Shown: positions 1 through 64,000 of the stretch, piece after piece | Layout of the letters: every line of letters starts with the position of its first letter | Position numbering within the stretch: position 1 is the stretch's first letter | From: Nitrospirota bacterium | Lineage (GTDB): Bacteria > UBA2233 | Assembly (NCBI GenBank): GCA_011620345.1 | Contig: WOZJ01000057.1 | Location: 101,246 to 165,245 of the forward strand | Reading direction: 5' to 3' | DNA: 64,000 nucleotides | The notes under the pieces: generated by a model | What the model saw: the letters and a program-made list of their open reading frames with translations, nothing else | What the model was told of the DNA's origin: nothing | The model's database searches: none | Translations under genes and position numbers: made by a program

Positions 1-1218
1 ACCCACCTAGGGGGCGACGATATAGACCAGCGCGTGATGGACTGGATCATCCAGGAGTTTAAAAAAGACCAAGGGATCGACTTAAGCCGCGACAGGATGG
101 CTCTACAGCGGCTTAAGGAGGCGGCCGAAAAGGCAAAGGTTGAGCTCTCTAGCACCCTAGAGACCGAGATCAACTTACCCTTCATCACGGCCGACGCTAC
201 CGGCCCCAAGCACCTTGTGATGAAGTTTTCCCGGGCGAAGTTTGAGCAGCTCTGCATGGATTTGTTCGAAAGGACCCTAGAACCATGCCGGAAGGCAATT
301 CAGGATTCGGGCCTAAAGGCATCAGACATCCATGAAGTCGTGTTGGTGGGCGGTTCTACCCGGACCCCAAAGGTCCAGGAGCTAGTCCAAAGTTTTTTTG
401 GGAAGGAGCCACATCAAGGAGTGAACCCAGATGAAGTTGTGGCTATTGGGGCGGCTATTCAGGCGGGAGTTCTTAAGGGCGAGGTGAAAGACATTCTTCT
501 GCTGGATGTTACGCCCCTTTCTCTGGGCATTGAGACGCTTGGAGGTGTAACGACGGTCCTGATTCAGAGAAACACGACGATTCCAACGAGGAAGAGCGAG
601 ATTTTTACGACAGCCTCGGACAGCCAGACCTCGGTTGAAATCCATGTCGTTCAGGGTGAACGCGAGATGGCCAGGGATAACCGGACGCTCGCTAGGTTTC
701 ACCTAGATGGGATTCCTGCTGCCCCAAGGGGTGTTCCCCAAATCGAGGTCGCGTTCGACATCGATGCCGACGGCATTCTGCATGTTTCTGCCAAAGATAT
801 GGCTACCGGCAAGGAGCAGAGGGTTCGAGTAACGGCATCTTCTGGGCTGAACGAGCAGGAAATCCAACGCATGGTTAAGGATGCCGAGCTTCATGCCGAA
901 GAGGATAGGAAGCGGCACGAGGTCGTGCAACTGAAGAATCAGCTTGACTCTCTAGCCTATGCACTCGAAAAAACGGTGAACGAAAACAGGGGTAAGCTAG
1001 AAGCTCCCCATATTGACGAAGCCGAGCGTGCCGTTTCTCGTGCCAAAGAAGCCCTAAGCGGAGAAGACGCGGAGGCGTTGAGGGGTGCTATCGACGAGGT
1101 AAACAATACTTCCCACAAGCTAGCCGAGGTGCTTTACAAACATGCGGCCACAGGGGAGGGTGCTGAAGGTCCACAGGGTGGAGAAGTGATTGATGCCGAG
1201 GTCACAGAAAACAAGTAA
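1..1218 (+). CDS. dnaK: Molecular chaperone DnaK (Hsp70), C-terminal ~405 aa; the 5' end lies upstream of the window
   Basis: Frame 1 from base 1 translates [20 protein letters not shown]..., the ATPase-domain end and substrate-binding domain of Hsp70 ([25 protein letters not shown] motifs). The frame is open to the window edge. Confidence 0.95.
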
Positions 1219-1244
1219 CCCAAAGCCGTTCATCCCTAGGGGCG

Positions 1245-1274
1245 TTGAAACTTTGCAGCGGCGCTGGTTATAAT
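1245..1274 (+). promoter_or_regulatory. Putative sigma70-type promoter for htpX (TTGAAA -35 at 1245-1250, TATAAT -10 at 1269-1274, 18-bp spacer)
   Basis: Hexamers read directly in the sequence about 50 bp upstream of the htpX start. No CIRCE element is visible. Confidence 0.35.
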
Positions 1275-1324
1275 AGTTCTTAGGGTAAAAAAGAGCTATT
1301 CTCCGAGAGGAGGAAGGGAGAAAT

Positions 1325-2182
1325 ATGGGCCTTCGTATCAGAACAGTGCTGCTTTTGGGGTTGCTCACAGGAGTGATCGTTCTCATGGGGCAGCTTTTTG
1401 GGGGCCGTGGGGGAGCATTATTCGCACTCGGTTTCGCTGCTTTGATGAATTTTGCGGCCTATTGGTTTTCCGATAAATTAGTCTTACGGATGTACCGGGC
1501 CAAACCTTTGACCGAACTGGAAGCGCCGGAGCTGTTTAGGATCGTTCATGGGCTTGTGCAGAGGGCGGGATTGCCCATGCCCAAGCTTTATTTAATTGGA
1601 ACGGATTCTCCGAACGCGTTTGCCACCGGAAGGAACCCCGAACATGCGGCCGTTGCCGTTACACGCGGGCTTATGGGGCTTTTAAATTCCAGAGAAATAG
1701 AAGGCGTGCTTGCCCATGAGCTTTCCCACGTGAAAAATCGGGACATTCTGATCAGCTCAATCGCCGCCACGTTGGCGGGAGCCATTATGTACATGGCGGA
1801 TATGTTCCGCTTTGCCATGTTCTTTGGTGGCTTTGGAGGCAGAGACCAAGAAGATAGCAGAGGCGGAATCTTGCCGATGCTTGCCATGGCCATCCTAGCA
1901 CCCATCGCTGCGCTCTTGATCCAGATGTCCGTTTCTCGTTCACGAGAGTATTTGGCAGATGCGACAGGCGCAAGGATCGTCGGAAGTCCCGATGGGCTGA
2001 TCGATGCCCTCAAGAAACTGGCGGACGGTACAAGAAGGCTTCCCATGGAGGCCAGCGCGGCAACAGCCCATTTGTTCATCGTGAACCCCTTAAAAGCTGC
2101 AAGCCTTGCCAACCTGTTTAGCACGCACCCTCCAATGGAGGAGCGCATCAAGAGGCTTCGACAATACAGGGCCTATGCATAG
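1325..2182 (+). CDS. htpX: Zinc metalloprotease HtpX (peptidase M48)
   Basis: 285 aa ORF with an N-terminal TM helix, the HELSHV zinc motif (HExxH) and a second TM pair. Strong RBS gagaggaggaagggag sits upstream. Confidence 0.9.
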
Positions 2183-2227
2183 GCTCTGTATAAAGCGGAA
2201 AGAAAGAATCCAGGGGGGTCTTTAGGG

Positions 2228-4486
2228 ATGATCGATCTTTCTCACTATAGGGATCGCTTGTCAGACTCCGGTTACCGGGTGCTTGCCCAGGCTATCGAGG
2301 AGTCCCAGAGACGGCATCATTTCTACCTCGGGGTGGAGCATATCTTTCTGGCCTTTTCGAAGGTCGAAATGGCTTTTTTTGAGCAGATCTTGGGCGAGCT
2401 GAGGCTTGACTCAAAAAAAGTGCTCCACGCATTGAACGAATACTTAAACGTTTGCAAGCAGTACTTGGGCGGGGGGATGAAAGTGCCGCCGCCAACCAAA
2501 TCGACCTTCAAGACGGCTTGGGACGAGGCTCAGAGAAGAGGCAGAACCTATATCGACGGCATCGACCTGTTTTTGGCTATTTTTCAAGATACAGAAGGGA
2601 TTCCGGCCAAAATTATGGAAGGTTTTGGTGTTCGTTCAGAATCTGTCGCCCAGGAAGTGATCCGCTTGGCTCGTAGGAGGGATCAGAAGGCGGAGGAGCT
2701 AGAGCGGAGGTATGATTTACCCCCCACCCTCAAGCAGTTCGGCGTCAACGTGAACAAGCTCGTGTACGAAGGGAAGGTATCCCCGATCATCGGCCGGGAG
2801 AGGGAGATTCGCGAGGTTATCGAAATTCTTTGCCATAGAGAGCGGACCAACTCGGCTATGGTCATCGGCGAGCCAGGGGTGGGGAAATCCGCCCTCATCG
2901 AAGGGCTCGCAAGATGGATTGAGCTTGAGCCCTACAAAGTGCCCAAGCGTCTCCGTGATATTCAGGTTGTCAACCTTCAGATGAACACGATCGTGGCCGG
3001 GACCGTCTTTCGAGGGATGTTCGAAGACAGGATGGAGAAGATCATCAATGAGGTCAAGGAACGCAAAAACATCGTCCTTTTTGTCGACGAGGCGCACCTG
3101 CTCATCGGTGCAGGTTCGGCGATGGGCGTTCCAGCGGATGCGGCCAATATTCTCAAGTCAGCTTTATCTAAAGGCGAAGTTCAGATTATTGGGGCTACGA
3201 CGTCTTCCGAGTACAGGCAGTTCATTCAAGAGGATGAGGCGCTTGCAAGGCGCTTCAAGCCTGTCTATATCGATGAGCCTACAAAGGAGGAGGCCAGGGA
3301 GATTGTTTACGGGATCAAGCCCAGGCTAGAGTACAACTACGGCGTGGAGATTTCGGACGAGGCGATTGACGTCCTGTTGAATATGTCCGACCGCTATTTA
3401 AGAAACACCAAGCTGCCGGACAAGGTTATCGGCTGGCTTCACACCTCCTGTGTCAAGGTCGAGTTAGACAAGCCGGACGAGCCCGTCGTAAAGCCAGAGA
3501 ACGTGCTCGAGGTGGTTGCCCAGGAATCAAAGCTTCCGATCGATATGGTCTACAGGGATACTCTGGAACGCTTTAAAGAGCTTGAGGCCCATCTTTCTGG
3601 GAGAGTTGTGGGACAACGGGAGGCAATCGCCGCGGTAACCCGTCATCTTCGAGTGAACAAGGGGCCCCTTAAGGAGAATTTTTCAAGGCCGGACGCCGTC
3701 ATGCTATTTCTGGGACCTACGGGTGTCGGCAAGACTGAGCTTGCCAAGGTGCTTGCTGAATTTTTGTTTGGCGATGAGAATCGCATGGTTAGAGTGGACA
3801 TGTCAGAGTTCCGGGATGGCGCGATAAGCGTTGACAAACTCATAGGGATGCCCCGCGGGATCGTTGGGTCTGAGCGCGGAGGGATTTTGACAAACCGCGT
3901 GAAGGACAATCCTTATAGCCTTGTCTTGCTAGACGAGATGGAGAAGGCCAGCCAGGAGGTGCTAAACCTTTTTCTTCAGGTGTTCGATGAAGGGTGGCTA
4001 ACGGATGGGCGCGGGCGAAGGGTGTATTTCAGCGATACGGTAATTGTCATGACCTCAAACATTGGGGCCGACCGGTTTAAAAAGCTCCTAAAGCCGATGG
4101 GGTTCATGGGGGAGCAGGGCCAACTGGCAGACGCCAAAAAGGCCGTCATGCGTGACGTGGAAGACGCCTTCTCGCCGGAGTTTTTGAACAGGATGGACGA
4201 TATCATCGTGTTCAACCCTTTGACTCCGGATGAAATCCGCGCCATCACTCGCATGTACTTAGACTCGATTGCTGGGCAGATGGCATCGATGCACAAAAAA
4301 CTCCGGGTAAGCGAAGAGGCGGTCGATATGCTCTCCAAGGAGGGCTATAGCATCAAGTATGGGGCTCGGTTCTTAAAGCGTTCGATCGACGAAAAAGTCA
4401 AGATGCCGGTTACGTTAAACTGGAAAGCCTCGAGCGAGTTCTTTGTCGAAGTTCAAGAAGGCCGTGTGGCGGTACGTTGGGATTAG
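2228..4486 (+). CDS. ATP-dependent Clp protease ATP-binding subunit, ClpA/ClpC family (two AAA+ modules, Clp_N domain)
   Basis: 752 aa with an N-terminal Clp_N-like repeat and two Walker A motifs (GEPGVGKSA and GPTGVGKTELAK). A sensor-2 region is present, and an MGFMG loop resembles the ClpP-docking tripeptide. Confidence 0.85.
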   Translation: MIDLSHYRDRLSDSGYRVLAQAIEESQRRHHFYLGVEHIFLAFSKVEMAFFEQILGELRLDSKKVLHALNEYLNVCKQYLGGGMKVPPPTKSTFKTAWDEAQRRGRTYIDGIDLFLAIFQDTEGIPAKIMEGFGVRSESVAQEVIRLARRRDQKAEELERRYDLPPTLKQFGVNVNKLVYEGKVSPIIGREREIREVIEILCHRERTNSAMVIGEPGVGKSALIEGLARWIELEPYKVPKRLRDIQVVNLQMNTIVAGTVFRGMFEDRMEKIINEVKERKNIVLFVDEAHLLIGAGSAMGVPADAANILKSALSKGEVQIIGATTSSEYRQFIQEDEALARRFKPVYIDEPTKEEAREIVYGIKPRLEYNYGVEISDEAIDVLLNMSDRYLRNTKLPDKVIGWLHTSCVKVELDKPDEPVVKPENVLEVVAQESKLPIDMVYRDTLERFKELEAHLSGRVVGQREAIAAVTRHLRVNKGPLKENFSRPDAVMLFLGPTGVGKTELAKVLAEFLFGDENRMVRVDMSEFRDGAISVDKLIGMPRGIVGSERGGILTNRVKDNPYSLVLLDEMEKASQEVLNLFLQVFDEGWLTDGRGRRVYFSDTVIVMTSNIGADRFKKLLKPMGFMGEQGQLADAKKAVMRDVEDAFSPEFLNRMDDIIVFNPLTPDEIRAITRMYLDSIAGQMASMHKKLRVSEEAVDMLSKEGYSIKYGARFLKRSIDEKVKMPVTLNWKASSEFFVEVQEGRVAVRWD

Positions 4487-4488
4487 AG

Positions 4489-4875
4489 ATGGACACAACG
4501 AGCGAATATAAAGGGTTTCGAATCGAGGACAAAAGAAAGCTTGGACGCGAGGGAGAAGGGAAGACGGATAGGGTCGAAGAGCAGGCAGGCTCTGGCTTGA
4601 AGGGGAGTCTCGAGGATACCTCTGTATCTTTTGTCGGCTTTCTGCTTTCTTTGCATGCCTCTGCCCTTCTTCATTTAGGCAAGCTCGCAGACCCGAGAAC
4701 CGGCCTGTATGCCCAAGACTTGCCGCTCGCAAAGCAGACGATCGATATTCTGGGGATGATTCAAGAAAAGACGCAAGGGAACCTAGCGGAAGATGAATCG
4801 GCCTTATTGAATCATATTTTATATGAGCTCAGGCTGGAGTTCGTCAAGACCAAGAACCCACCCAAAGAATCGTAA
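4489..4875 (+). CDS. DUF1844 domain protein
   Basis: Conserved DUF1844 core FLLSLHASALLHLGKLADPRTG...LAKQTIDILGMIQEKTQGNL. The ATG lies directly after the clpC-like stop. Confidence 0.6.
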   Translation: MDTTSEYKGFRIEDKRKLGREGEGKTDRVEEQAGSGLKGSLEDTSVSFVGFLLSLHASALLHLGKLADPRTGLYAQDLPLAKQTIDILGMIQEKTQGNLAEDESALLNHILYELRLEFVKTKNPPKES

Positions 4876-4934
4876 CCAGCCCTTGATCTTGTTTGAGCTC
4901 TGCTAAAGAATCGAACCGCAAAGGGGAATTTTCC

Positions 4935-6410
4935 ATGCCCGGCAAAAAGATGACGTATCTGCTTTGGGGTTCCGGCCTTCTCATTGTAGGGGCTTTCGTC
5001 GGCCTAGTTTTGTCTTCTGGACTTAAAATAGAGCTTACGCTCCACCCTTCTAAGGTGGATGCCGAGTCTCAGCCTTCGGTTCCGGTGATTGCCCCGACCT
5101 CCTTTGTCGGGGTTGTAAAGCAGGTGTATCCCGCCGTGGTGAACATCAACACCACGACGACGGTCAAGGCGCCAAGCTATCCAATGCCATTTTCCGGTCC
5201 TTCAGGCTCACCGTTCGATGATTTTTTCGAGCGCTTTTTTGGCCAAATGCCAAAAGAATTCAAGCAGCGAAGTCTGGGTTCGGGGGTTGTGATCTCAGGA
5301 GACGGTTTCATTCTTACCAATAGCCATGTAGTTGAAAAGGCCGATCAAGTCCGGGTGAGCATTCTTGGCGGCCAGACGTTCGATGCCGAGGTAGTCGGAA
5401 AGGACAAAAGTACGGACGTTGCACTGATACGCATCAAGGCAGACAAGCCTCTTCCTTCCGCAGCGCTCGGGGATTCAGACAAGCTGGAAGTCGGAGAATG
5501 GGTGCTTGCAATGGGGAATCCTGTCGGCCTGGATCATACCGTGACCGCGGGGATCATCTCTGCCAAGGGAAGAAGCCTAGGCTTGGGCGGTCTTGAAGAT
5601 TTTCTCCAGACAGATGCTTCGATCAATCCGGGAAACTCCGGAGGACCCTTGGTAAACCTTCAAGGCAAGGTGGTAGGCATCAACACGGCAATTCTGGCAA
5701 ACGCCCAAGGGATCGGGTTCGCCATCCCGGTGAATATTGTACGGACGTTCCTTCCTCAGTTGAAAACAAAAGGACGCATCGACCGCGGGTGGCTTGGGGT
5801 TTCGATCCAAGAGATTACGCCGGAAATTAGGGATGCAATGGGCTTGGGACAAGCCCAGGGGGCGCTTGTTGCCGACGTGATCAAGGGTGGCCCGGCGGAT
5901 CGGGCCGGAATCCAGAGGGGTGACATCGTTGCCGAATTTAACGGGAAGCCGATCGATCGATATTCGAAGCTTCCGTTGATCGTTTCGAGTGTCCCGCCAG
6001 GCAGTATTGCCAGGGTGAAAATCCTAAGAAATGGGAAGGCCTATTCGCTGCAGGTGAAGGTCGGGACGTTTCCAGACGAAGACGAGACAGCTTCCGGTGA
6101 TAAGGGGGCCACGAAAGAGCGTTCGTCCTCGGTCATGGGGATGACGCTTGCACCCTTAACCCCCGAGTTCGCCAGAAGGCACGGCATCGAGGCCGACAAA
6201 GGGCTTATCGTTTTGGAGGTTACACCCGGGTCTGAGGCGGATTTTATAGGGATCGCGCCGGGAGACGTGATTCTTGAGGTAGACAAAAGGCCTTTGAATA
6301 CCGTTGAGAGCCTAAAATCGATCCTGAAATCGAAACGAAGCGGAGAATCGATCCTGCTTTTGATAAAGCGCCAGGATTCGACGCTCTACCTTTCTTTGCG
6401 GATGCGATAA
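4935..6410 (+). CDS. htrA: Periplasmic serine endoprotease HtrA/DegP/DegQ family (trypsin domain plus two PDZ domains)
   Basis: N-terminal membrane anchor/signal, catalytic-triad context, GNSGGPL serine motif and two PDZ-like repeats. RBS aagggga precedes the ATG at 4935; the six-frame ORF extends back to 4893 with a TTG. Confidence 0.9.
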   Translation: MPGKKMTYLLWGSGLLIVGAFVGLVLSSGLKIELTLHPSKVDAESQPSVPVIAPTSFVGVVKQVYPAVVNINTTTTVKAPSYPMPFSGPSGSPFDDFFERFFGQMPKEFKQRSLGSGVVISGDGFILTNSHVVEKADQVRVSILGGQTFDAEVVGKDKSTDVALIRIKADKPLPSAALGDSDKLEVGEWVLAMGNPVGLDHTVTAGIISAKGRSLGLGGLEDFLQTDASINPGNSGGPLVNLQGKVVGINTAILANAQGIGFAIPVNIVRTFLPQLKTKGRIDRGWLGVSIQEITPEIRDAMGLGQAQGALVADVIKGGPADRAGIQRGDIVAEFNGKPIDRYSKLPLIVSSVPPGSIARVKILRNGKAYSLQVKVGTFPDEDETASGDKGATKERSSSVMGMTLAPLTPEFARRHGIEADKGLIVLEVTPGSEADFIGIAPGDVILEVDKRPLNTVESLKSILKSKRSGESILLLIKRQDSTLYLSLRMR

Positions 6411-6416
6411 GGGGGG

Positions 6417-7298
6417 ATGGGGAGCGTTTTTTTTTCCAAGGCGTACGCAAAGCTCAATCTGACCCTTCGCATTGCCGGTAAAAGGCCAGACGGCTATCAC
6501 GATATAGAAAGCGTCTTTGAGCAGGTTTCACTTGCCGATGAGCTATGGGTGGCCATAGGGGAAGCCGGCGTGTCGCTGCGCATCATGCCCCCAGGTATAG
6601 GGGCGGAACTTCAAAAGGACAACCTCGTGCTTGAAGCCCTTCGAATGTTTGCGCGCCGAGTTAACAGAAAGGTTGGGGCAAGGGTATGGCTTTTTAAGCG
6701 TATCCCGGTTGCGAGCGGGCTTGGAGGGGGAAGCTCGGACGCGGCGTGTATGCTCAGGATTCTCAACCATGCCTTCGGGAAGCCCCTTGCTCAAGAGGCG
6801 CTAGCAGAGCTTGCAGTTTTGTTAGGGGCCGACGTGCCTTTTTTCCTTGAACCCGGATGTCGGCTGATCTCCGGCAAAGGAGAGCGCCTAGGACGCAGCG
6901 TTGCAATGCCGGATGGGTACTATGTTATTCTCGTCCCCAAAGAGCGTGTATCTACAAAAGACGCCTACGAAGCTTGGGATGCATCATTGACAGCCCCTCA
7001 ATCCGCCTTTAGAATGGACGTTGGCAAGTTTTTATCGAACGACTTTTTTCTTCCTGTGTCCGGCATGGTAAGAGACGTTCTGGCGTGTGCACGTTATCTT
7101 GAAAAAAGCGGGGCAGAGGAGGTATCGCTATCGGGGAGCGGGCCTTCGACTTTTGGTCTGTATCTGTCGGAAACAAAGGCGAAGCGGGCCTTTATAGACG
7201 CCAAGGAAAAAGGCGTTTACGGAATTTCCCAGCCACTGAGAGGCTTGATCTTTACGCATAGCGCGCGAAAGCTTTATCCTATAGCATCTTGCTCATAG
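6417..7298 (+). CDS. ispE: 4-diphosphocytidyl-2-C-methyl-D-erythritol kinase IspE
   Basis: GHMP-kinase fold. N-terminal KAYAKLNLTLRIAGKRPDGYHDIESVFEQVSLADEL is typical of IspE, as is the glycine-rich loop PVASGLGGGSSDAA. Confidence 0.85.
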   Translation: MGSVFFSKAYAKLNLTLRIAGKRPDGYHDIESVFEQVSLADELWVAIGEAGVSLRIMPPGIGAELQKDNLVLEALRMFARRVNRKVGARVWLFKRIPVASGLGGGSSDAACMLRILNHAFGKPLAQEALAELAVLLGADVPFFLEPGCRLISGKGERLGRSVAMPDGYYVILVPKERVSTKDAYEAWDASLTAPQSAFRMDVGKFLSNDFFLPVSGMVRDVLACARYLEKSGAEEVSLSGSGPSTFGLYLSETKAKRAFIDAKEKGVYGISQPLRGLIFTHSARKLYPIASCS

Positions 7299-7313
7299 GG
7301 GCATCCTATCGAT

Positions 7314-7388
7314 TGGGGCGTCGACAAGCGGTAAGTCATGGGATTTTGGATCCCACATTCGGAGGTTCGAATCCTCCCGCCCCAGCCA
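7314..7388 (+). tRNA. tRNA-Gln (anticodon TTG), 75 nt, genomically encoded CCA
   Basis: Manual fold: acceptor TGGGGCG/CGCCCCA with a U1-A72 pair (as in E. coli tRNA-Gln), D-stem GAC, anticodon stem TGGGA/TCCCA with loop TTTTGGA (anticodon UUG), T-arm GGAGG-TTCGAAT-CCTCC, discriminator G, CCA. Confidence 0.8.
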
Positions 7389-7440
7389 TTCATAAAAAAA
7401 ACCCCGACCCACTTCTCAATATTCCAAGGGATGCTCAGCG

Positions 7441-9327
7441 GTGCTCGAAAAGATTGACGGGCCGAAGGATCTAAAGCTTCTTTCGCTTGAGGACCTCAAG
7501 TGTTTATGCCAGGAAATTAGGGAGCTGATCATCAAGACGGTCTTGGAAAACGGCGGACACCTGGCTGCTCCGCTTGGCGCCGTCGAGCTCATCGTTGCTC
7601 TCCACAGGGCGTTCTCTTCCCCCAAGGATGCCATCGTGTTCGATGTGGGCCACCAGGCCTACGCTCACAAAATCCTTACAGGCAGGCGCGGTATGTTCCC
7701 GACGCTTCGTCGCCATGGAGGGCTTGCACCTTTCCCAACACGAGAAGAAAGCATACACGACGCGTTTGGTGTCGGCCATGCGGGAACGGCCATATCAGCT
7801 TCGCTCGGAATACTTGCGGCAAAGAGGCGAATTGGTCAGGAAGGCCGTGTAATCGCGGTTCTGGGAGATGGGGGCCTTACGGCTGGCATGAGTTTTGAGG
7901 CGCTAAACCAAGAAGAGGCGCTTAAACAAGGGCTCATAGTCGTTCTCAACGACAACGCTATGTCAATTTCGAAGAACGTCGGTGCCTTAGCGAGCTTTCT
8001 TAGCAAGGCGCTTGTTTCCAGGCCTCTTCTCAGAATAGAAAGCGAGCTCAAGGGGATCCTCAAAAAGAATATCCCCTTCGGGGAGCCTCTTTATTACCTA
8101 GGAAAAGGGATCAAAGAGGGGCTGGCTAGTGGTTACCTCGACGTTGGCCTTTTCTTTCAGTCTTTGGGGTTTCAGTACGTGGGGCCACTCGATGGGCATG
8201 ATTTGTCTGAGCTTGCCTGGGCCTTTGAGCGGACAAAAGACCTTCGCAAGCCGGTTTTGGTTCACGTACGAACGAAAAAGGGGAAGGGGTTTGCCCCGTC
8301 CGAGTCGGATCCTTGCGCCTACCATGGGGTTGGCATAAAACCCAAAGAGAAGCCCTCTCCAAACGCTCCTCGCTGGAGCTATTCCAAGGTGTTTGGCCAG
8401 GCAATGATTCGGTTGGCGGAGCAAGACGACCGCGTGTTGGCCGTCACGGCAGCCATGCCGGACGGGACGGGGCTAAGAGAGTTTTTTACGCGCTTTCCGG
8501 ATCGTGCGTTTGATGTAGGCATCTGCGAGCAGCATGCCGTCACGTTTGCGGCCGGTCTTGCTACCCAAGGCCTCAAGCCTGTTGTGGCGATCTATTCGAC
8601 CTTTCTCCAGCGGGCCTATGACCAGGTAATCCACGATGTTTGCCTGCAGAATCTTCCTGTTACGTTCGTCATGGATAGGGCGGGGCTTGTGGGGGAGGAT
8701 GGCCAAACCCACCATGGTACGTTTGACATCGCCTATCTGCGTCCGATCCCAAACGTGGTTTTGGCTGCCCCGAAAGATTTCAGGGAGTTTGCTCTTTTGC
8801 TCAACACGGCCGTTTCCTCAGAGAAGCCGTTTTTTATCCGTATCCCTAAAGCGACCGCGGTCTTTAGCCCAAACGGTGGGATCTTAAAAGAAGAAACGCT
8901 GCAGGTAGGCAGTTGGGAAGTGCTTACGAAAGGGGAAGGCTTAGCGTTGTTTGGGACGGGGCGGACCATAGCGACGTTGCTTTGTCTTGCCCAGAGGCTT
9001 CGAGCGAAAGGGTTTGCTCCGATCGTGGTGAACGCCCGGTTCTTAAAGCCGTTCGACGGCGCATGCTTGAAATGGTTGAGCAACCTGGCAAACGCTTGGG
9101 TAAGCCTAGAAGATGGCGTGAAGATCGGCGGGCTGGGGTCTCTTTTGGCCGAATATCTCGCGGATTCGGGCAAGCGTTCCGTTCGGCTCTTAAGGGTTGG
9201 CATCGAGGATGCCTTCGTTCCCCATGGAGAGTTAGAAAGCTTAGAAAAAGAGTGCGGAATGGATGGTGTCTCCCTTGAAGGAAGGTTGCTTGGTTGGCTG
9301 GAAAGGGGCGAATGGGTCGAGGCGTGA
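7441..9327 (+). CDS. dxs: 1-deoxy-D-xylulose-5-phosphate synthase Dxs
   Basis: 628 aa. N-terminus LEKIDGPKDLKLL..GGHLAAPLGAVELIVALH, TPP-binding GDGGLTAGMSFEALN and transketolase-like C-terminal domains. GTG start. Confidence 0.95.
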   Translation: MLEKIDGPKDLKLLSLEDLKCLCQEIRELIIKTVLENGGHLAAPLGAVELIVALHRAFSSPKDAIVFDVGHQAYAHKILTGRRGMFPTLRRHGGLAPFPTREESIHDAFGVGHAGTAISASLGILAAKRRIGQEGRVIAVLGDGGLTAGMSFEALNQEEALKQGLIVVLNDNAMSISKNVGALASFLSKALVSRPLLRIESELKGILKKNIPFGEPLYYLGKGIKEGLASGYLDVGLFFQSLGFQYVGPLDGHDLSELAWAFERTKDLRKPVLVHVRTKKGKGFAPSESDPCAYHGVGIKPKEKPSPNAPRWSYSKVFGQAMIRLAEQDDRVLAVTAAMPDGTGLREFFTRFPDRAFDVGICEQHAVTFAAGLATQGLKPVVAIYSTFLQRAYDQVIHDVCLQNLPVTFVMDRAGLVGEDGQTHHGTFDIAYLRPIPNVVLAAPKDFREFALLLNTAVSSEKPFFIRIPKATAVFSPNGGILKEETLQVGSWEVLTKGEGLALFGTGRTIATLLCLAQRLRAKGFAPIVVNARFLKPFDGACLKWLSNLANAWVSLEDGVKIGGLGSLLAEYLADSGKRSVRLLRVGIEDAFVPHGELESLEKECGMDGVSLEGRLLGWLERGEWVEA

Positions 9328-9857
9328 GCGGCCCCTTGCGAAGGGATGAAGGGGTCGAGCGTTTCGAGGCGGAAGGCCCTGAAAATGAAGTTGAGTTTGT
9401 TCACGCGGACTACTCTGGCGTTCAAAGGGCAGAGTTTGGGCAAAGATTGGGCGCGTTTGCGATTGATTGTGGGTTTGTCGTTAGCGCTGCATGCGCCGTG
9501 GGGGTTCTGAGCCTTGGTATTTCCGGTCATGGGGCTAGTTTCCAAGAAGGGCTTGGAGCGCTTTTTGCCCGCCTAAAGGCGGTCTTATGGCTCGCGGCGT
9601 TGCTTGGTCTTGCCTATTTCGTGCTTGCGCTTTGGATCTTTGGCCGAACGCTCGGGAAATACCTCCTAGGTCTCCGCCTGATCAAGCTTGCCCCTAGGTC
9701 TCTTAGGTTCGAAGAGGCGCTCTTGAGAGAGTTAGGGCTTCTTTTTTCTCTCCTTCCGCTTGGGCTTGGCCTTTTATGGCCCTTGTTCGATGCCGAGCGT
9801 CGAGCACTCCATGATTATCTAGCAGGGACGCTCGTCATCCGAACTTCTCGAGGCTAG
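9294..9857 (+). CDS. RDD-family membrane protein (start uncertain)
   Basis: Two to three hydrophobic helices and an RDD-domain-like core (FGQRLGAFAIDCGFVV ... GRTLGKYLLGLRL). It overlaps the dxs 3' end, so the true start is probably an internal GTG or ATG. Confidence 0.5.
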   Translation: MAGKGRMGRGVSGPLRRDEGVERFEAEGPENEVEFVHADYSGVQRAEFGQRLGAFAIDCGFVVSAACAVGVLSLGISGHGASFQEGLGALFARLKAVLWLAALLGLAYFVLALWIFGRTLGKYLLGLRLIKLAPRSLRFEEALLRELGLLFSLLPLGLGLLWPLFDAERRALHDYLAGTLVIRTSRG

Positions 9858-9982
9858 GCGTGGTGGAGGCTGCAACGGGAGGTCGGCCCTTTCGTGCAAA
9901 GCCAAAAAGGGAGCTGTTCGTTCCGTATGCGTGCTTGGCTTGAAAGAAAAGAGGACTATCCTATCATAAAGAAGGAGGCGGC

Positions 9983-10225
9983 ATGAAGGTGTGCATTCGA
10001 GGGTTTGGTCAAGCGGGCGACTTTTTGGGGAAAGGGGCGCTTCTTGACCTTCAGGAAGGGGCAACTTTAGAGAGGCTTAAAGCCGTACTGATCGAACGTT
10101 ACCCGGGCCTAGAAGAGCTTTGGCCTGCCATGGCGATCGCCGTGAACGACGAGGTCGTGGAAATCGACAAGGTGTTGGCCGAAGGGGATGAGGTGTTTTT
10201 AATTCCTCCCGTAAGCGGGGGTTGA
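9983..10225 (+). CDS. moaD: Molybdopterin synthase sulfur carrier subunit MoaD (ThiS/MoaD fold, C-terminal GG)
   Basis: 80 aa ending in ...PPVSGG. Excellent RBS aagaaggagg. Confidence 0.75.
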   Translation: MKVCIRGFGQAGDFLGKGALLDLQEGATLERLKAVLIERYPGLEELWPAMAIAVNDEVVEIDKVLAEGDEVFLIPPVSGG

Positions 10226-10671
10226 TCATGGAAGGAATGGCGCTTACGAGCATCCAGGAGGCTCCGATAGATGTTGAGAGTGCGCTTGGTTTTTTAGGCG
10301 ACCCTGCGGCCGGCGCTCAGGTATTTTTCTTGGGGACCGTCCGTAACAATGGCGAAGCGGCGTGCGAGGTCGAAGCGATCCTGTACGAATGCCACCTTCC
10401 TCTCGCCAAGAAGCGACTTGAGAAACTGGCTCAAGAGACGCTCGAAGCCTTTGACATCCAAAAAGTGGCCCTTATCCACCGCTACGGGATGCTCAAGGTA
10501 GGTGAGACGTCCGTTCTTGTGGCCGTCAGCGCCCCTCATAGGGTGCATGCATTCGAGGCGGCCCGCCATGGGATCGAGCGGATTAAGCATACGCTACCCG
10601 TCTGGAAAAAAGAGTTTTTTGCCAACGAAGCCTCGCGTTGGGTCAAAGGGGTTCCCTTGGACTCAATCTAA
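10222..10671 (+). CDS. moaE: Molybdopterin synthase catalytic subunit MoaE
   Basis: ~149 aa MoaE-like sequence, translationally coupled to moaD. Confidence 0.75.
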   Translation: MIMEGMALTSIQEAPIDVESALGFLGDPAAGAQVFFLGTVRNNGEAACEVEAILYECHLPLAKKRLEKLAQETLEAFDIQKVALIHRYGMLKVGETSVLVAVSAPHRVHAFEAARHGIERIKHTLPVWKKEFFANEASRWVKGVPLDSI

Positions 10672-11577
10672 AAAGGGTGTTTCCAGGTATCTAAGCACGC
10701 CCTCTTGGGTATCCAAGCTGGCCCGAATGCCGAGCGGCAGAGGGAGCATATTGGGCATATGCCCGCTAGGGATGCCCATGACAACGGGAATCTTAAGGTC
10801 CTTCAAGGCTTGCAACACGAGCGGTTCGTCCAAAGAAACTCCAAGCGGTCCGAAGACTACGGCACTGACCTTCTCGAACACGCCCGCCAGCCTTAATTGA
10901 ACGAGCATGCGGTAAAGCCTGTGGGACGGCTCCCCAATGTCTTCGAGAAAAAGCATCCAGCCTTCAAGGTTGGGCATGAATGGGGTCCCAAGGAGGGACA
11001 CAACGAGCGACAAGCACCCCCCAGTAACTCTCCCTTGGGCCTTTCCCGGGATGACAACTTTGTACTTGGGTCCCATGAGCCGTACCTCTCGGCTGAAACC
11101 TCCAGGGTTTAACGCAGCCAGTGTGCATGCAAACCCCTCTTCGGCGTGCTTGGAGAGTGTAGGGCCATGGAAGGCCACCATGCCTGCTTGGTGGACCAAG
11201 AAAAGCAAGATGGCGGTGGCGTCGCTGAACCCTATGAACGCCTTCGGGTTTTCGTGGAATAACTCAGGGTTCATTAATGGCAAGAGCTCTAGCGCGCCTC
11301 CTCCTCCCCGGGCGGCGAGGATTGCCCGGATTTCTGGGTGCGTGAACGCCAAGGTCAACGCGTCTGCCCGTCTGGAAGCCTTGGCTGCGAAAGGGAGCGC
11401 CTCCAACGTTGGTTCCTGGCAAAAGAATGCCCTGTAGCCCAGACGTTCTAGCCGATCCTTGCCCGCTTTAAGCTGGTGTTCGCCCAGGTAATGGGAGGGC
11501 GATACGATTCCAACGCTGTCACCAGGCCAAACGGGCAGGATCTTGAGGGGCGAAGTCATCGTGTCTCTAGCCGCCAT
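10663..11577 (-). CDS. LD-carboxypeptidase (peptidase S66, LdcA-like muramoyltetrapeptide carboxypeptidase)
   Basis: S66 hallmarks: N-terminal PGDSVGIVSPS, the nucleophile-region GFSDATAIL and the C-terminal His/Glu region. No signal peptide, so it is cytoplasmic. Confidence 0.8.
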   Translation of the reverse strand: MAARDTMTSPLKILPVWPGDSVGIVSPSHYLGEHQLKAGKDRLERLGYRAFFCQEPTLEALPFAAKASRRADALTLAFTHPEIRAILAARGGGGALELLPLMNPELFHENPKAFIGFSDATAILLFLVHQAGMVAFHGPTLSKHAEEGFACTLAALNPGGFSREVRLMGPKYKVVIPGKAQGRVTGGCLSLVVSLLGTPFMPNLEGWMLFLEDIGEPSHRLYRMLVQLRLAGVFEKVSAVVFGPLGVSLDEPLVLQALKDLKIPVVMGIPSGHMPNMLPLPLGIRASLDTQEGVLRYLETPFLD

Positions 11578-11592
11578 GGAACGGAAGGTTTG

Positions 11593-12123
11593 CTAGGCTT
11601 TTAAAGTGAACGGGATATCGTAGCCGGTAAAGCGTCCCAAATATTCTTTGATGTCCGTCCCTAGGGCATCTTGGAAACGGCCAGGCTCTCCAAGGAGGAA
11701 AGACCTGAGGTTTCCCACGCCCAAAAGGTGTGCGCTTGCCAAGAGTCCGGATGGGGTGATTTGAATGCCCGAGATGCCCTTCCCGACATAGGCATCGAGG
11801 CCGAGCGCTTGGATATAGCTCCAGAGTTTTGCCATAGAAATGCGTATGGCGTTCTCTTGCGCCCAGGGGCTCGAAAGGTAATCTTCCTTCGACCAGACCC
11901 CGTCCTTGCCCGTCCATTTCCCCTTCCAGTCGTTCTTGGCCGTGCCGTCTTGCAGGTAGTAGCCTGCATCAATGAGTGCGGCCTCGCCCATTTGGTACTT
12001 GCCCAAGTACCCCCAGGGGTTTTCGACATCGTACCTACCGGAGGATTCCCTTAAACCCAGTGCCGAAAGGAACGCTTCATAGTCCTTGTTTGCCTCTTCC
12101 ATATGCGTTACAATTCTGACCAA
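11593..12123 (-). CDS. Hypothetical protein, lysozyme-like/lytic-transglycosylase-like (GxYQ motif), no signal peptide
   Basis: 176 aa. ESSGRYD ... GKYQMGEAALIDAGY resembles the catalytic Glu and G(R/A)YQ motif of lambda-R-type (GH104-like) transglycosylases; a C-terminal SGLLASAHLLGVGNLRSFL segment follows. Assignment is by motif recollection only. Confidence 0.4.
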   Translation of the reverse strand: MVRIVTHMEEANKDYEAFLSALGLRESSGRYDVENPWGYLGKYQMGEAALIDAGYYLQDGTAKNDWKGKWTGKDGVWSKEDYLSSPWAQENAIRISMAKLWSYIQALGLDAYVGKGISGIQITPSGLLASAHLLGVGNLRSFLLGEPGRFQDALGTDIKEYLGRFTGYDIPFTLKA

Positions 12124-12290
12124 AAAAGATAGGAAGCGATGGAAAGTCTGGCAAACGAAGCGTTCCGGGATGCTCTCACGAATCTCGTCCTGTGGCTCAT
12201 CGGGGTGTACGTCCAGTTGCCAGGCCCGCTTAGGGAGGTTGCCGATCGCGTTATTCTAGAGAATATCGGCTTTTTTCTCAACGTGCTTCT

Positions 12291-13172
12291 CTAGGATTCC
12301 GAGCGCACGGGGTTTTCCAGGGTCCCTATCCGTTCAATCTCGATGCGTATTCTGTCCCCAGGCTTCAGGTAAACGGGTGGGTTGCGGAAATGCCCGACGC
12401 CGCCTGGTGTGCCTGTTGCGATGACGTCCCCTGGCTCGAGCGTGAAGCACTCTGAAAGGTAGGAAACAATTTCTGGCACGCCAAACACCATGTCCGCCGT
12501 GGAGGCTTCCTGCATTAAGGTGTTGTTGATCCAGGAGCGTATGCCGAGCCTGCTGGGGTCGGGGATTTCGTCGGCCGTGACGATCCACGGGCCGAAAGGG
12601 GCGAACGTATCGAACGACTTGCCGCGTACCCACTGGGTTTCTGCGTACTGGACATCGCGTGCGCTGACATCGTTGAGGATGCTGTAACCGAACACGTACT
12701 CTAGAGCGCGTTCTTTCGGGACGTTTTTGGCCTTTTTGGCGATTACGACGGCCAGTTCCGCTTCAATATCCACCTTCTTTGATGCCTTGGGCAGAACAAC
12801 GGCCTCGTTTTGCCCGATGATACAGCTTGGCCATTTTGCGAAGATCACGGGAAACTTGTGAGGCTTCAAGCTTTGCTCCGCTAGGTGGCCTTTGTAGTTC
12901 TGGCCGATGCAGATGATCTTTCCAGGTCTAAGAACTGGAGGGTGAAGCCCGGCCTCCTCTAGCCTCGAGGATCCGGCTTCGTCCTGGGGACTCGAAGCAG
13001 GGGTGTTGCCCAGCGCCTCCTGGGTCTTTTTTATGGCGTCCGGCGTCTCCGACAGGAATTTTGGAAGGTCTAGAATTTCTTCCTGCAGAAGGTCCGATAG
13101 GAAAACGATCCGGGAGGAAAGCAGGATCCCAGGCCTTAAGCGCCCCTCTTCGACGGCCATGACGAATCGCAT
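12291..13172 (-). CDS. Fumarylacetoacetate hydrolase (FAH) family protein (2-keto-4-pentenoate hydratase/HpaG-like)
   Basis: FAH core KIICIGQNY, metal-binding E..E..D context (VDIEAELAVVIAK ... ILNDVSARD). Start placed at the internal M of MRFVMAVEEG, which avoids overlap with mutS2; the six-frame ORF extends to 13256. Confidence 0.8.
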   Translation of the reverse strand: MRFVMAVEEGRLRPGILLSSRIVFLSDLLQEEILDLPKFLSETPDAIKKTQEALGNTPASSPQDEAGSSRLEEAGLHPPVLRPGKIICIGQNYKGHLAEQSLKPHKFPVIFAKWPSCIIGQNEAVVLPKASKKVDIEAELAVVIAKKAKNVPKERALEYVFGYSILNDVSARDVQYAETQWVRGKSFDTFAPFGPWIVTADEIPDPSRLGIRSWINNTLMQEASTADMVFGVPEIVSYLSECFTLEPGDVIATGTPGGVGHFRNPPVYLKPGDRIRIEIERIGTLENPVRSES

Positions 13173-13188
13173 GCTGAGTCTCCTAGAG

Positions 13189-15426
13189 TTAGCGAAGTTC
13201 GACGATGCTGAAAGCCTCGCCGCCCTCGAGGTCATGGCCTGGACGGACGAGGGCAATGCCCTGATAGTTTTCCTGGATGGCCTCGCGCAAGAGTCTTCGA
13301 AGCGTCCCGATGCCGTGAAGGATCTTGACAGACCCCTTGCCCTTTGTGAGCGCGCGCGAAATCTGACGCTCGATGAGCCCTAAGGCCGATTCCGCATCCA
13401 TCCCTCGGACGTCGAGAAGATCCTCGGAATCGCCGGGGGCTTCTTGCAGGTGAACCATGACTTGGGGTTTTGGGCCGGCCTTGGGTAGGGGGTGCAGGCT
13501 CTCGATCGGGAGTCTGACCTTGAGCTCGCCTAGAAGCACGTCCGCTCGATGCCTTTCTTGGTTGAGGGCGGCAACGACCCCCTCACCTTTCATCCCCTCT
13601 ATACGCACCCGGTCCCCTATCAGGAGGGTGCTGGGCATGAAGGCTTCGGGAACCCTCCCCTCCGGAGAAATGGCCTTAAAGGTTTGGAGCGCTTCCCTTC
13701 GGACGGTCTCTTTGAGCGTTCCTGATGTCCTACTCCCTACGGTCTTTTTTCGCTCTGCTTGAGCAAGGACTTCCTCAAGCCTGTTTTCGAAATCCTTAAG
13801 CAGCGTCTGGACACGGCCTCTTTCTTCTTCGAGCCTATGTTTTTCTTCTTGGAGCTGGTCTTTGAGCGAGAGGTAGGGATCGCTCGCTTTCAGCTCTAGG
13901 GCCTTTTTTAGAATCGATTCGGGGAACCCTACGTTGCGGGCCGCATCCAGGGCGAAACTTTCTGATACTTCGCCCTTTTTTAGGTGGTAGGTCGGAGTTT
14001 GGGTTTTTGGGTCGAACTCAAGCGTGTAGACGCTACAAGAACGGTGCGTCTTTGCCCAGGACTTCATCCAAGGGTTATGCGTGGCGATGAACACGAAGAC
14101 GCCCTTTTCGAACAGGGCTTCCAGGATGGCCTGGAGCAGCAAGCTGCCCTCAAGCGGGTCGGTGTTTCTTAGGGGCTCGTCCATCAAGACGAAATCTCCC
14201 GGCTCCACCTGCTCTAGGATGGTCTTGAGCCGCGTTAAATAGCCCGTGAACGAAGAGAGCCCTTCGGCAAGGCTTTCTCCTTCCGCCATTGCAGCATAAA
14301 TTCCCCGGGGAACAAGCAGAACCGAGCTTTCTTTTACGCAGGGAAGAAGGCCTCTTTTGACAAGAAGAAGGTTGAGCCCGATCGAGGTTAGAAATACCGT
14401 CTTGCCCCCGCCGTTTGGCCCTGTGAGAATGAGCCCAAGCTTGCCTGGTTCAAGCTCAAAGTCGTGCGGGATGGGCTTTAAACCCTGAAGGATCAGTAGG
14501 GGATGGGCTAGTCCCTGAACCTTGGATGGCGGCATCGTCGTTAATTTTGGGCTCTTGGCGTCAAGCTTGCGTAGAAACTTCGCCTTTGCAACGAGCGTGT
14601 CAATTTTCGTGAGAATTTCTAAGTTTGCGCTCAGGTTCGGCATTTCACTCAGGATTTTTTCTTGCAATTCTTTTCTAAATCGCTCCAGTGCCTGGTCGTA
14701 CTCGATACACCGCTGTCTGAAAAGGTTGTTGTGTCGTATGAGCGCAAGGGGTTCCATGAAAACCGTGTGTTCGCTCTTGGAGACATCCTGGATGATGCCG
14801 CGGAACTTGCCCATCATCTCCTCTTTAATGGGCAAGACGAACCGGCCGTTCCGAAGCGTGACGTAGCGGTCCTGGAGAAAATTTTGAATCTTGGGGTCAT
14901 GCAGGGCGTTTTCAAAGAGCGATTCGGTCTGTTTGCGCACTTGCGTAAGCTCGTAAGCAAGCTCGAGAAGCTCCATCGAAGCATCAGGCCTGACCATGCC
15001 TTGGTGATCAAATGCCTCACCAAGGAGCTTGCTTAGCGTATCGAAGTGCGCAAGCTTTGCGCACAACGAAAAGAGCGGCTCGCAGGCTTGCCATGCGGCC
15101 CTTCCGATGGTTCGGGTTCGTTCGAGTACCTCAAGAAATCCTCGGACCCGCAAGATGGAAGATGGCGAAATGAGGCCCTGCTCGTGTTCAAGGGCTTCGA
15201 TCTCCTCAATGCCCTTAGGAAGGACGAACCACTCCACATCTTTGGCCTGAAGGGCCGCGAGGAGCTTTGCGGCTTCCAGGCAATCGTAGAGTTGCTCGAA
15301 ACTGTCTAGGAATGGTTCGTCAACCAGCCGGCTTTTGGCCCGCTGCGTTTGGGCGAGGCTCGCGATATGACGAAAGAGGACATGGACGCTTAGGTCGTCC
15401 AAGGTTTGGTGGTCCACAAAAGTCAT
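13189..15426 (-). CDS. mutS2: Endonuclease MutS2 (MutS domains plus C-terminal Smr domain)
   Basis: 745 aa. Walker A LILTGPNGGGKTVFL, coiled-coil linker and a C-terminal Smr domain (LLDVRGMDAESALGLIERQI). Confidence 0.9.
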   Translation of the reverse strand: MTFVDHQTLDDLSVHVLFRHIASLAQTQRAKSRLVDEPFLDSFEQLYDCLEAAKLLAALQAKDVEWFVLPKGIEEIEALEHEQGLISPSSILRVRGFLEVLERTRTIGRAAWQACEPLFSLCAKLAHFDTLSKLLGEAFDHQGMVRPDASMELLELAYELTQVRKQTESLFENALHDPKIQNFLQDRYVTLRNGRFVLPIKEEMMGKFRGIIQDVSKSEHTVFMEPLALIRHNNLFRQRCIEYDQALERFRKELQEKILSEMPNLSANLEILTKIDTLVAKAKFLRKLDAKSPKLTTMPPSKVQGLAHPLLILQGLKPIPHDFELEPGKLGLILTGPNGGGKTVFLTSIGLNLLLVKRGLLPCVKESSVLLVPRGIYAAMAEGESLAEGLSSFTGYLTRLKTILEQVEPGDFVLMDEPLRNTDPLEGSLLLQAILEALFEKGVFVFIATHNPWMKSWAKTHRSCSVYTLEFDPKTQTPTYHLKKGEVSESFALDAARNVGFPESILKKALELKASDPYLSLKDQLQEEKHRLEEERGRVQTLLKDFENRLEEVLAQAERKKTVGSRTSGTLKETVRREALQTFKAISPEGRVPEAFMPSTLLIGDRVRIEGMKGEGVVAALNQERHRADVLLGELKVRLPIESLHPLPKAGPKPQVMVHLQEAPGDSEDLLDVRGMDAESALGLIERQISRALTKGKGSVKILHGIGTLRRLLREAIQENYQGIALVRPGHDLEGGEAFSIVELR

Positions 15427-15513
15427 CCGGGAATCAAAACCGCCTTACAGTCGGTTGGCAAGCCATGTTCTTGCCTGGTACACTCAAAAGATGCATGAAT
15501 TATCCTTCAAAAC

Positions 15514-16005
15514 TTGGATGGTGCCATGAATGTTGCCGAGCTCCACCCCGCGTTTGTTCATTTCCCCGTCGCCCTTACCATTACCGGCCTTCTTTTCTAC
15601 CTCTTAGGATACGCTAAATGGCCCGAGTTTCAAAGGCTAGCACTTGTTCTGCTCGCGTTCGCGTTTCTTTTCTCATTTCTTAGTGTATTCACCGGAGAGA
15701 AGGCGGCTGAAGTTGCAAAAAGGATTCCTACGATCGAGCAGGCGCTGGAAAAGCACGAAGAGCTTGGCGAATGGACCCGTTGGGTGCTCGGGCTTGCTTT
15801 TATCGTTGGGATCCTTTCCCAAAGGGTATTCAAGGGGAGCCAGACGTTGGCGGCACTGTTCTTTTTGACCTACCTCTTTGCGGCGGGGTTTGTTGGATAT
15901 ACGGGATACCTTGGAGGAGAGCTTGTCCTTGAGCACGGTGCAGGGTTCAGGAATGTCCTTTCCTTGTCCCCGTTGCCCTTCGAAGAGCCACCAAAAGGGC
16001 CGTAG
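15514..16005 (+). CDS. DUF2231 family membrane protein
   Basis: LHPAFVHFPVALTITGLLFY is the DUF2231 signature; four predicted TM helices. Divergent from mutS2. Confidence 0.55.
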   Translation: MDGAMNVAELHPAFVHFPVALTITGLLFYLLGYAKWPEFQRLALVLLAFAFLFSFLSVFTGEKAAEVAKRIPTIEQALEKHEELGEWTRWVLGLAFIVGILSQRVFKGSQTLAALFFLTYLFAAGFVGYTGYLGGELVLEHGAGFRNVLSLSPLPFEEPPKGP

Positions 16006-16040
16006 GTTTGGGTTTTCCAAAAAAGAGGGATTAGTGGTTT

Positions 16041-17285
16041 ATGCGAGTCGTTGTCACAGGCGTGGGGTTGGTTACGCCCCTTGGGATTGGGTGGGTGGCC
16101 AACCGGCATGCCCTGCTCGAGGGCAAAAGTGGCATCGGGCCGATTACGCGGTTTTCTGCTGAAGGGTTTGAAGTCAGGATTGCGGGCGAGGTAAAGGGCT
16201 TTGACGCGGAAGCGTTTGGAATCACCCAAAAAGACGCTCGCAGGATGGATCTCTTTACGCTCTACAGCCTGGCCGCGGCCGACATGGCGCTTGCCCAAGC
16301 GGGGGTGGGGCAAAAAGACCTCGCAGGGCTTGGGCTTGAGGCTGGCGTGTACATGGGGGTAGGGATCGGAGGGCTCGGCACGATCGAGGAGAACAAGCGT
16401 ACCCTGCTCGAAAGGGGCCCAAGGAGGGTTTCGGCATTTTTGATCCCGAAGATCATTCCAAACATCGCGGGAGGGACGCTCGCGATCCGCTACAGGATTC
16501 ACGGACCGAACCTTACGTTTTCCACGGCCTGCGCCGCTTCGGCGCATTCGCTGGGGGAGGCCTTTTTGGCGGTCCGTTCGGGCAGGCTCCAGCTTGCGCT
16601 TGCCGGGGGTGCGGAAGCCGTCGTTACCCCCTTGGCGATTGCAGGGTTCGGCAACATGGAAGCGCTCTCCAAGCGCAACGACGAGCCTACAAGGGCATCG
16701 AGGCCGTTCGACAAGGCCAGGGATGGGTTTGTCCTAGCCGAGGGGGCCGCCGTGCTCGTCCTTGAAGCGCTCGATTGTGCCAAGGCAAGGGGAGCAACAA
16801 TCCTTGCCGAGGTCGCAGGGTATGGTTTGAGCGACGATGCTTACCACATCACTTCGCCGGACCCGGAAGGCAAGGGGATGGCTGCATGCATGGCCCGTGC
16901 CCTACAAGATTCAGGGTTGAGCCCGGAGTCGGTCGAGTATATCAACGCCCACGGTACCTCTACCCGGTACAACGACGCCTTCGAGACGCTTGCAATCAAA
17001 CGTGTGTTCGGGCAGCATGCCTACAAGCTTGCCGTAAGCTCGACCAAGTCCATGACCGGCCATTGCTTGGGCGGTGCGGGAGCGCTCGAGGCCGGGTTCT
17101 GTACCATGAGTATCGTCGAGGGATTTTTGCCGCCCACGATCAACTTAGATGAGCCAGACGAGGGGTTGGACCTCGATTATGTTCCTAATAAAGCAAGGCC
17201 GCTCAAGCCTCGCGTGGCAATGAGCAACTCCTTCGGGTTTGGTGGGACGAACGCTTCGCTCGTCATTAAGGCCTACGAACCTTAA
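16041..17285 (+). CDS. fabF: 3-oxoacyl-[ACP] synthase II (KAS II)
   Basis: 414 aa. Active-site Cys context FSTACAASAHSLGEA and His-His motifs (HITSPDPEG, NAHGTSTRYND, KSMTGHCLGGAGA). Confidence 0.95.
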   Translation: MRVVVTGVGLVTPLGIGWVANRHALLEGKSGIGPITRFSAEGFEVRIAGEVKGFDAEAFGITQKDARRMDLFTLYSLAAADMALAQAGVGQKDLAGLGLEAGVYMGVGIGGLGTIEENKRTLLERGPRRVSAFLIPKIIPNIAGGTLAIRYRIHGPNLTFSTACAASAHSLGEAFLAVRSGRLQLALAGGAEAVVTPLAIAGFGNMEALSKRNDEPTRASRPFDKARDGFVLAEGAAVLVLEALDCAKARGATILAEVAGYGLSDDAYHITSPDPEGKGMAACMARALQDSGLSPESVEYINAHGTSTRYNDAFETLAIKRVFGQHAYKLAVSSTKSMTGHCLGGAGALEAGFCTMSIVEGFLPPTINLDEPDEGLDLDYVPNKARPLKPRVAMSNSFGFGGTNASLVIKAYEP

Positions 17286-17300
17286 GGGAGTGATTTTGCG

Positions 17301-17618
17301 ATGTTTCTTGCCGGTTTTGGCAAATACCTTCCGAGCTTGGAGCTGTCCAACGAGGATTTCTCTTACCGGCTGCTCACATCGGACGAATGGATCCGCACAC
17401 GAACGGGCATCCTGAAGGCGGTCTCGAGCAAGATTGGGATTCCTATGGAATCTTTTTGGACCAACCTGGAACGGTATGGGAACACATCGGCCGCATCCAT
17501 ACCGATCGCCATGTCGGAGCTGCAAGAACAAGGCGGGTTGGAAGGGCAAGCAGCATGGGTGTTGAGCCTTGCGTGCGGATCGGGGTTGACGTGGGGAGCC
17601 GCCTTGCTGCGTTCCTAG
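17301..17618 (+). pseudogene. fabH: In-frame internally deleted fabH (KAS III) remnant encoding 105 aa: ~40 N-terminal plus ~65 C-terminal residues
   Basis: The product aligns to FabH residues ~1-40 (TSDEWIRTRTGI) joined directly to the C-terminal ~65 residues (KIGIPMES...YGNTSAASIP...GSGLTWGAALL). The ~215-residue middle carrying catalytic Cys and His is absent. RBS aagggag is intact. Confidence 0.6.
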
Positions 17619-17685
17619 GCTTTCGGCTTTCCGCTGAAGCATCTCGAGGGGTATAATAGATAATTGTGGATACGTAACTGTGCGG

Positions 17686-17761
17686 GGGCCCATAGCTCAA
17701 CAGGCAGAGCAGCCGGCTCATAACCGGTAGGTTCCTGGTTCGACTCCGGGTGGGCCCACCA
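17686..17761 (+). tRNA. tRNA-Met (anticodon CAT), elongator-type or tRNA-Ile(lysidine); encoded CCA
   Basis: Manual fold: acceptor GGGCCCA/TGGGCCC, D-arm GCTC..GAGC, anticodon stem GCCGG/CCGGT with loop CTCATAA, T-arm CCTGG-TTCGACT-CCGGG, discriminator A, CCA. Lacks the three G-C pairs of initiator tRNA. TATAAT sits 30 bp upstream. Confidence 0.8.
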
Positions 17762-17898
17762 AGAGAAAATCGCCTATCGAATGCCATGCATTGTATTTTG
17801 CGTGACCTTGCAAGCCAAATCACACTTTTCGGTCCTTCCAAGCCGATGGGTTTCTTTAAAGCCAACCTAACAAACTTAAGCAAGAAAGGGGGAGGGGA

Positions 17899-18648
17899 TT
17901 GCTGAAGCAAGTCCGTGTCCTTTTTCAGTTGCAAGCGCTCCACAAGGATGAAATGGCTCTTAGGGTGCGCCTAGGTACGCTTCCTAAGAGCATGGAGGAG
18001 TTAAGCGAGCAGCTTCTTTCGGAAAAGGAACGCTTACGCGAGCTTTCCGAGCTTATGGTTTCCCGGCAGCAACGCCAAGCGAGCATCCAAAAAGAAGTGG
18101 TCATCTTTGAGGAAGAGGCCAAGAAGCGGGAAAAACGGCTTTACAACCTCAAAAGTGATGATGCCTTCCGGGTGTTAATGCGCGAGATTCAGAATCTCAA
18201 AAAGGGAAAGAAAATGCTCGAGGAGGAGGCTCTTCAGCTTGAAGAAGACATTCCCAGGTTCTCCGAAGAGATACAGATGCTTACCTCGAGGGTTGAGCAG
18301 CTGGAAAAGGAGTACCACTCCAAGGCCGACTCGGTCGAGAAAGAGTACCAAGGTCTTCTTGCAGAGCTCGAGCGTGCCTCTTCGCAAATCGAACGGCTTA
18401 AGGGGCAGCTGACTCCGGAGTGCGTAAGGCATTATGAGCTGATCCGTTCGAGCTCGTTGCTGCCTATCGTCGCGCCAGTGCGGAATGGCACCTGTTATGG
18501 GTGTTGCATGAACATTCCTCCTCAGCTTTTTAACCGCGTTCAGGCAAACCGGGATGTCATCGTTTGTCCGAGTTGCCACCGCATCCTCTATTTCGACAAG
18601 AATGGGGAGCTTGATTTAGAAAACGAAGAGGTTATGCTATCAATGTAA
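17899..18648 (+). CDS. Zinc-ribbon and coiled-coil protein (COG1579/DUF164-like, C4 zinc ribbon)
   Basis: Long heptad-rich coiled coil followed by CYGCCMNIPPQ...VCPSCHRILYF, a C4 ribbon. TTG start after RBS aagggggagggg. Confidence 0.7.
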   Translation: MLKQVRVLFQLQALHKDEMALRVRLGTLPKSMEELSEQLLSEKERLRELSELMVSRQQRQASIQKEVVIFEEEAKKREKRLYNLKSDDAFRVLMREIQNLKKGKKMLEEEALQLEEDIPRFSEEIQMLTSRVEQLEKEYHSKADSVEKEYQGLLAELERASSQIERLKGQLTPECVRHYELIRSSSLLPIVAPVRNGTCYGCCMNIPPQLFNRVQANRDVIVCPSCHRILYFDKNGELDLENEEVMLSM

Positions 18649-18654
18649 GGCCTT

Positions 18655-19020
18655 GAAGTTAGGGAGGGGGTCGCGAGTTCCACGGAACTCGAGGAAAGTC
18701 CGGACTCCAAAAGGCAGGATGGCCGCTAACCGCGGCTCGGGGTGACCTGAAGGAAAGTGCCACAGAAAAGAAACCGCCCTCGGTGCAAAAGCCTTGGGTA
18801 AGGGTGAAACGGCGAGGTAAGAGCTCACCGGTCCTTCAGCGATGAGGGGCGCATGGCAAACCCCATCCGGAGCAAGACCAAATAGGGAAGGTATGGGATC
18901 GCCTGTTCCGGCCGGTAATTCCGGCGCCTTCCGGGTTAGGTCGCACGCACGTTGAGGCAAAGAGGAATGACCCTCACCCGCCGTTTGGCGGGGACAGAAT
19001 CCGGCTTATCCCTAACTTTA
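18655..19020 (+). ncRNA. rnpB: RNase P RNA (bacterial type A), rnpB
   Basis: Universally conserved elements read on the + strand: GAGGAAAGTCCGGACTCC (P4 5' strand), ACAGAAA, GGGTGAAA, AGGTAAGAGCTCACC and ACAGAATCCGGCTTA (P4 3' strand). P1 pairs GTTAGGGAGG at the 5' end with TCCCTAAC at the 3' end. Confidence 0.8.
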
Positions 19021-19041
19021 AGGCCTTTCGATGTTTCTACG

Positions 19042-19977
19042 ATGAGCTTGCCACTTTTGCCTTCGCCTTTTGCCGCCTACCACATCCCCGTCCTTAAGGA
19101 CGCCGTTGTTTCGTTGGCCTACGGGGCAAAAAACCTTTCCGTCTTGGTGGATGCAACCGTAGGAGACGGGGGGCACCTGGAAGCCCTTTTGGGTCTAGTT
19201 CCGGAAAGTTGCCGCGTACTCGCTCTTGATCAAGACGCAAGCGCGATCGAACGGGCAAAGGCCAGGCTTTCCGAGCATCCCCGCTTTGAGTCCATCTTAT
19301 GGGTCAAGGCGCGGTTTTCCGCTATCCCTGGGCTGCTGAATGAGCTAGGGATGCCCCAAGCGGGGTTTGTCCTGCTCGATCTGGGGGTTTCCAGCCGTCA
19401 GCTGGAGGATCCAGGGCGAGGGTTTAGTTTTCGTCACCCAGGACCGCTGGACATGCGGATGGATCCGTTTATTCATACGCCTGCCAAAGAGCTGGTCAAC
19501 ACGCTTTCCGAGAAAGAGTTGGCGGATATTCTTTGGGGCTTAGGCCAGGAGCCTAGGTCCAGGAGGATCGCCAGGGCTATCATGGAGGCCAGGAGAGTCC
19601 AGCCAATAGAATCCACCTCGGCCCTTGCCCAAATCATCGAGCGTTCCGTCGGGAGAAAGGGCCGTTCATTCAAGATCCATCCGGCGACTCGCTCGTTCAT
19701 GGCGCTTCGGATTGCCGTCAACGACGAGCTTGGAGAGCTGCAAAGAGGGCTCGAGGGGGCCGTTTCCAAGCTCGGACCGTGTGGTAGAATCGTTGTAATC
19801 AGCTACCATTCTCTGGAGGACGGGCTTGTGAAGCGCTTTTTCAAAGCTCGGGACGACGGAAGCATCCTTACCAAAAAACCCGTTCGGCCGGACTTGGAAG
19901 AGGTTCGTGCCAACCCTCGCTCAAGAAGCGCCAAGCTCCGATGTTTCGAAAAAGAAGGCCAGAGTTCGTGCATTTAG
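19042..19977 (+). CDS. rsmH: 16S rRNA (cytosine1402-N4)-methyltransferase RsmH (MraW)
   Basis: HIPVLKDAVV...VDATVGDGGH SAM-MTase signature. The six-frame ORF begins inside rnpB at 18952; the first ATG after the rnpB 3' end, at 19042, is taken as the start. Confidence 0.85.
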   Translation: MSLPLLPSPFAAYHIPVLKDAVVSLAYGAKNLSVLVDATVGDGGHLEALLGLVPESCRVLALDQDASAIERAKARLSEHPRFESILWVKARFSAIPGLLNELGMPQAGFVLLDLGVSSRQLEDPGRGFSFRHPGPLDMRMDPFIHTPAKELVNTLSEKELADILWGLGQEPRSRRIARAIMEARRVQPIESTSALAQIIERSVGRKGRSFKIHPATRSFMALRIAVNDELGELQRGLEGAVSKLGPCGRIVVISYHSLEDGLVKRFFKARDDGSILTKKPVRPDLEEVRANPRSRSAKLRCFEKEGQSSCI

Positions 19978-21488
19978 GCCATCTTCTCGAAACCCTTCGT
20001 CCGTGCCGGGTTTTAGGGGCAGTTGTGCCGGAAACCCTTTTGTCCGGGATTACCGACCACTCCAAACGTGTCCAGCCAGGCTTCGTCTTTGTTGCCCGAA
20101 AAGGAGTCAACGCCCACGGGAAATATTTCGTGGCCGAGGCGTTGGCCAACGGGGCCTCCTGCGTGCTTTTGGAGGATGCCAAGGGTATCGACTCAGGACA
20201 TGCCTGCCTAATCGAGGTCCCTAAGATAGAAGAGCATATTGCTCATCTTGCCTACGGGTTTTACGGGAACCCCCAGCGCCTGCTTAGGCTGATAGGGATT
20301 ACGGGGACGAACGGAAAGACGACGAGCGCGTGTCTGCTCCAGCAGATGCTTTCTAGTATTGGAGAGCCATGCGCTTATGTCGGCACGTTAGGGGCAAGGG
20401 TTGGTATGGATGCGCCCTTTGAGCCGCTCGAGAACACCACCCCAGGAACTTTCGAAATGGCCGAGTGTTTGAACAAGGCCCGCCTTGCTGGAGCACGCGC
20501 GGTCGCAATCGAAGTATCCTCGCACGCTTTGGACCAGGGCAGGGTGGACGGGCTTTGTTTCCAAGCGGGGGTGTTCTTAAACCTCTCGCACGACCACCTT
20601 GATTATCACTGCTCGATGGAGGCCTACTTTCAGGCCAAAGCCCGCTTATTCCAGGTGTATATGGGAAAAGGAGGCTTTGCCGCCCTCAACGTTGACGACC
20701 CGTTTGGGTGTAGGCTTCTTGAAGGTTTTGGGCAGGGCCGGAAGCTTGGTTTTGGATTATGTTCCCAAAAAGGCTTAAGCGCCAAAAACATCGCTTTTTC
20801 TCTCCAAGGGACGAGCTTTGAGCTCGTTCTAGACTCAAAGGCCGTAGGAAAGGCCAGGATACCCCTGGTTGGGCTCCACAATGTTTCTAACGTGCTGGGA
20901 GCTTTGGCCCTAAGTGTGGGGCTCGGGTTTGACCCTAGGGCCCTTGTGGCAGCGCTGGAGCATCTCCCTCAGATCCCGGGCAGGCTTGAGCGCGTGGGAC
21001 CGAGGGACGGGGGCCCAAAGCCGTGCGTGTTCGTCGATTACGCCCATACGCCGGATGCTGTCGAGAGGGTGCTTAAGGCACTTAAGCTCATGAGCCAGGG
21101 TAGGCTCATCGGCGTTCTTGGGTGCGGCGGAGACCGCGACCCGTTTAAGAGGCCCATCATGGGGAAACTTCTTGCGGAAGTTTGCGACGTTGCCGTCCTC
21201 ACGCAGGACAACCCTCGAAGCGAGGATCCGCTCGCAATCCTAATGGCGATGGAAGAAGGCGCAAGAATCTCGGCAAGAAGGTTCGACGGGCAATCCGGGT
21301 ACGTGTGTATCCCTGACCGCAGCGAAGCCATAGAGTTTGCTCTATCTAGGGCTCTCCCAGACGATACCGTGGCAATCCTAGGAAAGGGGCATGAGGCCTA
21401 CCAGATGGTTCGGGGAGTTCGGCACCCATTTGATGACCGCCTTGTGGCAAGGGCGGTTCTCGATGCGTACAGATCCCCAGGCGTATAG
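19941..21488 (+). CDS. murE: UDP-N-acetylmuramoyl-L-alanyl-D-glutamate--2,6-diaminopimelate ligase MurE (DNPR motif, meso-DAP type)
   Basis: Mur ligase ITGTNGKTT P-loop. LTQDNPRSEDP indicates the meso-DAP-adding type. Overlaps the rsmH end; an alternative in-frame GTG start lies at 19968. Confidence 0.9.
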   Translation: MFRKRRPEFVHLGHLLETLRPCRVLGAVVPETLLSGITDHSKRVQPGFVFVARKGVNAHGKYFVAEALANGASCVLLEDAKGIDSGHACLIEVPKIEEHIAHLAYGFYGNPQRLLRLIGITGTNGKTTSACLLQQMLSSIGEPCAYVGTLGARVGMDAPFEPLENTTPGTFEMAECLNKARLAGARAVAIEVSSHALDQGRVDGLCFQAGVFLNLSHDHLDYHCSMEAYFQAKARLFQVYMGKGGFAALNVDDPFGCRLLEGFGQGRKLGFGLCSQKGLSAKNIAFSLQGTSFELVLDSKAVGKARIPLVGLHNVSNVLGALALSVGLGFDPRALVAALEHLPQIPGRLERVGPRDGGPKPCVFVDYAHTPDAVERVLKALKLMSQGRLIGVLGCGGDRDPFKRPIMGKLLAEVCDVAVLTQDNPRSEDPLAILMAMEEGARISARRFDGQSGYVCIPDRSEAIEFALSRALPDDTVAILGKGHEAYQMVRGVRHPFDDRLVARAVLDAYRSPGV

Positions 21489-21495
21489 GCCCAGC

Positions 21496-22917
21496 ATGAT
21501 TCCTTTGGGCGTATCGGAGGTTTTGCAGGCAGTTTCGGGTATTGCCCTGGAAAAAGGTTCAGGCCGGGAGGTTACGGGCGTCGTCGTGCATTCCGGCCTT
21601 TGCAAGGAAGGGGTCTTGTTCGTAGCCCTCGAAGGGGAGCGGACCGACGGCCATGCCTTTCTTGACGAGGCCCTTCAAAAGGGGGCTCTCGGCGTACTGG
21701 GAAGGTTCGATAAGCTTACCCGTTGGATGCGCCATGCCTCCCTGGTCAACGGCTGGATCATTGGGTGCAAAGACCCTCTTTCCGCGCTCGGGGCAATAGC
21801 CAAGGCCGTTCGTTCCAAGTCTAAGGCCCCCATGGTGGCCGTTACGGGTTCGAGTGGCAAAACAACGACGAAAGAAATGGTTGCTTGCGTGCTTGGAGCG
21901 GCCTACAACGTCCACAAAAACCCAGGGAATTACAACAACGCGCTCGGCGTTCCTTTAGCCCTGTTTGAGCTTGAGGCCGCCCACGAGGTCAGCGTGCTCG
22001 AGCTCGGAATGAGCAAAAAGGGGGAAATTGCTTATTTGTCGGATATTGTGGCCCCGGATGTCGGGATTCTCACAAACGTTCAACCTGCACATCTCGAAGG
22101 CCTGGGCGGGCTGGGAGAGGTCAAGGAGGCAAAGGCCGAGCTCCTTAAGGGCATGAACCCCGAAACCGGCATGTTCGTGACCTGCATGGACAACCCATTT
22201 GCCTTGGAGGTTGCGCTTCGGTTTCCAGGGGAGAGGCTTTTGGTCTCCATGCAAACCAAAGCGGACCTCTACCTGAAAGAGGCGCCGATTTGGGATGGGA
22301 AGGCGATGCGTGCCAGGCTCATCGGGCCGGGAGGGGAGATGTTTGAGCTAGCCTTGCCGTTTCCTGGCGAGCATCTTGTTTGCGATGCCATGATTGCCCT
22401 GGCTGTGGGCGCAAGGCTTGGTGTTCCGCTCCATGATGGCTTGCAGAGGCTAAGCGACTTCCAGCTTCCTTCCTTGCGTTTTGAAACGAGAACGCTGCCC
22501 AAGGGGGGGCTTGTCGTGTTCGATGCCTACAACGCAAACCCTGCGTCTATGGAAGCCTCCTTAAAGGCGTTTTGCATGCTGGCCGAAAGCCTAACGAAGG
22601 TTGTCGTATTGGGCGACATGCTCGAGCTCGGAGCCGAAACAGAGCACTATCATCGAAAACTCGGGGCGTTTGTTGCTGGGCTTGGTATTCAAACCCACTG
22701 CATCGGAAACTATGCCACCTGGATTGTCGAGGGCGCCAAGGACTTCGACCCCTCTTGCGAGATTTATGCCTACCAAAAAGATGCGCAGGAAGATCTATCT
22801 ATAGCGCTCTCGAGAATAATTCACCATGGCAGCGCCCTGCTCCTCAAAGGCTCTAGGGCCAACAGGCTGGAAGACTTGTTGGAGTGTATCGAGAACAACC
22901 AACTCTCTAAGGAATAA
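21496..22917 (+). CDS. murF: UDP-N-acetylmuramoyl-tripeptide--D-alanyl-D-alanine ligase MurF
   Basis: Mur ligase P-loop VTGSSGKTTTKEM. Start set at the first ATG after the murE stop. Confidence 0.9.
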   Translation: MIPLGVSEVLQAVSGIALEKGSGREVTGVVVHSGLCKEGVLFVALEGERTDGHAFLDEALQKGALGVLGRFDKLTRWMRHASLVNGWIIGCKDPLSALGAIAKAVRSKSKAPMVAVTGSSGKTTTKEMVACVLGAAYNVHKNPGNYNNALGVPLALFELEAAHEVSVLELGMSKKGEIAYLSDIVAPDVGILTNVQPAHLEGLGGLGEVKEAKAELLKGMNPETGMFVTCMDNPFALEVALRFPGERLLVSMQTKADLYLKEAPIWDGKAMRARLIGPGGEMFELALPFPGEHLVCDAMIALAVGARLGVPLHDGLQRLSDFQLPSLRFETRTLPKGGLVVFDAYNANPASMEASLKAFCMLAESLTKVVVLGDMLELGAETEHYHRKLGAFVAGLGIQTHCIGNYATWIVEGAKDFDPSCEIYAYQKDAQEDLSIALSRIIHHGSALLLKGSRANRLEDLLECIENNQLSKE

Positions 22918-22922
22918 CGCAC

Positions 22923-24002
22923 GTGCTTTTTCACCTGTCGATCCTGCTATCGGATACGATAAGCTTTTTTAATGTTTTTCGCTATATTTCTTTTCGGTCG
23001 ATCTATGCGCTTCTTACTGCCTTTGCTCTAGGACTTGCACTTATGCCGCCCTTTATCCGATACATGCGAAGGCGCCATTTAAGCCAGGCCCTGCGAGAAG
23101 ATGGCCCAAAGCAACACCTCGTGAGCAAGGCCGGAACGCCGACAATGGGAGGGGGCGTGATCCTTACGAGCGCCGTCGTTTCAACCCTACTTTGGGCAAA
23201 CCTCCAAAGTCAGTTTGTTTGGGGCGGGATCGGGACGTTGTTGGTACTCGGAGGGCTTGGGCTTGCTGATGACATATGGAAGGTCAAGGCAAGGAGCTCC
23301 AAAGGCGTACCCGGAAAAGCCAAGCTCCTGATCCAAGGGCTCTGGGGGGCTGGCGTCGGGGTTTGGCTTGCGCAGATGCCGGAGGTCGGCACGCTTCTGC
23401 AGCTTCCTTTTTTTAAGCACGTTCAGCCTCTTTTAGGGGCATCGTTCTTTCTGTTTGCCTCCTTGGTTGTCATGGCAAGCTCCAACGCCGTGAACCTTAC
23501 GGACGGGTTGGACGGGCTTGTGAGCGTTCCGCTCGTTTTTGCCTTCCTGACGTATCTGGGGTTGGTCTACTGTGCGGGCAACAAGCTCCTTGCAGCCTAC
23601 CTAAACGTGACCCACGTACCAGGTTCCGGGGAGGTGTGCATTCTGATCGGCGCGCTCATGGGGGCAATCGTGGCCTTCCTTTGGTACAACACCTATCCGG
23701 CCCAAGTGTTCATGGGAGACGTGGGGTCGCTATCGCTAGGAGGAGCCCTTGGTTACGTGGCGCTCATCGCCAAGCAAGAAGTCCTACTCATCTTGGTCGG
23801 CGGGCTTTTTGTCGTGGAGGCGCTCTCCGTAATCTTTCAGGTGGCTTCGTTCAAGCTTAGAGGAAAACGTATCTTTCGGATGGCTCCACTACATCACCAC
23901 TTTGAGCTTCTTGGCTGGCCGGAACCTAGGGTGATCGTCCGGTTCTGGATTATTTCAGGCATCTTTGCGTTGCTTGCAATCAGCACCCTTAAGCTCCGTT
24001 AG
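22923..24002 (+). CDS. mraY: Phospho-N-acetylmuramoyl-pentapeptide transferase MraY
   Basis: Ten-TM polytopic protein with MraY motifs (NAVNLTDGLDGL, HHHFELLGW). Confidence 0.9.
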   Translation: MLFHLSILLSDTISFFNVFRYISFRSIYALLTAFALGLALMPPFIRYMRRRHLSQALREDGPKQHLVSKAGTPTMGGGVILTSAVVSTLLWANLQSQFVWGGIGTLLVLGGLGLADDIWKVKARSSKGVPGKAKLLIQGLWGAGVGVWLAQMPEVGTLLQLPFFKHVQPLLGASFFLFASLVVMASSNAVNLTDGLDGLVSVPLVFAFLTYLGLVYCAGNKLLAAYLNVTHVPGSGEVCILIGALMGAIVAFLWYNTYPAQVFMGDVGSLSLGGALGYVALIAKQEVLLILVGGLFVVEALSVIFQVASFKLRGKRIFRMAPLHHHFELLGWPEPRVIVRFWIISGIFALLAISTLKLR

Positions 24003-24007
24003 CCCAC

Positions 24008-25381
24008 GTGTACCGCCTACGCTCCTGTCAGCCTGTGGGTATCCTTGGTGCCGGAAAGACTGCAAGGCGTCTTGCGCGCTCTCTTACGAATGAAGGGCTG
24101 GCCGTTTGGGTGTACGAGGAGCACCCAAAGAATGTGCATAGAAGGGCGCTGGAGTACCTTGCCAAGCTTGGCGTCAAGATGTTTGGGCCTTCCAGCGAGG
24201 AAAAGTTCCTCGAGGGGCTTAGCGTTCTCGTCCCTTCTCCCGGCTTTTCGTTCGTGCATCCTGTGTTTGTGCTTGCCCTTAAGCGCGGGATCCCTTGGGT
24301 TGGAGAGCTTGACTTGATCTCTTTGCTTGCAGGCACCCCGCCAAAATTGCTTGCCGTGAGCGGAACAAACGGTAAAACAAGTGTGTGCTCCTGGGTACAG
24401 AATCTTTTGTCCCAGCTTGGACAGCGGGTATTTCGTGCAGGAAATGAAGGCCCGCCGTTTGGCCGCTTTTTGGGAAGGGCTGGATCGTTCCAGGTCGGGG
24501 TATTGGAGACGAGCAGCTTCCAGCTTGCGCAATCTAAGGTCTTTCGACCGAGCGTGGTCCTTTTGACAGAGATCCGGCCGGACCACCTTTCCTGGCATGG
24601 GTCTTTTGAAGCCTACCAGGCCGCCAAGCTCTCCGTCCTCGAGCGGCTTGGGGCCAAAGATACTGCGATCGTACTCAACCCGGATCCAGTCACCGAAAAG
24701 GCCCTGCAAGGGGGCCGGTCGAAGGTTTGGAGTGTAGGCAAGAGAATGTCGTTCGCGTATGGGGGACTTGTATGGGATAAGGAGTGGTTCTACGTGGAGG
24801 CCCCCGGCCTTTCCTTGAGGATCCCACTTCCCAATTCTGAAGATGTGGCGTTCATCCCGCCTGAAAACCTCCTTTTGGCCGGGCTCGCCGCGTTCGAGCT
24901 TTCCGGAGACAAGACGGCGTTTTCTATGCTGGAAGGGCTAAGGCCGTTGACGTACCGCATTTCTTTTGAACGTACGCTCAAAGGGGCGTCCATATTCAAC
25001 GATTCTAAGGCCACGAACGTGGCGAGCGTAGAGCTTGCGCTTAAGCTGCTGCCTACTCCGATCGTATGGATAGGCGGAGGCCTTTCTAAGGGGCTTGATT
25101 TAAGCCCCTTGAAGAGCCTCGTTAGGGAAAAAGTGCGGCTCGCGCTGTTCTTCGGACACGCAAGAGATGCCTTTGCCGATGCACTTGGAGACCTGGTGCC
25201 CTCTGAGCGGTTTAAGACGCTGGAAATGCTTATGCTTAGGCTTGCAGACGTTGTGATGCCCGAAGACCGGGTATTGTTCTCCCCGGGGTGCGCGAGCTTC
25301 GATGCCTTCAAGAGTTTTCGTCATAGGGGGTTTACGTTTTCTAAGCTTCTTGCCTCCTTAAGCCCTACCGAGGTCATCTGA
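24008..25381 (+). CDS. murD: UDP-N-acetylmuramoylalanine--D-glutamate ligase MurD
   Basis: Mur ligase P-loop VSGTNGKTS and a Rossmann-like N-domain. Confidence 0.9.
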   Translation: MYRLRSCQPVGILGAGKTARRLARSLTNEGLAVWVYEEHPKNVHRRALEYLAKLGVKMFGPSSEEKFLEGLSVLVPSPGFSFVHPVFVLALKRGIPWVGELDLISLLAGTPPKLLAVSGTNGKTSVCSWVQNLLSQLGQRVFRAGNEGPPFGRFLGRAGSFQVGVLETSSFQLAQSKVFRPSVVLLTEIRPDHLSWHGSFEAYQAAKLSVLERLGAKDTAIVLNPDPVTEKALQGGRSKVWSVGKRMSFAYGGLVWDKEWFYVEAPGLSLRIPLPNSEDVAFIPPENLLLAGLAAFELSGDKTAFSMLEGLRPLTYRISFERTLKGASIFNDSKATNVASVELALKLLPTPIVWIGGGLSKGLDLSPLKSLVREKVRLALFFGHARDAFADALGDLVPSERFKTLEMLMLRLADVVMPEDRVLFSPGCASFDAFKSFRHRGFTFSKLLASLSPTEVI

Positions 25382-25461
25382 AGGGCTTTTGTGGCATCCC
25401 GGCCCATCTTTACTCTTTCATAGGTATTGCAATTTTTAAATTGAGAGTATAATCACTGTCA

Positions 25462-25487
25462 GTGGGAGGAAGTGGGGAACCGTGGGA
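25462..25487 (+). promoter_or_regulatory. Three direct GTGGG(A/G) repeats at exact 10-bp spacing: putative MraZ operator immediately upstream of mraZ
   Basis: aGTGGGAggaaGTGGGGaaccGTGGGAggtt at 25462-25487, matching the TGGGN-N5 direct-repeat architecture of MraZ binding sites. A TATAAT lies at 25448-25453. Confidence 0.5.
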
Positions 25488-25499
25488 GGTTAAGCCTCG

Positions 25500-25988
25500 A
25501 TGTTCATCGGTCAGTGGACTTACAAGATCGACGAAAAGGGAAGACTTCCCTTTCCCCCGAGGTTCCGTGCTAGCCTTAAAGAAGGGGTTGTGCTCTTGCC
25601 CGGGCCGGAGGCTTCTCTTACGGGATACCCCCTTGAGGTGTTTCTCCGGATGGCTTCAAGGATGACAGAAACCGATGGCTCCTCGAGGGAGGTCCGCTTG
25701 CTAAAGCGGGCGCTTATCGGCCAGGCGGTTCAGCTCGATTTAGACGGCCAGGGAAGGGTCCTCCTGCCTCAGGAATTCCGTGCGTATGCCGAGCTTTCCG
25801 AAAGTGCAGTGATTATAGGGCTATTCCGTTCTTTCGAGATATGGAGCCCGGCGAGGTGGGAGAGCGAGCGTCTCATGGCCCAAGAGCAGCTCCATAACCT
25901 TCTAGAGAAAGGGCCGATCTATGAAGGGGCCCTTTCCAAAGGACTTGCGGACAAGAGGAAAAGCCAGGAATGGGTTCAAGAGGTATAG
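25500..25988 (+). CDS. mraZ: Transcriptional regulator MraZ
   Basis: 162 aa with the two DxxxR-type repeats (DEKGRLPFPPRFR and DGQGRVLLPQEFR) and the C-terminal FEIWSPARW segment. Aligns to E. coli MraZ along its full length. Confidence 0.85.
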   Translation: MFIGQWTYKIDEKGRLPFPPRFRASLKEGVVLLPGPEASLTGYPLEVFLRMASRMTETDGSSREVRLLKRALIGQAVQLDLDGQGRVLLPQEFRAYAELSESAVIIGLFRSFEIWSPARWESERLMAQEQLHNLLEKGPIYEGALSKGLADKRKSQEWVQEV

Positions 25989-27166
25989 ATAGAGCAACCC
26001 TTGCGATTGCCGCGGGGGGGACGGGAGGCCACCTGTTCCCAGGCCTTAGCGTGGCCAGGGCCTGGCTTTTAAGGCACCCCGCCGGGTCTGTCGTTTTTTT
26101 TGGCACCAAAAAAGACGCGTGTTATGTAGAGGGACAAGACCCTCGGTTGCGGTTCGTTGCCGTGAGTATGCAAGGGGTTGCAGGGCGCGGGATTCGGGGC
26201 ATAGCCGGGCTTTTTGTCAAGGGCGTTCCATCCATCCTGGCTATGATTCGAGAGTTCTTGAAAGAGCGGCCTTGCGCGGCCGTTTGTTTTGGCGGGTTTG
26301 TGTCGTTCCCCGTCGGGGCCGCCGCTTGGGTCTTGCGTATCCCCTTATTCCTTCACGAGGCCAACGCAATTCCAGGGATGGCGAACCGCCTCCTGCGCCA
26401 TTGGGCCAAAAAAATGTTCGTAGCCCATGCGGGTATGCTTACAAGCTTGGGGACACGCGCGCAGCTCGTGGGGATTCCCGTACGGGACGGGATAGAGGAC
26501 ACTAAAGATTTCCAGAAGGCCAGCCTAAACTCTAGGCCCGTGCGCATCCTAGTGATCGGCGGATCGCAGGGGGCCTACAGCATGAACCGGATTGTCCTTG
26601 AAAGCCTGGAGCAGCTTTTTCTTAGGCTGGATGCGGAGGTAATCCTTCAATGGGGTAAATGGCCGATGGGTGAGGTGGAGTCATACCTCGAACGCTTCAA
26701 GGATCGCCTATTGGTCTTGCCCTTTATCGAGGATATGGCGCTGACGTACCGTTGGGCGGACATTATCGTTTCACGTTCCGGGGCCTCGACCTTGGCCGAG
26801 CTTGCCTTTGTCGAAAAGCCGGCAATTCTCGTCCCGTTCCCTTTTGCCACGCACAACCACCAGCTCCTCAACGCCCAGGCGGCGGAGCGTGCAGGAGCGG
26901 CAAGGGTTTTGGAAGAAAAAAACCTGAATGTCGACAACCTTGTTGAAGCGCTTGTTGCCCTTGCCCAAGACCCGGCATGTCGGGAGCGTATGGGCCTGGC
27001 GTGGAAAGGTTTGGCCCATCCCAAGGCCGCAGACCGAATGATCGAGACAATTGAGGCTTACATGAAAGGAGTTCATCTGAATGTACCGGCAAAACCTTAC
27101 GCTGTATTTTCTAGGGATAGGCGGAATCGGGATGAGCGGAATTGCCGAGCTTCTTTGGAACCTTAA
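25970..27166 (+). CDS. murG: UDP-N-acetylglucosamine--N-acetylmuramyl-(pentapeptide) pyrophosphoryl-undecaprenol GlcNAc transferase MurG
   Basis: GT28 N-terminal AAGGTGGHLFPGLSVA and the C-terminal domain. Confidence 0.9.
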   Translation: MGSRGIDRATLAIAAGGTGGHLFPGLSVARAWLLRHPAGSVVFFGTKKDACYVEGQDPRLRFVAVSMQGVAGRGIRGIAGLFVKGVPSILAMIREFLKERPCAAVCFGGFVSFPVGAAAWVLRIPLFLHEANAIPGMANRLLRHWAKKMFVAHAGMLTSLGTRAQLVGIPVRDGIEDTKDFQKASLNSRPVRILVIGGSQGAYSMNRIVLESLEQLFLRLDAEVILQWGKWPMGEVESYLERFKDRLLVLPFIEDMALTYRWADIIVSRSGASTLAELAFVEKPAILVPFPFATHNHQLLNAQAAERAGAARVLEEKNLNVDNLVEALVALAQDPACRERMGLAWKGLAHPKAADRMIETIEAYMKGVHLNVPAKPYAVFSRDRRNRDERNCRASLEP

Positions 27167-28481
27167 CTACCGGGTTGTGGGTTCGGACATCGCCGATTCC
27201 GACACGCTTTTGCACCTAAGGAGCCTTGGAATACCCGTCTTCTTGGGGCACGATGCCTCAAGGTTACCTGTGATTGCACCTGACGTTGTCGTGGTTTCTT
27301 CGGCTATCGCTCAAGACAACCCAGAGATTCTTGAAGCAAAAAGGCTAGGGATTCCCGTGATCCCAAGAGCTGTCATGCTTGCCGAACTGATGCGGCTGAA
27401 GTATGGCATTGCAGTATCCGGGGCCCATGGCAAGACGACGACGACCTCGATGGTCGCCCACGTTTTGCTCGAGGCGGGAATGGATCCAACCGTCGTTCTC
27501 GGTGGGCGCTTGAAGGAAACCCGCAGGAACGCATCGCTGGGAAAAGGGTCTTTCATCGTGGTAGAGGCTGACGAATCTGACAGTTCCTTCTTATGGTTGG
27601 CTCCTAGCATTGCAGTCGTGACGAACCTTGACAACGAGCATTTGAACAGCTACAGGGACAGCTTTCATGTCCTCCAAGAAGCCTTTCGGGTGTTTTTAGA
27701 GAAAGTCCCGTTTTACGGGCTTTGCGTCTACTGCGCCGACGACCCGAACGTCCTGGCCGTTGCCGAGCGGCTCGACAGAAGAAAGGTAGGATACGGGCTT
27801 TCGCAGGCATCTCAAGTTCGTGCGTGGGGGGTTGAGTCACGGCCTTTTGGGTGCTTCGCCCAACTTGAGGCGTTTGGTGAAAGTTTGGGCGAGCTTGTCC
27901 TTAAGGTTCCAGGTGTCCATAACTTAAAAAATGCCCTTGCTGCCGTGGCGGTAGGGCTTGAGCTAAACATTCCTTACCCTACGATTGCCCGCGCTCTCGC
28001 TTCGTTTGAGGGGATCGAACGGAGGTTTGAGGTCAGGCTCAGCAAGCCTGGGCTTACTGTCATCGAGGACTATGCCCACCATCCAACGGAAATCTTGGCA
28101 ACGCTCCAGGCGTTCAGGGCCGAATTCCCGGAGGTTCGGAGGCGTGTCGTTTTTCAGCCTCACCGCTTTAGCAGGGTTTATCGCCTCCAGGAACAATTTA
28201 CCGACTGTTTTGCCCCTGACACCGACGAGCTCATCCTTTTGCCGACCTACGGAGCGGGTGAACCGTATGACTCCGAGGGCGACGGCCACAGGCTTTTTGA
28301 GCGTATCTCGGCCGGAGGAAAGACCCCCTGCCGGTTCGCCTCCACGTTTGATGAAGCCATCGGCCTTCTGCTCGAAGGCATCACCGAGCCTCAGGCGATC
28401 ATCTTCTTGGGTGCGGGAGACATTCACAAGCTTGCGGCTGGGTTTACCGATGCCCTTTCTTGCGCATCGTTCGTGGGGTGA
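27081..28481 (+). CDS. murC: UDP-N-acetylmuramate--L-alanine ligase MurC
   Basis: N-terminal YFLGIGGIGMSGIAELL and P-loop VSGAHGKTTTTSM. RBS aaggag. Overlaps the murG 3' end by ~86 nt. Confidence 0.9.
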   Translation: MYRQNLTLYFLGIGGIGMSGIAELLWNLNYRVVGSDIADSDTLLHLRSLGIPVFLGHDASRLPVIAPDVVVVSSAIAQDNPEILEAKRLGIPVIPRAVMLAELMRLKYGIAVSGAHGKTTTTSMVAHVLLEAGMDPTVVLGGRLKETRRNASLGKGSFIVVEADESDSSFLWLAPSIAVVTNLDNEHLNSYRDSFHVLQEAFRVFLEKVPFYGLCVYCADDPNVLAVAERLDRRKVGYGLSQASQVRAWGVESRPFGCFAQLEAFGESLGELVLKVPGVHNLKNALAAVAVGLELNIPYPTIARALASFEGIERRFEVRLSKPGLTVIEDYAHHPTEILATLQAFRAEFPEVRRRVVFQPHRFSRVYRLQEQFTDCFAPDTDELILLPTYGAGEPYDSEGDGHRLFERISAGGKTPCRFASTFDEAIGLLLEGITEPQAIIFLGAGDIHKLAAGFTDALSCASFVG

Positions 28482-28487
28482 AATATT

Positions 28488-29384
28488 GTGGACGGCCTTC
28501 GCTTGTTGCCCCCAAAGCCGCTTGGCGAATGTACGAGCCTAAGAGTAGGCGGGACGCCGGAATACCTTGCCGAGGTGTTCCATGAAGACGGCTTGGGGGA
28601 GCTTGCCTTGCTCAATAGGTCCTACCGGGTCCTTGGACGTGGCAGCAACCTTCTTGTGGACGACGGGAAGCTTCCTTTTGGGGTAGTTCGTCTTGCTGGA
28701 GCGTTGACCAAGGTTTGGCCGGTTGTGGGCGGCGAAGGAGATGCCGTTTTCTTGGAGGCGTTTTCCGGCGCGTCCTTGAGGGCAGTCGCGAAGATGGCGC
28801 TCGATATAGGAGGAGGAGGGCTTGAGTTCGGCATTACAATTCCAGGAAGCCTTGGCGGGGCGCTTAGGATGAATGCTGGGGCCCATGGCCAGGAAATTGG
28901 CCCGTTGGTCGAGTCGCTCACCGTTTTTGACCCAAAAAAAGGGGTTTTTCGAGAGCTAAGAAAACCGGAGTTTTCTTTCGGCTACCGGTCGCTTTCCGTG
29001 GGGGGTTCTAGCGATGAATCGCCATTTTTGATCAAGGCCCTGCTTCTTTTAACCAGGCGTGACCCAAAAGACATCCGTACGACGATGGACGCGTTCCTTT
29101 CGAGGCGAAAAGCGACCCAACCTTCTGGGGTGTATTCGTGTGGCTGCGTGTTCAAAAATCCGCCCCCACCTATTCCCCCCGCGGGGAGGCTCCTTGATTT
29201 ATCCGGCCTCAAGGGGGCTTGCATAGGGGGGGCGATGGTATCAAAGGCTCACGCAAATTTTTTCGTCAATGTAGGCAATGCCAGCGCATCGGACTTCTTT
29301 CGTTTGATCAATATGGCCAGGACCCGGGTGCTAAAAGACCACGGGATTGAGCTTTCGCTTGAGGTAGAGGTATGGAAGGGTTAG
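28488..29384 (+). CDS. murB: UDP-N-acetylenolpyruvoylglucosamine reductase MurB
   Basis: FAD-binding domain and MurB C-terminal domain pattern. GTG start after the murC stop. Confidence 0.85.
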   Translation: MDGLRLLPPKPLGECTSLRVGGTPEYLAEVFHEDGLGELALLNRSYRVLGRGSNLLVDDGKLPFGVVRLAGALTKVWPVVGGEGDAVFLEAFSGASLRAVAKMALDIGGGGLEFGITIPGSLGGALRMNAGAHGQEIGPLVESLTVFDPKKGVFRELRKPEFSFGYRSLSVGGSSDESPFLIKALLLLTRRDPKDIRTTMDAFLSRRKATQPSGVYSCGCVFKNPPPPIPPAGRLLDLSGLKGACIGGAMVSKAHANFFVNVGNASASDFFRLINMARTRVLKDHGIELSLEVEVWKG

Positions 29385-30331
29385 ACGGTATCCGGGTGGT
29401 TGTCCTCATGGGGGGCAAATCCAAAGAAAGGGAGGTCTCGATCAGTACGGGCCAAGCGGTGATCGAGGCCTGCCGATCGCTCGGGGCCAAAGAATTGGTG
29501 ACGTTCGACCCGGCAGCTGACCCGTTAGAGCGGCTCATCTGCCTAAGGCCCTTTGTCGCCTTCAACGCGCTGCACGGCAGGTTCGGGGAGGACGGTTGCA
29601 TGCAAGGGTTTTTGGAGGTCCTTAACGTTCCCTACACAGGCCCTGGGGTGCTTGCTTGCGCATTGTCCATGAACAAGTGGCTTACGAAGAAAGTTCTTTT
29701 GGCCAACGGCCTTCCGGTTCCTCGTGCAGTCTACCTTGCGGCAGGCCAAGGGGAAGATTTGAGGGGAGTTCTTCAGGTGGCCGAGCTCGGGTTTCCTTTG
29801 GTCGTCAAACCAAACGAGGAAGGTTCTAGCTTGGGGATCACACTTGCAAGGGCCGAGCCCGAGCTTCAAGGTGGGCTCGATATGGCCAGAGCCTTTGATG
29901 GGGGCGTTCTCATCGAGGAGTACATCGAGGGGGCGGAAGTTCAGGTGGCCGTTCTCGAGGGGAAGGTCTTAGGGAGCATCGAGATTCTGCCCGAAGGAGG
30001 GTTTTACGATTACCGTGCAAAGTACACTCCCGGCGCATCAAGGCACGTCATTCCTCCAAAGATAGAGCCTTCTATACTCCAAGAGGTCGAGCGTGTCGCG
30101 CTCGAAACTCACAAGGCGCTTTGCCTTGAGCCTTTGAGCCGCGTCGATATTCGCGTCCACCCGAAGAATGGCCCGTTTATTCTTGAGGCAAACGCCTTGC
30201 CTGGGATGACGCCGACAAGCCTCGTCCCGGAAATTGCTCGGTATGCTGGCATTCCCTTTGTACAGCTTGTTTGGTCGTTGATTCGAAACGCCTTAAAGCG
30301 CTCGAATGTCGGGCAATTTTCTTATTCCTAA
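29372..30331 (+). CDS. ddl: D-alanine--D-alanine ligase Ddl
   Basis: ATP-grasp. N-terminal VVVLMGGKSKEREVSISTG and the C-terminal ATP-grasp loop. Confidence 0.9.
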   Translation: MEGLDGIRVVVLMGGKSKEREVSISTGQAVIEACRSLGAKELVTFDPAADPLERLICLRPFVAFNALHGRFGEDGCMQGFLEVLNVPYTGPGVLACALSMNKWLTKKVLLANGLPVPRAVYLAAGQGEDLRGVLQVAELGFPLVVKPNEEGSSLGITLARAEPELQGGLDMARAFDGGVLIEEYIEGAEVQVAVLEGKVLGSIEILPEGGFYDYRAKYTPGASRHVIPPKIEPSILQEVERVALETHKALCLEPLSRVDIRVHPKNGPFILEANALPGMTPTSLVPEIARYAGIPFVQLVWSLIRNALKRSNVGQFSYS

Positions 30332-30339
30332 AGGGAGCG

Positions 30340-31587
30340 ATGCACCGTAAGCCGAGGAGTATCGTTGGGATCGATATCGGGACGACCAAGGTCGTTACGC
30401 TTATCGCCGAGGAAAGGGGTGAAACATTAGAGCTATGCGGTGTTGGCCATGTTCCTTCTCAAGGGCTTAAGAAGGGAATGGTTGTAGACATCGAGAAAGC
30501 GAGCCATGCCTTAAGGCAATCGATCTCCCGGGCCGAAGAAATGGCAGGCGTTCGGGTGGAAGGGGCATGGGCGAGCGTCGGAGGAAGCCATATCCGCGTT
30601 CAGCCGTACAAAACGGCGCTTTCGCTGGGAGGCAGGGCTGTGCTCAGAGAGGATATCTCGCAGGTCGTTGACGTTGCTCAGGAGATTCTATTGGACGAGG
30701 GCAGGGAAGTGCTTCACGTTCTTCCTAAGGGGTTCTGGATCGACGGTCATGGGGGGATCTTGAACCCCCTAGGGATGATTGGCATGCAGCTTGAGCTTGA
30801 TGCAACCGTTGTTACGGCCCAAATGGGACCGCTTCGAAACATCCAGAGACTCCTGGAGAGCGCTGGGGTTGAACCCCTTGGCTTGGTGCTCCAACCCTTA
30901 GCGAGCGCAGAGGCGGTGCTGACGCAAGAAGAGAAAGATCTTGGAGTCGTATTGGTGGATATCGGCGGGGGGACTTCGGATGTGATGGTTTACGCCGATG
31001 GTGCCCCTCGTTACGTTGGGGTCGTTGGCTTGGGGGGGGCGCACATTACGCGCGACATAGCAGCGGCGTTCAAAATCGGCCTGCAAGAAGCCGAGCGACT
31101 CAAAAGGGAGTATGGGTGTACCAGCGAACGGTTCCTTAAGGAAGCCGAGAACCAGGAAGAAATAGAGCTCGTTCTCGCTTACGACAAAGATAGGCGGCCC
31201 GTCAGAATCGAAAAGCTATGTCTCGTCGTTGAGGCTAGGGTTCATGAAATTCTGGAGCTTGTACAAAGGGAGATCGGCAAAGGAGGAGTCGATCAAGGCC
31301 AATACTCAGAGCTCGTCCTTTGTGGCGGGTCGAGCGTTCTAAGGGGGTTTAAAGAGGCCGCTTCTGAAGTGTTTGGCCTGCCTTCACGGATCGGAATCCC
31401 GGCCTACCGCCTAAAAGGCCCTTTTGAGCTCGTGGCGAAACCTGGGTTTGCCACCGGAGTCGGCCTTTTAGCCTATGCCAGGCTGAACGGCGACCAAGCT
31501 CCCGAAGCCAAAGCGCCGCTAGGCTGGATAGCCAGGGTAAAACAACTCCTAAAAGAGGTGAGGAAGCTATGGGGAAGAACGGACTAG
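30340..31587 (+). CDS. ftsA: Cell division protein FtsA
   Basis: Actin-like ATPase [15 protein letters not shown] aagggag 3 nt upstream of the ATG at 30340. Begins directly after ddl with no ftsQ between them. Confidence 0.85.
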
Positions 31588-32696
31588 GGACGTTGGACGT
31601 CAAAGCCCGCATCAAAGTTATCGGAGTCGGCGGTGGCGGCGGAAACGCCGTGAACAATATGCTTGATTCTGGCGTTGAGGGGGTTGAGTTTATCGTCTCC
31701 AATACGGACTATCAAGTGCTCCTCCAGAGTAAGGCGAGCGTGACGATCCAGCTGGGGACGTCCGTTACGAAAGGACTTGGGGCCGGGGCCAACCCGGAAG
31801 TAGGTCGTCAGGCTGCGCTCGAGTCCAAAGGGGAGATTGAGCGCGCCCTCATGGGTGCCGATATGGTGTTTGTTACGGCTGGAATGGGCGGGGGAACGGG
31901 AACTGGAGGAGCGCCGATTGTTGCGGCCATCGCAAAGAACCTTGGCATTCTAACCGTCGGGGTTGTAACGAAACCCTTCTTGTTCGAAGGTAAACGCAGA
32001 ATGCGCCTTGCAGAGCAAGGAATCAGGGAGCTCAAAGAGTGCGTGGATACGCTCATAACAATTCCGAACCAAAAGCTTTTGACGATCGCGTCGAAGGAAA
32101 CGCGCCTTCTGGACGCCTTTAAGAGGGCCGATGATGTCCTTAAGGAAGCCGTCAAGGGGATTTCTGATTTGATCGTCCAGCCTGGGCTGATCAACCTAGA
32201 CTTTGCAGACGTCCGAACGGTCATGTCCGAAACGGGCCTGGCTATTATGGGCGTGGGTATAGCCGAAGGAGATGGCCGGGCTATTAATGCCGCACGGATG
32301 GCCGTATCGAGCAACTTACTCGAGGACGGCAGGATTGGCGGGGCACGCGGAATTTTAATCAACATCACAGGCGGCGCGTCGCTTACGATGTATGAAATCA
32401 ACGAAGCGGCAACGCTCATCCAAGAGGAGGCCCACGAAGATGCCAACATCATCTTTGGGGCCGTGATCGACGAAAGCATGGGAGAGCAGGTTCGGATCAC
32501 CGTGATCGCTACAGGCTTCGGGGAAAAGGATGAGAAAGTTTATCCTTTCGTCTCTGAGCCCGTTCGAATTAAGCGCGAACCGGAGCCCGCTTCGGAGGTG
32601 CGCCAGCCTTCCCGAATCTTCAACCTCGAGAAAGATGACGGTGAAGAGCTTGAAGACCTCGATATTCCGACATTCCTAAGGCGCCAGCTGGAGTAA
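31569..32696 (+). CDS. ftsZ: Cell division GTPase FtsZ
   Basis: Tubulin signature [14 protein letters not shown]7 loop and an acidic C-terminal tail with the conserved C-terminal peptide DIPTFLRRQ. Confidence 0.95.
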
Positions 32697-32709
32697 GCCC
32701 TTCGGTGGC

Positions 32710-33591
32710 CTACTGGAGGAGCTCGGCCAACGGGAAATCCTTGAGCTTCAAAACTGTCGTGGAGCCGCGAATGGGAAGCTGGAACAGGCTAGAATCGAAG
32801 CCAGGAGGAACCCTAAATGAGCTGATCCAAAGATGCATACGAACGTGCCGGTTAGCCATGTAGAGTTTTGCGCTTCTAGCGATGGAGAACGAACCTACGT
32901 TGAAGTGCTCTTTGTAGCGTGCAAAGACGAGCACATCTCCCTTGGTGTTCCGGATTTCCCCTTCTTCGCACGGTTCTTGTCCGCAGTTTCCAACGAACCA
33001 TTCCACCCTTCTCGATTTCCAAGCCATGCGGACGCCTGAGCGCGTTGCGGAAATTTCCGGCAGGCCTTGCGGAGCCAATCCTGCCCATCCGATAAGCAGC
33101 CTTGAAAAAGTGAGCCATGTTAAGCCTTCAAGGGTTGTGCCCTGAAGCGAAAGATCCGATGCCGGCCCAACATAGGCCCTGTCTTTGGATGGGTCGAAAA
33201 AGAGAACGTTTGCATTTCTGATAAGAAGACTTGCAAGCGTAAGCCCAAACGGATCTAGAAAATCCATCCGAAACATACCGGGAGGCTGAGAAAAGAGCTC
33301 GACGTGGAAGCGCTCTTTTTTCTTAGTGAATCCTTTCGCCACTTCGATTTCGAACGACCCCCTTGCCTGCCAAGGGAACTCTTGTTGCTGCCTGGCGAAG
33401 AACTTTTGAAGCATCCTGTCTAAGTTTTGCTTCGCCGGCTTATGTAGCGCGCATCCCCCTGCGCAGAGCGCAAGGACCAGTCCGAAGATGAGCCAGTACC
33501 TTAAAGTGAGGACTGATTGAGGATGCTCCGGATCTTTTCCTCGATAGCCTCCGGGGATTCCGGCTTGTTTTCGAGCGCCTTCTTGTAACAT
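32710..33591 (-). CDS. Putative lipoprotein with a LolA/LolB-like (DUF4292-like) fold (start uncertain)
   Basis: Hydrophobic leader ending LALCAGGCA (possible lipobox) followed by a ~230 aa beta-rich domain. Family assignment is weak. Confidence 0.4.
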   Translation of the reverse strand: MLQEGARKQAGIPGGYRGKDPEHPQSVLTLRYWLIFGLVLALCAGGCALHKPAKQNLDRMLQKFFARQQQEFPWQARGSFEIEVAKGFTKKKERFHVELFSQPPGMFRMDFLDPFGLTLASLLIRNANVLFFDPSKDRAYVGPASDLSLQGTTLEGLTWLTFSRLLIGWAGLAPQGLPEISATRSGVRMAWKSRRVEWFVGNCGQEPCEEGEIRNTKGDVLVFARYKEHFNVGSFSIARSAKLYMANRHVRMHLWISSFRVPPGFDSSLFQLPIRGSTTVLKLKDFPLAELLQ

Positions 33592-35252
33592 TGAAGCGCC
33601 TTGTCGGGGTTGTTGTGGACGAGATAAGCATCGCCCATGTGTTCTAAAATTACCGGATCGTTTGGCTCAAGTTTTAAGGCACGCTCGAGCTGGGCGATGG
33701 CTTCCTCGATTCGGCCCAGCTTAAAATACGCCCAGCCAAGACTGTCCGCGATAAAGGCAGCATCCGGCTTGAGGGCGAGCGCTCGTGTCAACAACGAAAG
33801 CGCCTCGTCTAACCGGATACCGCGTTCTGCAAACGAGTAACCTAAGAAGTTGAGCGCATCGGGATCGTTCGGGTTTGTCTGGAGATACCCTCGAACGAGG
33901 GCCTCGGCTTTTCCAAGTTGGCCGTGTTTATCGTAGTAGAATGCAAGCGAGAGCAGATAGCTCTTGTTTTTGGGATCTAGGTCGTTGGCATGTTGAAGCG
34001 CTGCGATAGCCCTGTCATATTGCTTGACGTTGGCATGGATTTCGCCCAGAAGAGCCCAAAGGTTTGGGTTGTCTTTTTGCGTTTTGAGCGCTCCCTCGAG
34101 CGCATTGATTGCCTGCTGGAACAGGCCTTTCTGGGAATAGAGGTATGCCTTGAGCGTTAGGGCTTCGATGTAGACGGCCGAGTCTTCTGGGATCTTCTGG
34201 AGTTCTTCGATCGCCTCGCTTGCATTGCCCGCTTGAGCGAGCGTGTTTGCCAGCAGGTACCTAGCCTCGTCGTTCTTGGGCTCGTCTTCAAGGTAGCCCT
34301 TTAGCTCCTCGGTTGCCTTTTCGTAGTCTTGCAGTTCGTAATACGCAAGCCCAATGCGAACGCGGAGTTCGGATGCCCCCTTAAAGCGCGTCTGCATCCT
34401 CTTGTAATGCTCGAGCGCCTCTTTGTATCGTCCCGTCGTAATAAGAAGCTGTCCGACCTTATCTTGAACGGCAAAGTCGTCCTCATGGCCGGGGAGAAGC
34501 TTGTAGAAGCATGCCAGGGCCCGGGCCGGTTGGCCGGTCTCTTCGTACAGCAACCCTAAATCGAGAAGCACCCCACGGTTATCTGGTTCGATTGCGTAGG
34601 CCTTCTCAAGAGCTTCAATGGCTTTGGTAAGGTCATGTGCCCTGATGTAGAGCCTTCCTAGTAGGACAAGCATGGGAGTGTTGGCGGGGTGTTTATCAAG
34701 GTAAACCTTGAGATAGCGGATGCCTGTTGCAGACTGGTTTCTTTCTAGGCAGAGGCCCCCTAGGGCCAAAAGTACTTTTTTATCATCCGGATCCTTGTCC
34801 GCGATGCCCTTTAGTAGGCTGAACGCGCTGTCGAAGTCACCGTGGGCCATGTAAGTGCCCGCCAACTTTTTGGCGATATCCAACCTATCTGGGTTCTGCT
34901 TGTAGGCCTTTTCCATGAGGGATAGGGCCTGCCGCCTTCTTCCAAAGCGCCCCTCGATCTCAGCAAGCATGACATAGAGGTCGGGTTCTTTGGGATAGAG
35001 GCGGAGTGCTTCGATCGTCCACGCACGGGCTTCGGTAAGCTTTTCCTCGGCAAGCAAGTGCTGAACAAAAAGGCAGCGGGCCAAAAGGTCGGCCTTTTGG
35101 TCTTCCGGCCTGACAAGCAAAATTTCCGGGTGCTGTTCGAGGGCGACTATCGGCTGGTCGGACAAAACCCCGCCGTTCGGCAGGTAGGCTTGACACCCTG
35201 CCATTGTACCCGCAACAAGAAGTCCCATCCAGTGTTTGTTTAGAAAACGCAT
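33501..35252 (-). CDS. Tetratricopeptide-repeat (TPR) protein with N-terminal signal peptide
   Basis: 583 aa with at least 12 consecutive 34-residue TPR units (recurring W-LG-Y..G-Y..A...Y..AL...P pattern). N-terminal signal sequence. Confidence 0.8.
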   Translation of the reverse strand: MRFLNKHWMGLLVAGTMAGCQAYLPNGGVLSDQPIVALEQHPEILLVRPEDQKADLLARCLFVQHLLAEEKLTEARAWTIEALRLYPKEPDLYVMLAEIEGRFGRRRQALSLMEKAYKQNPDRLDIAKKLAGTYMAHGDFDSAFSLLKGIADKDPDDKKVLLALGGLCLERNQSATGIRYLKVYLDKHPANTPMLVLLGRLYIRAHDLTKAIEALEKAYAIEPDNRGVLLDLGLLYEETGQPARALACFYKLLPGHEDDFAVQDKVGQLLITTGRYKEALEHYKRMQTRFKGASELRVRIGLAYYELQDYEKATEELKGYLEDEPKNDEARYLLANTLAQAGNASEAIEELQKIPEDSAVYIEALTLKAYLYSQKGLFQQAINALEGALKTQKDNPNLWALLGEIHANVKQYDRAIAALQHANDLDPKNKSYLLSLAFYYDKHGQLGKAEALVRGYLQTNPNDPDALNFLGYSFAERGIRLDEALSLLTRALALKPDAAFIADSLGWAYFKLGRIEEAIAQLERALKLEPNDPVILEHMGDAYLVHNNPDKALQCYKKALENKPESPEAIEEKIRSILNQSSL

Positions 35253-35262
35253 CGCGAACCCG

Positions 35263-35802
35263 TTAGCTCTTTTGGCCCGAATTCTGGGCGACCGCGAGAG
35301 CTAGCCGATAAAGGGCCCCGTGAAGGCCTTCGGGCATTGCCTCGAACGAAGCGGGTTCGATCCAACCCTCAAGATCTGAGGGGCTGCACCGAACTTGAGT
35401 TGGTTCCTGGCGAGGACGGCTATCCTCGTCGCCTTCAAACAAGTGCGGTGCGTAAAAAAACCGAAGAGCGGAAATTTTTGGCCATTCTGGATAACGTTCG
35501 CGAATGTTTTTTAAAAAAATTCTGCTATAGTGCTGGGCCTCGGAACCCCAGGCGGGATGAGAGCATGCCACCCAAAGTACCCCATGGGCCAGCGTGCCAG
35601 GGAAGATGTGCTTAGAAAACCGAGGCCCCACGATCCATGGCCAATCCTTCCCTAGCTGGAGGAGGTTTCCTAGGCGCTTCAACCCGGGCGCCTTCAGCCC
35701 CCGTTGGAGGAGATGGCCAAGGGCTTGCGGTGAACCTTTTGGGCGGTTATGGTGCCGGGAAGATGATGTTGTCGTTGTTTTTCCTTTCTTACGTGGAGGC
35801 AT
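35263..35802 (-). CDS. DUF721 (DciA-like) protein
   Basis: LGHLLQRGLKAPGLKRLGNLLQLGKDWPWIVGPRFSKHIFPGTLAHGVLWVACSHPAWGSEAQHYSRIFLKNI matches the DUF721/DciA core. Basic N-terminal extension. Confidence 0.55.
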   Translation of the reverse strand: MPPRKKGKTTTTSSSRHHNRPKGSPQALGHLLQRGLKAPGLKRLGNLLQLGKDWPWIVGPRFSKHIFPGTLAHGVLWVACSHPAWGSEAQHYSRIFLKNIRERYPEWPKISALRFFYAPHLFEGDEDSRPRQEPTQVRCSPSDLEGWIEPASFEAMPEGLHGALYRLALAVAQNSGQKS

Positions 35803-35867
35803 GGTTACGTACCTTATTTTTTAGCCCTTGAGCCGCCTCTGTCAAGTCAATCCGGCCACGCATTCTT

Positions 35868-37091
35868 TTATATAAGACGCCTGAGGTGAAACTCAGCCTC
35901 GAACGCCCCGTATAAGTCCAGGTGCTGTTCGGCGTAACGACTAAGCAGAAATTTGGAACGAACCGTTCCTTTGGCTGCACTGCCTATGCGCTTTCTTAGC
36001 TCCGGGTCTTCAAGGAGCCGGACAAGACGCTCTGCAGCCTCGGCAACAGAGTTGACAAGAAAACCGTTTTCCCCATCCTGGATTTGATGGCGGATTCCCC
36101 CGACATTACCCCCGATGACGGGCGTTCCCTTCCACATGGCTTCGGTGACGGTTAGCCCAAAGCCCTCCCTGATTGATTTTTGAAAGATAACGGCCGCCTT
36201 GCGCTGAAGGGCGTTGACAAGCGCGGCATCCTGACAAGACAGGATCAGAATCCGCTCCTCTTGGTGTGACAAGAGTGACTGGTAAACGTCCGGCCCTTCA
36301 GGGTCGTCCGCGGCGATATTCCCCAAAAGGACGAGCGTTGCGTTTATCCTCTTTCTGGCCATTTTGAACGCCTCGATGACGCCGATTGGGTCCTTCCAGC
36401 GGTCGAATCGTGATACCTGCGCAACGATGGGCAAGTCCGTGGGGATTTGATAGTGTGCGAGGCGTTCACCTATTTCATCTTCCGAGAGCGGCTTGTTGGT
36501 CGTCGAGAAGGGATTGATCGCGGGCATGAAGAACAGCTGGGGGACGCGAAGCTCCCTCGCATACTCTGGAATGTGGAAGATGGCAGCATCGTACCGCTCG
36601 ACGGCCTGGGACATCGCTTGCCACAGCAAAGGGTGGGGCTTGCTCAGGTCAATATGGCAGCGCCATATCCAGGGGCAATGCTTTTTGTAAAACTCGATCA
36701 GCAAAAGGGGTTGAGGGTCGTGCACTACGATCATATCCTCGTTGTCAGGATGCATCATGAACGTATTTTTATGAATGGTATCCCGGTAGATCTGGAGTTT
36801 CCTGTCGGTTAAGTTAATATCGCCGCCCTGGAGGGCATTATGAATTTTTTTGGTTACGCTAAAAAAGTCTGGCGAGCCATGAATTGTCCGCCAGTCCGCC
36901 TTGAGCCCGAGGGTTCCAAGAAGGACCATGAGAGAAGACAAAAGTTCGGCTACTCCTCCTCCATAGAACGTGGAATTGATATGGAGCACCCGGAAATCCT
37001 TAAGGCTCATTGCCTTTCGCTGGATACGCTCTACCGCCTCGTTCCCGATCAAAGGCGCGTAATCTTCGATCGTTGCAACCTTCTTATCCAT
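35868..37091 (-). CDS. treT: Trehalose glycosyltransferring synthase TreT (GT4)
   Basis: Aligns along its length to Pyrococcus/Thermococcus TreT: [17 protein letters not shown] ~ [42 protein letters not shown] ~ [45 protein letters not shown] identical. Confidence 0.8.
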   Translation of the reverse strand: [407 protein letters not shown]

Positions 37092-37102
37092 TGGGTCTTC
37101 TC

Positions 37103-38395
37103 CTATACTGTCCAGTTTGGATGGCTCGGCAATACCTCGTCCAAGAAGAAGGATTCAGCCCAGCCTTCAAGCTCCCTTGGGAGGTAAAATGTAGGAGACA
37201 AGAGGCTTTGCCCTGGATCGATCATGCCCTCCTTCGCCGCGATGGCAGAAAGCTCTAGCCCGGGGTATAACCGGATGCCGAGTGTGACCACAACACTCGA
37301 GGGGTTCAGCCCATCAAGGAAGTGAACGCTCTCCAGGACGGTATCTTTCGTTTCTCCGGGGGCACCGATGAGCAAAAAGCAGACCGTTTCGAGCCCAAGG
37401 GCCTTGGCATCCAGTACGCTTCTTTCGATGTGCTCACGCTCAAACCCCTTCTTGAGTGCCATTAAGGAAAGGTTTGAGCCTGATTCGTTGCCTATCGAAA
37501 CCCGTACGCAACCGGCGTCGTGCATTTTCGAAAGCAAACGGGGGTCATGGAACCTAGGGTTGTAGGTACACTCCCAGCTAAGCTCGAGGCGTGTCTCAAG
37601 AAAAGCGTCCACGAGGGTTTCCGTATACGAGGCTGGATGGTTGAACAACGAATCGACGAACGTGAGCTGTGCGATGCCAAAATTGTCAGAAAGCGACCTG
37701 ATTTCCAGGGCTACGTCCTCTGGGCCGCGGAATTTCATCGTCTTGCCCTCCAACCAAGGGTTCGTGCAATAGATGCACTCCATCGGACATCCCCGTCTTG
37801 TTTGGATGTTTAAAGGAAATTGCCTGGTGTCTGCGCCGAGGTAGGGCAAGGGAGAAAAAAGGCTCCTATCTGCCCATACGCCCTCAAACGAAGCCAAGGC
37901 CACGTTGGGTATCCACTCCACCATGTCCGCTGTCCTACGTGCAAGGCCTGGGAAAGAAAAAGTTTTCGAGTCCGCCTCGAGCGCTTCGAGCAGCATGACG
38001 AATGCGCGTTCCCCTTCGCCCTGAATGCCATAATCGGCCCGTAGATAGTCCAGGGCTTCCCTGGGAAAGATGCTGTAGCCTGCACCCCCTACGGCGATAG
38101 GGCCGTAAAAGCGCTTCCGAATGGTATGAATCAGGTTTTTTGCTGTTTCTAAATAAAAAATTGGGGCGCGCATGCATTGGTTGTCTATATTCCGGACCGA
38201 TAGTCCGACGACGTCCGGTTGGAACGATTCAAGCGTGGAAAAAATTGCCGTTTCTGGGTAATTTTCGGAAAACAGGTCTATGCCTTCAACCGTGTGCCCT
38301 GCTTTCTTTGCAGCAGTGGCGATATGTGCAAGCCCTAGCGGATAGGCAGGGTCCGAACCCCGCAGGGCGTTTGGGTTGAGAAGGAGAACGTTCAC
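37103..38395 (-). CDS. B12-binding domain-containing radical SAM protein (class B radical SAM), function unknown
   Basis: N-terminal cobalamin-binding Rossmann-like domain (LLLNPN...YPLGLAHIATAAKKAGHTVEGIDL) and the radical SAM cluster motif CPMECIYC. Confidence 0.8.
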   Translation of the reverse strand: MNVLLLNPNALRGSDPAYPLGLAHIATAAKKAGHTVEGIDLFSENYPETAIFSTLESFQPDVVGLSVRNIDNQCMRAPIFYLETAKNLIHTIRKRFYGPIAVGGAGYSIFPREALDYLRADYGIQGEGERAFVMLLEALEADSKTFSFPGLARRTADMVEWIPNVALASFEGVWADRSLFSPLPYLGADTRQFPLNIQTRRGCPMECIYCTNPWLEGKTMKFRGPEDVALEIRSLSDNFGIAQLTFVDSLFNHPASYTETLVDAFLETRLELSWECTYNPRFHDPRLLSKMHDAGCVRVSIGNESGSNLSLMALKKGFEREHIERSVLDAKALGLETVCFLLIGAPGETKDTVLESVHFLDGLNPSSVVVTLGIRLYPGLELSAIAAKEGMIDPGQSLLSPTFYLPRELEGWAESFFLDEVLPSHPNWTV

Positions 38396-38396
38396 C

Positions 38397-40664
38397 TTAA
38401 AAAAACTGTCCCTTGGTTTGTTGCTCCACGTGTTCTTGAGGCGACCTTAGGAAGTCGGCGAGTCCTGTCGTCCGCTCGTCCCTTGCCGAGCGAACGCCGA
38501 TTCCAACCGCCTTCTTCGTCCCGATCCAGACGGCAAGCCGCTTGGCGCGGGTAAGCGCGGTATAGAGCATGTTGCGTTGCAGCATGATGAAATGGTCCGT
38601 TACAATCGGCATGAGCACGACGCCAAACTCGCTTCCTTGCGCCTTGTGTACGCTGATAGCGTAGGCGAGGCCCATTTCTTCGAGCCCATCGCCTTTAATT
38701 TCGAGCGAACGCCCGTAAAACCTTGCGATAAATGCGCGGTTTTCGGGAAATACGCGAACAATCTGGCCGATGTCCCCGTTGAAAATCTCGTGCTGGTAAT
38801 TGTTCTTGAGCTGGAGAATACGGTCGCCCGCGTAGAATCGTTGAGCCCCAACCTGCAAAAAGGGAGGCTTGATCTTTCCTACGGCCAACCTTGCATGCTG
38901 GAAAGCCTCGTTGAGCGCGATTGTCCCGAGAGGCCCCCGATGGACCGGTGTAATCACCTGGATGGCGCTCGGTTCGAGATCCGGGAAAGCCTTCGGGATG
39001 GTTGAGACGCCGAGCTCGACGATGGTCTGGACGATTCTAGGGGCGGCTTCTTCGTTGACTAGGTAGAAATCGCCTCCGTTCCGTCCGTTTATGAGTATTT
39101 CTCGAAGCTCTGCGGGTGTTAGTGTCCGAACTGGGGGGATTTTCCCTTGCCTGATGGCGTGGGCTCCGAGGATGATCGTGCTTAAGCTAGCCTGGCGAAA
39201 GATGCGTGTGAGCTCAAAATACGGAATCGTTCCCGATTGAATGAGGTCTTTGAACACCTGGCCGGGGCCAACGGGGGGGAGCTGGTCTTTGTCGCCCACC
39301 AAAAGGAGTCGGGTCTTTTTTGGTAGTGCATCGAGGAGCGCATCGAACAAGAAAGCATCGACCATGGAAGTTTCATCCACGATGAGCGTATCGAAATCAA
39401 GCGGATTTTCGTGGTTTCTTTGAAAGCGCCCTAAAAATGGCTGAAATTCCAGCAACTTATGGAGCGTGCAGGCATCAAAGCCCGTAACTTCTTGCAATCG
39501 CTTCGCCGCCCTCCCTGTAGGCGCGGCGAGGGCAAAGCGTTCCCTTCGGGCTTCAAAGGCCTTGGCAAGTATGGAGATAAGCGTCGTTTTGCCTGTCCCG
39601 GGACCTCCCGTCAAGATTGCCAAAGGACCCCGCAAAAGGTTTCGTGCAATCGTGTATTGCTCTTCGCTTAGCGCAACAGAGACGCTCTTCTGGGCCTTTT
39701 CGAGCGGCTTTTCGTATTGCTTTAATAAATCGTCTGGCTCTGCAAGGGTACGGAGCCGTCCTCGAAATGCCCTTGCAAGGGACACCTCGCAGCGGTGGGC
39801 CTTTTTGAGGTAGAGCATGCCGGTCAAGGACTCCCTGACAACCTCGCCTTTTTCAATAAGTTCCCCAAGGCTTGTCTTGAGCTCTTCAATGCCGAGCTCC
39901 AAGCGTTTTTGTCCTTCACTAAGGAGGGTAGCATGCTCCATGCACATCGACCCAGCCTCGAGCGCTTCGTTGAGAATCCACTTGAGGCCTGCCCTGGCTC
40001 GTATCGGGTCTTCCCTCGGAATGCCAACGCTGCAAGCAATCTCGTCGGCCGTCTTGAACCCAATCCCGCTAATCCGGTCGGCAAGCGCATACGGGTCTTC
40101 TTGGAGGCGCGCAAGCGACATTTCTCCAAAAACCCGGTAGATTCGCATTCCTAGGGCGTGCGATAGCCTGCGTTCAGAGAGGAATAACAAGAGCTCTTTA
40201 AGGCCCTTAGAGTTTTTTGTTGAGGTTATAAGGCGATTTATCAGGCTTTCCCCGATTCCTTTTACACCAAGAAGGGCTTTTGGTTCGTTTTCCACCACCC
40301 AAAGCGCCTTTTCGCCGAATACATCAACAATCCTTTTGGCTAAAGCTGGTCCTATCCCCTTGAACATCCGGCTCGAAAGGTAGCCTACGATGCCTTCTTG
40401 GGTTGTCGGGGCTTCGTAGTGGTAAGCCAAGACTTCAAATTGAGGGCCGTACCGAGAGTGCTCTGTCCATCTCCCTTCCAACGTGACCTGCTGGTTTGGA
40501 GAAAGGCCAGAAAGCGGGCCTACCACGACAAAGGATTCCTTAGTGAGGCTTGCTACGCCATCGCCATTATGAAGCTCGAACAGGGCGACCGCAAACCCGT
40601 TGGCGGTGTTTTCAAAAATCTTTTTTCGAATGCACCCTGCGTAGGATCTGGCTTTACGCTCCAC
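38397..40664 (-). CDS. recD2: ATP-dependent RecD-like DNA helicase (RecD2/YrrC family, SF1B)
   Basis: 755 aa. N-terminal OB/HhH region, Walker A LTGGPGTGKTT, Walker B LIVDETSMVD and the SF1B C-terminal domain. Confidence 0.85.
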   Translation of the reverse strand: MERKARSYAGCIRKKIFENTANGFAVALFELHNGDGVASLTKESFVVVGPLSGLSPNQQVTLEGRWTEHSRYGPQFEVLAYHYEAPTTQEGIVGYLSSRMFKGIGPALAKRIVDVFGEKALWVVENEPKALLGVKGIGESLINRLITSTKNSKGLKELLLFLSERRLSHALGMRIYRVFGEMSLARLQEDPYALADRISGIGFKTADEIACSVGIPREDPIRARAGLKWILNEALEAGSMCMEHATLLSEGQKRLELGIEELKTSLGELIEKGEVVRESLTGMLYLKKAHRCEVSLARAFRGRLRTLAEPDDLLKQYEKPLEKAQKSVSVALSEEQYTIARNLLRGPLAILTGGPGTGKTTLISILAKAFEARRERFALAAPTGRAAKRLQEVTGFDACTLHKLLEFQPFLGRFQRNHENPLDFDTLIVDETSMVDAFLFDALLDALPKKTRLLLVGDKDQLPPVGPGQVFKDLIQSGTIPYFELTRIFRQASLSTIILGAHAIRQGKIPPVRTLTPAELREILINGRNGGDFYLVNEEAAPRIVQTIVELGVSTIPKAFPDLEPSAIQVITPVHRGPLGTIALNEAFQHARLAVGKIKPPFLQVGAQRFYAGDRILQLKNNYQHEIFNGDIGQIVRVFPENRAFIARFYGRSLEIKGDGLEEMGLAYAISVHKAQGSEFGVVLMPIVTDHFIMLQRNMLYTALTRAKRLAVWIGTKKAVGIGVRSARDERTTGLADFLRSPQEHVEQQTKGQFF

Positions 40665-41059
40665 GTTCAGAAAACGCCATGTTTTTAATGCTTATTTTAC
40701 ACCTTTTGTGCCGTTTGGCCTAAATGCGGTTCATTGTAGAATAGTAGGGAATACGAAGGACGTTACGGCGGGGGAAGTTCGAGCCAGCCGCTATCCCAGG
40801 AAGAGGGCTTTAGGGGCAAGCGCGACCCCTAAGCTAACCTTGGCTTTGAAATGCTTGATTTTTCAAACATATGAGCGTATACTTCTCTTTCAACGTATGA
40901 GGATAAAACCCGTGGGGGATTTATGGATGTAGACTCTAGAATTCTGTACAACATGGAGTCTGTCTTTTACCCCCTTTAGCCTGCGCGGTTGATTTATGAA
41001 CCTCGCTTAGGCTTGGGGGGCACGGAAAAACCCTTAAGCCTAAGGAGGGAAGCCATAGG
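40665..41059 (+). promoter_or_regulatory. 395-bp structured leader/promoter region upstream of speH-speE
   Basis: No credible ORF. Contains a perfect hairpin CTTAGGGG-caagcgcga-CCCCTAAG and a second hairpin CTTAGGCTTgggg..CCCttAAGCCTAAG whose 3' arm abuts or overlaps the speH Shine-Dalgarno AAGGAGGG. Confidence 0.3.
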
Positions 41060-41440
41060 ATGCGCAATCTTGGTATTCATGTCTTGCTCGAATTGAACGA
41101 ATGTCAGCCTGACCTATTAACAGATGTTGCGGGTGTTCGCGAAAAGCTCCTTGAGGCCGTACACAAGGGGGGAGCTACGGTTGTAGGCGATTATTTTCAA
41201 CAGTTCGACCCCTACGGCGTGAGCGGAATGATCGTTATCGCCGAGTCGCACGTTTCGATCCATACCTGGCCCGAGTATGGGTACGCCGCGGTCGACGTGT
41301 TTACATGCGGAAACCCCCAAATCCCGTACAATATCTCCGAGCTCGTGATCCGGGCGTTTGACTCCCAAAGGCCGGTGATGTGCGAGTTTAAACGGGGGAT
41401 TCTCTCTGGCCAACGGAACACAACCGCGCTTGTAGCCTGA
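41060..41440 (+). CDS. speH: S-adenosylmethionine decarboxylase proenzyme (pyruvoyl-dependent, SpeH/class 1b)
   Basis: 126 aa. Self-processing site context VIAESHVSIHTWPE (Glu-Ser cleavage, serine converted to pyruvoyl). Confidence 0.85.
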   Translation: MRNLGIHVLLELNECQPDLLTDVAGVREKLLEAVHKGGATVVGDYFQQFDPYGVSGMIVIAESHVSIHTWPEYGYAAVDVFTCGNPQIPYNISELVIRAFDSQRPVMCEFKRGILSGQRNTTALVA

Positions 41441-41442
41441 TC

Positions 41443-42318
41443 ATGTGCGTGCGGCCGACTGTCCTTAGGGTTCATGACTTTACGATTCGGGGGATGGATT
41501 ATTCCCTAAACGTCGAAGAAATCTATTGTACGAGAAAAACTCCCTATCAGCAGCTCCTTATAGGCAAAACGGAAACCTTTGGGGATGCGCTGTTCTTGGA
41601 CTGGCAGATTCAATCGAGCGAAACAGACGAGCATGTCTACCACGAAGCCCTTGTCCATCCTGCGATGGCTGTCTTTTTGTCCGCAGGGCTTCCGAAGCGT
41701 GTCCTTATTTTGGGCGGAGGGGAAGGGGCGACGCTTCGGGAGGTCTTAAGGTATCCATGCGTAGAAAAGGCCGTCATGGTGGATATCGATCGGGATGTGG
41801 TCGAAGCTTGCAGGGCCCACCTTCCAAGCTTCTCGGCCGGAGCCTTTGAAGATGCAAGGGCAGAGGTCGTCTTTCAAGGGGCGCGAGAGTACCTTATGGC
41901 GTCCAATGAGCTTTTTGACGTGATTGTGTACGATTTGACCGATCCAGTACCAGGAGGGCCGGCGGAGGGGATCTTCACCGTTGATTTCCTCGTCGGCCTT
42001 GCCTCGCGCCTCTCCACGAAAGGCGTCGCCTGCTTCCAGATGGGTTCGGCAGGGATGCATTTTAACTCCGGCTTTCGGTACGGCTTAAAACTTCTGAAGG
42101 AAAGGCTTGCAACCGTCATTCCTTACCACACCTACATGGCATCCTTTGGGCTGGATTGGGGATTTGCCCTTGCTACGAACTCCCATCTTCCGGCAGATTT
42201 TGACCGCCTGGTTCGCGACCATATTCCCTCCGGCATCACGAATGCAATGGACCCAGAAAGCTTATCGGCTTGCTTCTTTCTGCCCCCTGTACTCAAGAAA
42301 TCTCTGGGTGTAAGCTAA
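41443..42318 (+). CDS. speE: Spermidine synthase SpeE (aminopropyltransferase)
   Basis: LILGGGEGATLREVLRY and MVDIDRDVVE motifs of the spermidine synthase fold. Directly follows speH. Confidence 0.85.
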   Translation: MCVRPTVLRVHDFTIRGMDYSLNVEEIYCTRKTPYQQLLIGKTETFGDALFLDWQIQSSETDEHVYHEALVHPAMAVFLSAGLPKRVLILGGGEGATLREVLRYPCVEKAVMVDIDRDVVEACRAHLPSFSAGAFEDARAEVVFQGAREYLMASNELFDVIVYDLTDPVPGGPAEGIFTVDFLVGLASRLSTKGVACFQMGSAGMHFNSGFRYGLKLLKERLATVIPYHTYMASFGLDWGFALATNSHLPADFDRLVRDHIPSGITNAMDPESLSACFFLPPVLKKSLGVS

Positions 42319-42375
42319 AAAAGGACATTTTTCACCCTTCCGGGGAATTTCATGCAACATGTGCAGGAGAAGAGC

Positions 42376-45300
42376 ATGGCACAGGCCGATAGCCCTCAAT
42401 GGGCGATGATGGACGGCAACGAGGCATGCGCCTTCGTTGCTTATAAAATCAACGAAGTGATCGCAATATACCCGATTACGCCGTCATCCCCCATGGCGGA
42501 GCTTGCCGACGAATGGTCGGCAAAGGGCAAGAAGAACGTGTTCGGGAGCGTTCCTTCCGTGGTTGAGATGCAAAGCGAGGCGGGCGCGGCAGCCGCCGTC
42601 CACGGAGCACTCCAGGCAGGGGCCCTCGCCACTACGTTTACGTCATCCCAGGGCCTTTTGTTAATGATCCCTTCCATGTTCAAGATAGCGGGCGAGCTTA
42701 CGCCTGTCGTGTTCCATATAGCGGCACGGACGGTCGCGACGCATGCGCTTTCCATCTTTGGCGACCACAGCGACGTAATGGCCGTAAGAAGCACGGGGTT
42801 TGCAATGCTGTCTTCCTCCTCTGTTCAGGAGGCCATGGACTTGGCGTTGATCTCCCAGGCGGCATCGCTCGAATCGAGGATTCCCTTTTTGCACTTCTTC
42901 GACGGGTTCCGCACTTCTCACGAGGTCAACAAGGTGCAGGTGCTGACGGATGAGCAAATTCTTGCCATGCTCGACTCCGAGCGAATCTTTGCACACAGGA
43001 AACGCGCGCTCTCTCCCGACAGGCCCTTTATCCGGGGTACGTCGCAAAACCCCGATACGTTTTTCCAGGAGCGTGAGGCCATCAACCCCCTTTATGCAAA
43101 ATGCCCTGGGGTTGTCGAAGACTGCATGGAGCGGTTCTTCCGCCTGACAGGCAGGAGGTACCGGCTATTTGAATATACTGGAGCGCCCGATGCCGATCGC
43201 GTGATTGTGGTCATGGGTTCCGGGGCAGAGACTGTCGAAGAAACCGTCTCGGCGCTCAACCGGCAGGGTGAGCGGGTTGGCGTGATTCGAGCGCGCCTGT
43301 TCCGTCCGTTCTCAAGGTCCGCGTTTCTTTCTTCCCTTCCAAAAACTGTTTGCAGAGTTGCGGTGCTGGACCGCACAAAAGAGCCTGGCGCCGAGGGCGA
43401 GCCCTTGTACATGGACGTGCAAACGGCCATCGCGAACGCGATGCAAGGTACAAACCCACCGTTCGAGCGCGCCCCGGAACTTGTCGGCGGACGCTATGGG
43501 TTATCCTCCAAAGAATTTACGCCATCCATGGTGAAGGCCGTCTTTGATGAGCTGAAGACGCAAGCCCCTAGGTGTTCGTTTAGCGTCGGGATCGAAGACG
43601 ACGTGTCAGGGCTTAGCCTTCCGTTCGACCCAGAGTTTCGACTCAAGCAAGAAGGGCAATACGGCGCCATGTTCTACGGCCTTGGCTCGGACGGTACCGT
43701 AGGAGCGAGCAAAAACACAATTAAGATCATCGGCGAGGATACGCCCAACTTTGCCCAGGGCTACTTTGTGTACGATTCCAAGAAGGCTGGGTCGGTGACC
43801 GTATCCCACCTCAGGTTCGGCCCAAAGCCGATAAGGGCACCCTACTTGATTGACAGGGCCGATTTTATCAGCGTGAGCCAGCCTGTCTTCCTCGATCGTT
43901 TCGACATGCTCGATTACGCCAAAGAGGGGGGGGTCTTCTTGCTCAACAGCCCCTTTGGCCCTGAAGAGGCGTGGGAGCAACTGCCCTTCGAATACCAAGA
44001 GCAGATCCTTAAGAGGCGTCTGAAGTTTTACGTCATCAACGCCTATGAGATAGCCAAAGAAGTGGGCATGGGTCGAAGGATCAACACGATTATGCAGGCC
44101 TGCTTCTTCGCGCTTTCTGGAATCCTTCCTAAAGAGGATGCTATTGCCGCGATGAAGGGTGCGATTGCAAAAACGTACGGGCGTAAAGGGGAGATGGTTG
44201 TTCAGAAAAACTACGCCATGATCGACATGACGCTCGAGCATCTTTTCGAAGTGGACACCACCTCAAGGCGCATGAGCTCCTCGGCACGCTCTATGCCACC
44301 CGTCGTGTCCCCTAAAGCGCCAGATTTCGTCACGGGGGTCGTTGCTCCGATGGTAGCAGGTCAGGGAGATTCGTTGCCCGTGAGCGCCTTTCCTTTGGAT
44401 GGAACCTTCCCGACCGGTACGGCCAAGTGGGAAAAGCGAAACCTTGCGCTTAGCATTCCGGCCTGGGAGATGGATTTGTGCATCCAGTGCGGAAAATGCG
44501 CCTTGGTTTGTCCCCACGCAGCGATTCGGATCAAGGCCTACGAAGAACGTTTTGCCGAAAACGCCCCGCGGACGTTCAAGAAAATGCCATACAAGGGCAG
44601 AGAATTTTCGGGCTTCTCTTACACCATCCAAGTTGCGGCGGAAGATTGCACGGGCTGCACGCTGTGCGTTGAGATTTGCCCCGCTCGTGATAAACAAAAT
44701 CCGGACAGGAAGGCGCTGAACATGGTGCCGCAGATGCCCATCCGGGATGCAGAGCGCGACAACTTCGATTTCTTCCTAGAACTGCCGGAGGTCGACCGAC
44801 GGCTGGTGAAAGTGGACACCGTCAAAGGCTCCCAGTTCCTTGAGCCCCTTTTCGAATTTTCCGGTGCCTGCGAAGGGTGCGGAGAAACACCCTACCTCAA
44901 GCTCTTAACCCAGCTGTTCGGTGACAGGCTGCTTATCGGGAATGCAACGGGGTGCTCCTCGATATACGGAGGAAACCTCCCTACAACGCCCTATACGATG
45001 AACAAAGAGGGCAGGGGTCCAGCCTGGTCTAACTCGTTGTTCGAGGATGCAGCCGAGTTTGCGCTCGGATTTCGCTTGACGATCGACAACCAGGTTGCGT
45101 TTGCTGCGGACCTTTTAAAGCAGCTTGCCGCAGACGTTGGCCAGGAGCTAGCAGAGGATATCCTAAACGCTGACCAAGCGAGCGAGCCAGGGGTATACGA
45201 ACAACGGCAACGGCTTGAGGCTCTAAAGGAGCGCCTAAAGGCTATGGGGCCGAGCCAAAAGGTCGCCCAACTCTTGTCGTTGGCCGATTTGCTTGTCAGG

Positions 45301-45996
45301 AAGTCGGTCTGGGGTGTCGGCGGCGATGGATGGGCCTACGACATCGGTTACGGCGGCGTAGACCACGTGCTTGCCTCAGGGCGGAACATTAACCTGCTCG
45401 TAATGGATACCGGGGTGTACTCCAACACAGGCGGGCAGATGTCCAAGGCCACGCCTTTGGGGGCGGTAGCCAGGTTTGCCGCGTCGGGAAAAGCCCAACC
45501 ACGAAAAGACTTGGCGCTCATGGCGATCACCTACGGGAGCGTTTACGTGGCGCAGATTGCCATGGGGGCAAACGATACCCAAACTGTCAAGGCTTTTATC
45601 GAGGCGGAGCGCTACGACGGCCCTTCTATCATTATTGCTTACTCCCACTGTATTGCGCACAACATTGACATGGCCAAGGGGTTCGAACACCAAAAGCTTG
45701 CCGAACAGGTTGGGTTTTGGCCACTTTTTAGGTATAACCCAAAGCTTGCCGAGGAAGGGAAAAATCCTTTGATCCTCGATTCGAAACCCCCGAAGCTCTC
45801 TTTCGCCGAGTTCGCGAAGCAAGAAGGGCGGTTTCGGATGCTTGAACGAATCGACCCGGACAGGGCGAAGCTGCTGCTCCAAAGGGCGGAGGCGGAGATC
45901 CAGCGGAGCTTTGCTTTTTATCAACACTTGGCAAGCTTTAACCCTGCTCAGAATGGTAACGGCAAGCAGGAAACAGTCAAAGCAACTTTAAGCTAG
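42376..45996 (+). CDS. nifJ: Pyruvate:ferredoxin (flavodoxin) oxidoreductase, single-polypeptide PFOR/NifJ type
   Basis: Domains I-VII are present. N-terminal MDGNEA..AIYPITPSS, two 4Fe-4S ferredoxin motifs (CIQCGKCALVCPHAAI, CTGCTLCVEICP) and the TPP-binding GDGW. Start taken at MAQADS after RBS caggagaag; the six-frame ORF begins at 42352. Confidence 0.95.
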   Translation: MAQADSPQWAMMDGNEACAFVAYKINEVIAIYPITPSSPMAELADEWSAKGKKNVFGSVPSVVEMQSEAGAAAAVHGALQAGALATTFTSSQGLLLMIPSMFKIAGELTPVVFHIAARTVATHALSIFGDHSDVMAVRSTGFAMLSSSSVQEAMDLALISQAASLESRIPFLHFFDGFRTSHEVNKVQVLTDEQILAMLDSERIFAHRKRALSPDRPFIRGTSQNPDTFFQEREAINPLYAKCPGVVEDCMERFFRLTGRRYRLFEYTGAPDADRVIVVMGSGAETVEETVSALNRQGERVGVIRARLFRPFSRSAFLSSLPKTVCRVAVLDRTKEPGAEGEPLYMDVQTAIANAMQGTNPPFERAPELVGGRYGLSSKEFTPSMVKAVFDELKTQAPRCSFSVGIEDDVSGLSLPFDPEFRLKQEGQYGAMFYGLGSDGTVGASKNTIKIIGEDTPNFAQGYFVYDSKKAGSVTVSHLRFGPKPIRAPYLIDRADFISVSQPVFLDRFDMLDYAKEGGVFLLNSPFGPEEAWEQLPFEYQEQILKRRLKFYVINAYEIAKEVGMGRRINTIMQACFFALSGILPKEDAIAAMKGAIAKTYGRKGEMVVQKNYAMIDMTLEHLFEVDTTSRRMSSSARSMPPVVSPKAPDFVTGVVAPMVAGQGDSLPVSAFPLDGTFPTGTAKWEKRNLALSIPAWEMDLCIQCGKCALVCPHAAIRIKAYEERFAENAPRTFKKMPYKGREFSGFSYTIQVAAEDCTGCTLCVEICPARDKQNPDRKALNMVPQMPIRDAERDNFDFFLELPEVDRRLVKVDTVKGSQFLEPLFEFSGACEGCGETPYLKLLTQLFGDRLLIGNATGCSSIYGGNLPTTPYTMNKEGRGPAWSNSLFEDAAEFALGFRLTIDNQVAFAADLLKQLAADVGQELAEDILNADQASEPGVYEQRQRLEALKERLKAMGPSQKVAQLLSLADLLVRKSVWGVGGDGWAYDIGYGGVDHVLASGRNINLLVMDTGVYSNTGGQMSKATPLGAVARFAASGKAQPRKDLALMAITYGSVYVAQIAMGANDTQTVKAFIEAERYDGPSIIIAYSHCIAHNIDMAKGFEHQKLAEQVGFWPLFRYNPKLAEEGKNPLILDSKPPKLSFAEFAKQEGRFRMLERIDPDRAKLLLQRAEAEIQRSFAFYQHLASFNPAQNGNGKQETVKATLS

Positions 45997-46014
45997 GATT
46001 AAGCTAGGACGGTC

Positions 46015-47550
46015 ATGAAAAGAAAAATACAAAGAGCGCTCCTTAGCCTTGCCAGGCCGCAGGCGTTCTTAGGGCCTACGCTGGAGCTCGCCAAGTACGG
46101 CGTCGAGCTCTGGGCGAGCTCGGGTACGGCAAAGTTCTTGCGCTCCAACGGGCTTGAAGTACGGGACTTGGTAGACCTTACGGGGTTTTCGGAACTTTTA
46201 GGAGGGCGAGTAAAGACGCTCCACCCGAACGTGTTTGCCGGAATCTTGGCCAACCCGGAGAACCCCGGACACACAAGCGACCTTGAGCGCATTGGGGGCG
46301 TGTCGTTCGACTTGATCGTTGTCGACCTCTATCCTTTCGACGAAGGGGTAAAAAAAGGCCTGGAAGAAGCAGGCTTAAGAGAGTTGATCGACGTTGGAGG
46401 GGTTGCGCTCATCAGGGCGGCCGCAAAAAATGCTCCGTTTGTCAGCGTGGCTGTCGACATGCATGGGTTTTCCTTAGTTTTGAAGGACCTTAAGGAAGAT
46501 CATGGGCATGTTCGTCCAGAAACGTCCCTTTCCTTGGCGGTTCGTGCGTTCGGCCATACGAGCGCGTACGATGCGCTGATCGCCAAGACACTTTTCGAGC
46601 AAGCCGGAAACGAAGCGTTTCCGGAGCTCCTTTTGTCGGTGTTTGAGCGGACAAAGGAGCTGCGTTACGGGGAAAATCCGCACCAAAGGGCCTATTGGTA
46701 TCGCCCTAGGTTATCGCAAACGCTCGAATTGACCGCGCTCCAAGGGAAAGAGCTCTCCTACAATAACCTTCAGGATGCCGAGGCGGCTTACCTGCTCGTG
46801 AGGGAATTCGACCGCCCCGCAGTTTCTGTTATCAAGCATTCGAACCCGTGCGGTGTCGCAGCGGCAAATACAATCGAGGAAGCCTTCGAGAAAGCGCTTG
46901 ACTGCGACACGAAGTCGGCCTTCGGCGGGGTTGTCGCTTGCAATCGGCCCATTGATGAGAAAGTAGCAGAGCGTATGCGGCCGATCTTTCTCGAGGTTGT
47001 CCTTGCCCCGGCATACTCCGAGGGGGCGATGGAAATCCTTCAGGCAAAGAAAAACACGAGGTTTTGTACTCTTAGTTTCGACAAACCGCTTCCGGAGTTA
47101 ACCTCGAGGGAGACGCTCTTCGGGCTGCTCTTGCAAGATCGAGATCTCCAGGTACCCTCAAAGGGGACGCTGGAAGTGGCAAGTCATAGAAAGCCAACGC
47201 CGGAACAGCTTGAAGATATGAAATTTGCGATCGATGTGGCAAAGCACGTGCGCTCGAATGCGATCGTGTTCGCGAAGAACCTTTCTAGCGTGGGGATAGG
47301 GGCCGGCCAGATGAGTCGTGTAGATTCCGTCCGGCTGGCAGCGCTCAAGGCAGAGGGTAGGGCAAATGGGGCTGTAATGGGCTCGGATGCCTTTTTCCCG
47401 TTCCCGGATGGCGTGGAATACGCCCACGAGGCAGGTATCGAAGCCTTTATCGCACCGAAGGGTTCCGTGAGGGACAAAGAGGTGCTGGAAGCGGCGGATC
47501 GTCTAGGGATGGTGTGCGTGTTCGTTTCTTCCCGTCATTTTCGGCATTGA
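46015..47550 (+). CDS. purH: Bifunctional AICAR formyltransferase / IMP cyclohydrolase PurH
   Basis: MGS-like N-domain (ASSGTAKFLRSNGLEV...GGRVKTLHP) and AICARFT C-domain. Confidence 0.9.
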   Translation: MKRKIQRALLSLARPQAFLGPTLELAKYGVELWASSGTAKFLRSNGLEVRDLVDLTGFSELLGGRVKTLHPNVFAGILANPENPGHTSDLERIGGVSFDLIVVDLYPFDEGVKKGLEEAGLRELIDVGGVALIRAAAKNAPFVSVAVDMHGFSLVLKDLKEDHGHVRPETSLSLAVRAFGHTSAYDALIAKTLFEQAGNEAFPELLLSVFERTKELRYGENPHQRAYWYRPRLSQTLELTALQGKELSYNNLQDAEAAYLLVREFDRPAVSVIKHSNPCGVAAANTIEEAFEKALDCDTKSAFGGVVACNRPIDEKVAERMRPIFLEVVLAPAYSEGAMEILQAKKNTRFCTLSFDKPLPELTSRETLFGLLLQDRDLQVPSKGTLEVASHRKPTPEQLEDMKFAIDVAKHVRSNAIVFAKNLSSVGIGAGQMSRVDSVRLAALKAEGRANGAVMGSDAFFPFPDGVEYAHEAGIEAFIAPKGSVRDKEVLEAADRLGMVCVFVSSRHFRH

Positions 47551-47552
47551 TC

Positions 47553-48827
47553 ATGCATATTTTGGTTGTTGGACAAGGGGCCAGGGAACATGCCCTTGCC
47601 TTTAGGGCTTCGAAGAGCCCGCTTGTTTCGCGCGTTTTCGTAGCTCCGGGGAGCCCGGGGATGACAGACGTAGCGATCCCTACGGGCATCACCGCGACGG
47701 ACTTAAGCGGGCTTGTCGAGTTTGCCAAAATCAAGCGCATCGGACTTACCGTTATCGGGCCAGAGCTTCCTCTGGCCATTGGGCTGACAGATGGAATGCA
47801 GGCGGCAGGCTTCAGGGTCTGCGGGCCAACTCAAGAAGCTGCACGCCTTGAGACCTCCAAAGTTTTTGCCAAGCAGCTCCTTAAGGAGCTCGGCGTCCCT
47901 ACGGCCGATTTTCAAGTTTTCTCCTCGCTTCCAGAGGCCAAGACATTCGTGGCAAAGGCCGAGTATCCGCTGGTCATCAAGGCGGACGGGCTTGCTGCAG
48001 GCAAAGGCGTTTTTGTCTGCAAGGACCGAAAAGAGGCTGGTCTGGCGCTTGAATCCGTATTCGTCGAGAGGGTCTTTGGCGACGCTGGAGACAGGGTTGT
48101 CATCGAGGCGTTCCTCGAGGGCGAGGAGGCCTCGGCTTTTGCCTTGACAGACGGGGAAAATGCCCTGCTTTTACCGATGGCCAGGGATTACAAGCGTCTT
48201 TTGGACGGCGACTTGGGTCCAAACACGGGCGGGATGGGCGCCTACGCCCCCCACGGCCTCTCAGAGCCAGCCTTTTTGAAAACCATTAAAGAGGAGATCG
48301 TAGAGCCCGTCCTCGAGGGCTTAAGGATCAAAGGTTGCCCCTTTCGAGGGGTGCTCTACGTAGGGTTGATGATCACGAAGGAAGGACCGCAGGTGCTGGA
48401 GTTCAACGTGCGCTTCGGGGATCCTGAAACCCAGGCCTTGATGGTTGGCCTCGAAGGGGACATAGTGCCATTGCTCGCAGGCTGTGCCGAGCCTGGCGGT
48501 TTAAAGGGGTTGCGCCCTCCGTCCCTTGGCGTCAAGGCCGTCTGCGTGGTACTCGCGAGCAAAGGGTATCCCGAAAAGCCGAAAGTCGGAGAACCGATCT
48601 TTGGCCTCGGGGACGCCCAATTATGCGAAGGGGTTAGGATATTCCACGCCGCGACCTCGCTTCTTGAAAATGGCTGGGTGACGGCCGGCGGAAGGGTACT
48701 CAGTGTTGTAGGCTTTGGAGAAGAGCTGTCCATGGCTCGCTTAAGGGCTTACGACGCGGTAGGCAGGATTTCTTTCGAAGGAATGCACTACAGGGGGGAT
48801 ATCGCAAAAGAATGGCAAGCGTTGTAA
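47553..48827 (+). CDS. purD: Phosphoribosylamine--glycine ligase PurD
   Basis: ATP-grasp. N-terminal MHILVVGQGAREHALA. Start at the ATG immediately after the purH stop. Confidence 0.9.
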   Translation: MHILVVGQGAREHALAFRASKSPLVSRVFVAPGSPGMTDVAIPTGITATDLSGLVEFAKIKRIGLTVIGPELPLAIGLTDGMQAAGFRVCGPTQEAARLETSKVFAKQLLKELGVPTADFQVFSSLPEAKTFVAKAEYPLVIKADGLAAGKGVFVCKDRKEAGLALESVFVERVFGDAGDRVVIEAFLEGEEASAFALTDGENALLLPMARDYKRLLDGDLGPNTGGMGAYAPHGLSEPAFLKTIKEEIVEPVLEGLRIKGCPFRGVLYVGLMITKEGPQVLEFNVRFGDPETQALMVGLEGDIVPLLAGCAEPGGLKGLRPPSLGVKAVCVVLASKGYPEKPKVGEPIFGLGDAQLCEGVRIFHAATSLLENGWVTAGGRVLSVVGFGEELSMARLRAYDAVGRISFEGMHYRGDIAKEWQAL

Positions 48828-49306
48828 TCATTCTTGGCTCCAAGAGCGATGCCGCAACCATCCAGCCGTGCCTTGAGATCCTGGCCCGTGCAGGGGTTCC
48901 GGCCCGCGTTCGTATCGCTTCAGCGCACAGGTCGCCCAAATTCCTAGACGAGATCATTCAGAAGGCGAACGAGGACCCGGAAGTGGCGGTTATCCTTGCC
49001 GCGGCGGGCCAAGCCGCCCACCTTCCCGGAGTGGTTGCGTCAAAGACGCTCAAGCCGGTTCTCGGGGTTGCTATTGCGGGCCCCCCTCTTCAAGGGGTAG
49101 ATGCCATGCTCTCGATCGTTTCCATGCCAAAGGGCGTTCCATGCCCCCTTGTGGGCTTGGACAAGTCGGGGGCGGTCAACGGTGCGCTTTTTGCCTTAAG
49201 AGTGCTAGCCGTTCATGACACAAAAGCTATGGCCTTCTTGGAAGGCTACCAAAAGGAACTCGAAGAGGCCGTCCGGAGGGATGACGCCCAAGAGGGCCAT
49301 CTTTAG
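48812..49306 (+). CDS. purE: N5-carboxyaminoimidazole ribonucleotide mutase PurE
   Basis: VVIILGSKSDAATIQPC ... AHRSP ... AGQAAHLPGVVAS, typical PurE class I. Confidence 0.85.
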   Translation: MASVVIILGSKSDAATIQPCLEILARAGVPARVRIASAHRSPKFLDEIIQKANEDPEVAVILAAAGQAAHLPGVVASKTLKPVLGVAIAGPPLQGVDAMLSIVSMPKGVPCPLVGLDKSGAVNGALFALRVLAVHDTKAMAFLEGYQKELEEAVRRDDAQEGHL

Positions 49307-49462
49307 GCTTTCTTGGGAGGGCTTTCGGATGCCTTTGTATCCCAAAAGTCCACGAGGATTCTGATATTTCGCAAAAGTTCGGCGTTTTTGCTCGAGAGCC
49401 TAAGGACATACCCGAAAAGGCCTGCCCAGAGGACTAGATAGGCGGCGGTTAAGTATTCCACG

Positions 49463-50176
49463 CTAACAAACCTCCATTTGCATGCGCACTTTTTTAAGGA
49501 GCGTTTTTGCACGGGCAAGGGCGAATCGCTCTACCAAAAGGACGGCAAAGAAGAATAGGAACGTTACGAGGCTGATCCATAGCGTTTCGGCCATAGGCTG
49601 ATCTAGGCCTGCACCCTTCCGGCCAGACAGAACGCTAGGATGGATGCTTCGCCACCATTTGACGGACATCCTTACGATGGGGACGTCAAGGAAGGCTATA
49701 ATCCCGAGCACGGCAGCAGCCCTCTTCCCCTGCTCACTTTCGAGCGAGAGGTGTCGAAGAAGCAGGTATCCGACGTACAGAACCCAGAGGATCAGTGTCG
49801 TAGTGAGGCGATTGTCCCACGTCCAGTAGGCGCCCCATGCAGGCTTTGCCCAGATCGGCCCCGTTATCAGCACCAGAGAGCAGCATGCGACGCCCACTTC
49901 GGCCAGGCTGGAAGCAAGGTCGTCAAACACGTCCTTACGAACGGCAAGAAAGGCGATGCTCGCGACGAAAACGCCGAAGAATGCTGTGAATGCGCCGATT
50001 GCGCACGGCAGGTGTATGTAGAAGATTTTCTGCACGACCCCTTGATAAGAGTCGATAGGCGTGAACCAAAAGATGCGGATAAAGCCTCCAAGCACGCCCA
50101 GGCATGCCGCAGTTACGGCGAGCGTGTTCAACCGCGATGCGTAGTACCGTTCGAGCATCTTGTCGAGCATTGGCAT
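49463..50176 (-). CDS. ccmC: Heme exporter protein CcmC
   Basis: Six TM helices and the WWD domain WGAYWTWDNRLT with flanking His residues. Confidence 0.85.
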   Translation of the reverse strand: MPMLDKMLERYYASRLNTLAVTAACLGVLGGFIRIFWFTPIDSYQGVVQKIFYIHLPCAIGAFTAFFGVFVASIAFLAVRKDVFDDLASSLAEVGVACCSLVLITGPIWAKPAWGAYWTWDNRLTTTLILWVLYVGYLLLRHLSLESEQGKRAAAVLGIIAFLDVPIVRMSVKWWRSIHPSVLSGRKGAGLDQPMAETLWISLVTFLFFFAVLLVERFALARAKTLLKKVRMQMEVC

Positions 50177-50178
50177 GG

Positions 50179-50856
50179 CTATTCTTCCAAAACATGTTCA
50201 ATAAGCAACAGACCCATCCCAAAGTAAAGCAAGTCAAACCCAACAAGGAGACTTCCCCAGCCGGATCCCATCTCGAACCGGCCGTTGAGCCCTTGGCGCA
50301 TGAGCGAGGAGGAGGCGAGCAGCGGAGGAATCATCAGCGGATAGAGCAACACTGCCAAGAGTACATGCCTTGCCCTGACATTCCAGGACAAGAGCGTCAT
50401 GAGGGTGCCGAGCGCGCTAAACCCAAAAAGGAATAGCATCTCGACCCATACTACCCAAAGAAGCTGAAGCCATGTAAGCGAAAGCCCCAAAAACGCGATA
50501 AAAACGGGTAGGGATACGATCCCGACCATAAACAGGAACGCAAGCGTAGAAAAGGTCTTTCCTAGGTAGAGGGAGCTAAGCCCTACCGGGGACACGACGA
50601 TTCCGTACAAGCCATCGTCCCTACGCTCCCGCTCGATCGCCTTTTCGAGCGCCAGGATGCCGCTTAACGCCAAAAGCGTCAGGTAGAGGGCGGGGAAGAG
50701 CTGGCGGGATTGATCGGGCAATGGCGAAAGCGAGAACACGAACAAGAGCAACAATACGAGGCAGAAAAGCCCCAAAGGGATAAAAATCTCCTTAGAGCGG
50801 GCCTCAATCATAAAATCCCTTTGGACGAGCGCCCAGGTTGCCGTGAGGGTACTCAT
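50179..50856 (-). CDS. ccmB: Heme exporter permease CcmB
   Basis: Six-TM ABC-2-type permease placed between ccmA and ccmC. CcmB-like FxxDxxxGxxE region (ALEKAIERERRDDGLYG). Confidence 0.75.
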   Translation of the reverse strand: MSTLTATWALVQRDFMIEARSKEIFIPLGLFCLVLLLLFVFSLSPLPDQSRQLFPALYLTLLALSGILALEKAIERERRDDGLYGIVVSPVGLSSLYLGKTFSTLAFLFMVGIVSLPVFIAFLGLSLTWLQLLWVVWVEMLFLFGFSALGTLMTLLSWNVRARHVLLAVLLYPLMIPPLLASSSLMRQGLNGRFEMGSGWGSLLVGFDLLYFGMGLLLIEHVLEE

Positions 50857-51557
50857 GCGAGCGCTTCCATGACAACGTTCATTAAGGCGGGGTTGTCTGC
50901 CTCCGACTCGGCCACGATCCGTCCGCCCTTGATCAGCAAGACGGTGGTGGCAAGCTCCTTTGCAAACGCAAGGTCATGGCTCGTGAACAGGACGGTGGTA
51001 GGCTGGACAAAAAGGTCACGAGCGAAACCAAGGGCTTCCTCGTCGAGCCCGTTGAATGGCTCGTCGAGGATAAGCAGCCTTGGCTCGTGTAGACGAACCC
51101 TCACAAGGGCTAGCCGCTGGCGTTGGCCAGTGGAGAGCGTGAATACAGGGCTACGGCGGGCATGCTCAAGGCCTGCCCAGGAAAAAAGCCCTTCGATACG
51201 CTCGTCCAGCGATTGCTTGTCCATGCCGTACAGCTTTCCAAAGAAGTGCAAATTTTCTTCGAGGGTTAACTCTTCGGCAAAAAACCCCCGGCTTAAAAGC
51301 AGCCCCAAGTGCCGCAAAGAAGCCCTTGGGGCCTGATCGATCGGATGTCCGAAGAGCCGGACATGCCCGCTGTTTGGCCTTTGGATGCCGCAAAGAAGCT
51401 TAAGCAAGGTGGTTTTCCCTGCCCCGTTGGGCCCGTAGAGTAACACCCGCTCATTTTGTCCGAGTCTCAGGTGAACACTTCGAAGAACCCAGCGTTCAGA
51501 TAGCACTTTCGAAACACCAACAGCTTCTAGCAGCGGTGGGGAGGTATCTTGAGCCAT
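50853..51557 (-). CDS. ccmA: Cytochrome c biogenesis ABC ATPase CcmA
   Basis: Walker A GPNGAGKTTLLK, signature LSTGQRQR, Walker B LLILDEP. Overlaps the ccmB start (ATGA-type coupling). Confidence 0.85.
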   Translation of the reverse strand: MAQDTSPPLLEAVGVSKVLSERWVLRSVHLRLGQNERVLLYGPNGAGKTTLLKLLCGIQRPNSGHVRLFGHPIDQAPRASLRHLGLLLSRGFFAEELTLEENLHFFGKLYGMDKQSLDERIEGLFSWAGLEHARRSPVFTLSTGQRQRLALVRVRLHEPRLLILDEPFNGLDEEALGFARDLFVQPTTVLFTSHDLAFAKELATTVLLIKGGRIVAESEADNPALMNVVMEALA

Positions 51558-51581
51558 AGCTCGTAGGCTTTTGCTTAAGAC

Positions 51582-52292
51582 TTAAGAAGAAAGAGTCATG
51601 CCGCGGCGCCTGGATCGCGCCCTAAAGGCAAACAGCAAAAGAAGCCCTATGCCGATCCCGCCCGCGATGATCAAGCCTGGGTGGATCGATTTTCCCCCTT
51701 GCGCGTGGAATACCACGACGAGAGACGGAGCGCCGGGAAGGCCGGCATGGCCGACGTAGTGCTCAAACGTTTGGGGAGCCTTGTCGGCGGGCAGCACCTC
51801 GTCTTCGAGTTTGCTTGCCCCTTCGACGGTGACTGCAAACACCCCTCCCTTTGGAACAAAAATCTCAACGGGATGAGGCGAAGCAACCCTTCCTGGTTCG
51901 AAGCGAAAAGGCTTTGAACCCATCGTAACCGTGTAAGCGAGGCTGAACTGATTCTGGCCTAGTCTTACCCCCCCAGTGTAGACGACGTTCTCCTTCTTAA
52001 GCTTTGCGCCAGCATCAAGGCCATGCAGCAACTTTACTCCGTTTGCGCCGGAAGGAAGAGGAAACTTTAGCGCATTGCTCCCTTCGAGCTTGTCCAAGGC
52101 CAGCTTGGATGCAAGCACGTATACCTCCATAACATCGATAGATTGGTCGTCTTTAGGAAGAAGGACAAGGCTCCTCCGAGCAGAAGCGACGAACGACGGG
52201 AAAGCGACCGCCGGTTCCTCGGCCATGAGCGTTCCAGAGAAGATCCACGCGGTAGCCAAAAATCCGCAAGCAAGGCTAAATACAGACTTCAT
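51582..52292 (-). CDS. Hypothetical exported protein with C-terminal TM anchor, encoded inside the ccm operon
   Basis: 236 aa. N-terminal signal-like hydrophobic segment, ~190 aa soluble domain without Cys motifs, then a C-terminal TM helix (LIIAGGIGIGLLLLFAF) and an RSRRR tail. I recognise no homology. Confidence 0.5.
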   Translation of the reverse strand: MKSVFSLACGFLATAWIFSGTLMAEEPAVAFPSFVASARRSLVLLPKDDQSIDVMEVYVLASKLALDKLEGSNALKFPLPSGANGVKLLHGLDAGAKLKKENVVYTGGVRLGQNQFSLAYTVTMGSKPFRFEPGRVASPHPVEIFVPKGGVFAVTVEGASKLEDEVLPADKAPQTFEHYVGHAGLPGAPSLVVVFHAQGGKSIHPGLIIAGGIGIGLLLLFAFRARSRRRGMTLSS

Positions 52293-52417
52293 GGGTTTTT
52301 TGTATCCTTTCGTTTGGGTTTGAGAGCGTGCCCAGAATCCTGCCCCTCCAAGAAGGGCAGGATCAAGTAGGACAAAACCACCCCAACCAGGATCATTTCT
52401 ACAAGTGCAATCGTCAT
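52289..52417 (-). CDS. Small single-TM peptide (42 aa), possible CcmD-like component
   Basis: MTIALVEMILVGVVLSYLILPFLEGQDSGHALKPKRKDTKNP: one TM helix plus a basic tail. Start abuts the ccmF stop. Assignment is by position and topology only. Confidence 0.3.
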   Translation of the reverse strand: MTIALVEMILVGVVLSYLILPFLEGQDSGHALKPKRKDTKNP

Positions 52418-52422
52418 CGTCT

Positions 52423-54384
52423 CTAGCTCGCTATATCTACAAAGTTTTTTTGTCCGGCGAATTCTGGAGATTTGTCTGCCAAAGGAATGAGCGTAAGGAC
52501 CCCTCCAAGACACATGAGCGTTCCTCCAAGCCAAAGGAATCCAATCAGCGGGTTGTCGTGAACCTCAAACACACCTTGTTGATGCTGGAAATCATAGCCC
52601 GCAAGGACGGCATAAACGTCTCCGCTGGGCCTTGACCGGATGGCTACTCGCGTTACAGGCTGCTCTTGATTTTTTAGGAATGTCTTGCTAGGCACGAGCG
52701 AGGAGACGAAGGTTCCGTTTTTGTACAGGTGAAGAAGAGAGGAGATTGTAATCCAAGGACCATCTTGCTTAAAAGCCAGCCCATCGAACACCAGCTGATT
52801 GTCCCCGACCGAGGTCGATTCCCCCTTCTTCAGGCTTACTTCTTGCTTGGTGTGGCCATACTGCCCAAACACACCAAAAAGAGAGATCACCAAGCCAGTG
52901 TGGACAAGGATCGCTCCAACACGCCGTATTCTTAGGTCTCCAAGAAAGGCGCTAACCAGCGCGTGTTTCAGGATGCCTACAGCCGCGAACCCCAAAAAGG
53001 CCATCCCTACCAACTCATTGAGATGTCGAAGCCCAAATATCCCCCATGCGAGCCCACCAACGACAAGGCCCCCGATGATGGGCCCAAGCAGCGAAGAAAG
53101 GGTACGTTTGAGTGTCTCGGGAGATGGTGGCAGGAAAAGGCCGGCCCCTAGCGTGAACAGCAATGCCCAGGCGAGAGGAGCGTTGATCTTGTTGAAGAAA
53201 GCCGCCCCTAAACTGAGCTTTTGCCCGATGAATGCTTCCGAAACTAGCGGGAATATCGTTCCCCAAAACGTCGTGAACGTCATGGCGACGAGAATCACGC
53301 AGGTGAAAACCAGCGCGGAAGGACGCGAGAGCAAAGGAAGGCTCTCTAGGTTTTTCTCGCCCTTGAGGAGCCCGCGCCGCAAGAAGATCAGGCCGAATCC
53401 GTAGACCAAAAGCGCAAACAGAAACGCCGTGAAGCTGATTGTAAAGGTCTTATTTTGGACGAAGGCGTGAACCGAGCTGATGATACCGCTCCGCGTGAGG
53501 AAGGTTCCAAAGATGGTCAGCCCAAAAGAAAAAACGACGAGGGCAAGGTTCCATTTCTTCAGCAGCCCCGTGCGGGCCTGCAGCAGCAACGTATGCAATA
53601 GAGCTGAAAGCGTAAGCCAAGGCAGCAATCCCGCGTTCTCGACAGGGTCCCATGCCCAGAAGCCGCCCCACCCTAACGTTTCGTATGCCCAGTTGCCCCC
53701 CAAAAGGTTTCCGATTCCCAAAAGCCCCCATGACCCAAGGCAGAACGTTCGAATCGCCCGAAAGGCGCTCGGGTTGTCGAATTTGGCGAGCAGCATCCCC
53801 ACAACGAGCGCGTAGGGAACCGTCGCGCTGATGTAGCCAAGATACAAGGTAGGCGGGTGGATGGCCATGATCGGATGCTGGAGTTGTGCATTGAGGCCTA
53901 GTCCTTCGGCAGGCGTGAAAGGGAGTAGCGTAAATGGGTTCGTAACGAAAACGACGAGTGCCAAAAAGAAAACGAGCACGCCCAGGATGGCGTGGTATGA
54001 GTACAGGCTAACGTTTAAGGGTAGCCCGAACGTCTTTCTGAAGGTCAAGAGCGAAACGACCCCCATCAAAGCGACCATCCAGGCCCAAAGAAGCAGCGAG
54101 CCGGCCTGGCCTGCCCAGAATGCGGTCATCGTGTATAAAAAGGGAAGATCTTTCGAGACGTGGCTTGCTACGTACTCAACCCTTAGGTCTTTGGTTGCCA
54201 AAAGTTCTATCAGACATAGAGAGGCAACGGAAAGGAGCCCAAACGACGCAACAATCGTTCTTGTCGCACTCTTGGCCAAACGGGCCTTTTCTTTTGGATT
54301 CTTGGCGGCCGTAAAGGCTGAAACAGACCCGTAAAGAGCGACAAGAAGGGCAAGAAGAAGGGCGAAACTTCCAAGGCTTGCCAT
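52423..54384 (-). CDS. ccmF: Cytochrome c-type biogenesis protein CcmF
   Basis: ~650 aa polytopic protein with the WWD domain GFWAWDPVENAGLLPWL and conserved His residues. Start taken at MASLGSFALL so it abuts ccmE; the six-frame ORF extends to 54447. Confidence 0.9.
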   Translation of the reverse strand: MASLGSFALLLALLVALYGSVSAFTAAKNPKEKARLAKSATRTIVASFGLLSVASLCLIELLATKDLRVEYVASHVSKDLPFLYTMTAFWAGQAGSLLLWAWMVALMGVVSLLTFRKTFGLPLNVSLYSYHAILGVLVFFLALVVFVTNPFTLLPFTPAEGLGLNAQLQHPIMAIHPPTLYLGYISATVPYALVVGMLLAKFDNPSAFRAIRTFCLGSWGLLGIGNLLGGNWAYETLGWGGFWAWDPVENAGLLPWLTLSALLHTLLLQARTGLLKKWNLALVVFSFGLTIFGTFLTRSGIISSVHAFVQNKTFTISFTAFLFALLVYGFGLIFLRRGLLKGEKNLESLPLLSRPSALVFTCVILVAMTFTTFWGTIFPLVSEAFIGQKLSLGAAFFNKINAPLAWALLFTLGAGLFLPPSPETLKRTLSSLLGPIIGGLVVGGLAWGIFGLRHLNELVGMAFLGFAAVGILKHALVSAFLGDLRIRRVGAILVHTGLVISLFGVFGQYGHTKQEVSLKKGESTSVGDNQLVFDGLAFKQDGPWITISSLLHLYKNGTFVSSLVPSKTFLKNQEQPVTRVAIRSRPSGDVYAVLAGYDFQHQQGVFEVHDNPLIGFLWLGGTLMCLGGVLTLIPLADKSPEFAGQKNFVDIAS

Positions 54385-54386
54385 GC

Positions 54387-54815
54387 CTACCTCGTTTTGT
54401 TTTGCGAAGGGTTGGTCTCCGACTTGGCGCTGTAGCGCGAAGGACAACTCGTCAGGAGTGTTTTGGCCTCAAATGTTCCGTTCGCCAGGGTGCCCTGGAC
54501 GATGACCTGCCCCCCCTCGCGCAGCATGTCGGGTACAGCCCCCCGGTAAGCCACCGGGATCTCTCCTGTTTCGTCCGTTAGCACGAAAAAGGCCCCAAGG
54601 CCGCTCGGTTGTTTGGCGATCGAGCCTTGTTTCACCTTTCCGATCACCCTGACCTCGGGTTTGGACTCTAAGAATTTTGGAATATCTCGGACAGGAACAG
54701 AATAAGTGCTGGCCTCCCTGACAGCCCCATACACAAGGTAGGAGAAGCCCACCAAGAGGATTCCGAGCGCCACGACAAGCTTGGATTTTGGTACACGCAT
54801 AAAAAGAACCTCCAA
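54387..54815 (-). CDS. ccmE: Heme chaperone CcmE, Cys variant (CxxxY in place of HxxxY)
   Basis: N-terminal TM anchor and OB-fold (VRVIGKVKQGSI ... GGQVIVQGTL). Where E. coli has LAKHDENY this protein reads LTSCPSRY, so the heme-binding His is replaced by Cys. Confidence 0.85.
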   Translation of the reverse strand: MEVLFMRVPKSKLVVALGILLVGFSYLVYGAVREASTYSVPVRDIPKFLESKPEVRVIGKVKQGSIAKQPSGLGAFFVLTDETGEIPVAYRGAVPDMLREGGQVIVQGTLANGTFEAKTLLTSCPSRYSAKSETNPSQNKTR

Positions 54816-54869
54816 GGATATGAGCCTATTTTTTCCCAGTATACCAGGTACGCGGGTAGAATAAAGAGG

Positions 54870-55493
54870 ATGAGGGAAGTGTCAGGCAAAAAAAGCTCTC
54901 GGATCGAGTCCGTTTCGGGTGCCATCAAAGGCGGTGCGCTCGTAGTGTATCCGACGGAGACGTTCTACGCGTTGGGAGCGAGCCTATTTCATTCGCGTGC
55001 GCTTTCGAGAGTGTTCTCCGTAAAGGGCAGAGACCCCTCAAAGCCTTTGCCTTTCATCGCCTCCAGCATCTCTCAAGCGCTTGGGATGCTTGAGGACGAA
55101 TCGGAGACCATCCTTAGGCTGGCGGTTAGTTTTTGGCCGGGGCCTTTGACGATCGTAGGAAGGGCTTCGAGCATTGTCCCTGTTTCTGCCTGTGCCCTCG
55201 ACAAGACGATCGCCATACGCGTCAGTGCCCATCCCGCCGCCCGTGCGTTGGCCAGGTTTTCTGGCTCTCCCGTGACGGCAACATCGGCAAACTTCAGCGG
55301 AGGTCCGCCCGCCAGGTCGCTTGCTGACATGCCAAGTAGGCTGCTTAACCTTGTCGATTGCGTCTTAGACGGCGGTTTACTGCCAGGAGGGCTGCCCTCT
55401 ACTATTGTACGTATGGAAGGGTCCAGTTTGCATGTCCTTAGGGAAGGTGCCGTTCCGTCAGTCGCGTTGTCCCGCGTTGTCCCGCTCTTTTGA
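54870..55493 (+). CDS. tsaC: L-threonylcarbamoyladenylate synthase, YrdC/Sua5 family (TsaC)
   Basis: YrdC domain: GGALVVYPTETFYALGA ... SANFSGGPPA. Confidence 0.75.
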   Translation: MREVSGKKSSRIESVSGAIKGGALVVYPTETFYALGASLFHSRALSRVFSVKGRDPSKPLPFIASSISQALGMLEDESETILRLAVSFWPGPLTIVGRASSIVPVSACALDKTIAIRVSAHPAARALARFSGSPVTATSANFSGGPPARSLADMPSRLLNLVDCVLDGGLLPGGLPSTIVRMEGSSLHVLREGAVPSVALSRVVPLF

Positions 55494-55512
55494 TCAATGG
55501 AGAAAGGGCGTG

Positions 55513-56517
55513 CAACCAGAGGACGGCGATAGATTTCTTAGGACGGTACGGCACCTTTGCACTGGCCCCGTCTCGGCCCTTGGAGGAGAAAGCCTGTCTG
55601 TTCGCCAAGGTAAAGGAAGAGTGTTGATCTCCCGCTTAGGAGGCAGGTATGCATGTCTTGAGACAGAAGGCCTAATGCTCGTGGATCTCGAGGGCAACGT
55701 GCTTTCGGGCATGGGCGATCCGCCCTTCGAGATGGAGTTGCACCTTGGAGTCTACAAAGCGGTTGATGCCGCAAGCTCAGTGTTTTTTTCTCAACCGACG
55801 CTTACGCTTGCGCTGCTGGAAGACGGCCTCTCACCGCATCCTGTAGGCGAACAGGCCTCTTTATGGCTCGGTTTGCTCCCTTCGTTAAGACCTGATGGAT
55901 TGCTGGATGACTATGTTACGGATATTTTGCATGTTTTAAGCTATTCCAATCTATGCCTGCTCCCCAAGAAGGGCGTGGTCACGCTTGGAAGAACGCCCGG
56001 AGAGGCGCTTTGGCTTTGCAGCTTGATCGAAGAGTCCTCTATGGCGACGCTCGAGCTGATCCGCCTAGATTCGGGTTTGCATCAAAGCTTAAAAGAGGCG
56101 AAAATTGAAGAAGCTTTTTTTATTTCTCCGTTTCCTTGGCCTTTATTCGGAAAGGCGCACCGCAAATTCATCTCGGACAAAATCGCCTTGCATCAAGACG
56201 ATCTTGTAGGTTCCCTCGAGGGCCTGCCTCCTTTCGAGACGGTCTTTTGTCTGGCCGAAGTAGCCGATGCTCCCAAAAGGAGGCTTGAGGTAAGATTCAC
56301 CCATGACGGCGTGCGCCTTCTTGGGGTCGAAAAAAGGCTTGAGAATGCAGTGAGAATCGAAGGCGGGTTCCCCGTGTTCGAGGCGTTGTTTTCGGGAAAG
56401 ACTACCCTGGCAAGCGCCGTGCTTCATGGTAGGTTGCAAAGGTCCGGCCTTTCCTTACGCCAACTTCGTCCTTTTTTGAGGCCGCTTGAAGGCTTTTTGC
56501 GCGCAGTGCTGCCATGA
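55513..56517 (+). CDS. Class II aldolase/adducin-like domain protein with metal-binding His residues replaced, plus C-terminal SCP2-like domain
   Basis: GESLSVRQGKG..ISRLGG...LVDLEGN...PPFEMELHLGVYKA matches the class II aldolase N-terminal half. The zinc-ligand H-x-H position reads FFSQPT and NHG reads KKG. C-terminal ~120 aa resembles a sterol-carrier-like fold. GTG start with RBS ggagaaaggg directly after the tsaC stop; the six-frame ORF begins at 55405. Confidence 0.5.
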   Translation, partial: QPEDGDRFLRTVRHLCTGPVSALGGESLSVRQGKGRVLISRLGGRYACLETEGLMLVDLEGNVLSGMGDPPFEMELHLGVYKAVDAASSVFFSQPTLTLALLEDGLSPHPVGEQASLWLGLLPSLRPDGLLDDYVTDILHVLSYSNLCLLPKKGVVTLGRTPGEALWLCSLIEESSMATLELIRLDSGLHQSLKEAKIEEAFFISPFPWPLFGKAHRKFISDKIALHQDDLVGSLEGLPPFETVFCLAEVADAPKRRLEVRFTHDGVRLLGVEKRLENAVRIEGGFPVFEALFSGKTTLASAVLHGRLQRSGLSLRQLRPFLRPLEGFLRAVLP

Positions 56518-58259
56518 ACGGCCGTCTAGGAGAAAACGGCGGCCTTTTGTGGCCGTTGTTCCGAGCGCATTGGAGACCATACCTCGTAGGATTTATCGCC
56601 CTCTTCATCGTGGACGTACTCGATCTTTTGCCCACGCTACTCATTAAGCAGGCCATCGACCGGCTGTCATTAAAGGGGCCTGTTTCGGCGATCGCTGCGC
56701 TGGCGCTTGGCTATAGCCTGATCGTATTCATCCAAGGCTGGTTTCGCTACCTATGGCGCATCTTCTTGATCGGTACGTCCTTCCACATTGACAAGGAGTT
56801 GCGCCACACCCTCATTCAAAAGGTATTTCGCATGCGACCGGATGTCGCAGCAGGCTTAAGCCCAGGCGAACTGATGGGCCATGCCACCCAGGACGTCGAT
56901 GCAGTTCGGATGGCGATGGGCTCCGGCCTGCTCGTCGGTTTGGACGCCGTTCTCTACCTGTTGTTGCTGCCGCCCTTGCTCATTTGGCTGGATGCAGGCC
57001 TTGCGCTTGCCGTTGCTGCTCCGATGGCCTTCGTTCCATTTTTTGTGTTTTGGTTTGGTAAAAACGTGCATTCCCGATTCTCAGAAGTTCAAGAAGAGTT
57101 TGGCGTCGTGACGGAGGTGACGCGGGAAACGTTGGGGGCGATCCTGCAGGTGAAGCTTGCCCCGGACCCTTTGGTCTTTGTCCGCCGATTCCAGGCTGCC
57201 AACATGCGGTTCTTAGAGAAAAACCTTAGGCTCGTCCAACTCCAGGCGCTGATCGAGCCATTCCTTGAAGGCGTAGGAGCGTTTGCACTCGTCTTGCTCA
57301 TGGTAGTGGGCGGGCTTGGAGTTATTCGGGGGGATGTAAGCCTTGGGACGTTCGTGGCCTTTCAGCGCTACATCTCGATGATGGTCTGGCCGATGGTGGC
57401 AATAGGCTGGTCGAGTGCCGTCATCCAACGAGGCAGGGGATCGGCCGCAAGACTACTTAGGGTCCTTAAGCAGCAATCCGAACCGGATGCAATGTTCGAG
57501 CCCAAACTGCAGCTTCCCCCCTTTTACGAGCTTCGTGCCGAAGGGATCTCTTTTGGCTATGGGGCCGAGGCTTTGCTCGAAGGGGTAAGCCTTGCCATAG
57601 GTTCAAACGACCGGCTGGCAATCGTGGGCAGGATTGGTTCGGGCAAGTCTAGCCTCATCAATCTCCTCGCTGGAGTGCTCGAGCCGAAATCCGGCGTTGT
57701 CCTTCTAAACGGAGCGAACATTCGATCTGTAAACTATATGACGCGCTCCAGGCTTTTAGGGGTCGTCGATGCGGAGGCCGTTCTTTTCTCGATGACGCTT
57801 CAAGAAAACATCACACTGGGGCTAGTTGGGTCAGTCATGCCCGATAAGGCAGAAATGCTTGAAGCGTTGAGGGTGGCCGGTTTTGAGGACGACGACCTGC
57901 AAAAGCTTCCAGATGGGCTTGAAACGCTGCTTGGGGAGCGTGGTATGACGCTCTCCGGCGGACAACGCCAACGAATCGCCCTAGCCAGGGCCATTTTGCG
58001 AAAGCCAGGTCTTTTAATCCTAGACGATGCCCTTTCCCAGCTCGACTATGAGACCGAAGCAAAGATTCTGAACAATTTGGCCGAGAAGAACATGGCCATT
58101 GTCCTCGCCACGAACAGGCTCCATACCCTAAGGTTTTTCAAGCGCGTTTACCTCCTGAGGGCAGGACGCATCTTCCCGGCCGTGCCCGAGGCCTTAGACC
58201 GTGAGCTGGCCTGGGGTGGATTGGGAGGAAGTGCGCAAGGGGATGCTCACGATGGCTAG
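56514..58259 (+). CDS. ABC exporter, fused permease/ATPase subunit 1 (MsbA/CydDC-like half transporter)
   Basis: Six-TM type I exporter domain plus NBD (GRIGSGKSSLINLL, LSGGQRQRIALARA, LLILDDALS). ATGA overlap with the upstream gene stop. Confidence 0.85.
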   Translation: MNGRLGENGGLLWPLFRAHWRPYLVGFIALFIVDVLDLLPTLLIKQAIDRLSLKGPVSAIAALALGYSLIVFIQGWFRYLWRIFLIGTSFHIDKELRHTLIQKVFRMRPDVAAGLSPGELMGHATQDVDAVRMAMGSGLLVGLDAVLYLLLLPPLLIWLDAGLALAVAAPMAFVPFFVFWFGKNVHSRFSEVQEEFGVVTEVTRETLGAILQVKLAPDPLVFVRRFQAANMRFLEKNLRLVQLQALIEPFLEGVGAFALVLLMVVGGLGVIRGDVSLGTFVAFQRYISMMVWPMVAIGWSSAVIQRGRGSAARLLRVLKQQSEPDAMFEPKLQLPPFYELRAEGISFGYGAEALLEGVSLAIGSNDRLAIVGRIGSGKSSLINLLAGVLEPKSGVVLLNGANIRSVNYMTRSRLLGVVDAEAVLFSMTLQENITLGLVGSVMPDKAEMLEALRVAGFEDDDLQKLPDGLETLLGERGMTLSGGQRQRIALARAILRKPGLLILDDALSQLDYETEAKILNNLAEKNMAIVLATNRLHTLRFFKRVYLLRAGRIFPAVPEALDRELAWGGLGGSAQGDAHDG

Positions 58260-60027
58260 CGTCCGCCTTCGGCCGCTAGGGGGCAACCCACGCTTGATCT
58301 CCTTTTTTTGGCCATACATTCAACCCTACAGGAGGATGTTTTTTCTGGCTTTTGGTCTCAGCCTTTGGAGCGGCGCGATGTATGCCTTTTCCCCGTGGTT
58401 GGTAGGCATCGGTGTGGACAGGGGAATCCTTGCAGGCAAGCCCCACGTGATCATCCTGTTGGCCGTGCTTATTGGGAGCCTTGAGATACTTCGATGCTTT
58501 TTGGGCTACGCCGGGGAAAGTCTGCTTCAAAAGGCGGGGCAAAAGGTGCTTGCCAATCTTAGAGGACAGCTCTTCTCGCGCTCTCTTTGGCTTCCTTCTG
58601 CCTACTACATAAAAGAGCCTACGGGCAAGGTCGTGACACGCATCACCAACGATGTCCAGGCGATGTCCGAGCTTTTCTCGACAGGCTTAGCCAAGGTGTT
58701 CGTCGACTTGGTCCTGCTCCTGGCCAGCTTGGGTGGGCTTCTTTGGCTGGATGCGCGTCTGTTCGGACTAACTGCCTTAAGCCTCCCGCTTATGGTAGTG
58801 ACGTTTCGGTTTTTCTCGAAAAGACTTATGGATGTCCAGCGGAGAGTGAAAGTTTGCCTATCCAAGATTAACGCCTTCATTTCAGAAAACTTTTCGAACC
58901 TTCCTACGGTTCGGGCGTTGTTTGCCCACGCAGCGCAGATTCAGGGCTTCGAGAGGCTAAACGAAGCATACTGCGAGGCACAGATGGGGCAGGTTCACAT
59001 GAACGGCCTGTTCCAGCCTGCAATGCGCACGATTAACGCGCTCAGCGTTTCGGCATTGCTTTGGGCCGGGGGGTTCTTTGTGCTCAAGGGCAAGATGGAA
59101 CCAGGCGTGCTTGTGGCCTCGCTTATGTACATTCAGCAGATGTACCGACCGCTTCGAGACATGACCGAAAAATACTCGGTCCTGCTTTCCGCTTTCGCCT
59201 CCTTGGAGAGGATCGTCTCTTTTGGAAGTTTAGAAAAAGAGCCCATGAGCCCGTTCCCACGGGCGAAATGCAATGAAGGCCCTCTTTTGCTCAACTACGG
59301 GGTCGAATTTAGAAACGTTTCTCTTTCCTACGACGGAAAGAGAAACGCGCTGGATAGCGTAAGCCTCTGCATAAAAAAAGGAGAGCGTATCGCTTTGGTG
59401 GGCGAGACAGGGGCAGGAAAATCGAGCATGACCAGCCTCATGCTTCGATTCTTCGAGCCGACAGATGGCTCTATCCTTTGGGACGGAAAAGACCTGCACA
59501 CCATTCCGCTTGTAGGCTATCGGAAGACGATTGCTTGGGTGCCGCAATCGATAGGCCTATTTACCGGGACACTTTTGGAGAACCTCACACTTTTTGATGA
59601 GCTCCTTGCTCCCAAGGCGCTGGCCCTCTTAGACCAGGCCGGGCTTTTGGCCTACTTTGAAGCAAAGCCTTCAGGCCTTCGTTTTCGTATTCAAGAAGGA
59701 GGGGCCAACCTCTCGCTCGGAGAAAAGCAGCTCATCGGAATCGTCCGATCTCTCGTGAAAGACCCGGAACTGCTCGTTTTGGATGAGGCCACCTCTGCGC
59801 TCGATCCTTTTACCGAGGGCTTGATTCAACGTGCAGTGGAAAGGCTTCTCCACGACAAGACGGCCCTGATTGTGGCACATCGACTCTATACCGTACAAAC
59901 AGCTTCCAAGATCGTCGTACTCAAGCAGGGCAGAGTAGCCCAGTTGGGAACCCACGCCTCACTCCTCCAGGCTGGAGGCTATTACGCAAGCCTCTTCCAA
60001 GCAGGCCCGCTCGGTTTTCTTCCGTAA
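58252..60027 (+). CDS. ABC exporter, fused permease/ATPase subunit 2 (heterodimer partner)
   Basis: Six TM plus NBD (GETGAGKSSMTSL, LSLGEKQLIGIVRS, LLVLDEATSALD). Start ATGGCTAG overlaps the stop of subunit 1; the six-frame ORF begins at 58201. Confidence 0.85.
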   Translation: MASVRLRPLGGNPRLISFFWPYIQPYRRMFFLAFGLSLWSGAMYAFSPWLVGIGVDRGILAGKPHVIILLAVLIGSLEILRCFLGYAGESLLQKAGQKVLANLRGQLFSRSLWLPSAYYIKEPTGKVVTRITNDVQAMSELFSTGLAKVFVDLVLLLASLGGLLWLDARLFGLTALSLPLMVVTFRFFSKRLMDVQRRVKVCLSKINAFISENFSNLPTVRALFAHAAQIQGFERLNEAYCEAQMGQVHMNGLFQPAMRTINALSVSALLWAGGFFVLKGKMEPGVLVASLMYIQQMYRPLRDMTEKYSVLLSAFASLERIVSFGSLEKEPMSPFPRAKCNEGPLLLNYGVEFRNVSLSYDGKRNALDSVSLCIKKGERIALVGETGAGKSSMTSLMLRFFEPTDGSILWDGKDLHTIPLVGYRKTIAWVPQSIGLFTGTLLENLTLFDELLAPKALALLDQAGLLAYFEAKPSGLRFRIQEGGANLSLGEKQLIGIVRSLVKDPELLVLDEATSALDPFTEGLIQRAVERLLHDKTALIVAHRLYTVQTASKIVVLKQGRVAQLGTHASLLQAGGYYASLFQAGPLGFLP

Positions 60028-60382
60028 GAGGGTCGCTTTTTTTTGGACTAACTGAGAAAGCCTACCGTGGAAAGCCTGGAAAATAAGCCCAAATGAAACC
60101 TTGATTGACACTTGGCTCCATGCTGTGCAAGAATTCGGGTATATCAAAGAGGGTGGGTGGTTGAGGATGAATGTTTTGTCTGGGTTCAGCAACCCTACCA
60201 GCATAACCGAATGGGCGATGCTCCCTTTGGCCTGGCTAGGATCGCTTACGGTACGCAGCGCGCTTCTTTGGGATCTGCTTACAGACGTGCTTTTCGTCAA
60301 CACCGCTCAACCCCCAGTTTAGCAGTTTCGTGGCAATGAAATGTCTTGACTTATCAACTATCCTTAGGGAGGAGGGGAAGCT

Positions 60383-60670
60383 ATGGAGACCATCAACGCC
60401 TTTGCCCAAACATCTGGAACGCTTGTTCAGGCCCCAATCGACATTCTGAACGCCTCGATCGCTACGGTGCCCCAGCTTTTGCTTACCCCATTCCGTTTGA
60501 TTACGGAGGGGCTCACGGGCATTACGGGCGCTTCAAGCGCCCTGTTTGAGGGGTTCTGGGGTTCTTTGAATGCACTCATCATCCCCATTGATGGGTTTTT
60601 GAACAGCAGTGCTGCAACGGTGGCTCTTCCGGCAAACATCACGCCATTCGTAGGGCCGTTTTTGGGTTAA
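60383..60670 (+). CDS. Small hydrophobic protein of unknown family (95 aa), paralog A
   Basis: Strong RBS agggaggagggg 6 nt before the ATG. Ala/Leu/Gly/Ile/Thr/Ser-rich, no Cys, few charges. N-terminus METINAFAQ is shared in pattern with the downstream paralog MEGITAFSQ. Confidence 0.5.
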   Translation: METINAFAQTSGTLVQAPIDILNASIATVPQLLLTPFRLITEGLTGITGASSALFEGFWGSLNALIIPIDGFLNSSAATVALPANITPFVGPFLG

Positions 60671-60700
60671 GCGAAAACAACCAACAAGGAGGAACCTTAA

Positions 60701-60985
60701 ATGGAAGGAATAACCGCCTTTAGTCAAGACTTGGGGGGCGTTCCCCTGGGGGCATTGGCCGATTCCATCAGCGGAATTGGCGATGTAGCCGGCGCCATCT
60801 TTGCCCTGCCTCTGACCTCGGCCAACCTGGTTCTTGAAATTGGCGCTCTCCCTTTCCAGGCGATGCAGGCCATGTTTGAGGCGATGACCGGCTCGGGTGC
60901 CGCGCTCTGGGAATCTGCCACCATCCTACTGACGCCCTTTGACCTAATCGGCGCTTCAATAGCTAACGTTACGACGGTTATCTAG
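60701..60985 (+). CDS. Small hydrophobic protein of unknown family (94 aa), paralog B
   Basis: RBS caaggaggaacc. Same size, composition and N-terminal motif as paralog A. Followed by a hairpin and an intrinsic terminator. Confidence 0.5.
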   Translation: MEGITAFSQDLGGVPLGALADSISGIGDVAGAIFALPLTSANLVLEIGALPFQAMQAMFEAMTGSGAALWESATILLTPFDLIGASIANVTTVI

Positions 60986-61018
60986 CCAAGTTCTTGCCCC
61001 TCGCCGTTTTGTCCTAAT

Positions 61019-61100
61019 CCGTTAGGCTGGACAGGAATTGTCCAGCCTAACGGAGCTACCTGCTCGCTGCAGGCAGAGCGGGGGTAGCTTTGGTTTTTTG
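61019..61100 (+). terminator. Two hairpins: a 14-bp perfect stem (61019-61053), then a rho-independent terminator GCTACC..GGTAGC followed by a T-run (61055-61100)
   Basis: CCGTTAGGCTGGAC-aggaatt-GTCCAGCCTAACGG, then AGCTACC-tgctcgctgcaggcagagcgg-GGGTAGCT-TTGGTTTTTTGG. Confidence 0.6.
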
Positions 61101-61215
61101 GAACCATCTCAAAAGGCTTGACATTGCTCAATGGCGTGTGCAAGATGTTGCTTGCTCTCTATGGTTGTTTCACAAGCTGCAACTGTTGCAAGAATGCGGG
61201 CAAGGGGGGTCCGGG

Positions 61216-61623
61216 ATGGCAGGATCGGGTATGAAGGGGGTTCGTTTTTCTGAAGAGCATATCTGGGTCGGGCTGAAAGACGGCAGGTTTATCGTTGGAG
61301 TAACAGACTGGCTCCAAAGGCAATTGGGGGAGGTTACCTACGTCGATTTGCCCGAAGTAGGGGAAATTCTCGAGCGCGGCGAACCCTTTGGAGAAATCGA
61401 ATCGGCACGCACCATCAAGGAATTGGTAGCGCCCATTTCCGGAGAAGTCCTTCAGGTCAACGCCGACATTGAAAGTGAGCCCATGATTGTAAACGAAGAC
61501 TCTATGGATGAAGGCTGGCTCTTGCAGGTTAGACCTGATGCGCCCGAAGAGTTTGATGAGCTCATGGACGAGGAAGAGTATGAACAATTCCTGGAAAGCC
61601 AAGAAGAGCAGGACGTATTCTAA
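61216..61623 (+). CDS. Glycine cleavage H-protein-like (GcvH fold) with Arg at the lipoyl-lysine position and an acidic C-terminal tail
   Basis: Aligns to E. coli GcvH (EHIWVGL..GVTDW..LGEVTYVDLPEVG ... APISGEVLQVN ... DEGWLLQV). E. coli ESVKAASD corresponds here to ESARTIKE, so the lipoylated Lys aligns to Arg. Start at 61216 or 61231; the six-frame ORF begins at 61090, inside the terminator. Confidence 0.75.
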   Translation: MAGSGMKGVRFSEEHIWVGLKDGRFIVGVTDWLQRQLGEVTYVDLPEVGEILERGEPFGEIESARTIKELVAPISGEVLQVNADIESEPMIVNEDSMDEGWLLQVRPDAPEEFDELMDEEEYEQFLESQEEQDVF

Positions 61624-61684
61624 TCTCGCTCGAGCCGTGAGCTTGAGCCTGCCTTTTAAGATAAGCGACTAGCGACTAAGCGAC

Positions 61685-61716
61685 GCGGCCTTAGGGGTGG
61701 TAGCCCCTAAGGCCGC
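61685..61716. terminator. 13-bp perfect hairpin between convergent genes (putative bidirectional terminator)
   Basis: GCGGCCTTAGGGG-tggtag-CCCCTAAGGCCGC flanked by gttt/aaa. Short tandem repeats AGCGACT and ATCTTAGGCGTT lie nearby. Confidence 0.45.
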
Positions 61717-61755
61717 GTTTCATCGAGCTCTTAATCTTAGGCGTTATCTTAGGCG

Positions 61756-62322
61756 TTAAAACGCCCCTTCTTCGATGGGCGGTGCCAGCGTATCCACGAT
61801 AGGGCTCTCTCCAAGGATCGCGACGAGCAAAGGCCGCAATCCTTGAACGACCGCAGGGAGGCCTCCTGGATATTTTAGCGTGCCGTAAACCAAATCGATC
61901 GTCGACTGGATCGGGTCTTGTGGGTCGCCCACCATTGCGTTGAGCATCGGATATAGAGGGTAGATCAACGGGTCTATGTTGCGGGCGGCAAGCGCTTCCC
62001 TTCCTGCCGGTGAGTTGGCGATACCTACCACTAGGGCGGAAAGCCGGATTACGGTATCGCGTACGTCCTCTGCCGTAATCTGCGAAAGCGCCGGGTTCGT
62101 TCGAAGCTGGTTGGCAAGCTGTACGGTCTGCTGAGTCATGAGCGGGAGAAGATCCGGTGGTACGTTGTAGTGCCGAACATCCAAGGCGTGAAGAAACTCC
62201 TGGGGCGTGACGTGGCGAATGTTCGTATCCAGGTTTCCTTGTTGATCAGCACAGCCTAAAAACCCAAGGGAAAAAAACAAGCAACCGCCTCCTAACACGC
62301 GCCAAAGCTTGCCCATGGTCAT
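61756..62322 (-). CDS. Hypothetical lipoprotein/secreted protein
   Basis: N-terminal hydrophobic leader with FLGC (lipobox-like) followed by a ~165 aa Pro/Leu-rich domain. I recognise no homology. Confidence 0.5.
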   Translation of the reverse strand: MTMGKLWRVLGGGCLFFSLGFLGCADQQGNLDTNIRHVTPQEFLHALDVRHYNVPPDLLPLMTQQTVQLANQLRTNPALSQITAEDVRDTVIRLSALVVGIANSPAGREALAARNIDPLIYPLYPMLNAMVGDPQDPIQSTIDLVYGTLKYPGGLPAVVQGLRPLLVAILGESPIVDTLAPPIEEGAF

Positions 62323-62450
62323 ACCTCTCGATGTTCGTTAACAGCATTCATAATTTTCGATGGACCAACAACTTTATAAAATATTCTTCTATTCTATGTC
62401 AATAGGAGTAGGCTTTGCTTGACCTTGGAGGATGCCTTGCCACGCCTTCG

Positions 62451-62480
62451 TTGACACCTTTGGGGGGATGCTGATATAAT
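62451..62480 (+). promoter_or_regulatory. Near-consensus sigma70 promoter: TTGACA (62451-56), 18-bp spacer, extended -10 TGaTATAAT (62472-80)
   Basis: Read directly in the sequence, ~35 bp upstream of the thioredoxin-like/queG pair. Confidence 0.5.
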
Positions 62481-62514
62481 GAAGTCAGCGGGGACGTAAA
62501 GAAAAGGGGGAGCC

Positions 62515-63018
62515 ATGGAGGCAGTCCAAGCGTTAAGCGTGGCGGATTTTATCTTGAACTCTCTCGAAAAAAATCCGGTTTGCCTTTCGAAATCCCTTCA
62601 TGAAAGCTCGGTGATTCTAGCGTTCTTTAGGACGACATGTCCGGCGTGTCAGCTGCTTTTCCCCTACCTCGAACGCATTCACGATTACTACCCCATCCAG
62701 CGGATTTATGGCATTTCTCAAGATGCAGAGGCAACAACGAGGGAGTTTGCCGCGCGCTATGCCGTTGAATTTCCCGTCCTTTTAGATGAAAGTTGTTATG
62801 TCAGCGAAGAATTCGGCATCGATGTCGTTCCTACGATTCTATGGGTTGAGGCCGACATGTCTGTAGGCTTCTTCTCTAGCGGTTTTTCAAAGAAGGACCT
62901 AAACCTCCTTGGGTCAAGAATCGTCAAGCGTTACCGCCAGGAGCCAATCCAGATCGCCGCCCCGGATGACGGTGCTCCGCTTATCAAACTAGGCTCTTCG
63001 AGCAAAAGGCCCTCGTGA
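62515..63018 (+). CDS. Thioredoxin-fold protein (redoxin/AhpC-TSA-like) with CPAC motif, no signal peptide
   Basis: VILAFFRTTCPACQLLFPYL is a CxxC active site in a thioredoxin-fold context, followed by ...VVPTILWV. Confidence 0.7.
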   Translation: MEAVQALSVADFILNSLEKNPVCLSKSLHESSVILAFFRTTCPACQLLFPYLERIHDYYPIQRIYGISQDAEATTREFAARYAVEFPVLLDESCYVSEEFGIDVVPTILWVEADMSVGFFSSGFSKKDLNLLGSRIVKRYRQEPIQIAAPDDGAPLIKLGSSSKRPS

Positions 63019-63021
63019 CGC

Positions 63022-63984
63022 TTGGGCGCGGTGCTTTCTGAACTTGGCCAGTCTGTGGGCTTGGATGCGACGGCGATCGGCAGGCTTAAAAATCCTACAC
63101 ATCGAGATGCGTATTACGAGTGGCTTCAAAATGGCATGCATGCTTCGATGGGCTACCTTAAGAGGACGGCCAAGGTTCGTATGTACCCTGAAGAAGCGTT
63201 CCCCTGGGCAAGGAGTCTTGTCGTGGCGCTGCTGTCCTACAAAACACCCGAGAGCCCTTCATGGAAAACAGGAAGCATCCCCGAGAACTTCAACTCCCTT
63301 CCTCGCCTTTCTTGCTATGCGCTCGGCGAAGACTACCATCGCTTGCTGAAAGAAAGGCTTCTTTTGCTCCATGGCCTACTCGAGAGGCTGGCCAGAAAGG
63401 GCATAAAAAAGCGGATTTTTGTGGACACTGGGCCGCTATTGGAAAGGGAATATACGGCAATGGCTGGACTTGGATGGGTCGGAAAGAATACCTGCCTGAT
63501 CCATCCCAGGCTTGGGTCGTACGTCTTCTTGGGCACGATGCTCCTAGATACAGAGCTGCCCGATTCCCAAGAATTCGCCGAAATCATTGAAGACCGGTGC
63601 GGAGCTTGCACGAGGTGCCTCGATGCCTGCCCTACGGGAGCCATTCAAAAGCCTTACCTGCTGGATGCTAACCGGTGCATATCCTACCTCACGGTGGAAC
63701 ACAAGGAGGCCTTTCAAGGTTCGGAGGCAAGCTTATTGGGGCCTTGGCTTTGTGGTTGCGACGTTTGTCAAGCCGTGTGCCCTTGGAACGTCCGGGCGAG
63801 CCTTGCTGTGAGCCCTGAAGTATACCCGGACCCATGCCTTTGCAGGGTCGATCTTCAACGCCTGGAGGAGCTTGACTTGCATGCCTACACAATGCTTACC
63901 CGGGGCAAGGCATTCGATAGGGTAGGCTGGGCGCAATTCCAAAGGAACCTACGGGCGGTTTCAAGCAACCTTAAGGCTCAATAG
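63022..63984 (+). CDS. queG: Epoxyqueuosine reductase QueG (cobalamin-dependent, two 4Fe-4S clusters)
   Basis: CGACTRCLDACPTGAI and CDVCQAVCPWN ferredoxin-like motifs plus the QueG N-terminal domain (GYLKRTAKVRMYPE...). Confidence 0.85.
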   Translation: MGAVLSELGQSVGLDATAIGRLKNPTHRDAYYEWLQNGMHASMGYLKRTAKVRMYPEEAFPWARSLVVALLSYKTPESPSWKTGSIPENFNSLPRLSCYALGEDYHRLLKERLLLLHGLLERLARKGIKKRIFVDTGPLLEREYTAMAGLGWVGKNTCLIHPRLGSYVFLGTMLLDTELPDSQEFAEIIEDRCGACTRCLDACPTGAIQKPYLLDANRCISYLTVEHKEAFQGSEASLLGPWLCGCDVCQAVCPWNVRASLAVSPEVYPDPCLCRVDLQRLEELDLHAYTMLTRGKAFDRVGWAQFQRNLRAVSSNLKAQ

Positions 63985-64000
63985 GCATCGAAATGGGACA

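Follow-up and report, generated by a model that had tools for sequence, protein, structure and literature searches.

Fatty-acid synthesis is started by KAS III (β-ketoacyl-ACP synthase III), the product of fabH, which condenses acetyl-CoA with malonyl-ACP. FabH is usually seen as obligatory and single-copy, the enzyme that initiates type II fatty-acid synthesis, and also as an antibiotic target. Its active-site residues are, in Escherichia coli, Cys112, His244 and Asn274. The family is covered by the models TIGR00747 and NF006829, by the two Pfam domains PF08545 and PF08541 and by solved structures such as those from E. coli (1hn9) and Aquifex (2ebd). Loss of fabH has been described in the laboratory. 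The E. coli ΔfabH strain is viable via MadA, a malonyl-ACP decarboxylase that supplies FabB/FabF with acetyl-ACP (PMC8666670), and its rescue has been attributed to MadA/YiiD (PMC8666670, PMC13555641). The FabB enzyme of P. putida is itself able to initiate (PMC10869286), and the E. faecalis ΔfabH mutant is leaky, some de novo synthesis being retained (PMC13372179).

The locus considered here lies in a 64,000-nt stretch of Nitrospirota DNA, the whole of which was analysed and is called the window below. A previous sequence-only reading had described fabH as cut to an in-frame 105-codon open reading frame (ORF) directly downstream of fabF, with the FabH start and ribosome-binding site kept. Both points hold true: the ORF begins with ATG at 17301 and ends with a TAG stop, and the AAGGGAG element at 17284–17290 is kept, with minor variation, across deletion and intact alleles. 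The main features of the locus are as follows.

15514..16005, + strand: DUF2231 membrane-protein gene, directly upstream of fabF (Pfam PF09990, E 1.2e-16)
16041..17285, + strand: intact fabF, encoding β-ketoacyl-ACP synthase II, 414 aa (Pfam ketoacyl-synt and Ketoacyl-synt_C)
17284..17290, + strand: putative Shine–Dalgarno-like AAGGGAG, 10 nt 5' of the remnant ATG and overlapping the fabF stop codon
17301..17618, + strand: fabH remnant ORF, 105 codons and TAG, 15 nt past the fabF stop
17301..17411, + strand: retained 5' part, fabH codons 1–37 (MFLAGFGKYLPS...TSDEWIRTRTGI), collinear with the intact genes of contigs L087 and L092 and with that of L002
17407..17412, + strand: deletion junction, with the single remaining GCATCC copy, placed by slicing of intact genes
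17412..17615, + strand: retained 3' part, fabH codons 256–323 (LKAVSSKIGIP...YGNTSAAS...GSGLTWGAALLRS), from Pfam, structure alignment and intact-allele slicing
17652..17657, + strand: TATAAT box, read from the sequence, about 29 nt 5' of tRNA-Met
17686..17761, + strand: tRNA-Met (CAT), found by ARAGORN and Rfam (RF00005, 66.7 bits), standing after fabH in all related loci

The remnant consists of FabH residues 1–37 joined in frame to the final 68, with 218 residues missing, close to the approximately 40, 65 and 215 residues estimated beforehand. Its N-terminal block (residues 3/4–39/40) aligns to residues 6–41 of Aquifex FabH 2ebd (i-E 2e-3) and to residues 8–45 of 4wzu (i-E 2.5e-5). Residues 35–104 align to FabH 240–308 (i-E 7e-14), and whole-sequence E-values against 38 solved FabH-type chains go down to 1.8e-21. 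The match is far beyond chance, since the retained parts are 91–97% nucleotide-identical to the corresponding parts of intact orthologues at the same locus. The structural elements common to FabH and the remnant are the TSDEWIxxRTGI loop, the YGNTSAAS segment with the triad Asn (remnant residues 59–66) and the Gly-rich GxGLTWG loop (GSGLTWG, residues 93–99).

Part of the catalytic triad has been lost. In the numbering of the intact allele, both Cys110 (AACSGF motif) and His249 (PHQAN motif) fall within the deleted codons 38–255, as the sequence-only reading had proposed for the catalytic Cys and His; the junction lies 6 codons past His249, and Asn279 is kept in the retained 3' part together with the Gly-rich loop. 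The Pfam search of the remnant gave ACP_syn_III_C (PF08541) only, as a partial match (profile positions 22–89 of 90, E 7.7e-19); the ACP_syn_III domain (PF08545) was not found in it, which leaves the remnant outside the two-domain architecture. Against curated cut-offs of 249 bits for NF006829 and 292.1 bits for TIGR00747, it scores 95.9 and 84.8 bits respectively, about one third of these values. Judged from its sequence, the remnant cannot act as a condensing enzyme, since it has neither the Cys nor the His and the whole N-terminal thiolase half is missing. It is thus derived from a bona fide fabH, but functionally it is not a member of the family.

The nature of the ancestral gene could be established from related loci. 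A homology search with the remnant yielded a fragment of 92 aa whose C-terminal part is 96% identical and which extends upstream into ...VVPHQATLRI. The contig of origin (L002) carries, between the end of fabF and tRNA-Met, a 323-codon fabH interrupted solely by an in-frame TAG at codon 227. When the N-terminal 226 residues of this gene were used as query, uninterrupted 323-aa proteins were found at 93%, 69% and 68% identity, along with a 328-aa protein at 65%, the next matches being at 47% or below. The contigs of these intact full-length proteins show full synteny with the window. All have in common the order dxs, RDD, thiS, moaE, ldcA-like, FAA hydrolase, mutS2, DUF2231, fabF, fabH and tRNA-Met, then Zn-ribbon, rnpB, rsmH, murE, murF, mraY, murD, mraZ, murG and murC, and this synteny holds in L003, L087, L088 and L092–L101. 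The sequence-only reading had proposed to compare the locus in sister genomes. This comparison places an intact 323-codon fabH at the exact syntenic position in L087, L092–L101 and L088–L091. The state of fabH and the nucleotide identity to the window are distributed as follows.

L003 and L004: fabH deletion, 98.7–98.8%
L102 and L105: fabH deletion, 97.3–97.4%
L087: fabH intact, 97.8% over 20 kb
L092–L101 (ten samples, sister population): fabH intact, 93.5%
L088–L091 (more distant relative): fabH intact, about 77% over the approximately 1.1 kb that aligns, with fabF at 72%

Given its flanks and its collinearity, the remnant is an orthologue, or allele, of the fabH gene at the fabF–fabH–tRNA-Met locus, and the ancestral state indicated by these alignments is a normal fabH. 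Deletion and intact alleles coexist inside a group of at least 97% identity, in which the intact allele is represented by one contig (L087), so that its frequency rests on this contig. The intact protein P0134 passes the cut-offs of both NF006829 (343.6 bits for 249) and TIGR00747 (323.5 bits for 292.1), and it presents Cys110, His249 and Asn279 in canonical motifs, the sequence hallmarks of a bona fide KAS III. Over the portion deleted in the window, a dN/dS of 0.19 between L002 and L087 shows that intact fabH is functional in the clade, under purifying selection.

These intact orthologues also bear on whether the remnant might instead belong to a distinct, conserved family of stand-alone FabH C-terminal-domain small proteins with their own function, which the sequence-only reading had named as the finding that would overturn a deletion. 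The name given by NCBI, '3-oxoacyl-ACP synthase III C-terminal domain-containing protein', points in this direction, as do other short FabH-like proteins with both termini (P0003/P0132, 105 aa; P0008, 133 aa; P0004, 154 aa; P0007, 162 aa). However, the syntenic orthologue is a normal 323-aa FabH in the same species, in the 93.5% sister population and in the distant relatives. The other short forms likewise keep the FabH N- and C-terminus and are annotated alike, but they have different junctions, come from different lineages, show 31–46% identity and, in L108, stand in an unrelated context; they are independent events and form no joint family. Their apparent abundance reflects a bias of the search tool, since the first homology search gave short proteins only and missed the 93%-identical full-length P0134. 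Such a family would be expected to extend its architecture beyond one species under purifying selection, whereas the remnant exists solely inside this species. A separate small-protein family is thus hardly credible here.

The other short forms deserve a brief description of their own. P0003/P0132 is found in 'Desulf...' MAGs under four NCBI accessions, and P0008 is related to it but differs in the extent of the deletion. In L108 (1540–1857), P0003 is an orphan flanked by genes for a RecD2-like helicase and for an ADP-forming acyl-CoA synthetase. For P0004 and P0007, the junction coincides with a region of similarity between the two pseudo-symmetric halves of the thiolase fold (…DIDLIIPHQAN).

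Deletions between short direct repeats, by slipped-strand or illegitimate recombination, generate bacterial pseudogenes. The boundaries of the present deletion conform to this ordinary mechanism. The loss amounts to 654 bp, or 218 codons (38–255), which accounts for the size of the remnant (323 − 218 = 105). In L087, L092 and L002, the hexanucleotide GCATCC occurs twice in the gene, at nt 107–112 and 761–766, 654 bp apart. Up to GCATCC the window matches the left flank, past it the right flank, and the blastn alignment of L087 falls into two segments whose overlap spans window positions 17407–17421. The junction was set by explicit coordinate slicing; the MAFFT whole-locus alignment misplaced the 5' part of L002. 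The distant relative L088 is devoid of the GCATCC repeat. The undeleted allele thus has one repeat at each end and the deleted allele a single copy at the junction, as in a microhomology deletion, and the earlier view of a precise in-frame internal deletion gains support from both the intact alleles and these terminal repeats. Other microhomology deletions share the short repeats flanking the loss, the retention of one copy and the sequence of a single event followed by decay of the remnant. The difference is that this one is a multiple of three, leaving a translatable ORF which annotation pipelines call as a protein. This in-frame state needs no special explanation, since one deletion in three is in frame.

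The following scenario can be proposed. Slippage or recombination between the two GCATCC direct repeats inside fabH would have removed 654 bp, and this would have arisen once, in the ancestor of part of one uncultured Nitrospirota species. Because the deletion is in frame, the fabH start, ribosome-binding site and stop would still enclose an open 105-codon ORF. The product of this event would be a loss-of-function allele, a young pseudogene now segregating beside intact fabH, with a sequence that appears to be starting to drift at positions invariant in working FabH. A single origin is argued by derived changes past the junction that are common to all deletion alleles, VSSKI being found just after it where intact alleles have VASKT. 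The flanks of some carriers look mosaic, downstream in L001 and in fabF in L103, from which it follows that the deletion allele has probably moved between backgrounds by recombination. A single microhomology-mediated deletion, which turned fabH into a non-catalytic pseudogene segregating in a natural population, is on this evidence a highly probable account of the locus.

The sequence-only reading had kept open an assembly collapse, in which the middle of an intact fabH would have been collapsed or skipped by assembly or binning while the true gene was full-length. The metagenomic origin of the window assembly, with identical proteins on an NCBI contig of 235,924 bp (P0129 is identical to the 105-aa protein of the window), could raise such a suspicion. 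Against this, the homology search gave a cluster of 12 near-identical proteins of 93–109 aa (104–105 aa for 10 of the 12), all with the same RTGI/LKAV junction, which is present in at least 12 protein variants and 5 DNA haplotypes. The junction is found in contigs of at least 11 other samples or assemblies, produced by different pipelines: the NCBI MAG GCA_034190365.1 (104-kb contig), three Logan run assemblies, two ENA assemblies (MEGAHIT k119/k141 contigs) and five JGI metagenomes, all independent recoveries. Two distinct deletion haplotypes are present in one sample (ERZ27315071). Between them, the deletion alleles show 21 segregating sites and an additional 3-bp deletion, and since they carry mutations of their own, such as G93R and this in-frame deletion, they are evolving lineages. 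The sole repeat at the junction is 6 bp long, far under any assembly k-mer, and cannot cause a collapse; intact alleles, moreover, assemble without difficulty in other samples. An artefact can on these grounds be practically dismissed. Looked up exactly, the 105-aa protein and FabF of the window matched no indexed contig. A metagenome contig collection gave no match to the reconstructed full-length FabH or to a 21-nt conserved DNA word, this collection evidently being without these samples, and a literature search on the assembly and run accessions returned nothing.

With the deletion taken as real, the variation within the remnant may be considered. G93R, in the GxGLTWG loop, is present in some deletion alleles, I67T (AASIP) occurs among them, and an out-of-phase 3-bp deletion converts SLAC to SPC in L105–L107. 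All three changes fall at positions invariant in working FabH. Over the five haplotypes, the remnant has 11 nonsynonymous and 8–10 synonymous segregating sites (omega about 0.4), compared with 8 nonsynonymous to 13 synonymous in the same codons of intact alleles, for a neutral site ratio of about 3.1 to 1. The omega of the remnant is roughly twice that of the intact alleles, a difference which is not significant (Fisher p = 0.34), and the departure from neutrality is marginal, with few mutations (binomial p = 0.02–0.07). No stop or frameshift was seen in the recovered remnant alleles, which were sampled via a protein database that favours open ORFs, and the sole indel has a length divisible by three. 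Some of the variants also occur in intact alleles, from which recombination may have brought them in. The open ORFs and the in-frame indel could reflect residual constraint, or else imported variation, young age and open-ORF ascertainment.

Residual constraint would be expected if the deletion product had a non-catalytic role that keeps the ORF open. Candidate roles are binding to ACP or to the FabH/FabF partner surface, a dominant-negative or regulatory micro-protein, and translation coupling with fabF. In agreement with such a role, every allele keeps the start codon, the ribosome-binding site and the frame intact, omega lies near 0.4 and not at 1, the single indel is in frame, and the allele occurs widely, on several backgrounds of which some are recombinant. 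These signs are offset by substitutions that strike the most conserved FabH motifs (G93R, I67T, SLAC to SPC) and by the absence from the fragment of most of both thiolase-fold cores. The mutations are too few to tell an omega of 0.4 from 1 or from the value of intact alleles, at the p values given above, and the database favours open ORFs. Nor is there a downstream operon gene for coupling to serve, since tRNA-Met is provided with a TATAAT of its own. The AlphaFold2 model computed from the single remnant sequence (pLDDT 48.9, an all-helical guess) is uninformative and does not count as negative evidence. A non-catalytic role therefore looks improbable, and we infer that the remnant is a young pseudogene under relaxed constraint, without a function of its own.

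The adjacent fabF gene is intact. It ends with TAA at 17283–17285, and its product passes the TIGR03150 equivalog cut-off (578.3 bits for 493.75). Its dN/dS is 0.03–0.33 among members of the species; against the sister lineage it is 0.10. Comparison of FabF between deletion strains (window, L003, L102, L103, L105) and intact strains (L087, L092) revealed nothing striking by way of compensation: a single difference, K125R, is fixed between them, and this conservative substitution is most simply explained by linkage. The L103 fabF is itself a mosaic of the two populations, which suggests frequent recombination at the locus. Upstream, the order DUF2231–fabF is the same in all related loci, and the DUF2231 gene is probably the first of the same transcription unit, preceded by a putative sigma-70-like site at 15455–15484 (consensus match only). 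On the other side, the string GGGGTATAATA at the TATAAT box is conserved in every aligned locus, and this box is the probable promoter of tRNA-Met itself.

Further downstream lie a CT398-like zinc-ribbon gene and the RNase P RNA, at the head of a cell-division/cell-wall cluster with an unusual order. Between 18655 and 32696 the window reads rnpB, rsmH, murE, murF, mraY, murD, mraZ, murG, murC, murB ... ftsA, ftsZ, with mraZ between murD and murG, not before rsmH, and no ftsL, ftsI or ftsW between rsmH and murE. This order is conserved in sister strains and in the sister species (also L003, L087 and L089). The longest rsmH ORF (18952–19977, with TTG as start codon) shares about 70 nt with the 3' end of the RNase P RNA gene (18655–19023); gene callers start rsmH further downstream in sister contigs (306–336 aa), and the true start is probably internal. 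A difference in gene calling was also noticed for the LdcA-like peptidase S66, called together with the neighbouring 169-aa hypothetical protein as one 479-aa product in L087 (3365–4804), whereas in the window (10663–12123) and in L003 they are two genes.

The source organism is, as far as sequence comparisons tell, an isolated, uncultured lineage. The sister MAG GCA_034190365.1 is labelled 'Nitrospirota bacterium' by NCBI, and the G+C content of the window is 54.7%. FtsZ identity is 97–100% inside the species; two related groups follow at 91% and 82%, and beyond these it is 64% or below. Among the matches listed against species-representative genomes, FabF identity is at most 56%, with many phyla represented. 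Also encoded in the window are a single-chain pyruvate:ferredoxin oxidoreductase of 1214 aa (42352–45996) and a CcmABC/CcmF-type cytochrome c maturation set (49463–54447), which would fit the lifestyle of an anaerobic or microaerophilic, autotroph-like Nitrospirota.

How the carriers initiate fatty-acid synthesis is the main functional question raised by the deletion. No other condensing enzyme, ACP, FabD/G/Z/I or Mad-like gene was found within the 64-kb window, and no alternative initiating enzyme within the window and 10 kb on each side of fabH in the sister contigs. The carriers would start synthesis by another route, and the candidates are a second KAS III encoded elsewhere, a malonyl-ACP decarboxylase feeding acetyl-ACP to FabF, or the decarboxylating side activity of FabF itself. 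The sequence-only reading had named the supply of KAS III by another gene; initiation without FabH, by enzymes of the FabF/FabB type or a malonyl-ACP decarboxylase, is a further option, known from other bacteria (PMC8666670, PMC10869286). By analogy with the known cases, they would use either a second KAS III or a FabH bypass. The situation resembles that of the laboratory fabH knock-outs in that KAS III is lost, the cell survives and an elongating condensing enzyme is available for acetyl-ACP, here the intact adjacent fabF. It differs from them in being a natural loss that segregates in the wild, in an uncultured population, viability being deduced from the spread of the allele.

A possible second lesion is seen in the sister population (about 93.5%), where the L002 gene (42–1013; JGI 3300035311, Ga0393749_08259) owes its TAG at codon 227 to a GAG to TAG change and also carries T78P and, within the motif HQAN, N252T. 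Here fabH may have been inactivated a second time, independently, or a single 1.4-kb contig may contain a sequencing error. The wide distribution of the deletion allele, with the L002 changes as a hint only, suggests that fabH is dispensable in the clade. It is conceivable, though rather doubtful, that the deletion strains are without any other KAS III and rely on a FabH-independent initiation not yet described for a deep-branching, Nitrospirota-like lineage. A candidate route would then be decarboxylation of malonyl-ACP by the adjacent FabF, or by an unrecognised decarboxylase; retention of the 105-aa product as a non-catalytic ACP- or FabF-binding micro-protein is a smaller possibility.

In-frame remnants of this kind are named as proteins by annotation pipelines ('ACP synthase III C-terminal domain-containing protein'), and as a consequence MAG-based reconstructions may score fabH as present though it is non-functional, or as absent when one strain has lost it. 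The observation is mildly interesting in itself, a supposedly core gene being polymorphic for loss in the wild. A loss-of-function fabH allele has spread in a wild population beside intact alleles, and this spread shows that, at least in this uncultured lineage, the cell can do without FabH or has a backup for it, a natural loss that echoes the recent laboratory findings on FabH bypass. If the deletion strains do have no other KAS III, the intact/deleted polymorphism would provide a ready-made genetic contrast for finding the route used and for measuring its effect on membrane lipids.

Follow-up and report, generated by a model that had tools for sequence, protein, structure and literature searches.

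In the canonical Escherichia coli-type dcw cluster, the genes run in the order mraZ-rsmH-ftsL-ftsI-murE-murF-mraY-murD-ftsW-murG-murC-ddl-ftsQ-ftsA-ftsZ. To our knowledge, the mraZ-rsmH pair heading this cluster is nearly universal, and the order of its genes is normally rigid. The 64-kb stretch of DNA analysed here (hereafter referred to as the window) contains a cluster of this kind with mraZ in its middle and four membrane division genes missing. The locus raises the questions of whether such an order is genuine, what has become of the missing genes, and what MraZ would control from its new position.

Gene order and authenticity of the cluster

Gene identities were assigned by NCBIfam and Pfam for the proteins and by Rfam for the RNA, and start codons were refined afterwards (Table 1). 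Between positions 18655 and 32696, all on the plus strand, the order is rnpB, then rsmH-murE-murF-mraY-murD, then a gap of 118 nt, and then mraZ-murG-murC-murB-ddl-ftsA-ftsZ. The assignments uphold the gene order and coordinates of the original prediction.

Table 1. Features of the cluster and of the region upstream of it (positions in the window)
Feature	Position	Strand	Evidence and remarks
Candidate -10, TATAAT	17652..17657	+	~28 nt 5′ of tRNA-Met; unchanged in four lineage members, flanks diverge
tRNA-Met (CAU)	17686..17761	+	ARAGORN, Rfam; same place in L001, L081 and L085
Zn_ribbon_9 (COG1579-like) gene	17899..18648	+	Pfam PF02591, E = 2e-13
rnpB, bacterial type A RNase P RNA	18655..19023	+	Rfam RF00010, 277.2 bits (gathering score 100); model positions 1-367 of 367
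rsmH, 16S rRNA m4C1402 methyltransferase	19042..19977	+	TIGR00006, 267.5 bits (cutoff 154.3); Pfam PF01795; ATG start refined
murE	19941..21488	+	TIGR01085, 442.6 bits; overlaps rsmH end
murF	21496..22917	+	TIGR01143, 350.6 bits; start refined
mraY	22923..24002	+	TIGR00445, 351.8 bits
murD	24008..25381	+	TIGR01087, 286.9 bits
Pmra-like predicted promoter	25427..25453	+	-35 TTGCAA, 15-nt A/T-rich spacer, -10 TATAAT; read from sequence
Putative MraZ operator	25462..25486	+	three GTGGG boxes at 25462, 25472 and 25482; 10-bp period
mraZ	25500..25988	+	162 aa; Pfam PF02381, 92.1 bits, two domains; place of ftsW in other phyla
murG	25970..27166	+	TIGR01133, 264 bits; Pfam GT28 N- and C-terminal domains; overlaps mraZ end
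murC	27132..28481	+	TIGR01082, 452.8 bits; start refined
murB	28488..29384	+	NF010480, 246.6 bits; TIGR00179, 157.9 bits
ddl	29372..30331	+	NF002378, 333.3 bits
ftsA	30340..31587	+	Pfam FtsA, SHS2_FTSA; C-terminal amphipathic helix
ftsZ	31569..32696	+	Pfam Tubulin, FtsZ_C; canonical C-terminal peptide

The relative order of a dcw cluster is kept on one strand and ends with ftsA-ftsZ. Its head does not feature the mraZ-rsmH pair: rnpB precedes rsmH, and mraZ comes five genes further on, between murD and murG, which is the ftsW slot to which it had been ascribed. As had also been described, rnpB stands immediately 5′ of rsmH, its full-length Rfam match ending 18 nt before the rsmH ATG (19042). 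The rsmH and murE frames overlap, as they also do in loci L081, L085 and L091. Spacings of 7, 5 and 5 nt separate murE from murF, murF from mraY and mraY from murD, respectively; mraZ and murG overlap by 19 nt, the ddl stop codon is 8 nt from the ftsA ATG (30340), and the ftsA and ftsZ frames overlap. The junctions at which ftsL-ftsI, ftsW and ftsQ are usually found thus either overlap or measure no more than 118 nt. The cluster is compacted to genes for the cytoplasmic and lipid-linked peptidoglycan precursors plus ftsA and ftsZ.

The genome closest to the window is that of ‘Nitrospirae bacterium UBA2233’, which aligns with positions 17407-35364 in a single collinear alignment at 93.8% identity. 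As a separate observation, fabH near the cluster differs from that of this genome by a 654-bp deletion. UBA2233 is also the name of a GTDB placeholder phylum with two genomes of 1.8-1.89 Mb, and the 94% identity to a genome so named, together with the GTDB naming convention, would place the window in this phylum. Our literature search for ‘UBA2233’ and ‘Cutipiota’ returned a taxonomy review only and no published biology of the phylum, which is barely sampled.

Chimeric junctions at ~19.0 kb and ~25.4 kb, an assembly artefact, would have the unusual gene order as their sole support. Besides the UBA2233 assembly, the same gene order with both junctions was found in ~10 further contigs that had been assembled independently from other sequencing runs (seven different runs assembled by Logan, plus one JGI metagenome). 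The proteins of the relatives sharing the arrangement are 58-97% identical to those of the window, with some contigs down to 58-82%. In addition, reading frames overlap across the junctions, and the G+C content is flat across both of them (0.53-0.60). The identical junctions in independent assemblies refute misassembly, to which we assign a negligible probability. Synteny in related taxa had been proposed as a check, and the order proved to be kept in the UBA2233 contig as well as in the ~10 contigs of relatives. Judged by these sequences, the arrangement is a real, conserved and moderate variant of a well-known cluster.

Absence of ftsL, ftsI, ftsW and ftsQ from the cluster

As a baseline, we used 79 comparator loci from other phyla; they were selected for similarity of their MurD, and most are from Acidobacteriota. 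In most comparator loci in which both flanking genes were found, the distance is typically 2.1-5.2 kb between rsmH and murE and 1.0-1.6 kb between murD and murG; those ORFs filling the gaps that we sampled were FtsW, FtsI and FtsQ by Pfam. Wherever mraZ was detected in these loci, it was always directly upstream of rsmH.

None of the window's 60 long ORFs matched a SEDS, bPBP, POTRA/FtsQ or FtsL family in a Pfam scan. When FtsW, FtsI, FtsL and FtsQ profiles built from the 79 comparator loci were run against six-frame ORFs of at least 30 aa from the window and the loci of four relatives, the best E value was 0.33, and no overlooked FtsL- or FtsQ-like ORF appeared. Exact look-ups of the window-edge proteins extended the region by ~9 kb on the left and ~7 kb on the right, and these flanks contained no division genes either. 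Because the frames at the junctions overlap or are separated by short gaps, there is no physical room for ftsL/ftsI, ftsW or ftsQ, and the absence of these genes from the cluster, which was part of the original prediction, stands. An unannotated ORF of 293 aa (32710-33591, minus strand) that is convergent on ftsZ was also considered as a diverged FtsQ, but its product carries a lipoprotein signal (LCAGGC) and lacks a POTRA match, and we rejected it on these grounds.

The most probable location of the genes for the SEDS/bPBP pair and FtsQLB is another part of the genome, which comprises roughly 1.8 Mb. Alternatively, FtsW, FtsI and FtsQLB could have been lost genome-wide, with the septum being made by FtsZ, FtsA and a different synthase, either RodA-PBP2 or a class A PBP. 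A single co-loss would account more simply than three separate relocations for the joint absence of four functionally linked membrane genes, the genomes of the lineage are small, and Clostridioides difficile is a precedent for division without the canonical FtsW/FtsI pair (PMC10693644). None of the four genes was found in the ~80 kb examined around the cluster, but this region represents only ~4% of the genome. Moreover, where such genes are missing in other phyla, their loss is usually reported for the cluster and not for the genome, as is the case for ftsW in Thermodesulfobacteria (PMC8871954), and the complete lipid II pathway, the canonical FtsZ tail and the FtsA membrane helix suggest an ordinary divisome. 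We consider genome-wide loss unlikely. If it had nevertheless occurred, the finding would be the more surprising one of a walled, FtsZ-using bacterium devoid of a canonical septal synthase.

MraZ, its predicted promoter and the upstream rnpB unit

The gap between murD and mraZ contains a complete canonical mraZ module, consisting of -35 and -10 sequences, three GTGG(G/T) boxes, a ribosome-binding site and the ATG. The first box starts 8 nt after the -10, and the third overlaps the ribosome-binding site. The published MraZ boxes are GTG(G/T) repeats with six spacer nucleotides; there are usually three of them, and transcription starts within the first (PMC12957436). The layout in the window, GTG(G/T) boxes recurring every 10 bp at the gene's own predicted promoter, matches this experimentally defined operator. 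An alignment of five lineage members showed that the promoter-operator module is nearly invariant whereas the intergenic DNA upstream of it diverges, and the triple boxes are kept in all relatives. The promoter pattern has a single exact match in the window; the triple-box site is likewise the sole one, and none of 100 shuffles contained any match. No second MraZ operator was found upstream of rnpB or rsmH in the window, and the triple boxes of the comparator loci lie upstream of the head-of-cluster mraZ where mraZ was detected. A spacer of 15 nt is shorter than is usual in sigma-70 promoters; this counts against reading the site as a promoter and is the reason why a generic promoter scan missed it. 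On balance, the conserved -35/-10 and the three canonical boxes strengthen the suggestion that mraZ has a promoter of its own.

The MraZ protein has two PF02381 stretches, as expected of tandem MraZ (SpoVT/AbrB-like) domains, and chains of solved MraZ structures match its residues 1-136 with E = 1e-11; its score against TIGR00242 is 91.6 bits, narrowly under the cutoff of 98.35. Residues K13, R15 and R86, through which Mycoplasma genitalium MraZ contacts DNA (PMC12957436), are present in the contexts IDEK13GR15L and LDGQGR86V. With identities of 96, 89, 74 and 70% to its counterparts in relatives, MraZ is more strongly conserved than the products of its neighbours murD and murG.

MraZ had been proposed to be ‘relocated’ in this cluster. 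Its mid-cluster place holds, but a move is one of two possible origins of this position, the other being acquisition. The protein bears an unusual similarity to Dehalococcoidia-type MraZ, so that acquisition of the cassette, instead of a move, is a possibility: the ancestral mraZ at the head would have been lost, and a self-contained promoter-operator-mraZ cassette from a Dehalococcoidia-like (Chloroflexota) donor would have entered the murD-murG junction, perhaps replacing ftsW there. MraZ of the lineage is 42-46% identical (0.71-0.83 bits per residue) to MraZ of the Chloroflexota-type loci L088-L090 and at most 33% identical (0.52 bits per residue) to that of the comparators, a contrast that is biased because the comparators were picked by MurD similarity and are mostly from Acidobacteriota. 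The window MraZ scored 134 bits against P0005, and either of them no more than 115 bits against any other group; MraZ is a short protein, however, and the margin is modest. No such affinity is seen for RsmH, which is ~50% identical to that of many phyla, and RsmH, FtsA, FtsZ and MraY of L088-L090 are no closer to the lineage than those of the comparators. In L088 and L089, too, a -10 is followed at ~8 nt by three boxes and then a short leader, but this layout is general to MraZ operators and not donor-specific, and there is no G+C anomaly at mraZ. Taken together, acquisition seems a tenable but less probable origin; an acquired cassette would function identically, its origin alone being different. 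Both alternatives can be joined in a scenario in which the lineage lost FtsW, FtsI, FtsL and FtsQ, keeps FtsZ, FtsA and the lipid II pathway, divides with a non-canonical septal synthase, and has MraZ, possibly as a Chloroflexota-like cassette, rewired to murG-ftsZ only. This combination appears quite improbable to us.

The upstream half of the cluster adjoins a different unit. The stop codon of the Zn-ribbon gene lies 6 nt before rnpB; this gene is directly 5′ of rnpB in L081 and L085 and 5′ of rsmH in L091. An rnpB gene is found at the same position in L001, L081 and L085 (274-276 bits), and the tight spacings between the Zn-ribbon gene and rnpB and between rnpB and rsmH are kept in relatives. 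No conserved terminator follows rnpB; a small hairpin at 19089-19102 was dismissed as a terminator, being located within conserved rsmH coding sequence and absent from L081. The candidate -10 preceding tRNA-Met, for which no good -35 was seen, likely marks the start of this transcription unit. It is the 18-nt spacing that suggests co-transcription of rnpB and rsmH. As the gaps of 6 and 18 nt leave rsmH-murD without space for a promoter of its own, these genes are most likely transcribed from the promoter upstream of tRNA-Met, and the RNase P RNA would be cut from the same transcript.

The explanation that we favour, and consider probable, is that MraZ autoregulates an internal promoter feeding murG-ftsZ while rsmH-murD is read from the upstream tRNA-Met/Zn-ribbon/rnpB unit, with the divisome genes most probably located elsewhere. 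The promoter, MraZ binding, rnpB co-transcription and read-through are all predictions from sequence. MraZ would bind the three boxes past the -10 and repress its own promoter. Since the frames of murG-ftsZ overlap or nearly touch behind mraZ, this MraZ-controlled input would reach the last seven genes only. The cluster had been described as split into two units; the internal promoter agrees with this, but no conserved hairpin with a U-run separates murD from that promoter. Read-through from murD into mraZ-ftsZ is accordingly likely to some extent, and the two halves may not be independent; bound MraZ might hinder such read-through.

Comparison with known clusters and MraZ systems

We regard the gene arrangement as a well-supported descriptive finding, marked by the mid-cluster mraZ and by the disappearance of four membrane division genes from the cluster. 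It shares with the canonical E. coli-type cluster the single strand, the relative mur/mra/fts order, the ftsA-ftsZ end, the tightly coupled frames and the promoter with three GTGG(G/T) boxes at mraZ. It differs in that mraZ and its predicted promoter follow murD instead of preceding rsmH, rnpB occupies the usual place of mraZ, ftsL, ftsI, ftsW and ftsQ are missing, and murB is present.

Clusters from which membrane divisome genes are missing lineage-wide are also found in Thermodesulfobacteria (PMC8871954) and in the Chloroflexota-type loci, with mraZ-rsmH-ftsA-ftsZ in L088 and L089 and mraZ-rsmH-Mur ligase-mraY-murD in L090, where rsmH abuts the Mur ligase gene. In all of these, mraZ stays at the head beside rsmH, whereas five genes (5.5 kb) split the pair in the window. 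A structured RNA directly 5′ of the first dcw gene and on the same strand, which would need to be cut from the transcript, has a parallel in the UpsM leader sRNA of Rhodobacter sphaeroides (PMC5089854); UpsM is a dedicated leader sRNA, unlike the housekeeping RNase P RNA of the window.

As in the MraZ autoregulation of M. genitalium, E. coli and B. subtilis (PMC12957436; bioRxiv 10.1101/2022.02.09.479790), mraZ of the window is the first gene after its operator and encodes the three DNA-contact residues. In contrast to those systems, the operator, to which binding is predicted, would control the distal genes murG-ftsZ only, and ftsL, the reported main target of MraZ in B. subtilis, does not lie downstream of it. 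The cluster appears to be a natural rearrangement in which an intact and conserved MraZ module would govern the distal genes only, whereas rsmH and the first mur genes would be coupled to an operon with a housekeeping RNA, and the arrangement in this lineage may help to separate which targets matter for MraZ.

Gene order of the cluster and its conservation in the lineage

The RNase P RNA gene (rnpB) is of type A and complete (277 bits against an Rfam gathering score of 100). It is followed on the same strand by 12 genes, which NCBIfam and Pfam searches identified as those running from rsmH to ftsZ in the table. These searches bear out the gene order of the original prediction, with rnpB before rsmH and mraZ in mid-cluster. 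Its further statement that no room is left for ftsL, ftsI, ftsW and ftsQ agrees with the junctions, which either overlap or span 5–118 nt. The ftsZ gene retains the conserved C-terminal peptide and the ftsA product its membrane helix, so that the cytoplasmic divisome core looks ordinary.

Features of the cluster and its surroundings (window coordinates; junction spacings after start-codon refinement)
Feature	Position	Strand	Junction with next gene
fabH remnant	17301-17618	+	
TATAAT upstream of tRNA-Met	17652-17657		
Zn_ribbon_9 gene and rnpB	17899-19023	+	
Zn_ribbon_9 gene	ends 18648	+	
rnpB	18655-19023	+	18 nt
TTTAAGGCCTTT motif	19014-19035		
rsmH	ATG 19042	+	overlap
murE		+	7 nt
murF		+	5 nt
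mraY		+	5 nt
murD		+	118 nt
-35 TTGCAA, in the gap after murD	25427-25432		
A/T-rich spacer, 15 nt	25433-25447		
-10 TATAAT	25448-25453		
8 nt between -10 and first box	25454-25461		
box GTGGGAGGAA	from 25462		
box GTGGGGAACC	from 25472		
box GTGGGAGG	from 25482		
mraZ	ATG 25500	+	overlap, 19 nt
murG		+	overlap
murC		+	6 nt
murB		+	overlap
ddl		+	8 nt
ftsA	ATG 30340	+	overlap
ftsZ		+	
lipoprotein, TPR and DciA genes	32710-35802	-	

The collection contained a single close genome, that of 'Nitrospirae bacterium UBA2233' (assembly DDYN01), whose contig is collinear with window positions 17407-35364 in a single alignment of 93.8% identity. Protein searches with MraZ returned a handful of relatives at 99, 89, 74 and 71% identity before a sharp drop to 46%, and those with RsmH returned relatives at 98 to 64% and then at about 50%. 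The relatives' contigs are independent assemblies from different sequencing runs; all of them contain the Zn-ribbon gene, rnpB, rsmH-murE and murD-mraZ-murG, and also ddl-ftsA-ftsZ wherever the contig extends that far. Their cluster proteins are 58–97% identical to those of the window, with the conservation of MraZ (96, 89, 74 and 70%) exceeding that of its neighbours murD and murG, and the G+C content is flat across the cluster region. Misassembly, which had been raised with the original prediction, is not borne out, since these independent contigs share the same order. In one metagenome contig (L092; JGI 3300018672), the Zn-ribbon gene, rsmH and murD were called shortened or split, which looks like an artefact of frameshifts introduced by sequencing or assembly and not like a biological feature. 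Judging from the genome name and the 94% identity, we infer that the window belongs to the UBA2233 phylum, which a taxonomy review gives among the placeholder phyla of GTDB (as 'Candidatus Cutipiota'); we found no paper on its biology in the literature.

The neighbourhood has features of its own. The fabH gene of the window is an in-frame remnant of 105 aa. Its residues 1-39 correspond to residues 1-39 of the relatives' FabH and its residues 37-106 to residues 255-324, so the deletion has removed the catalytic core. At this site the UBA2233 contig is 654 bp longer and has an intact 328-aa ORF. The ends of the deletion share the repeat GCATCC, and the remnant stems either from a genuine deletion between the repeats or from an assembly that collapsed locally. 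Three genes run convergently towards ftsZ, with 13 nt separating the facing stop codons. Their products are a lipoprotein that lacks annotation (signal LCAGGC, no match in Pfam), a TPR protein of 583 aa and DciA, and all relatives have kept the trio.

The internal mraZ module and predicted transcription of the cluster

The gap between murD and mraZ contains a -35/-10 pair followed by three boxes. An alignment of five lineage members showed that the promoter and boxes are almost invariant, while the stretch from the murD stop codon to the -35 could not be aligned among the same five. A single instance of the triple-box pattern was found in the window, and 100 shuffles gave none. The 15-nt spacer is shorter than the usual 16–18 nt; all five members share the hexamers and the spacer length, with a nearly invariant spacer sequence. 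In two Chloroflexota-type loci (L088 and L089), the mraZ promoter combines TTGACA with a roughly 17-nt spacer. The MraZ protein has two MraZ domains (Pfam), has matches among solved structures of MraZ (E = 1e-11) and contains K13, R15 and R86, the base-contacting residues in a cryo-EM structure of MraZ (PMC12957436); its score of 91.6 falls narrowly below the NCBIfam equivalog cutoff of 98.35. At the sequence level, these features bear out the proposal that mraZ has its own promoter and describe a canonical MraZ module in every respect but position.

In the most likely mechanism, MraZ would occupy the boxes, which begin at the expected transcription start, and thereby repress its own internal promoter. 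Translational coupling of all seven genes from mraZ through ftsZ would carry this MraZ-dependent input to the late lipid II steps and to FtsA and FtsZ, with the early genes rsmH to murD lying outside it.

The gaps on either side of rnpB, separating it from the Zn-ribbon gene and from rsmH, are so short that no promoter fits in them; the order and spacing of the three genes are shared by the relatives, and we found no conserved terminator after rnpB. The tRNA-Met gene is preceded, at about 28 nt, by an invariant TATAAT. A single transcript would thus run from tRNA-Met through the Zn-ribbon gene, rnpB and rsmH to murD, with the tRNA and the RNase P RNA cut out of it. Between murD and the internal promoter no conserved hairpin with a U-run was found, which makes read-through into mraZ-ftsZ likely. 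The proposed division into two units is borne out in part: an internal promoter is predicted, but full independence of the two halves is improbable. Spanning the 3′ end of rnpB, the motif TTTAAGGCCTTT includes the palindrome AAGGCCTT and does not vary among four lineage members; a possible role is that of a processing signal by which the RNase P RNA is excised from the transcript of rsmH. The Zn_ribbon_9 (COG1579-type) gene lies just upstream of rnpB across the lineage. On the unrelated Dehalococcoidia-type contig L088 (3199-4721, minus strand), such a gene also lies upstream of rnpB, with an RNase H gene between them, about 4 kb from mraZ and on the opposite strand to it; the pairing may be an old conserved unit.

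Membrane division genes absent from the cluster, and possible origins of the mraZ cassette

Pfam scans found no member of the FtsL, FtsI, FtsW or FtsQ families among all 60 long ORFs of the window. We also built profiles of the four proteins from the genes of the comparator loci, in which they recover 42–76 ORFs. When all six-frame ORFs of 30 aa or more were searched, in the window and in four relatives' loci, the best match of these profiles reached only E = 0.33; the search for overlooked ftsL- or ftsQ-like ORFs, a possibility raised with the original prediction, thus came up empty. Look-ups at the window edges added about 16 kb. Just past the left edge, beside dnaK, a GspD-type secretin and a T2SSE ATPase of the T2SS (737-4637 of the extending contig L093) suggest an organism with an outer membrane; the other flank carries genes for PlsY and a TRAP transporter.

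Whether the four genes are encoded elsewhere in the genome or have been lost from the lineage bears on the weight of the variant, the interest of which would become high only if the genomes prove to be without the SEDS/bPBP pair and FtsQLB. True loss could account for four linked genes all missing together in a small genome, and in C. difficile vegetative division can do without canonical FtsW/FtsI (PMC10693644). We nevertheless regard it as very unlikely, as the remaining machinery looks ordinary and there are precedents for genes that left the cluster yet stayed in the genome (PMC8871954).

As to the cassette itself, movement within the genome, with the four membrane genes removed separately, fits the data. 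The data also fit a loss of the mraZ copy at the head and the gain of a foreign cassette, a scenario with some support from protein similarity. The lineage MraZ is 42–46% identical to MraZ of Dehalococcoidia-type and Thermomicrobiales loci (L088, L089 and L090) and at most 33% identical to comparator MraZ proteins, whereas RsmH, FtsA, FtsZ and MraY from those Chloroflexota loci show no above-average similarity and RsmH is without phylum affinity. This affinity may reflect horizontal transfer of the cassette; however, the MraZ signal is modest and the comparator sampling biased, and we hold acquisition to be possible though doubtful.

Comparison with dcw clusters of other phyla

A MurD scan of species-representative genomes gave 79 loci of other phyla, mostly from Acidobacteriota and also from Bdellovibrionota, Bacteroidota, Thermodesulfobacteriota, Cloacimonadota, Brevibacillus and others. 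Among loci with both flanking genes identified, most had 2.1–5.2 kb between rsmH and murE and 1.0–1.6 kb between murD and murG, and sampled ORFs from these gaps were FtsW, FtsI (PBP dimer and transpeptidase) and FtsQ (POTRA) by Pfam. The Thermomicrobiales locus L090 (10001-14780) has mraZ-rsmH followed directly by a Mur ligase gene, mraY and murD, and is an independent example of ftsL and ftsI missing from the cluster.

[quoted passage not shown] The original prediction is correct in its observation and in most of its interpretation: the cluster is a real dcw variant, conserved across a rare, undescribed lineage. In the comparators, mraZ was found solely directly upstream of rsmH, and the triple-box pattern, in those loci that have it, lies near the upstream end of the locus, before the head-of-cluster mraZ where one was detected. 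The most notable feature of the present cluster is an intact MraZ promoter-operator-gene module in mid-cluster, which breaks the mraZ-rsmH pair.

What the first reader, a model, noticed from the sequence alone, without database searches (positions are those of the whole stretch)
49463..54815. Variant System I cytochrome c maturation operon: Cys-type CcmE (CxxxY), no ccmG/ccmH, and two unknown genes between ccmF and ccmA
The operon reads ccmE-ccmF-[42 aa TM peptide]-[236 aa exported protein]-ccmA-ccmB-ccmC on the minus strand. In CcmE the canonical heme-binding HxxxY is replaced by CxxxY (LTSCPSRY versus E. coli LAKHDENY). No thioredoxin-like CcmG or CcmH is encoded here. This matches the minority System I variant described for Desulfovibrio and archaea, where CcmE attaches heme through Cys and CcmG/H are dispensable. 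The 236-aa secreted/anchored protein (51582-52292) and the 42-aa peptide (52289-52417) sit where ccmD or ccmH would be expected and match no Ccm component I recognise. They are candidate new accessory factors of this variant pathway.
Basis: partly seen in the sequence, partly recalled or inferred. Interest (0 to 1): 0.7.

Follow-up and report, generated by a model that had tools for sequence, protein, structure and literature searches.

The report
Cys-type cytochrome c maturation operon, two extras
This is a known minority form of the bacterial machinery that attaches heme to cytochromes c. It carries two extra, unannotated membrane-protein genes, and distant relatives of the larger gene sit at the same spot in three other lineages, so they are probably new helper subunits whose role is still unproven.

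Summary
On the minus strand lies one tightly packed operon: ccmE, ccmF, a 42-aa peptide, a 236-aa protein "X", then ccmA, ccmB and ccmC. CcmE has CPSRY where E. coli has HDENY. This is the published "System I*" variant (Cys-type CcmE, no CcmH or CcmG in the operon), so that part is already known.

The new part is the pair of inserted genes. X matches no Pfam, NCBIfam, PHROG or PDB entry. An exhaustive profile search of 1.84 billion proteins found only three real clusters. In every contig long enough to show it, a homolog sits directly upstream of ccmA, and directly downstream of ccmF wherever the upstream side is on the contig. This holds in three distant lineages (22-37% identity; GC 37%, 60% and 68%). 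One of these also carries a Cys-type CcmE.

X has a signal peptide, a Cys-free beta-rich periplasmic domain, a C-terminal membrane helix and a short basic tail. Longer relatives add a cytoplasmic segment that hits the CcmI N-terminal model below threshold, in register, in 3 of 3 sequences and 0 of 9 shuffled controls.

My best reading is a CcmH/CcmI-like, redox-inactive partner of CcmF that handles apocytochrome. The link to Ccm is well supported; the specific role is inferred.

The parts
54387..54800 (-). ccmE, Cys-type heme chaperone (137 aa from ATG 54800; the mechanical ORF extends to 54815)
   Evidence: PF03100 E 1.8e-22. CPSRY aligned with E. coli HDENY. GGAGG ribosome-binding site before ATG 54800. 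Relatives are called at 137 aa.
54444..54446 (-). TGT codon for the heme-binding Cys of CcmE (CPSRY)
   Evidence: Read directly from the sequence. Conserved in L002 and L006, and in the distant L010 (KCPTKY).
52423..54384 (-). ccmF, heme lyase (653 aa)
   Evidence: PF16327 plus PF01578. Full-length match to Thermus thermophilus CcmF 6ZMQ, E 1.4e-79, with the WGGFWAWDPVEN motif present.
52289..52417 (-). 42-aa single-pass membrane peptide (hydrophobic N-terminal half, basic C-terminal tail); no known family
   Evidence: Same length, same position and same ATGA overlap with X in L002, L003-L006 and L012. dN/dS is 0.29 against L003 and L006, and 0.57 against the much more diverged L002, where synonymous sites approach saturation. 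No Pfam, NCBIfam or PDB hit. Unrelated to CcmD.
51582..52292 (-). X: 236-aa bitopic protein with a signal peptide, a Cys-free beta-rich periplasmic domain, a C-terminal membrane helix and a short basic tail; orphan family
   Evidence: No family hit. Only 8 clusters by word-indexed search and 3 real clusters among 1.84 billion representatives. Every homolog is directly upstream of ccmA, and downstream of ccmF where visible. dN/dS 0.19. AF2 predicts an all-beta domain plus a terminal helix, pLDDT 53-54.
51747..51767 (-). FEHYVGH motif of X (residues 176-182), the most conserved stretch, about 25 residues before the membrane helix
   Evidence: F176 and Y179 are invariant, and E177 and H178 nearly invariant, across 12 sequences. 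P0012 has FDRY.
51612..51680 (-). C-terminal membrane helix of X (residues about 205-227), followed by RARSRRRGMTLSS
   Evidence: Highest Kyte-Doolittle window at residue 205. Helix 205-229 in both AF2 models.
50853..51557 (-). ccmA, ABC ATPase
   Evidence: PF00005 E 4.9e-30. Sub-cutoff hits to the ccmA models TIGR01189 and NF010061. Its stop overlaps the ccmB start.
50179..50856 (-). ccmB
   Evidence: PF03379 CcmB, 61 bits against a cutoff of 24.9.
49463..50176 (-). ccmC (WGAYWTWDNRLT tryptophan-rich motif)
   Evidence: PF01578 passes its cutoff (100 bits against 29.9). TIGR01191 E 4.3e-43, 147 bits, below its curated cutoff of 186. Motif read from the translation.
   Evidence: TIGR04391 CcmD_alt_fam, 32.4 bits against a cutoff of 24. 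A 47-55 aa ORF sits at the same place in L002-L006, L008 and L012. The model was scanned on three of them: L006 (29.2 bits) and L008 (29.6 bits) pass the cutoff, L002 is below it (16.5 bits).

Best explanation
The locus is one co-transcribed, eight-gene System I* cytochrome c maturation operon of an uncultured Nitrospirota bacterium: ccmE(Cys)-ccmF-pep42-X-ccmA-ccmB-ccmC-ccmD.

CcmABCD load heme onto the Cys of CcmE, and CcmF transfers it to apocytochromes, as published for Desulfovibrio and archaea.

The two inserted genes encode dedicated, lineage-restricted accessory subunits.
- X is exported by its signal peptide. It stays anchored by its C-terminal helix, with a roughly 180-residue Cys-free beta-sandwich-like domain in the periplasm.
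- pep42 is a single-pass N-out/C-in peptide, translationally coupled to X.

I propose that X, probably paired with pep42, docks through its membrane helix on CcmF. There it would take the place that CcmH/CcmI hold in canonical systems, as a redox-inactive holder or presenter of the unfolded apocytochrome (or of holo-CcmE) at the CcmF active site.

Shown: gene content, Cys-type CcmE, reality and conservation of both ORFs, and their fixed position.
Inferred: the topology (from hydropathy, charge and low-confidence AF2 models), membership in the Ccm machinery (from synteny), the CcmF/CcmI-like role (from architecture and a weak CcmI similarity in relatives), and any peptide or heme binding.
For: Operon packing:
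- The gaps run 2, 5, -4, 24, -4, 2 and 1 nt from ccmE to ccmD.
- No internal terminator signal above the chance level.

X is tied to ccm across deep divergence:
- The close clade (L002-L006, L012) keeps E-F-pep42-X-A-B-C-D.
- P0009 (profile E 8e-45; GC 37%) has small ORF-X-A-B-C-D.
- P0010 (profile E 4.6e-5; GC 60%) has F-X-A-B plus a small ORF with a sub-cutoff hit to the canonical CcmD model.
- P0012 (GC 68%) has E(Cys)-F1-F2-X-A.
- In these loci the core Ccm proteins are only 31-61% identical to the window's. The ccm genes are the only shared neighbours.

Both ORFs are under purifying selection.

Architecture: X (signal peptide, periplasmic domain, membrane helix, basic tail) has the same layout as N-CcmH, as described in PMC3601427.

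CcmI link: the membrane helix plus cytoplasmic segment of P0010, P0009 and P0012 each hit TIGR03142 (the CcmI N-terminal membrane module). All hits start at profile position 5-6. E-values are 0.0049, 0.042 and 0.17. For two of the three sequences it is the best or the only hit out of 18,950 models. None of 9 reversed or segment-shuffled controls hit it.

Literature: CcmI is reported to enhance System I* output in Desulfovibrio (PMC3601427). Whether CcmH/I are replaced non-orthologously is an explicit open question (PMC9084895).
Against: - There is no direct functional evidence.
- All CcmI hits are below the curated cutoff (29.3 bits). They lie in a part of the protein that the window's own X lacks, since its tail is only about 10 residues.
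- No His, Cys or Met is invariant across the family; P0012 has FDRY where the others have FEHY.
- Gene position between ccmF and ccmA cannot tell a CcmF partner from a CcmAB(CD) partner.
- Desulfovibrio System I* and archaeal CcmABCEF work heterologously without any X-like protein (PMC3601427, PMC9084895). X is therefore not generally required for Cys-CcmE chemistry.
- The family is very rare, so it may be a dispensable embellishment.
Confidence: 0.45

Rival explanations
1. X and pep42 belong to the heme-delivery half of the pathway. They would associate with CcmAB(CD) and modulate loading or ATP-dependent release of Cys-linked holo-CcmE, rather than working with CcmF.
For: - X is always immediately upstream of ccmA. 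The gaps are 24, -14, 17, 17, 6 and 1 nt, and in L002 the genes overlap.
- In L009, X stays with ccmA-ccmB although ccmC is not adjacent.
- pep42 is a small single-pass peptide, like CcmD, which acts in the CcmABCD release complex (PMC9084895, PMC9616876).
Against: - X is equally tightly linked to ccmF on its other side, with gaps of 4-8 nt (about 65 nt in L010, once the true start of P0012 is used).
- A bona fide CcmD is already present, and pep42 is unrelated to it.
- The only family-level signal in the relatives points to CcmI, a CcmF/H partner.
Confidence: 0.2
2. X is a generic envelope protein with no role in cytochrome c maturation. It would be kept between ccmF and ccmA only by inherited gene order.
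For: No known domain, no conserved redox or heme-ligand residue, faster evolution than the core genes (51% identity against 66-74% at the L002 distance), and a very narrow distribution.
Against: - The same position is kept in four compositionally very different genomes (GC 37-68%), in which flanking non-ccm genes differ and CcmF is even split.
- Genes are translationally coupled on both sides.
- The relatives carry a CcmI-like membrane module.
Confidence: 0.12
3. X replaces the thiol-redox branch (CcmG, CcmH or DsbD) and keeps the apocytochrome CXXCH cysteines reduced.
For: It occupies an operon that lacks ccmG and ccmH, and it has the membrane topology of CcmH.
Against: - X has a single Cys, inside the signal peptide, and that Cys is absent in P0006-P0009.
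- There is no CXXC motif anywhere and no thioredoxin or CcmH family hit.
- X is predicted to be beta-rich, not a three-helix bundle or a thioredoxin fold.
Confidence: 0.02
4. The 42-codon ORF is not translated. It would be a spacer between ccmF and X that happens to stay open.
For: - It is short, has no family match, and has a weak Shine-Dalgarno-like sequence (AGAGACG).
- It is absent between ccmF and X in L009 and L010.
- dN/dS rises to 0.57-0.88 in the most distant comparisons.
Against: - It is exactly 42 codons, with the same start and the same ATGA overlap, at 90%, 64% and 33-43% peptide identity.
- An invariant M..AL..M.LVG....YLI.PFL core carries conservative substitutions.
- dN/dS is 0.29 at moderate distance.
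- Independent gene callers called it in four assemblies.
- An ORF overlapping the X start in the same way exists in the AT-rich L008.
Confidence: 0.1

Closest known systems
System I* (variant Ccm system of Desulfovibrio, some other bacteria and archaea; Allen et al. 2006, Goddard et al. 2010, as reviewed in PMC3601427; Methanosarcina in PMC9084895)
   Same: - CcmE with CxxxY (here CPSRY; the commonest published form is CPSKY).
- No ccmH or ccmG in the operon.
- ccmD is retained, as in Desulfovibrio.
- Gene order starts with ccmE-ccmF and ends with ccmABCD.
   Different: Two additional conserved genes, pep42 and X, lie between ccmF and ccmA. They are not part of any described System I*. No TPR-type CcmI gene is in the operon.
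CcmI / CycH (and the C-terminal half of E. coli CcmH): apocytochrome c chaperone subunit of the CcmFHI heme ligation complex
   Same: - Membrane-anchored, with a periplasmic substrate-facing domain.
- The membrane helix plus cytoplasmic segment of long-form X relatives gives reproducible, in-register, sub-threshold hits to the CcmI N-terminal model TIGR03142.
- The orientation of that helix (N-out, C-in) matches CcmI TM1.
   Different: - No TPR repeats; the periplasmic domain is beta-rich and lies N-terminal of the helix rather than C-terminal.
- No second membrane helix.
- The window's X has lost the cytoplasmic segment altogether and gives no hit.
N-CcmH (Ccl2 / NrfF): thiol-oxidoreductase subunit of the CcmFH synthase
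   Same: Same bitopic layout: cleavable signal peptide, periplasmic domain, one C-terminal membrane helix, basic cytoplasmic tail. Encoded next to ccmF.
   Different: No LRCxxC or any Cys pair. Not a three-helix bundle. No sequence similarity.
CcmD (including the CcmD_alt family TIGR04391)
   Same: pep42 is likewise a roughly 40-50 aa single-pass peptide with a hydrophobic N-terminal half and a charged C-terminal tail, encoded inside a ccm operon.
   Different: No profile similarity (hhalign probability 1.8%). A genuine CcmD is encoded separately after ccmC.

Membership tests
System I* (Cys-type Ccm system) | CcmE carries Cys instead of the heme-binding His in the xxxY motif | tested here: met
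   CPSRY aligned to E. coli HDENY. TGT codon at 54444-54446. PF03100 E 1.8e-22.
System I* (Cys-type Ccm system) | Core CcmA, B, C, E and F present (CcmD too in the bacterial versions) | tested here: met
   Pfam and NCBIfam hits for all of them, with CcmD_alt above its cutoff. CcmF is full-length against 6ZMQ.
System I* (Cys-type Ccm system) | No CcmH or CcmG (not universal: about one third of Cys-CcmE bacteria have CcmH, PMC3601427) | tested here: inconclusive
   None in the operon, and no LRCxxC ORF in the 64-kb window. The only thioredoxin-like ORF (62515-63018) lacks a signal peptide or anchor. The rest of the genome could not be searched.
CcmI / CycH | N-terminal membrane module: two membrane helices flanking a cytoplasmic leucine-zipper-like loop (TIGR03142) | tested here: not met
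   - The window's X and pep42 give no hit even at E up to 10.
- Long-form relatives hit TIGR03142 only below its cutoff (12-17 bits against 29.3), covering TM1 and the loop but not TM2.
CcmI / CycH | Periplasmic TPR domain (PF23914 and related) | tested here: not met
   No TPR hit for X or any relative. AF2 predicts beta strands.
CcmH / NrfF | Periplasmic LRCxxC redox motif in a three-helix bundle | tested here: not met
   No Cys in mature X. No family hit. Predicted to be beta-rich.
CcmG / DsbE / ResA | Membrane-anchored thioredoxin fold with CxxC | tested here: not met
   No thioredoxin-family hit and no CxxC in X or pep42.
CcmD | Match to the CcmD models (TIGR03141, TIGR04391, PF04995) | tested here: not met
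   - pep42: no hit; hhalign against the operon's own CcmD family gives probability 1.8%.
- By contrast, the ORF at 49303-49461 does meet it (32.4 bits against 24).

The most novel reading that the evidence does not exclude
X, together with pep42, is a previously unrecognised class of Ccm subunit. It would be a Cys-free, beta-sandwich, membrane-anchored apocytochrome (or holo-CcmE) handler that non-orthologously replaces CcmH/CcmI at CcmF in some System I* lineages. It would be evolutionarily linked to CcmI only through the membrane and cytoplasmic module retained in its long-form relatives. This would mean that 'streamlined' System I* is not always streamlined, and that the chaperone function of CcmH/I can be separated from thiol chemistry and supplied by a different fold.
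Probability: 0.3. Interest if true: 0.7.

Novelty: new variant of a known kind. Interest (0 to 1): 0.5.

Why it matters
How System I* attaches heme without CcmH or CcmG is an acknowledged open question, and so is whether unrecognised proteins substitute for them (PMC3601427; PMC9084895 poses it explicitly for archaea).

A conserved, operon-embedded pair of membrane proteins gives a concrete candidate to test. One of them has CcmH-like topology, and its relatives carry a CcmI-like membrane module. The whole operon is compact (about 5.5 kb) and could be tested in the established E. coli delta-ccm heterologous assay.

The impact is limited. The family is rare (uncultured Nitrospirota and a few other metagenomic lineages), and other System I* machineries work without it.

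Tried and rejected
**Family and homology searches on X, all negative**
- Pfam, NCBIfam and PHROGs scans of X and of pep42.
- A profile search against PDB sequences.
- tblastn against the plasmid collection.
- hhalign of X against the operon's CcmE and CcmF, probability 1% or less.

**Structure**
- Two AF2 runs, with 9 and 12 sequences, both gave pLDDT 53-54.
- Foldseek against PDB gave a best E of 0.037 and TM-score 0.22.
- I treat this only as 'beta-sandwich-like'.
- The AFDB library was unavailable.

**Widening the family**
- Searches with an alignment, in genome contigs, in metagenome contigs and with a second word-indexed search added only P0012 and a duplicate of P0010.
- A CcmE query, meant to sample other Cys-type operons, returned only close relatives. 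The wider co-occurrence analysis could therefore not be done.

**Hypotheses rejected**
- pep42 as a second CcmD.
- X as a lipoprotein. The Cys9 context SLAC is a poor lipobox, and the Cys is absent in P0006-P0009.
- X as a thiol-redox protein, because it has no Cys.
- The neighbouring ABC exporter pair (56514-60027) as CydDC. Their best hits are SmdA/MsbA-type and all are below cutoff.
- The thioredoxin-like ORF at 62515-63018 as CcmG. It has no signal peptide or anchor.
- The TPR protein at 33501-35252 as CcmI. It is a lipoprotein with generic TPR cross-hits, has no CcmI membrane module and lies 15 kb away.

**Literature**
- The Goddard 2010 paper itself is not held. The Desulfovibrio operon details come from the 2011 review.

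Full report
**1. What is in the sequence**

The window comes from an uncultured Nitrospirota bacterium. Its X protein is 92% identical to one on contig DDYN01000005.1 of 'Nitrospirae bacterium UBA2233'.

Eight ORFs on the minus strand between 49303 and 54800 are packed with gaps of 2, 5, -4, 24, -4, 2 and 1 nt. Pattern scans show no promoter- or terminator-like signal above the shuffled expectation inside the cluster.

| Gene | Coordinates | Evidence |
|---|---|---|
| ccmE | 54387-54800 | PF03100, E 1.8e-22 |
| ccmF | 52423-54384 | PF16327 and PF01578; full-length match to Thermus CcmF 6ZMQ, E 1.4e-79 |
| pep42 | 52289-52417 | no family hit |
| X (236 aa) | 51582-52292 | no family hit |
| ccmA | 50853-51557 | ABC_tran; sub-cutoff ccmA models |
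| ccmB | 50179-50856 | PF03379 |
| ccmC | 49463-50176 | PF01578 above its cutoff; TIGR01191 E 4e-43, below its curated cutoff |
| ccmD (52 aa) | 49303-49461 | TIGR04391 CcmD_alt_fam, 32.4 bits against a cutoff of 24 |

**2. Cys-type CcmE**

The C-terminal motif reads LLTSCPSRYS.

The codon is TGT at 54444-54446, not TGC near 54427. Two substitutions separate it from a His codon, and every relative has Cys. A sequencing error is therefore excluded.

This is the published System I* variant. It has Cys-linked CcmE and often lacks CcmH and CcmG. It is experimentally functional for Desulfovibrio in E. coli and for Methanosarcina (PMC3601427, PMC9084895). That part of the finding is correct but already known.

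**3. CcmG and CcmH**

- Neither gene is in the operon.
- No ORF of 100 aa or more in the whole window contains LRCxxC.
- The only thioredoxin-like ORF (62515-63018, CPAC) has no signal peptide or anchor and matches ResA only weakly.
- A TPR protein at 33501-35252 cross-hits the CycH TPR family along with some 30 other TPR families. It is a lipoprotein without the CcmI membrane module and lies 15 kb away.
- The rest of the genome could not be searched, so genome-wide absence is untested.

**4. The two inserted genes are real**

- X is 92%, 75% and 51% identical to its counterparts in L003, L006 and L002. At the L002 distance, the core Ccm proteins are 66-74% identical.
- dN/dS against L006 is 0.19 for X and 0.09-0.12 for ccmA, ccmD, ccmE and ccmF.
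- pep42 is exactly 42 codons in all four divergence classes. It has the same start, the same ATGA overlap with X, and an invariant M..AL..M.LVG....YLI.PFL core.
- dN/dS for pep42 is 0.29 at moderate distance.
- Independent gene callers called pep42 in several assemblies.

**5. X is an orphan, but it is faithfully ccm-linked**

- X has no Pfam, NCBIfam, PHROG or PDB-sequence match.
- The word-indexed search found 8 clusters, all named 'hypothetical protein' where a name exists.
- An exhaustive profile search of 1.84 billion representatives found only P0002 (the close clade), P0009 (E 8e-45) and P0010 (E 4.6e-5), plus one repetitive false hit.
- A further search added P0012.

The contexts of the distant homologs are:

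| Homolog | Length | Locus GC | Gene order on its contig |
|---|---|---|---|
| P0009 | 295 aa | 37% | small ORF-X-ccmA-ccmB-ccmC-ccmD |
| P0010 | 499 aa | 60% | ccmF-X-ccmA-ccmB-small CcmD-like ORF (sub-cutoff hit) |
| P0012 | 537 aa | 68% | ccmE(KCPTKY)-ccmF1-ccmF2-X-ccmA |

- The true start of P0012 lies upstream and adds a signal peptide.
- Core Ccm proteins in these loci are only 31-61% identical to the window's.
- The non-ccm flanks differ between loci.
- The only thing these genomes share around X is ccm. This is strong comparative evidence that X functions with the Ccm machinery.

**6. Anatomy of X**

- The N-terminal signal peptide reads MKSVFSLACGFLATAWIFSGTLMA|EE.
- The periplasmic domain is about 180 residues. 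It contains no Cys and is predicted to be all-beta with 12-13 strands.
- A hydrophobic helix spans residues 205-227 and is followed by RARSRRRG.
- Residues invariant across all 12 family members include E56, V57, Y120, F131, K148, F176 and Y179.
- The FEHYVGH motif lies about 25 residues before the membrane helix. H178 is not universal, since P0012 has FDRY.
- Both AF2 models are poor (pLDDT 53-54).

**7. A link to CcmI in the long-form relatives**

P0009, P0010 and P0012 extend beyond the membrane helix into a helical cytoplasmic segment. All three share a motif:
- P0010: REIDFDYECGKLSESDHARLRAEY
- P0012: REIDFDHESGKLSDEDHQKLRERH
- P0009: LSDLELLKEEGKIEDQAFLERYEIL

P0010 and P0012 end in a zinc ribbon.

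I scanned each helix-plus-tail segment alone against 18,950 NCBIfam models. Each hits TIGR03142, the N-terminal membrane module of CcmI.
- All three hits start at profile position 5-6.
- E-values are 0.0049 (the best hit for P0010), 0.042 (P0009) and 0.17 (the only hit for P0012).
- All are below the curated cutoff of 29.3 bits.
- None of nine reversed or segment-shuffled controls hit that model.
- The orientation of the helix (periplasm to cytoplasm) equals that of CcmI TM1.

I take this as a real but weak similarity. It places the family on the CcmF/H/I side of the pathway. The window's own X has lost this segment and gives no hit, so the inference reaches it only through homology of the periplasmic domain.

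**8. Mechanism proposed**

X has the bitopic layout of N-CcmH, and its relatives carry a CcmI-like membrane module. It lacks both the thiol chemistry of CcmH and the TPR repeats of CcmI.

The most economical reading is a redox-inactive, membrane-anchored partner of CcmF. It would hold or present the unfolded apocytochrome, or position holo-CcmE. pep42 would be a co-translated membrane partner.

My probability estimates are:

| Claim | Probability |
|---|---|
| X is Ccm-dedicated | about 0.8 |
| X has the CcmF-side, CcmH/I-like role | about 0.45 |
| X works with CcmABCD | about 0.2 |
| X is an unrelated passenger | about 0.12 |

Evidence against an essential role: Desulfovibrio and archaeal System I* work without any such protein (PMC3601427, PMC9084895), and the family is very rare.

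**9. Verdict**

The System I* assignment is right but known. The 'ccmD slot' idea is wrong. The 'new accessory factors' idea is strengthened by deep synteny and by the CcmI-like signal, but it remains unproven.

I rate this as a new variant of a known kind, of moderate interest.

Noticed in passing
window 49303-49461 (-): A 52-aa CcmD_alt-family gene starts one nt after the ccmC stop. It completes the operon as ccmE-F-pep42-X-A-B-C-D.
   Followed up: yes
window 56514-60027 (+): Two adjacent half-size ABC exporters (permease plus ATPase; 581 and 608 aa) lie about 1.7 kb beyond the ccmE end of the operon, on the opposite strand (tsaC and an aldolase-like gene lie between). The arrangement is syntenic in the relatives. 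Their best hits are SmdA/SmdB/MsbA-type, with weaker sub-cutoff CydC/CydD similarity. Whether they export a thiol reductant relevant to cytochrome maturation is open.
   Followed up: partly
window 62515-63018 (+): A 167-aa thioredoxin-fold ORF with a CPAC motif and a weak ResA hit (E 9e-13, far below cutoff). It has no signal peptide or membrane anchor, so it is probably cytoplasmic and not a CcmG.
   Followed up: partly
window 33501-35252 (-) and 32710-33591 (-): A 583-aa multi-TPR lipoprotein (lipobox MAGC) hits PF23914 TPR_CcmH_CycH among many generic TPR families. It is followed by a second lipoprotein with no family match. It is probably unrelated to Ccm, but it is the only TPR candidate in the window.
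   Followed up: partly
L009 372-1871, L010 about 3830-5614, L008 115-1002: Long-form X relatives carry extra modules. P0010 has a weak sub-cutoff hit to a CarboxypepD_reg-like N-terminal domain. P0009, P0010 and P0012 have a cytoplasmic helical segment with a D..(E)GK(L/I)S..D motif. P0010 and P0012 have a C-terminal zinc ribbon. The called start of P0012 is too far downstream and misses its signal peptide (MKYRLSSLILSLVLSLPGAAFAQ).
   Followed up: partly
L010 1737-3764: In the GC-rich lineage, CcmF is split into two genes (a Cytochrom_C_asm part and a CcmF_C part), as described for archaeal System I*. They sit next to a Cys-type CcmE and a long-form X.
   Followed up: no
window 61756-62322 (-): A 188-aa predicted lipoprotein (FLGC lipobox) with no NCBIfam match.
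   Followed up: no
window 55405-56517 (+): A class II aldolase/adducin-like protein with an unusually long C-terminal extension (370 aa by the mechanical ORF; 280-335 aa in relatives). It lies between tsaC and the ABC exporters, and the arrangement is syntenic in all close relatives.
   Followed up: no

Follow-up and report, generated by a model that had tools for sequence, protein, structure and literature searches.

The PSM-beta peptides of staphylococci, with their Pmt system, are among the described systems that come closest to the locus studied here. PSM-beta peptides are acidic and about 44 aa long, and Pmt is a four-component ABC-2-type system. Second, class II microcins and class IIb bacteriocins are small, hydrophobic, rich in Gly, Ala and Ser, often anionic and sometimes paired. 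A double-glycine leader comprises 15–30 residues, ends in G-G, G-A or G-S and carries hydrophobic residues at positions −4, −7 and −12. Third, the WXG100 proteins EsxA and EsxB form a tandem pair of ~95-aa, acidic, Cys-free proteins with a central conserved Trp. Fourth, oleosins, exchangeable apolipoproteins, phasins and GvpA are small, very hydrophobic or amphipathic and without classical transmembrane (TM) helices. Oleosins carry a proline knot, exchangeable apolipoproteins are punctuated by Pro, and GvpA is acidic and often occurs in tandem copies.

The locus lies in a stretch of 64,000 nucleotides (the window), and its host belongs to UBA2233, a candidate phylum in GTDB whose genomes are small and come from oil-polluted sites. 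One protein encoded next to the locus, ABC2, is 96% identical to a protein on a contig of 'Nitrospirae bacterium UBA2233', which is listed at NCBI as unclassified Nitrospirota. The phylum is almost unstudied; it comprised only two genomes when it was described, and metagenomes of tailings and of oil-polluted environments are its only known source. The window otherwise encodes housekeeping functions (DnaK, Clp ATPase, HtrA, DXS, MutS2, FabF, RNase P RNA, PFOR, PurH, PurD and Ccm genes), and Pfam matches were obtained for 19 of the 20 larger ORFs scanned.

The two proteins at the center of this analysis, o1 and o2, resemble PSM-beta peptides as short, probably paralogous tandem proteins without a signal peptide, with an amphipathic alpha-helix, acidic character, strong expression signals and a plausible role at hydrophobic interfaces. 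However, there is no sequence similarity and no Pfam or NCBIfam match at E ≤ 10; the proteins have 94–95 aa as compared to about 44 for PSM-beta, and the transporter next door consists of two fused half-transporters of the ABCB type rather than a Pmt-like system. A leaderless amphipathic alpha-helix as in PSMs is predicted for both proteins from their hydrophobic periodicity, which bears on their mode of working and not on family membership. With microcins and class IIb bacteriocins, the locus shares small, hydrophobic, Gly/Ala/Ser-rich paired proteins, accompanied by another small hydrophobic gene and with an ABC exporter close by. It differs from them in lacking a consensus double-glycine leader, a C39 domain and a membrane-fusion protein, and in being core and syntenic in all eight lineages sampled rather than accessory. 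The interface proteins share with o1 and o2 the Pro-punctuated helical segments, the hydrophobicity and, if the expression signals are a guide, the abundance; this resemblance is physicochemical only, since no sequence relation exists and no gvp, PHA or lipid-body genes lie nearby.

Results

The Locus Comprises Three Genes with Their Own Promoter, Hairpin and Terminator

The original prediction described two ORFs for hydrophobic proteins, preceded by a 355-bp non-coding region. Both ORFs were found at the coordinates given, with products of 95 and 94 aa, but the upstream region was not non-coding: it contains a conserved promoter and a conserved gene of 51 codons, s51. The unit consists of three genes, not two, and has its own promoter, hairpin and terminator. 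It spans ~60105–61099 in the order P1, s51, o1, o2, hairpin, terminator, with the following features:

60105..60134, + strand: promoter P1 (TTGACA, 18 nt, AAGAAT; TG upstream of the −10 hexamer; 10/12 in a consensus scan)
60167..60322, + strand: s51, an overlooked gene for a 51-aa protein (MNVLSGFSNPTSITEWAMLPLAWLGSLTVRSALLWDLLTDVLFVNTAQPPV), from annotation in other assemblies and codon constraint
60368..60376, + strand: Shine-Dalgarno site (GGAGGAGGG) with a 6-nt spacing to the ATG of o1
60383..60670, + strand: o1, 95 aa, acidic and very hydrophobic, from ORF and dN/dS
60685..60693, + strand: Shine-Dalgarno site (CAAGGAGGA) with a 7-nt spacing to the ATG of o2
60701..60985, + strand: o2, 94 aa, without K, R, H or Cys, from ORF and dN/dS
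61018..61054, + strand: hairpin with a perfect 16-bp stem in the 3' UTR, from RNA folding
61056..61099, + strand: intrinsic terminator, a G+C-rich stem followed by TTTTTT, from a terminator scan and the fold of 60983–61102

P1 is of the sigma-70 type. Across the five lineages aligned, among them the deep-branching L007, its −35 hexamer TTGACA is invariant and its −10 region is conserved. The Shine-Dalgarno sites had been called near-consensus, and among 49 candidate starts in the window they ranked first (o1, −12.6 kcal/mol for anti-Shine-Dalgarno pairing) and third (o2, −11.4 kcal/mol). Downstream of o2, the expected long hairpin and intrinsic terminator were present, with a perfect 16-bp stem and a T-run extending to 61099. 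The 120-nt stretch 60983–61102 had a folding energy of −60.1 kcal/mol (z = −5.7), which was reached by none of 200 shuffled sequences. The hairpin is retained in L001, L005 and L006 through compensatory changes, e.g., CCGTTAGG...CCTAACGG versus CCGATAGG...CCTATCGG. It was also considered as a dispersed repeat, but within the window its arm matched exactly at this hairpin only. An Rfam scan of 59500–61700 (E ≤ 1) returned no known riboswitch or small RNA.

A read-through fusion of o1 and o2, which share a frame in the window, was dismissed as two stop codons intervene. Neither is the shared frame a conserved feature, since the start codons in L001 are 331 nt apart, which is not a multiple of 3. 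Upstream of the unit, ABC2 is followed by only a weak terminator-like site (−8.9 kcal/mol, z = 0.26); therefore, some read-through from the ABC operon into the small genes is possible, a point against the explanation favored below. Judged by its promoter, Shine-Dalgarno ranks, hairpin and terminator, the s51-o1-o2 operon is probably self-contained and predicted to be strongly expressed, which agrees with what had been proposed for the pair.

o1, o2 and s51 Are Constrained Genes

The locus was recovered in seven further lineages from metagenome assemblies (L001, L005, L006, L007, L014, L016 and L017), and in 8/8 sampled lineages o1 and o2 were present, adjacent and at the same syntenic position. 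Pairwise codon comparisons revealed substitutions mostly at third positions in s51, o1 and o2. At higher divergence, dN/dS for o1 and o2 was 0.03–0.2, indicating purifying selection; this is a coding pattern, and the possibility raised earlier that the ORFs could prove to be non-coding was not borne out. The three genes are real, constrained and lineage-restricted.

Constraint is distributed unevenly. While o1 showed dN/dS values of about 0.08–0.13 at high divergence, o2 as a whole gene showed about 0.07–0.23 at higher divergence, with variable residues 1–35 (0.16–0.46) and an almost invariant stretch of 59 C-terminal residues, 36–94 (0.03–0.2). Positive selection on the o2 N-terminus was considered but not established: values above 1 occurred in three very close pairs only, with at most two synonymous changes each. 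Across the deepest split, to L007, identity was 78% for o1 and 72% for o2 as compared to 67% for ABC2 and 70% for GcvH. Among close lineages, o1, o2 and s51 diverge more than the neighboring genes, whereas at the deepest split o1 and o2 diverge less.

The gene s51 is annotated in L005, L006, L014, L015 and L017, and its start codon, ATG or GTG, lies at the same position in all lineages. The invariant core of its product, TEW..LP..W.GSL.VR..L.WDL.TDV with three invariant Trp, is kept even in L007, where protein identity is 53–57%. dN/dS was 0.10–0.25 for the more divergent pairs, and the GRAVY value of the protein is 0.66. The notion that s51 is a third paralog of o1 and o2 was discarded (hhalign probability 0.2%, shuffle z of −0.4 and 1.1).

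For o1 and o2 themselves, paralogy is plausible. The two proteins share 27–29% identity with 14 invariant columns (18 sequences); the Smith-Waterman comparison gave z = 4.3, and of 2000 shuffles that preserved composition, 3 scored as high; hhalign gave E = 0.016 over 38 columns. From these comparisons, which lend weak support, o1 and o2 are probably distant paralogs. The similar N-termini named in the original prediction (METINAFAQ and MEGITAFSQ) hold for this genome but not for its relatives, where o2 begins with MQGLNTSIEGLGG or MDAVIGFSQDLGA. Among the residues that are constant in both paralogs are a single Trp and a single Asp, a number of Pro and Gly residues and an N-x-T at the C-terminus. 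The Trp is W59, followed by an invariant S61, as W-G-S in o1 and W-E-S in o2.

An invariant central Trp in a tandem pair of ~95-aa, acidic, Cys-free proteins without a signal peptide and with helical models, albeit of low confidence, recalls WXG100 proteins. On this reading, o1 and o2 might be a distant, very hydrophobic heterodimer of the WXG100/ESAT-6 kind, secreted by a type VII-like system elsewhere in the genome. This is highly improbable: the motif is W-x-S and not the W-x-G that marks the turn of the helical hairpin in WXG100 proteins (a hairpin seen here in low-confidence models only), no family member matched Pfam WXG100 (PF06013) at E ≤ 10, and GRAVY values of +0.8 to +0.96 are far from those of WXG100 proteins. 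Moreover, no type VII genes were found nearby; the ATPase EssC/EccC was absent from the neighboring genes seen, and the sampled neighborhood held no FtsK/SpoIIIE-type ATPase.

The Proteins Appear to Be Orphans of the UBA2233 Lineage

That the pair falls outside any recognizable family had been suspected, and it held in all libraries searched. At E ≤ 10, o1, o2 and 18 family members yielded no match in Pfam, and scans of NCBIfam, PADLOC and PHROGs were equally negative. The family profile produced chance-level matches to the secretin GspD only (E ≥ 1) among PDB sequences. When 1.84 billion representative proteins were searched exhaustively with the profile, nothing but the three clusters of the family itself came back. 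Thus, none of the searched libraries contained a profile match to a characterized family. Regarding specific candidates, NHLP and Nif11-type RiPP precursors (TIGR03793, TIGR03798) gave no NCBIfam match at E ≤ 10, and modifying enzymes were absent from the neighboring genes; GvpA/J/M (Pfam Gas_vesicle) gave no Pfam match, and the neighborhood contained no gvp genes.

Word-indexed searches of 5.8 billion proteins recovered only relatives at 70–100% identity for o1, o2 and s51, those of s51 being restricted to the UBA2233 lineage. Scanning contig collections from genomes, viruses and metagenomes with the family revealed no locus, and the sole UBA2233 genome contig recovered stops inside ABC2. As far as these searches reach, s51, o1 and o2 are orphans of the UBA2233 lineage that belong by sequence to no known family, and the operon appears confined to this candidate phylum. 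Since the phylum had only two genomes at its description, lineage-specific orphan genes are to be expected, and the orphan status may in part be a product of sparse sampling.

o1 and o2 Are Very Hydrophobic but Contain No Predicted Self-Inserting Segment

The residue composition ascribed to the pair was confirmed. With GRAVY values of 0.80 (o1) and 0.96 (o2) and a pI of about 4, both proteins are very hydrophobic and acidic; Cys is absent from both, and there is one basic residue in o1 and none in o2. Inspection of the N-termini revealed nothing resembling a signal peptide, in agreement with the earlier reading. Hydrophobic periodicity at 100 degrees was elevated (z = 4.0 for o1 and 2.5 for o2), which is the signature of an amphipathic alpha-helix.

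The absence of a full-length TM helix was likewise corroborated. On the Hessa biological scale, the best 19-mers scored +4.9 to +6.6 kcal/mol, while the c subunit of E. coli ATP synthase, used as a control, scored −0.5. From these values, no segment is expected to span the membrane alone. By inspection, each protein is built of 3–4 units of 14–22 residues with Pro at each unit start (APIDILNASIATV, TPFRLITEGLTGI and IPIDGFLNSSAATV in o1; TPFDLIGASIANV in o2), and shuffles supported internal repeats in o1 (z of about 3.1–3.6).

The structure predictions that had been suggested gave all-helical AlphaFold2 models for both monomers, although with low confidence (pLDDT of 51 for o1 and 56 for o2, values too low to build on). 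A Foldseek comparison of the o2 model with the PDB returned 0 matches, the query being the low-confidence model with a pLDDT of 56. The low confidence of the models and the fold search without a match count against the reading as an interface coat that is given below.

The hydrophobicity could also be that of integral membrane micro-subunits. Here, o1, o2 and s51 would form helical hairpins, inserted by YidC or held by partners in a larger complex, with functional Asp or Glu residues buried. The GRAVY values lie in the range of membrane proteins, residues 29–47 of o2 have a Kyte-Doolittle 19-mer mean of 1.69, and small acidic proteins without a signal peptide are typical YidC-only substrates. 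The invariant Pro, Gly, Trp, Asp and Glu and the extreme conservation of the C-terminal two thirds of o2 would also fit. Nevertheless, we regard this explanation as doubtful, as no 19-mer is predicted to self-insert, Pro and Asn, Asp or Glu break every hydrophobic stretch, the near-absence of basic residues leaves the positive-inside rule without a handle, and the nearby genes include no candidate partner complex.

Very hydrophobic proteins without TM helices would be expected to hide their surfaces, either within oligomers or against a hydrophobic interface. We tentatively favor, at somewhat less than even odds, the explanation that o1 and o2 are helical, amphipathic and abundant, and that they assemble at a membrane or another hydrophobic interface.

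The Neighboring ABC Pair Is a Generic Exporter in a Housekeeping Gene Run

Export of the pair by the adjoining heterodimeric ABC transporter had been put forward as a possible function. Both ABC proteins are half-transporters with ABC_membrane and ABC_tran domains of the generic ABCB type, and the solved structures nearest to them are those of TmrAB, TM287/288, BmrCD and eukaryotic ABCB proteins. A domain scan found no C39 peptidase domain in either of them, and no membrane-fusion or outer-membrane component is encoded in the neighborhood of the locus. The genes for ABC1 and ABC2 continue a run with sua5-like and class II aldolase-like genes in which stops and starts overlap; the neighbors of the locus comprise Sua5-like, aldolase, ABC, GcvH, redoxin, QueG, PlsY and ferredoxin genes. 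The small genes are preceded by a conserved promoter of their own, P1. The linkage to the ABC pair is kept in every relative found. However, since the whole gene order is common to all of them, the adjacency of the small genes to the ABC genes carries no independent weight. Features of peptide or protein exporters are lacking in the ABC pair, and export of o1 and o2 through it is unsupported.

The transporter would be central if o1 and o2 were leaderless secreted peptides exported by it, either PSM-like with a surfactant or biofilm-structuring function or as an anionic two-peptide toxin of the microcin kind, with s51 as immunity protein or partner. The small, Cys-free, acidic, amphipathic and Gly/Ala/Ser/Thr-rich proteins and the ABC genes beside them in every lineage are compatible with this explanation, as is the L-G-[GA] that o2 keeps at residues 11–13. 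The putative leader of o2 would have 13 residues, with D or G at −4, and misfits the double-glycine consensus; o1 has T-S-G at this site, i.e., S-G and not G-G. Furthermore, the exporters are of a generic TmrAB/BmrCD-like type within a housekeeping gene run and possess neither the peptidase nor the partners described above, and 95 aa is large for such exporters. The almost invariant C-terminus of o2 also argues against secreted peptides. Instead of forming a variable island, the locus belongs to the syntenic core, and the G+C content across the trio is unremarkable and similar to that of the surroundings. Thus, secretion is considered unlikely, and the evidence from allele exchange described next bears on it from both sides.

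The o1-o2 Cassette of One Lineage Was Imported

In a sliding-window comparison, L001 was 88–97% identical to the window over most of both flanks, but only 67–77% identical at ~60440–61050, a tract that takes in the 3' portion of o1 together with the whole of o2 and the first hairpin. Inside the same tract, L001 was 91–97% identical to L007, as compared to 47–79% outside, and a hairpin of the L007 type lies directly 3' of o2 in L001. These identities indicate that the o1-o2 cassette of L001 was imported from a distant lineage. The imported tract included o1-o2 and not s51. Between the window and L006, a smaller local dip in identity was observed across o2 and the hairpin.

Exchange of o1-o2 alleles and faster divergence than the flanks among close relatives are typical of cell-cell interaction genes and in this respect favor secreted peptides. 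The import without s51, on the other hand, argues against s51 as a cognate immunity protein. As an observation in its own right, cassette import and faster change among close lineages are more typical of surface-exposed or competition genes than of parts of an internal structure, and this pattern counts against an interface coat.

Discussion

Our preferred explanation remains that o1 and o2 assemble at a hydrophobic interface, for which the following course may be proposed. Being leaderless, acidic and amphipathic alpha-helical, o1 and o2 would be too hydrophobic to remain soluble as free monomers. They would co-assemble on a hydrophobic interface such as a membrane leaflet, perhaps joined by the small, Trp-rich s51 protein, and the assembly might serve as an abundant structural or coating component. 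The three proteins would most likely not be exported by the neighboring ABC pair. The hetero-assembly, its location and the structural role are inferred from protein properties and conservation. The earlier proposal of an abundant structural, surface or secreted pair may still apply. The constant presence of o1 and o2, adjacent and at the same locus, would suit a core component better than it would an accessory weapon.

A more far-reaching conjecture, to which we assign a low probability, is that the trio represents an undescribed class of acidic, amphipathic, leaderless and abundant proteins of oil-associated UBA2233 bacteria. The interface that they coat or shape would be the cell surface or else a lipid or hydrocarbon body inside the cell. 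Selection by phages or competitors on an exposed structure might then be the reason why the cassette is swapped between distant lineages.

If o1 and o2 are as abundant as their expression signals suggest, they would probably constitute a major cell component across the candidate phylum UBA2233, and one without a counterpart in any protein family library. The combination of GRAVY values near +0.9, no TM segment and no basic residue in o2 could mean a new way to build or coat hydrophobic interfaces.

An imported o1-o2 cassette in a related locus

The locus L001, a relative's locus from a metagenome assembly, was compared with the window and with L007, the deepest split sampled, by nucleotide identity. 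One tract stood out:

L001 about 6060-6700, corresponding to window 60440-61050: imported tract

The L001 backbone resembled the window, with 88-97% nucleotide identity over most of both flanks. Within the tract, the 3' part of o1, o2 and the first hairpin were 91-97% identical to deep-branching L007, and the flanks of L007 shared only 47-79% identity with those of L001. This identity pattern marks the tract as an imported cassette whose source is a distant lineage. A milder local dip in identity (60756-61083) was observed between the window and L006, another relative's locus.

In the window, the start codons of o1 (60383) and o2 (60701) are 318 nt apart and thus in the same frame, with two stop codons intervening. 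A read-through design for o1-o2 was rejected, since the start codons are spaced by 331 nt in L001; for the same reason, the common frame in the window is regarded as a coincidence.

Occurrence in sequence collections

No locus was found when the o1/o2 family was used to scan collections of genome and metagenome contigs. The only contig of the lineage in the genome collection, L008 (DDYN01000005.1, Nitrospirae bacterium UBA2233), terminates within the exporter gene ABC2, and therefore the trio of small genes is missing from that assembly. Unlike these scans, the protein database contained JGI and ENA copies of the family.

Other ORFs in the window

32710-33591, minus strand: 292-aa ORF adjoining a large TPR protein (CcmH/CycH-like TPR domain)
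55405-56517: class II aldolase-like gene, mechanical ORF of 370 aa

The 292-aa ORF had no match in a Pfam scan (E <= 1e-5). The 5' end of the aldolase-like ORF is probably over-extended: its Pfam domain begins at residue 63, the calls in relatives comprise 280 aa, and the extended version overlaps the terminal part of the sua5-like gene.

Genes downstream of the trio and a shared promoter layout

61216-61623: gcvH, glycine-cleavage H-protein gene, between the trio and the lipoprotein-like orphan gene
61756-62322, minus strand: lipoprotein-like orphan ORF of 188 aa (N-terminus MTMGKLWRVLGGGCLFFSLGFLGCA...)

The 188-aa ORF remained without a match in Pfam, PADLOC and PHROGs scans. Its identity to the L007 counterpart was 82%, as compared to 67% for ABC2 and 70% for GcvH. 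It is a second well-conserved orphan adjoining the trio.

The gcvH gene is solitary, with neither gcvT nor gcvP adjacent. The promoter upstream of it (61118-61145) shares the layout TTGACA-N13-TGTGCAAGA with that of the small-gene operon (60105-60132), and exact matches to the 9-mer TGTGCAAGA occur in the 64-kb window only in these two promoters. The common layout could reflect shared regulation of the operon and gcvH, or merely the form that strong promoters take in this lineage.
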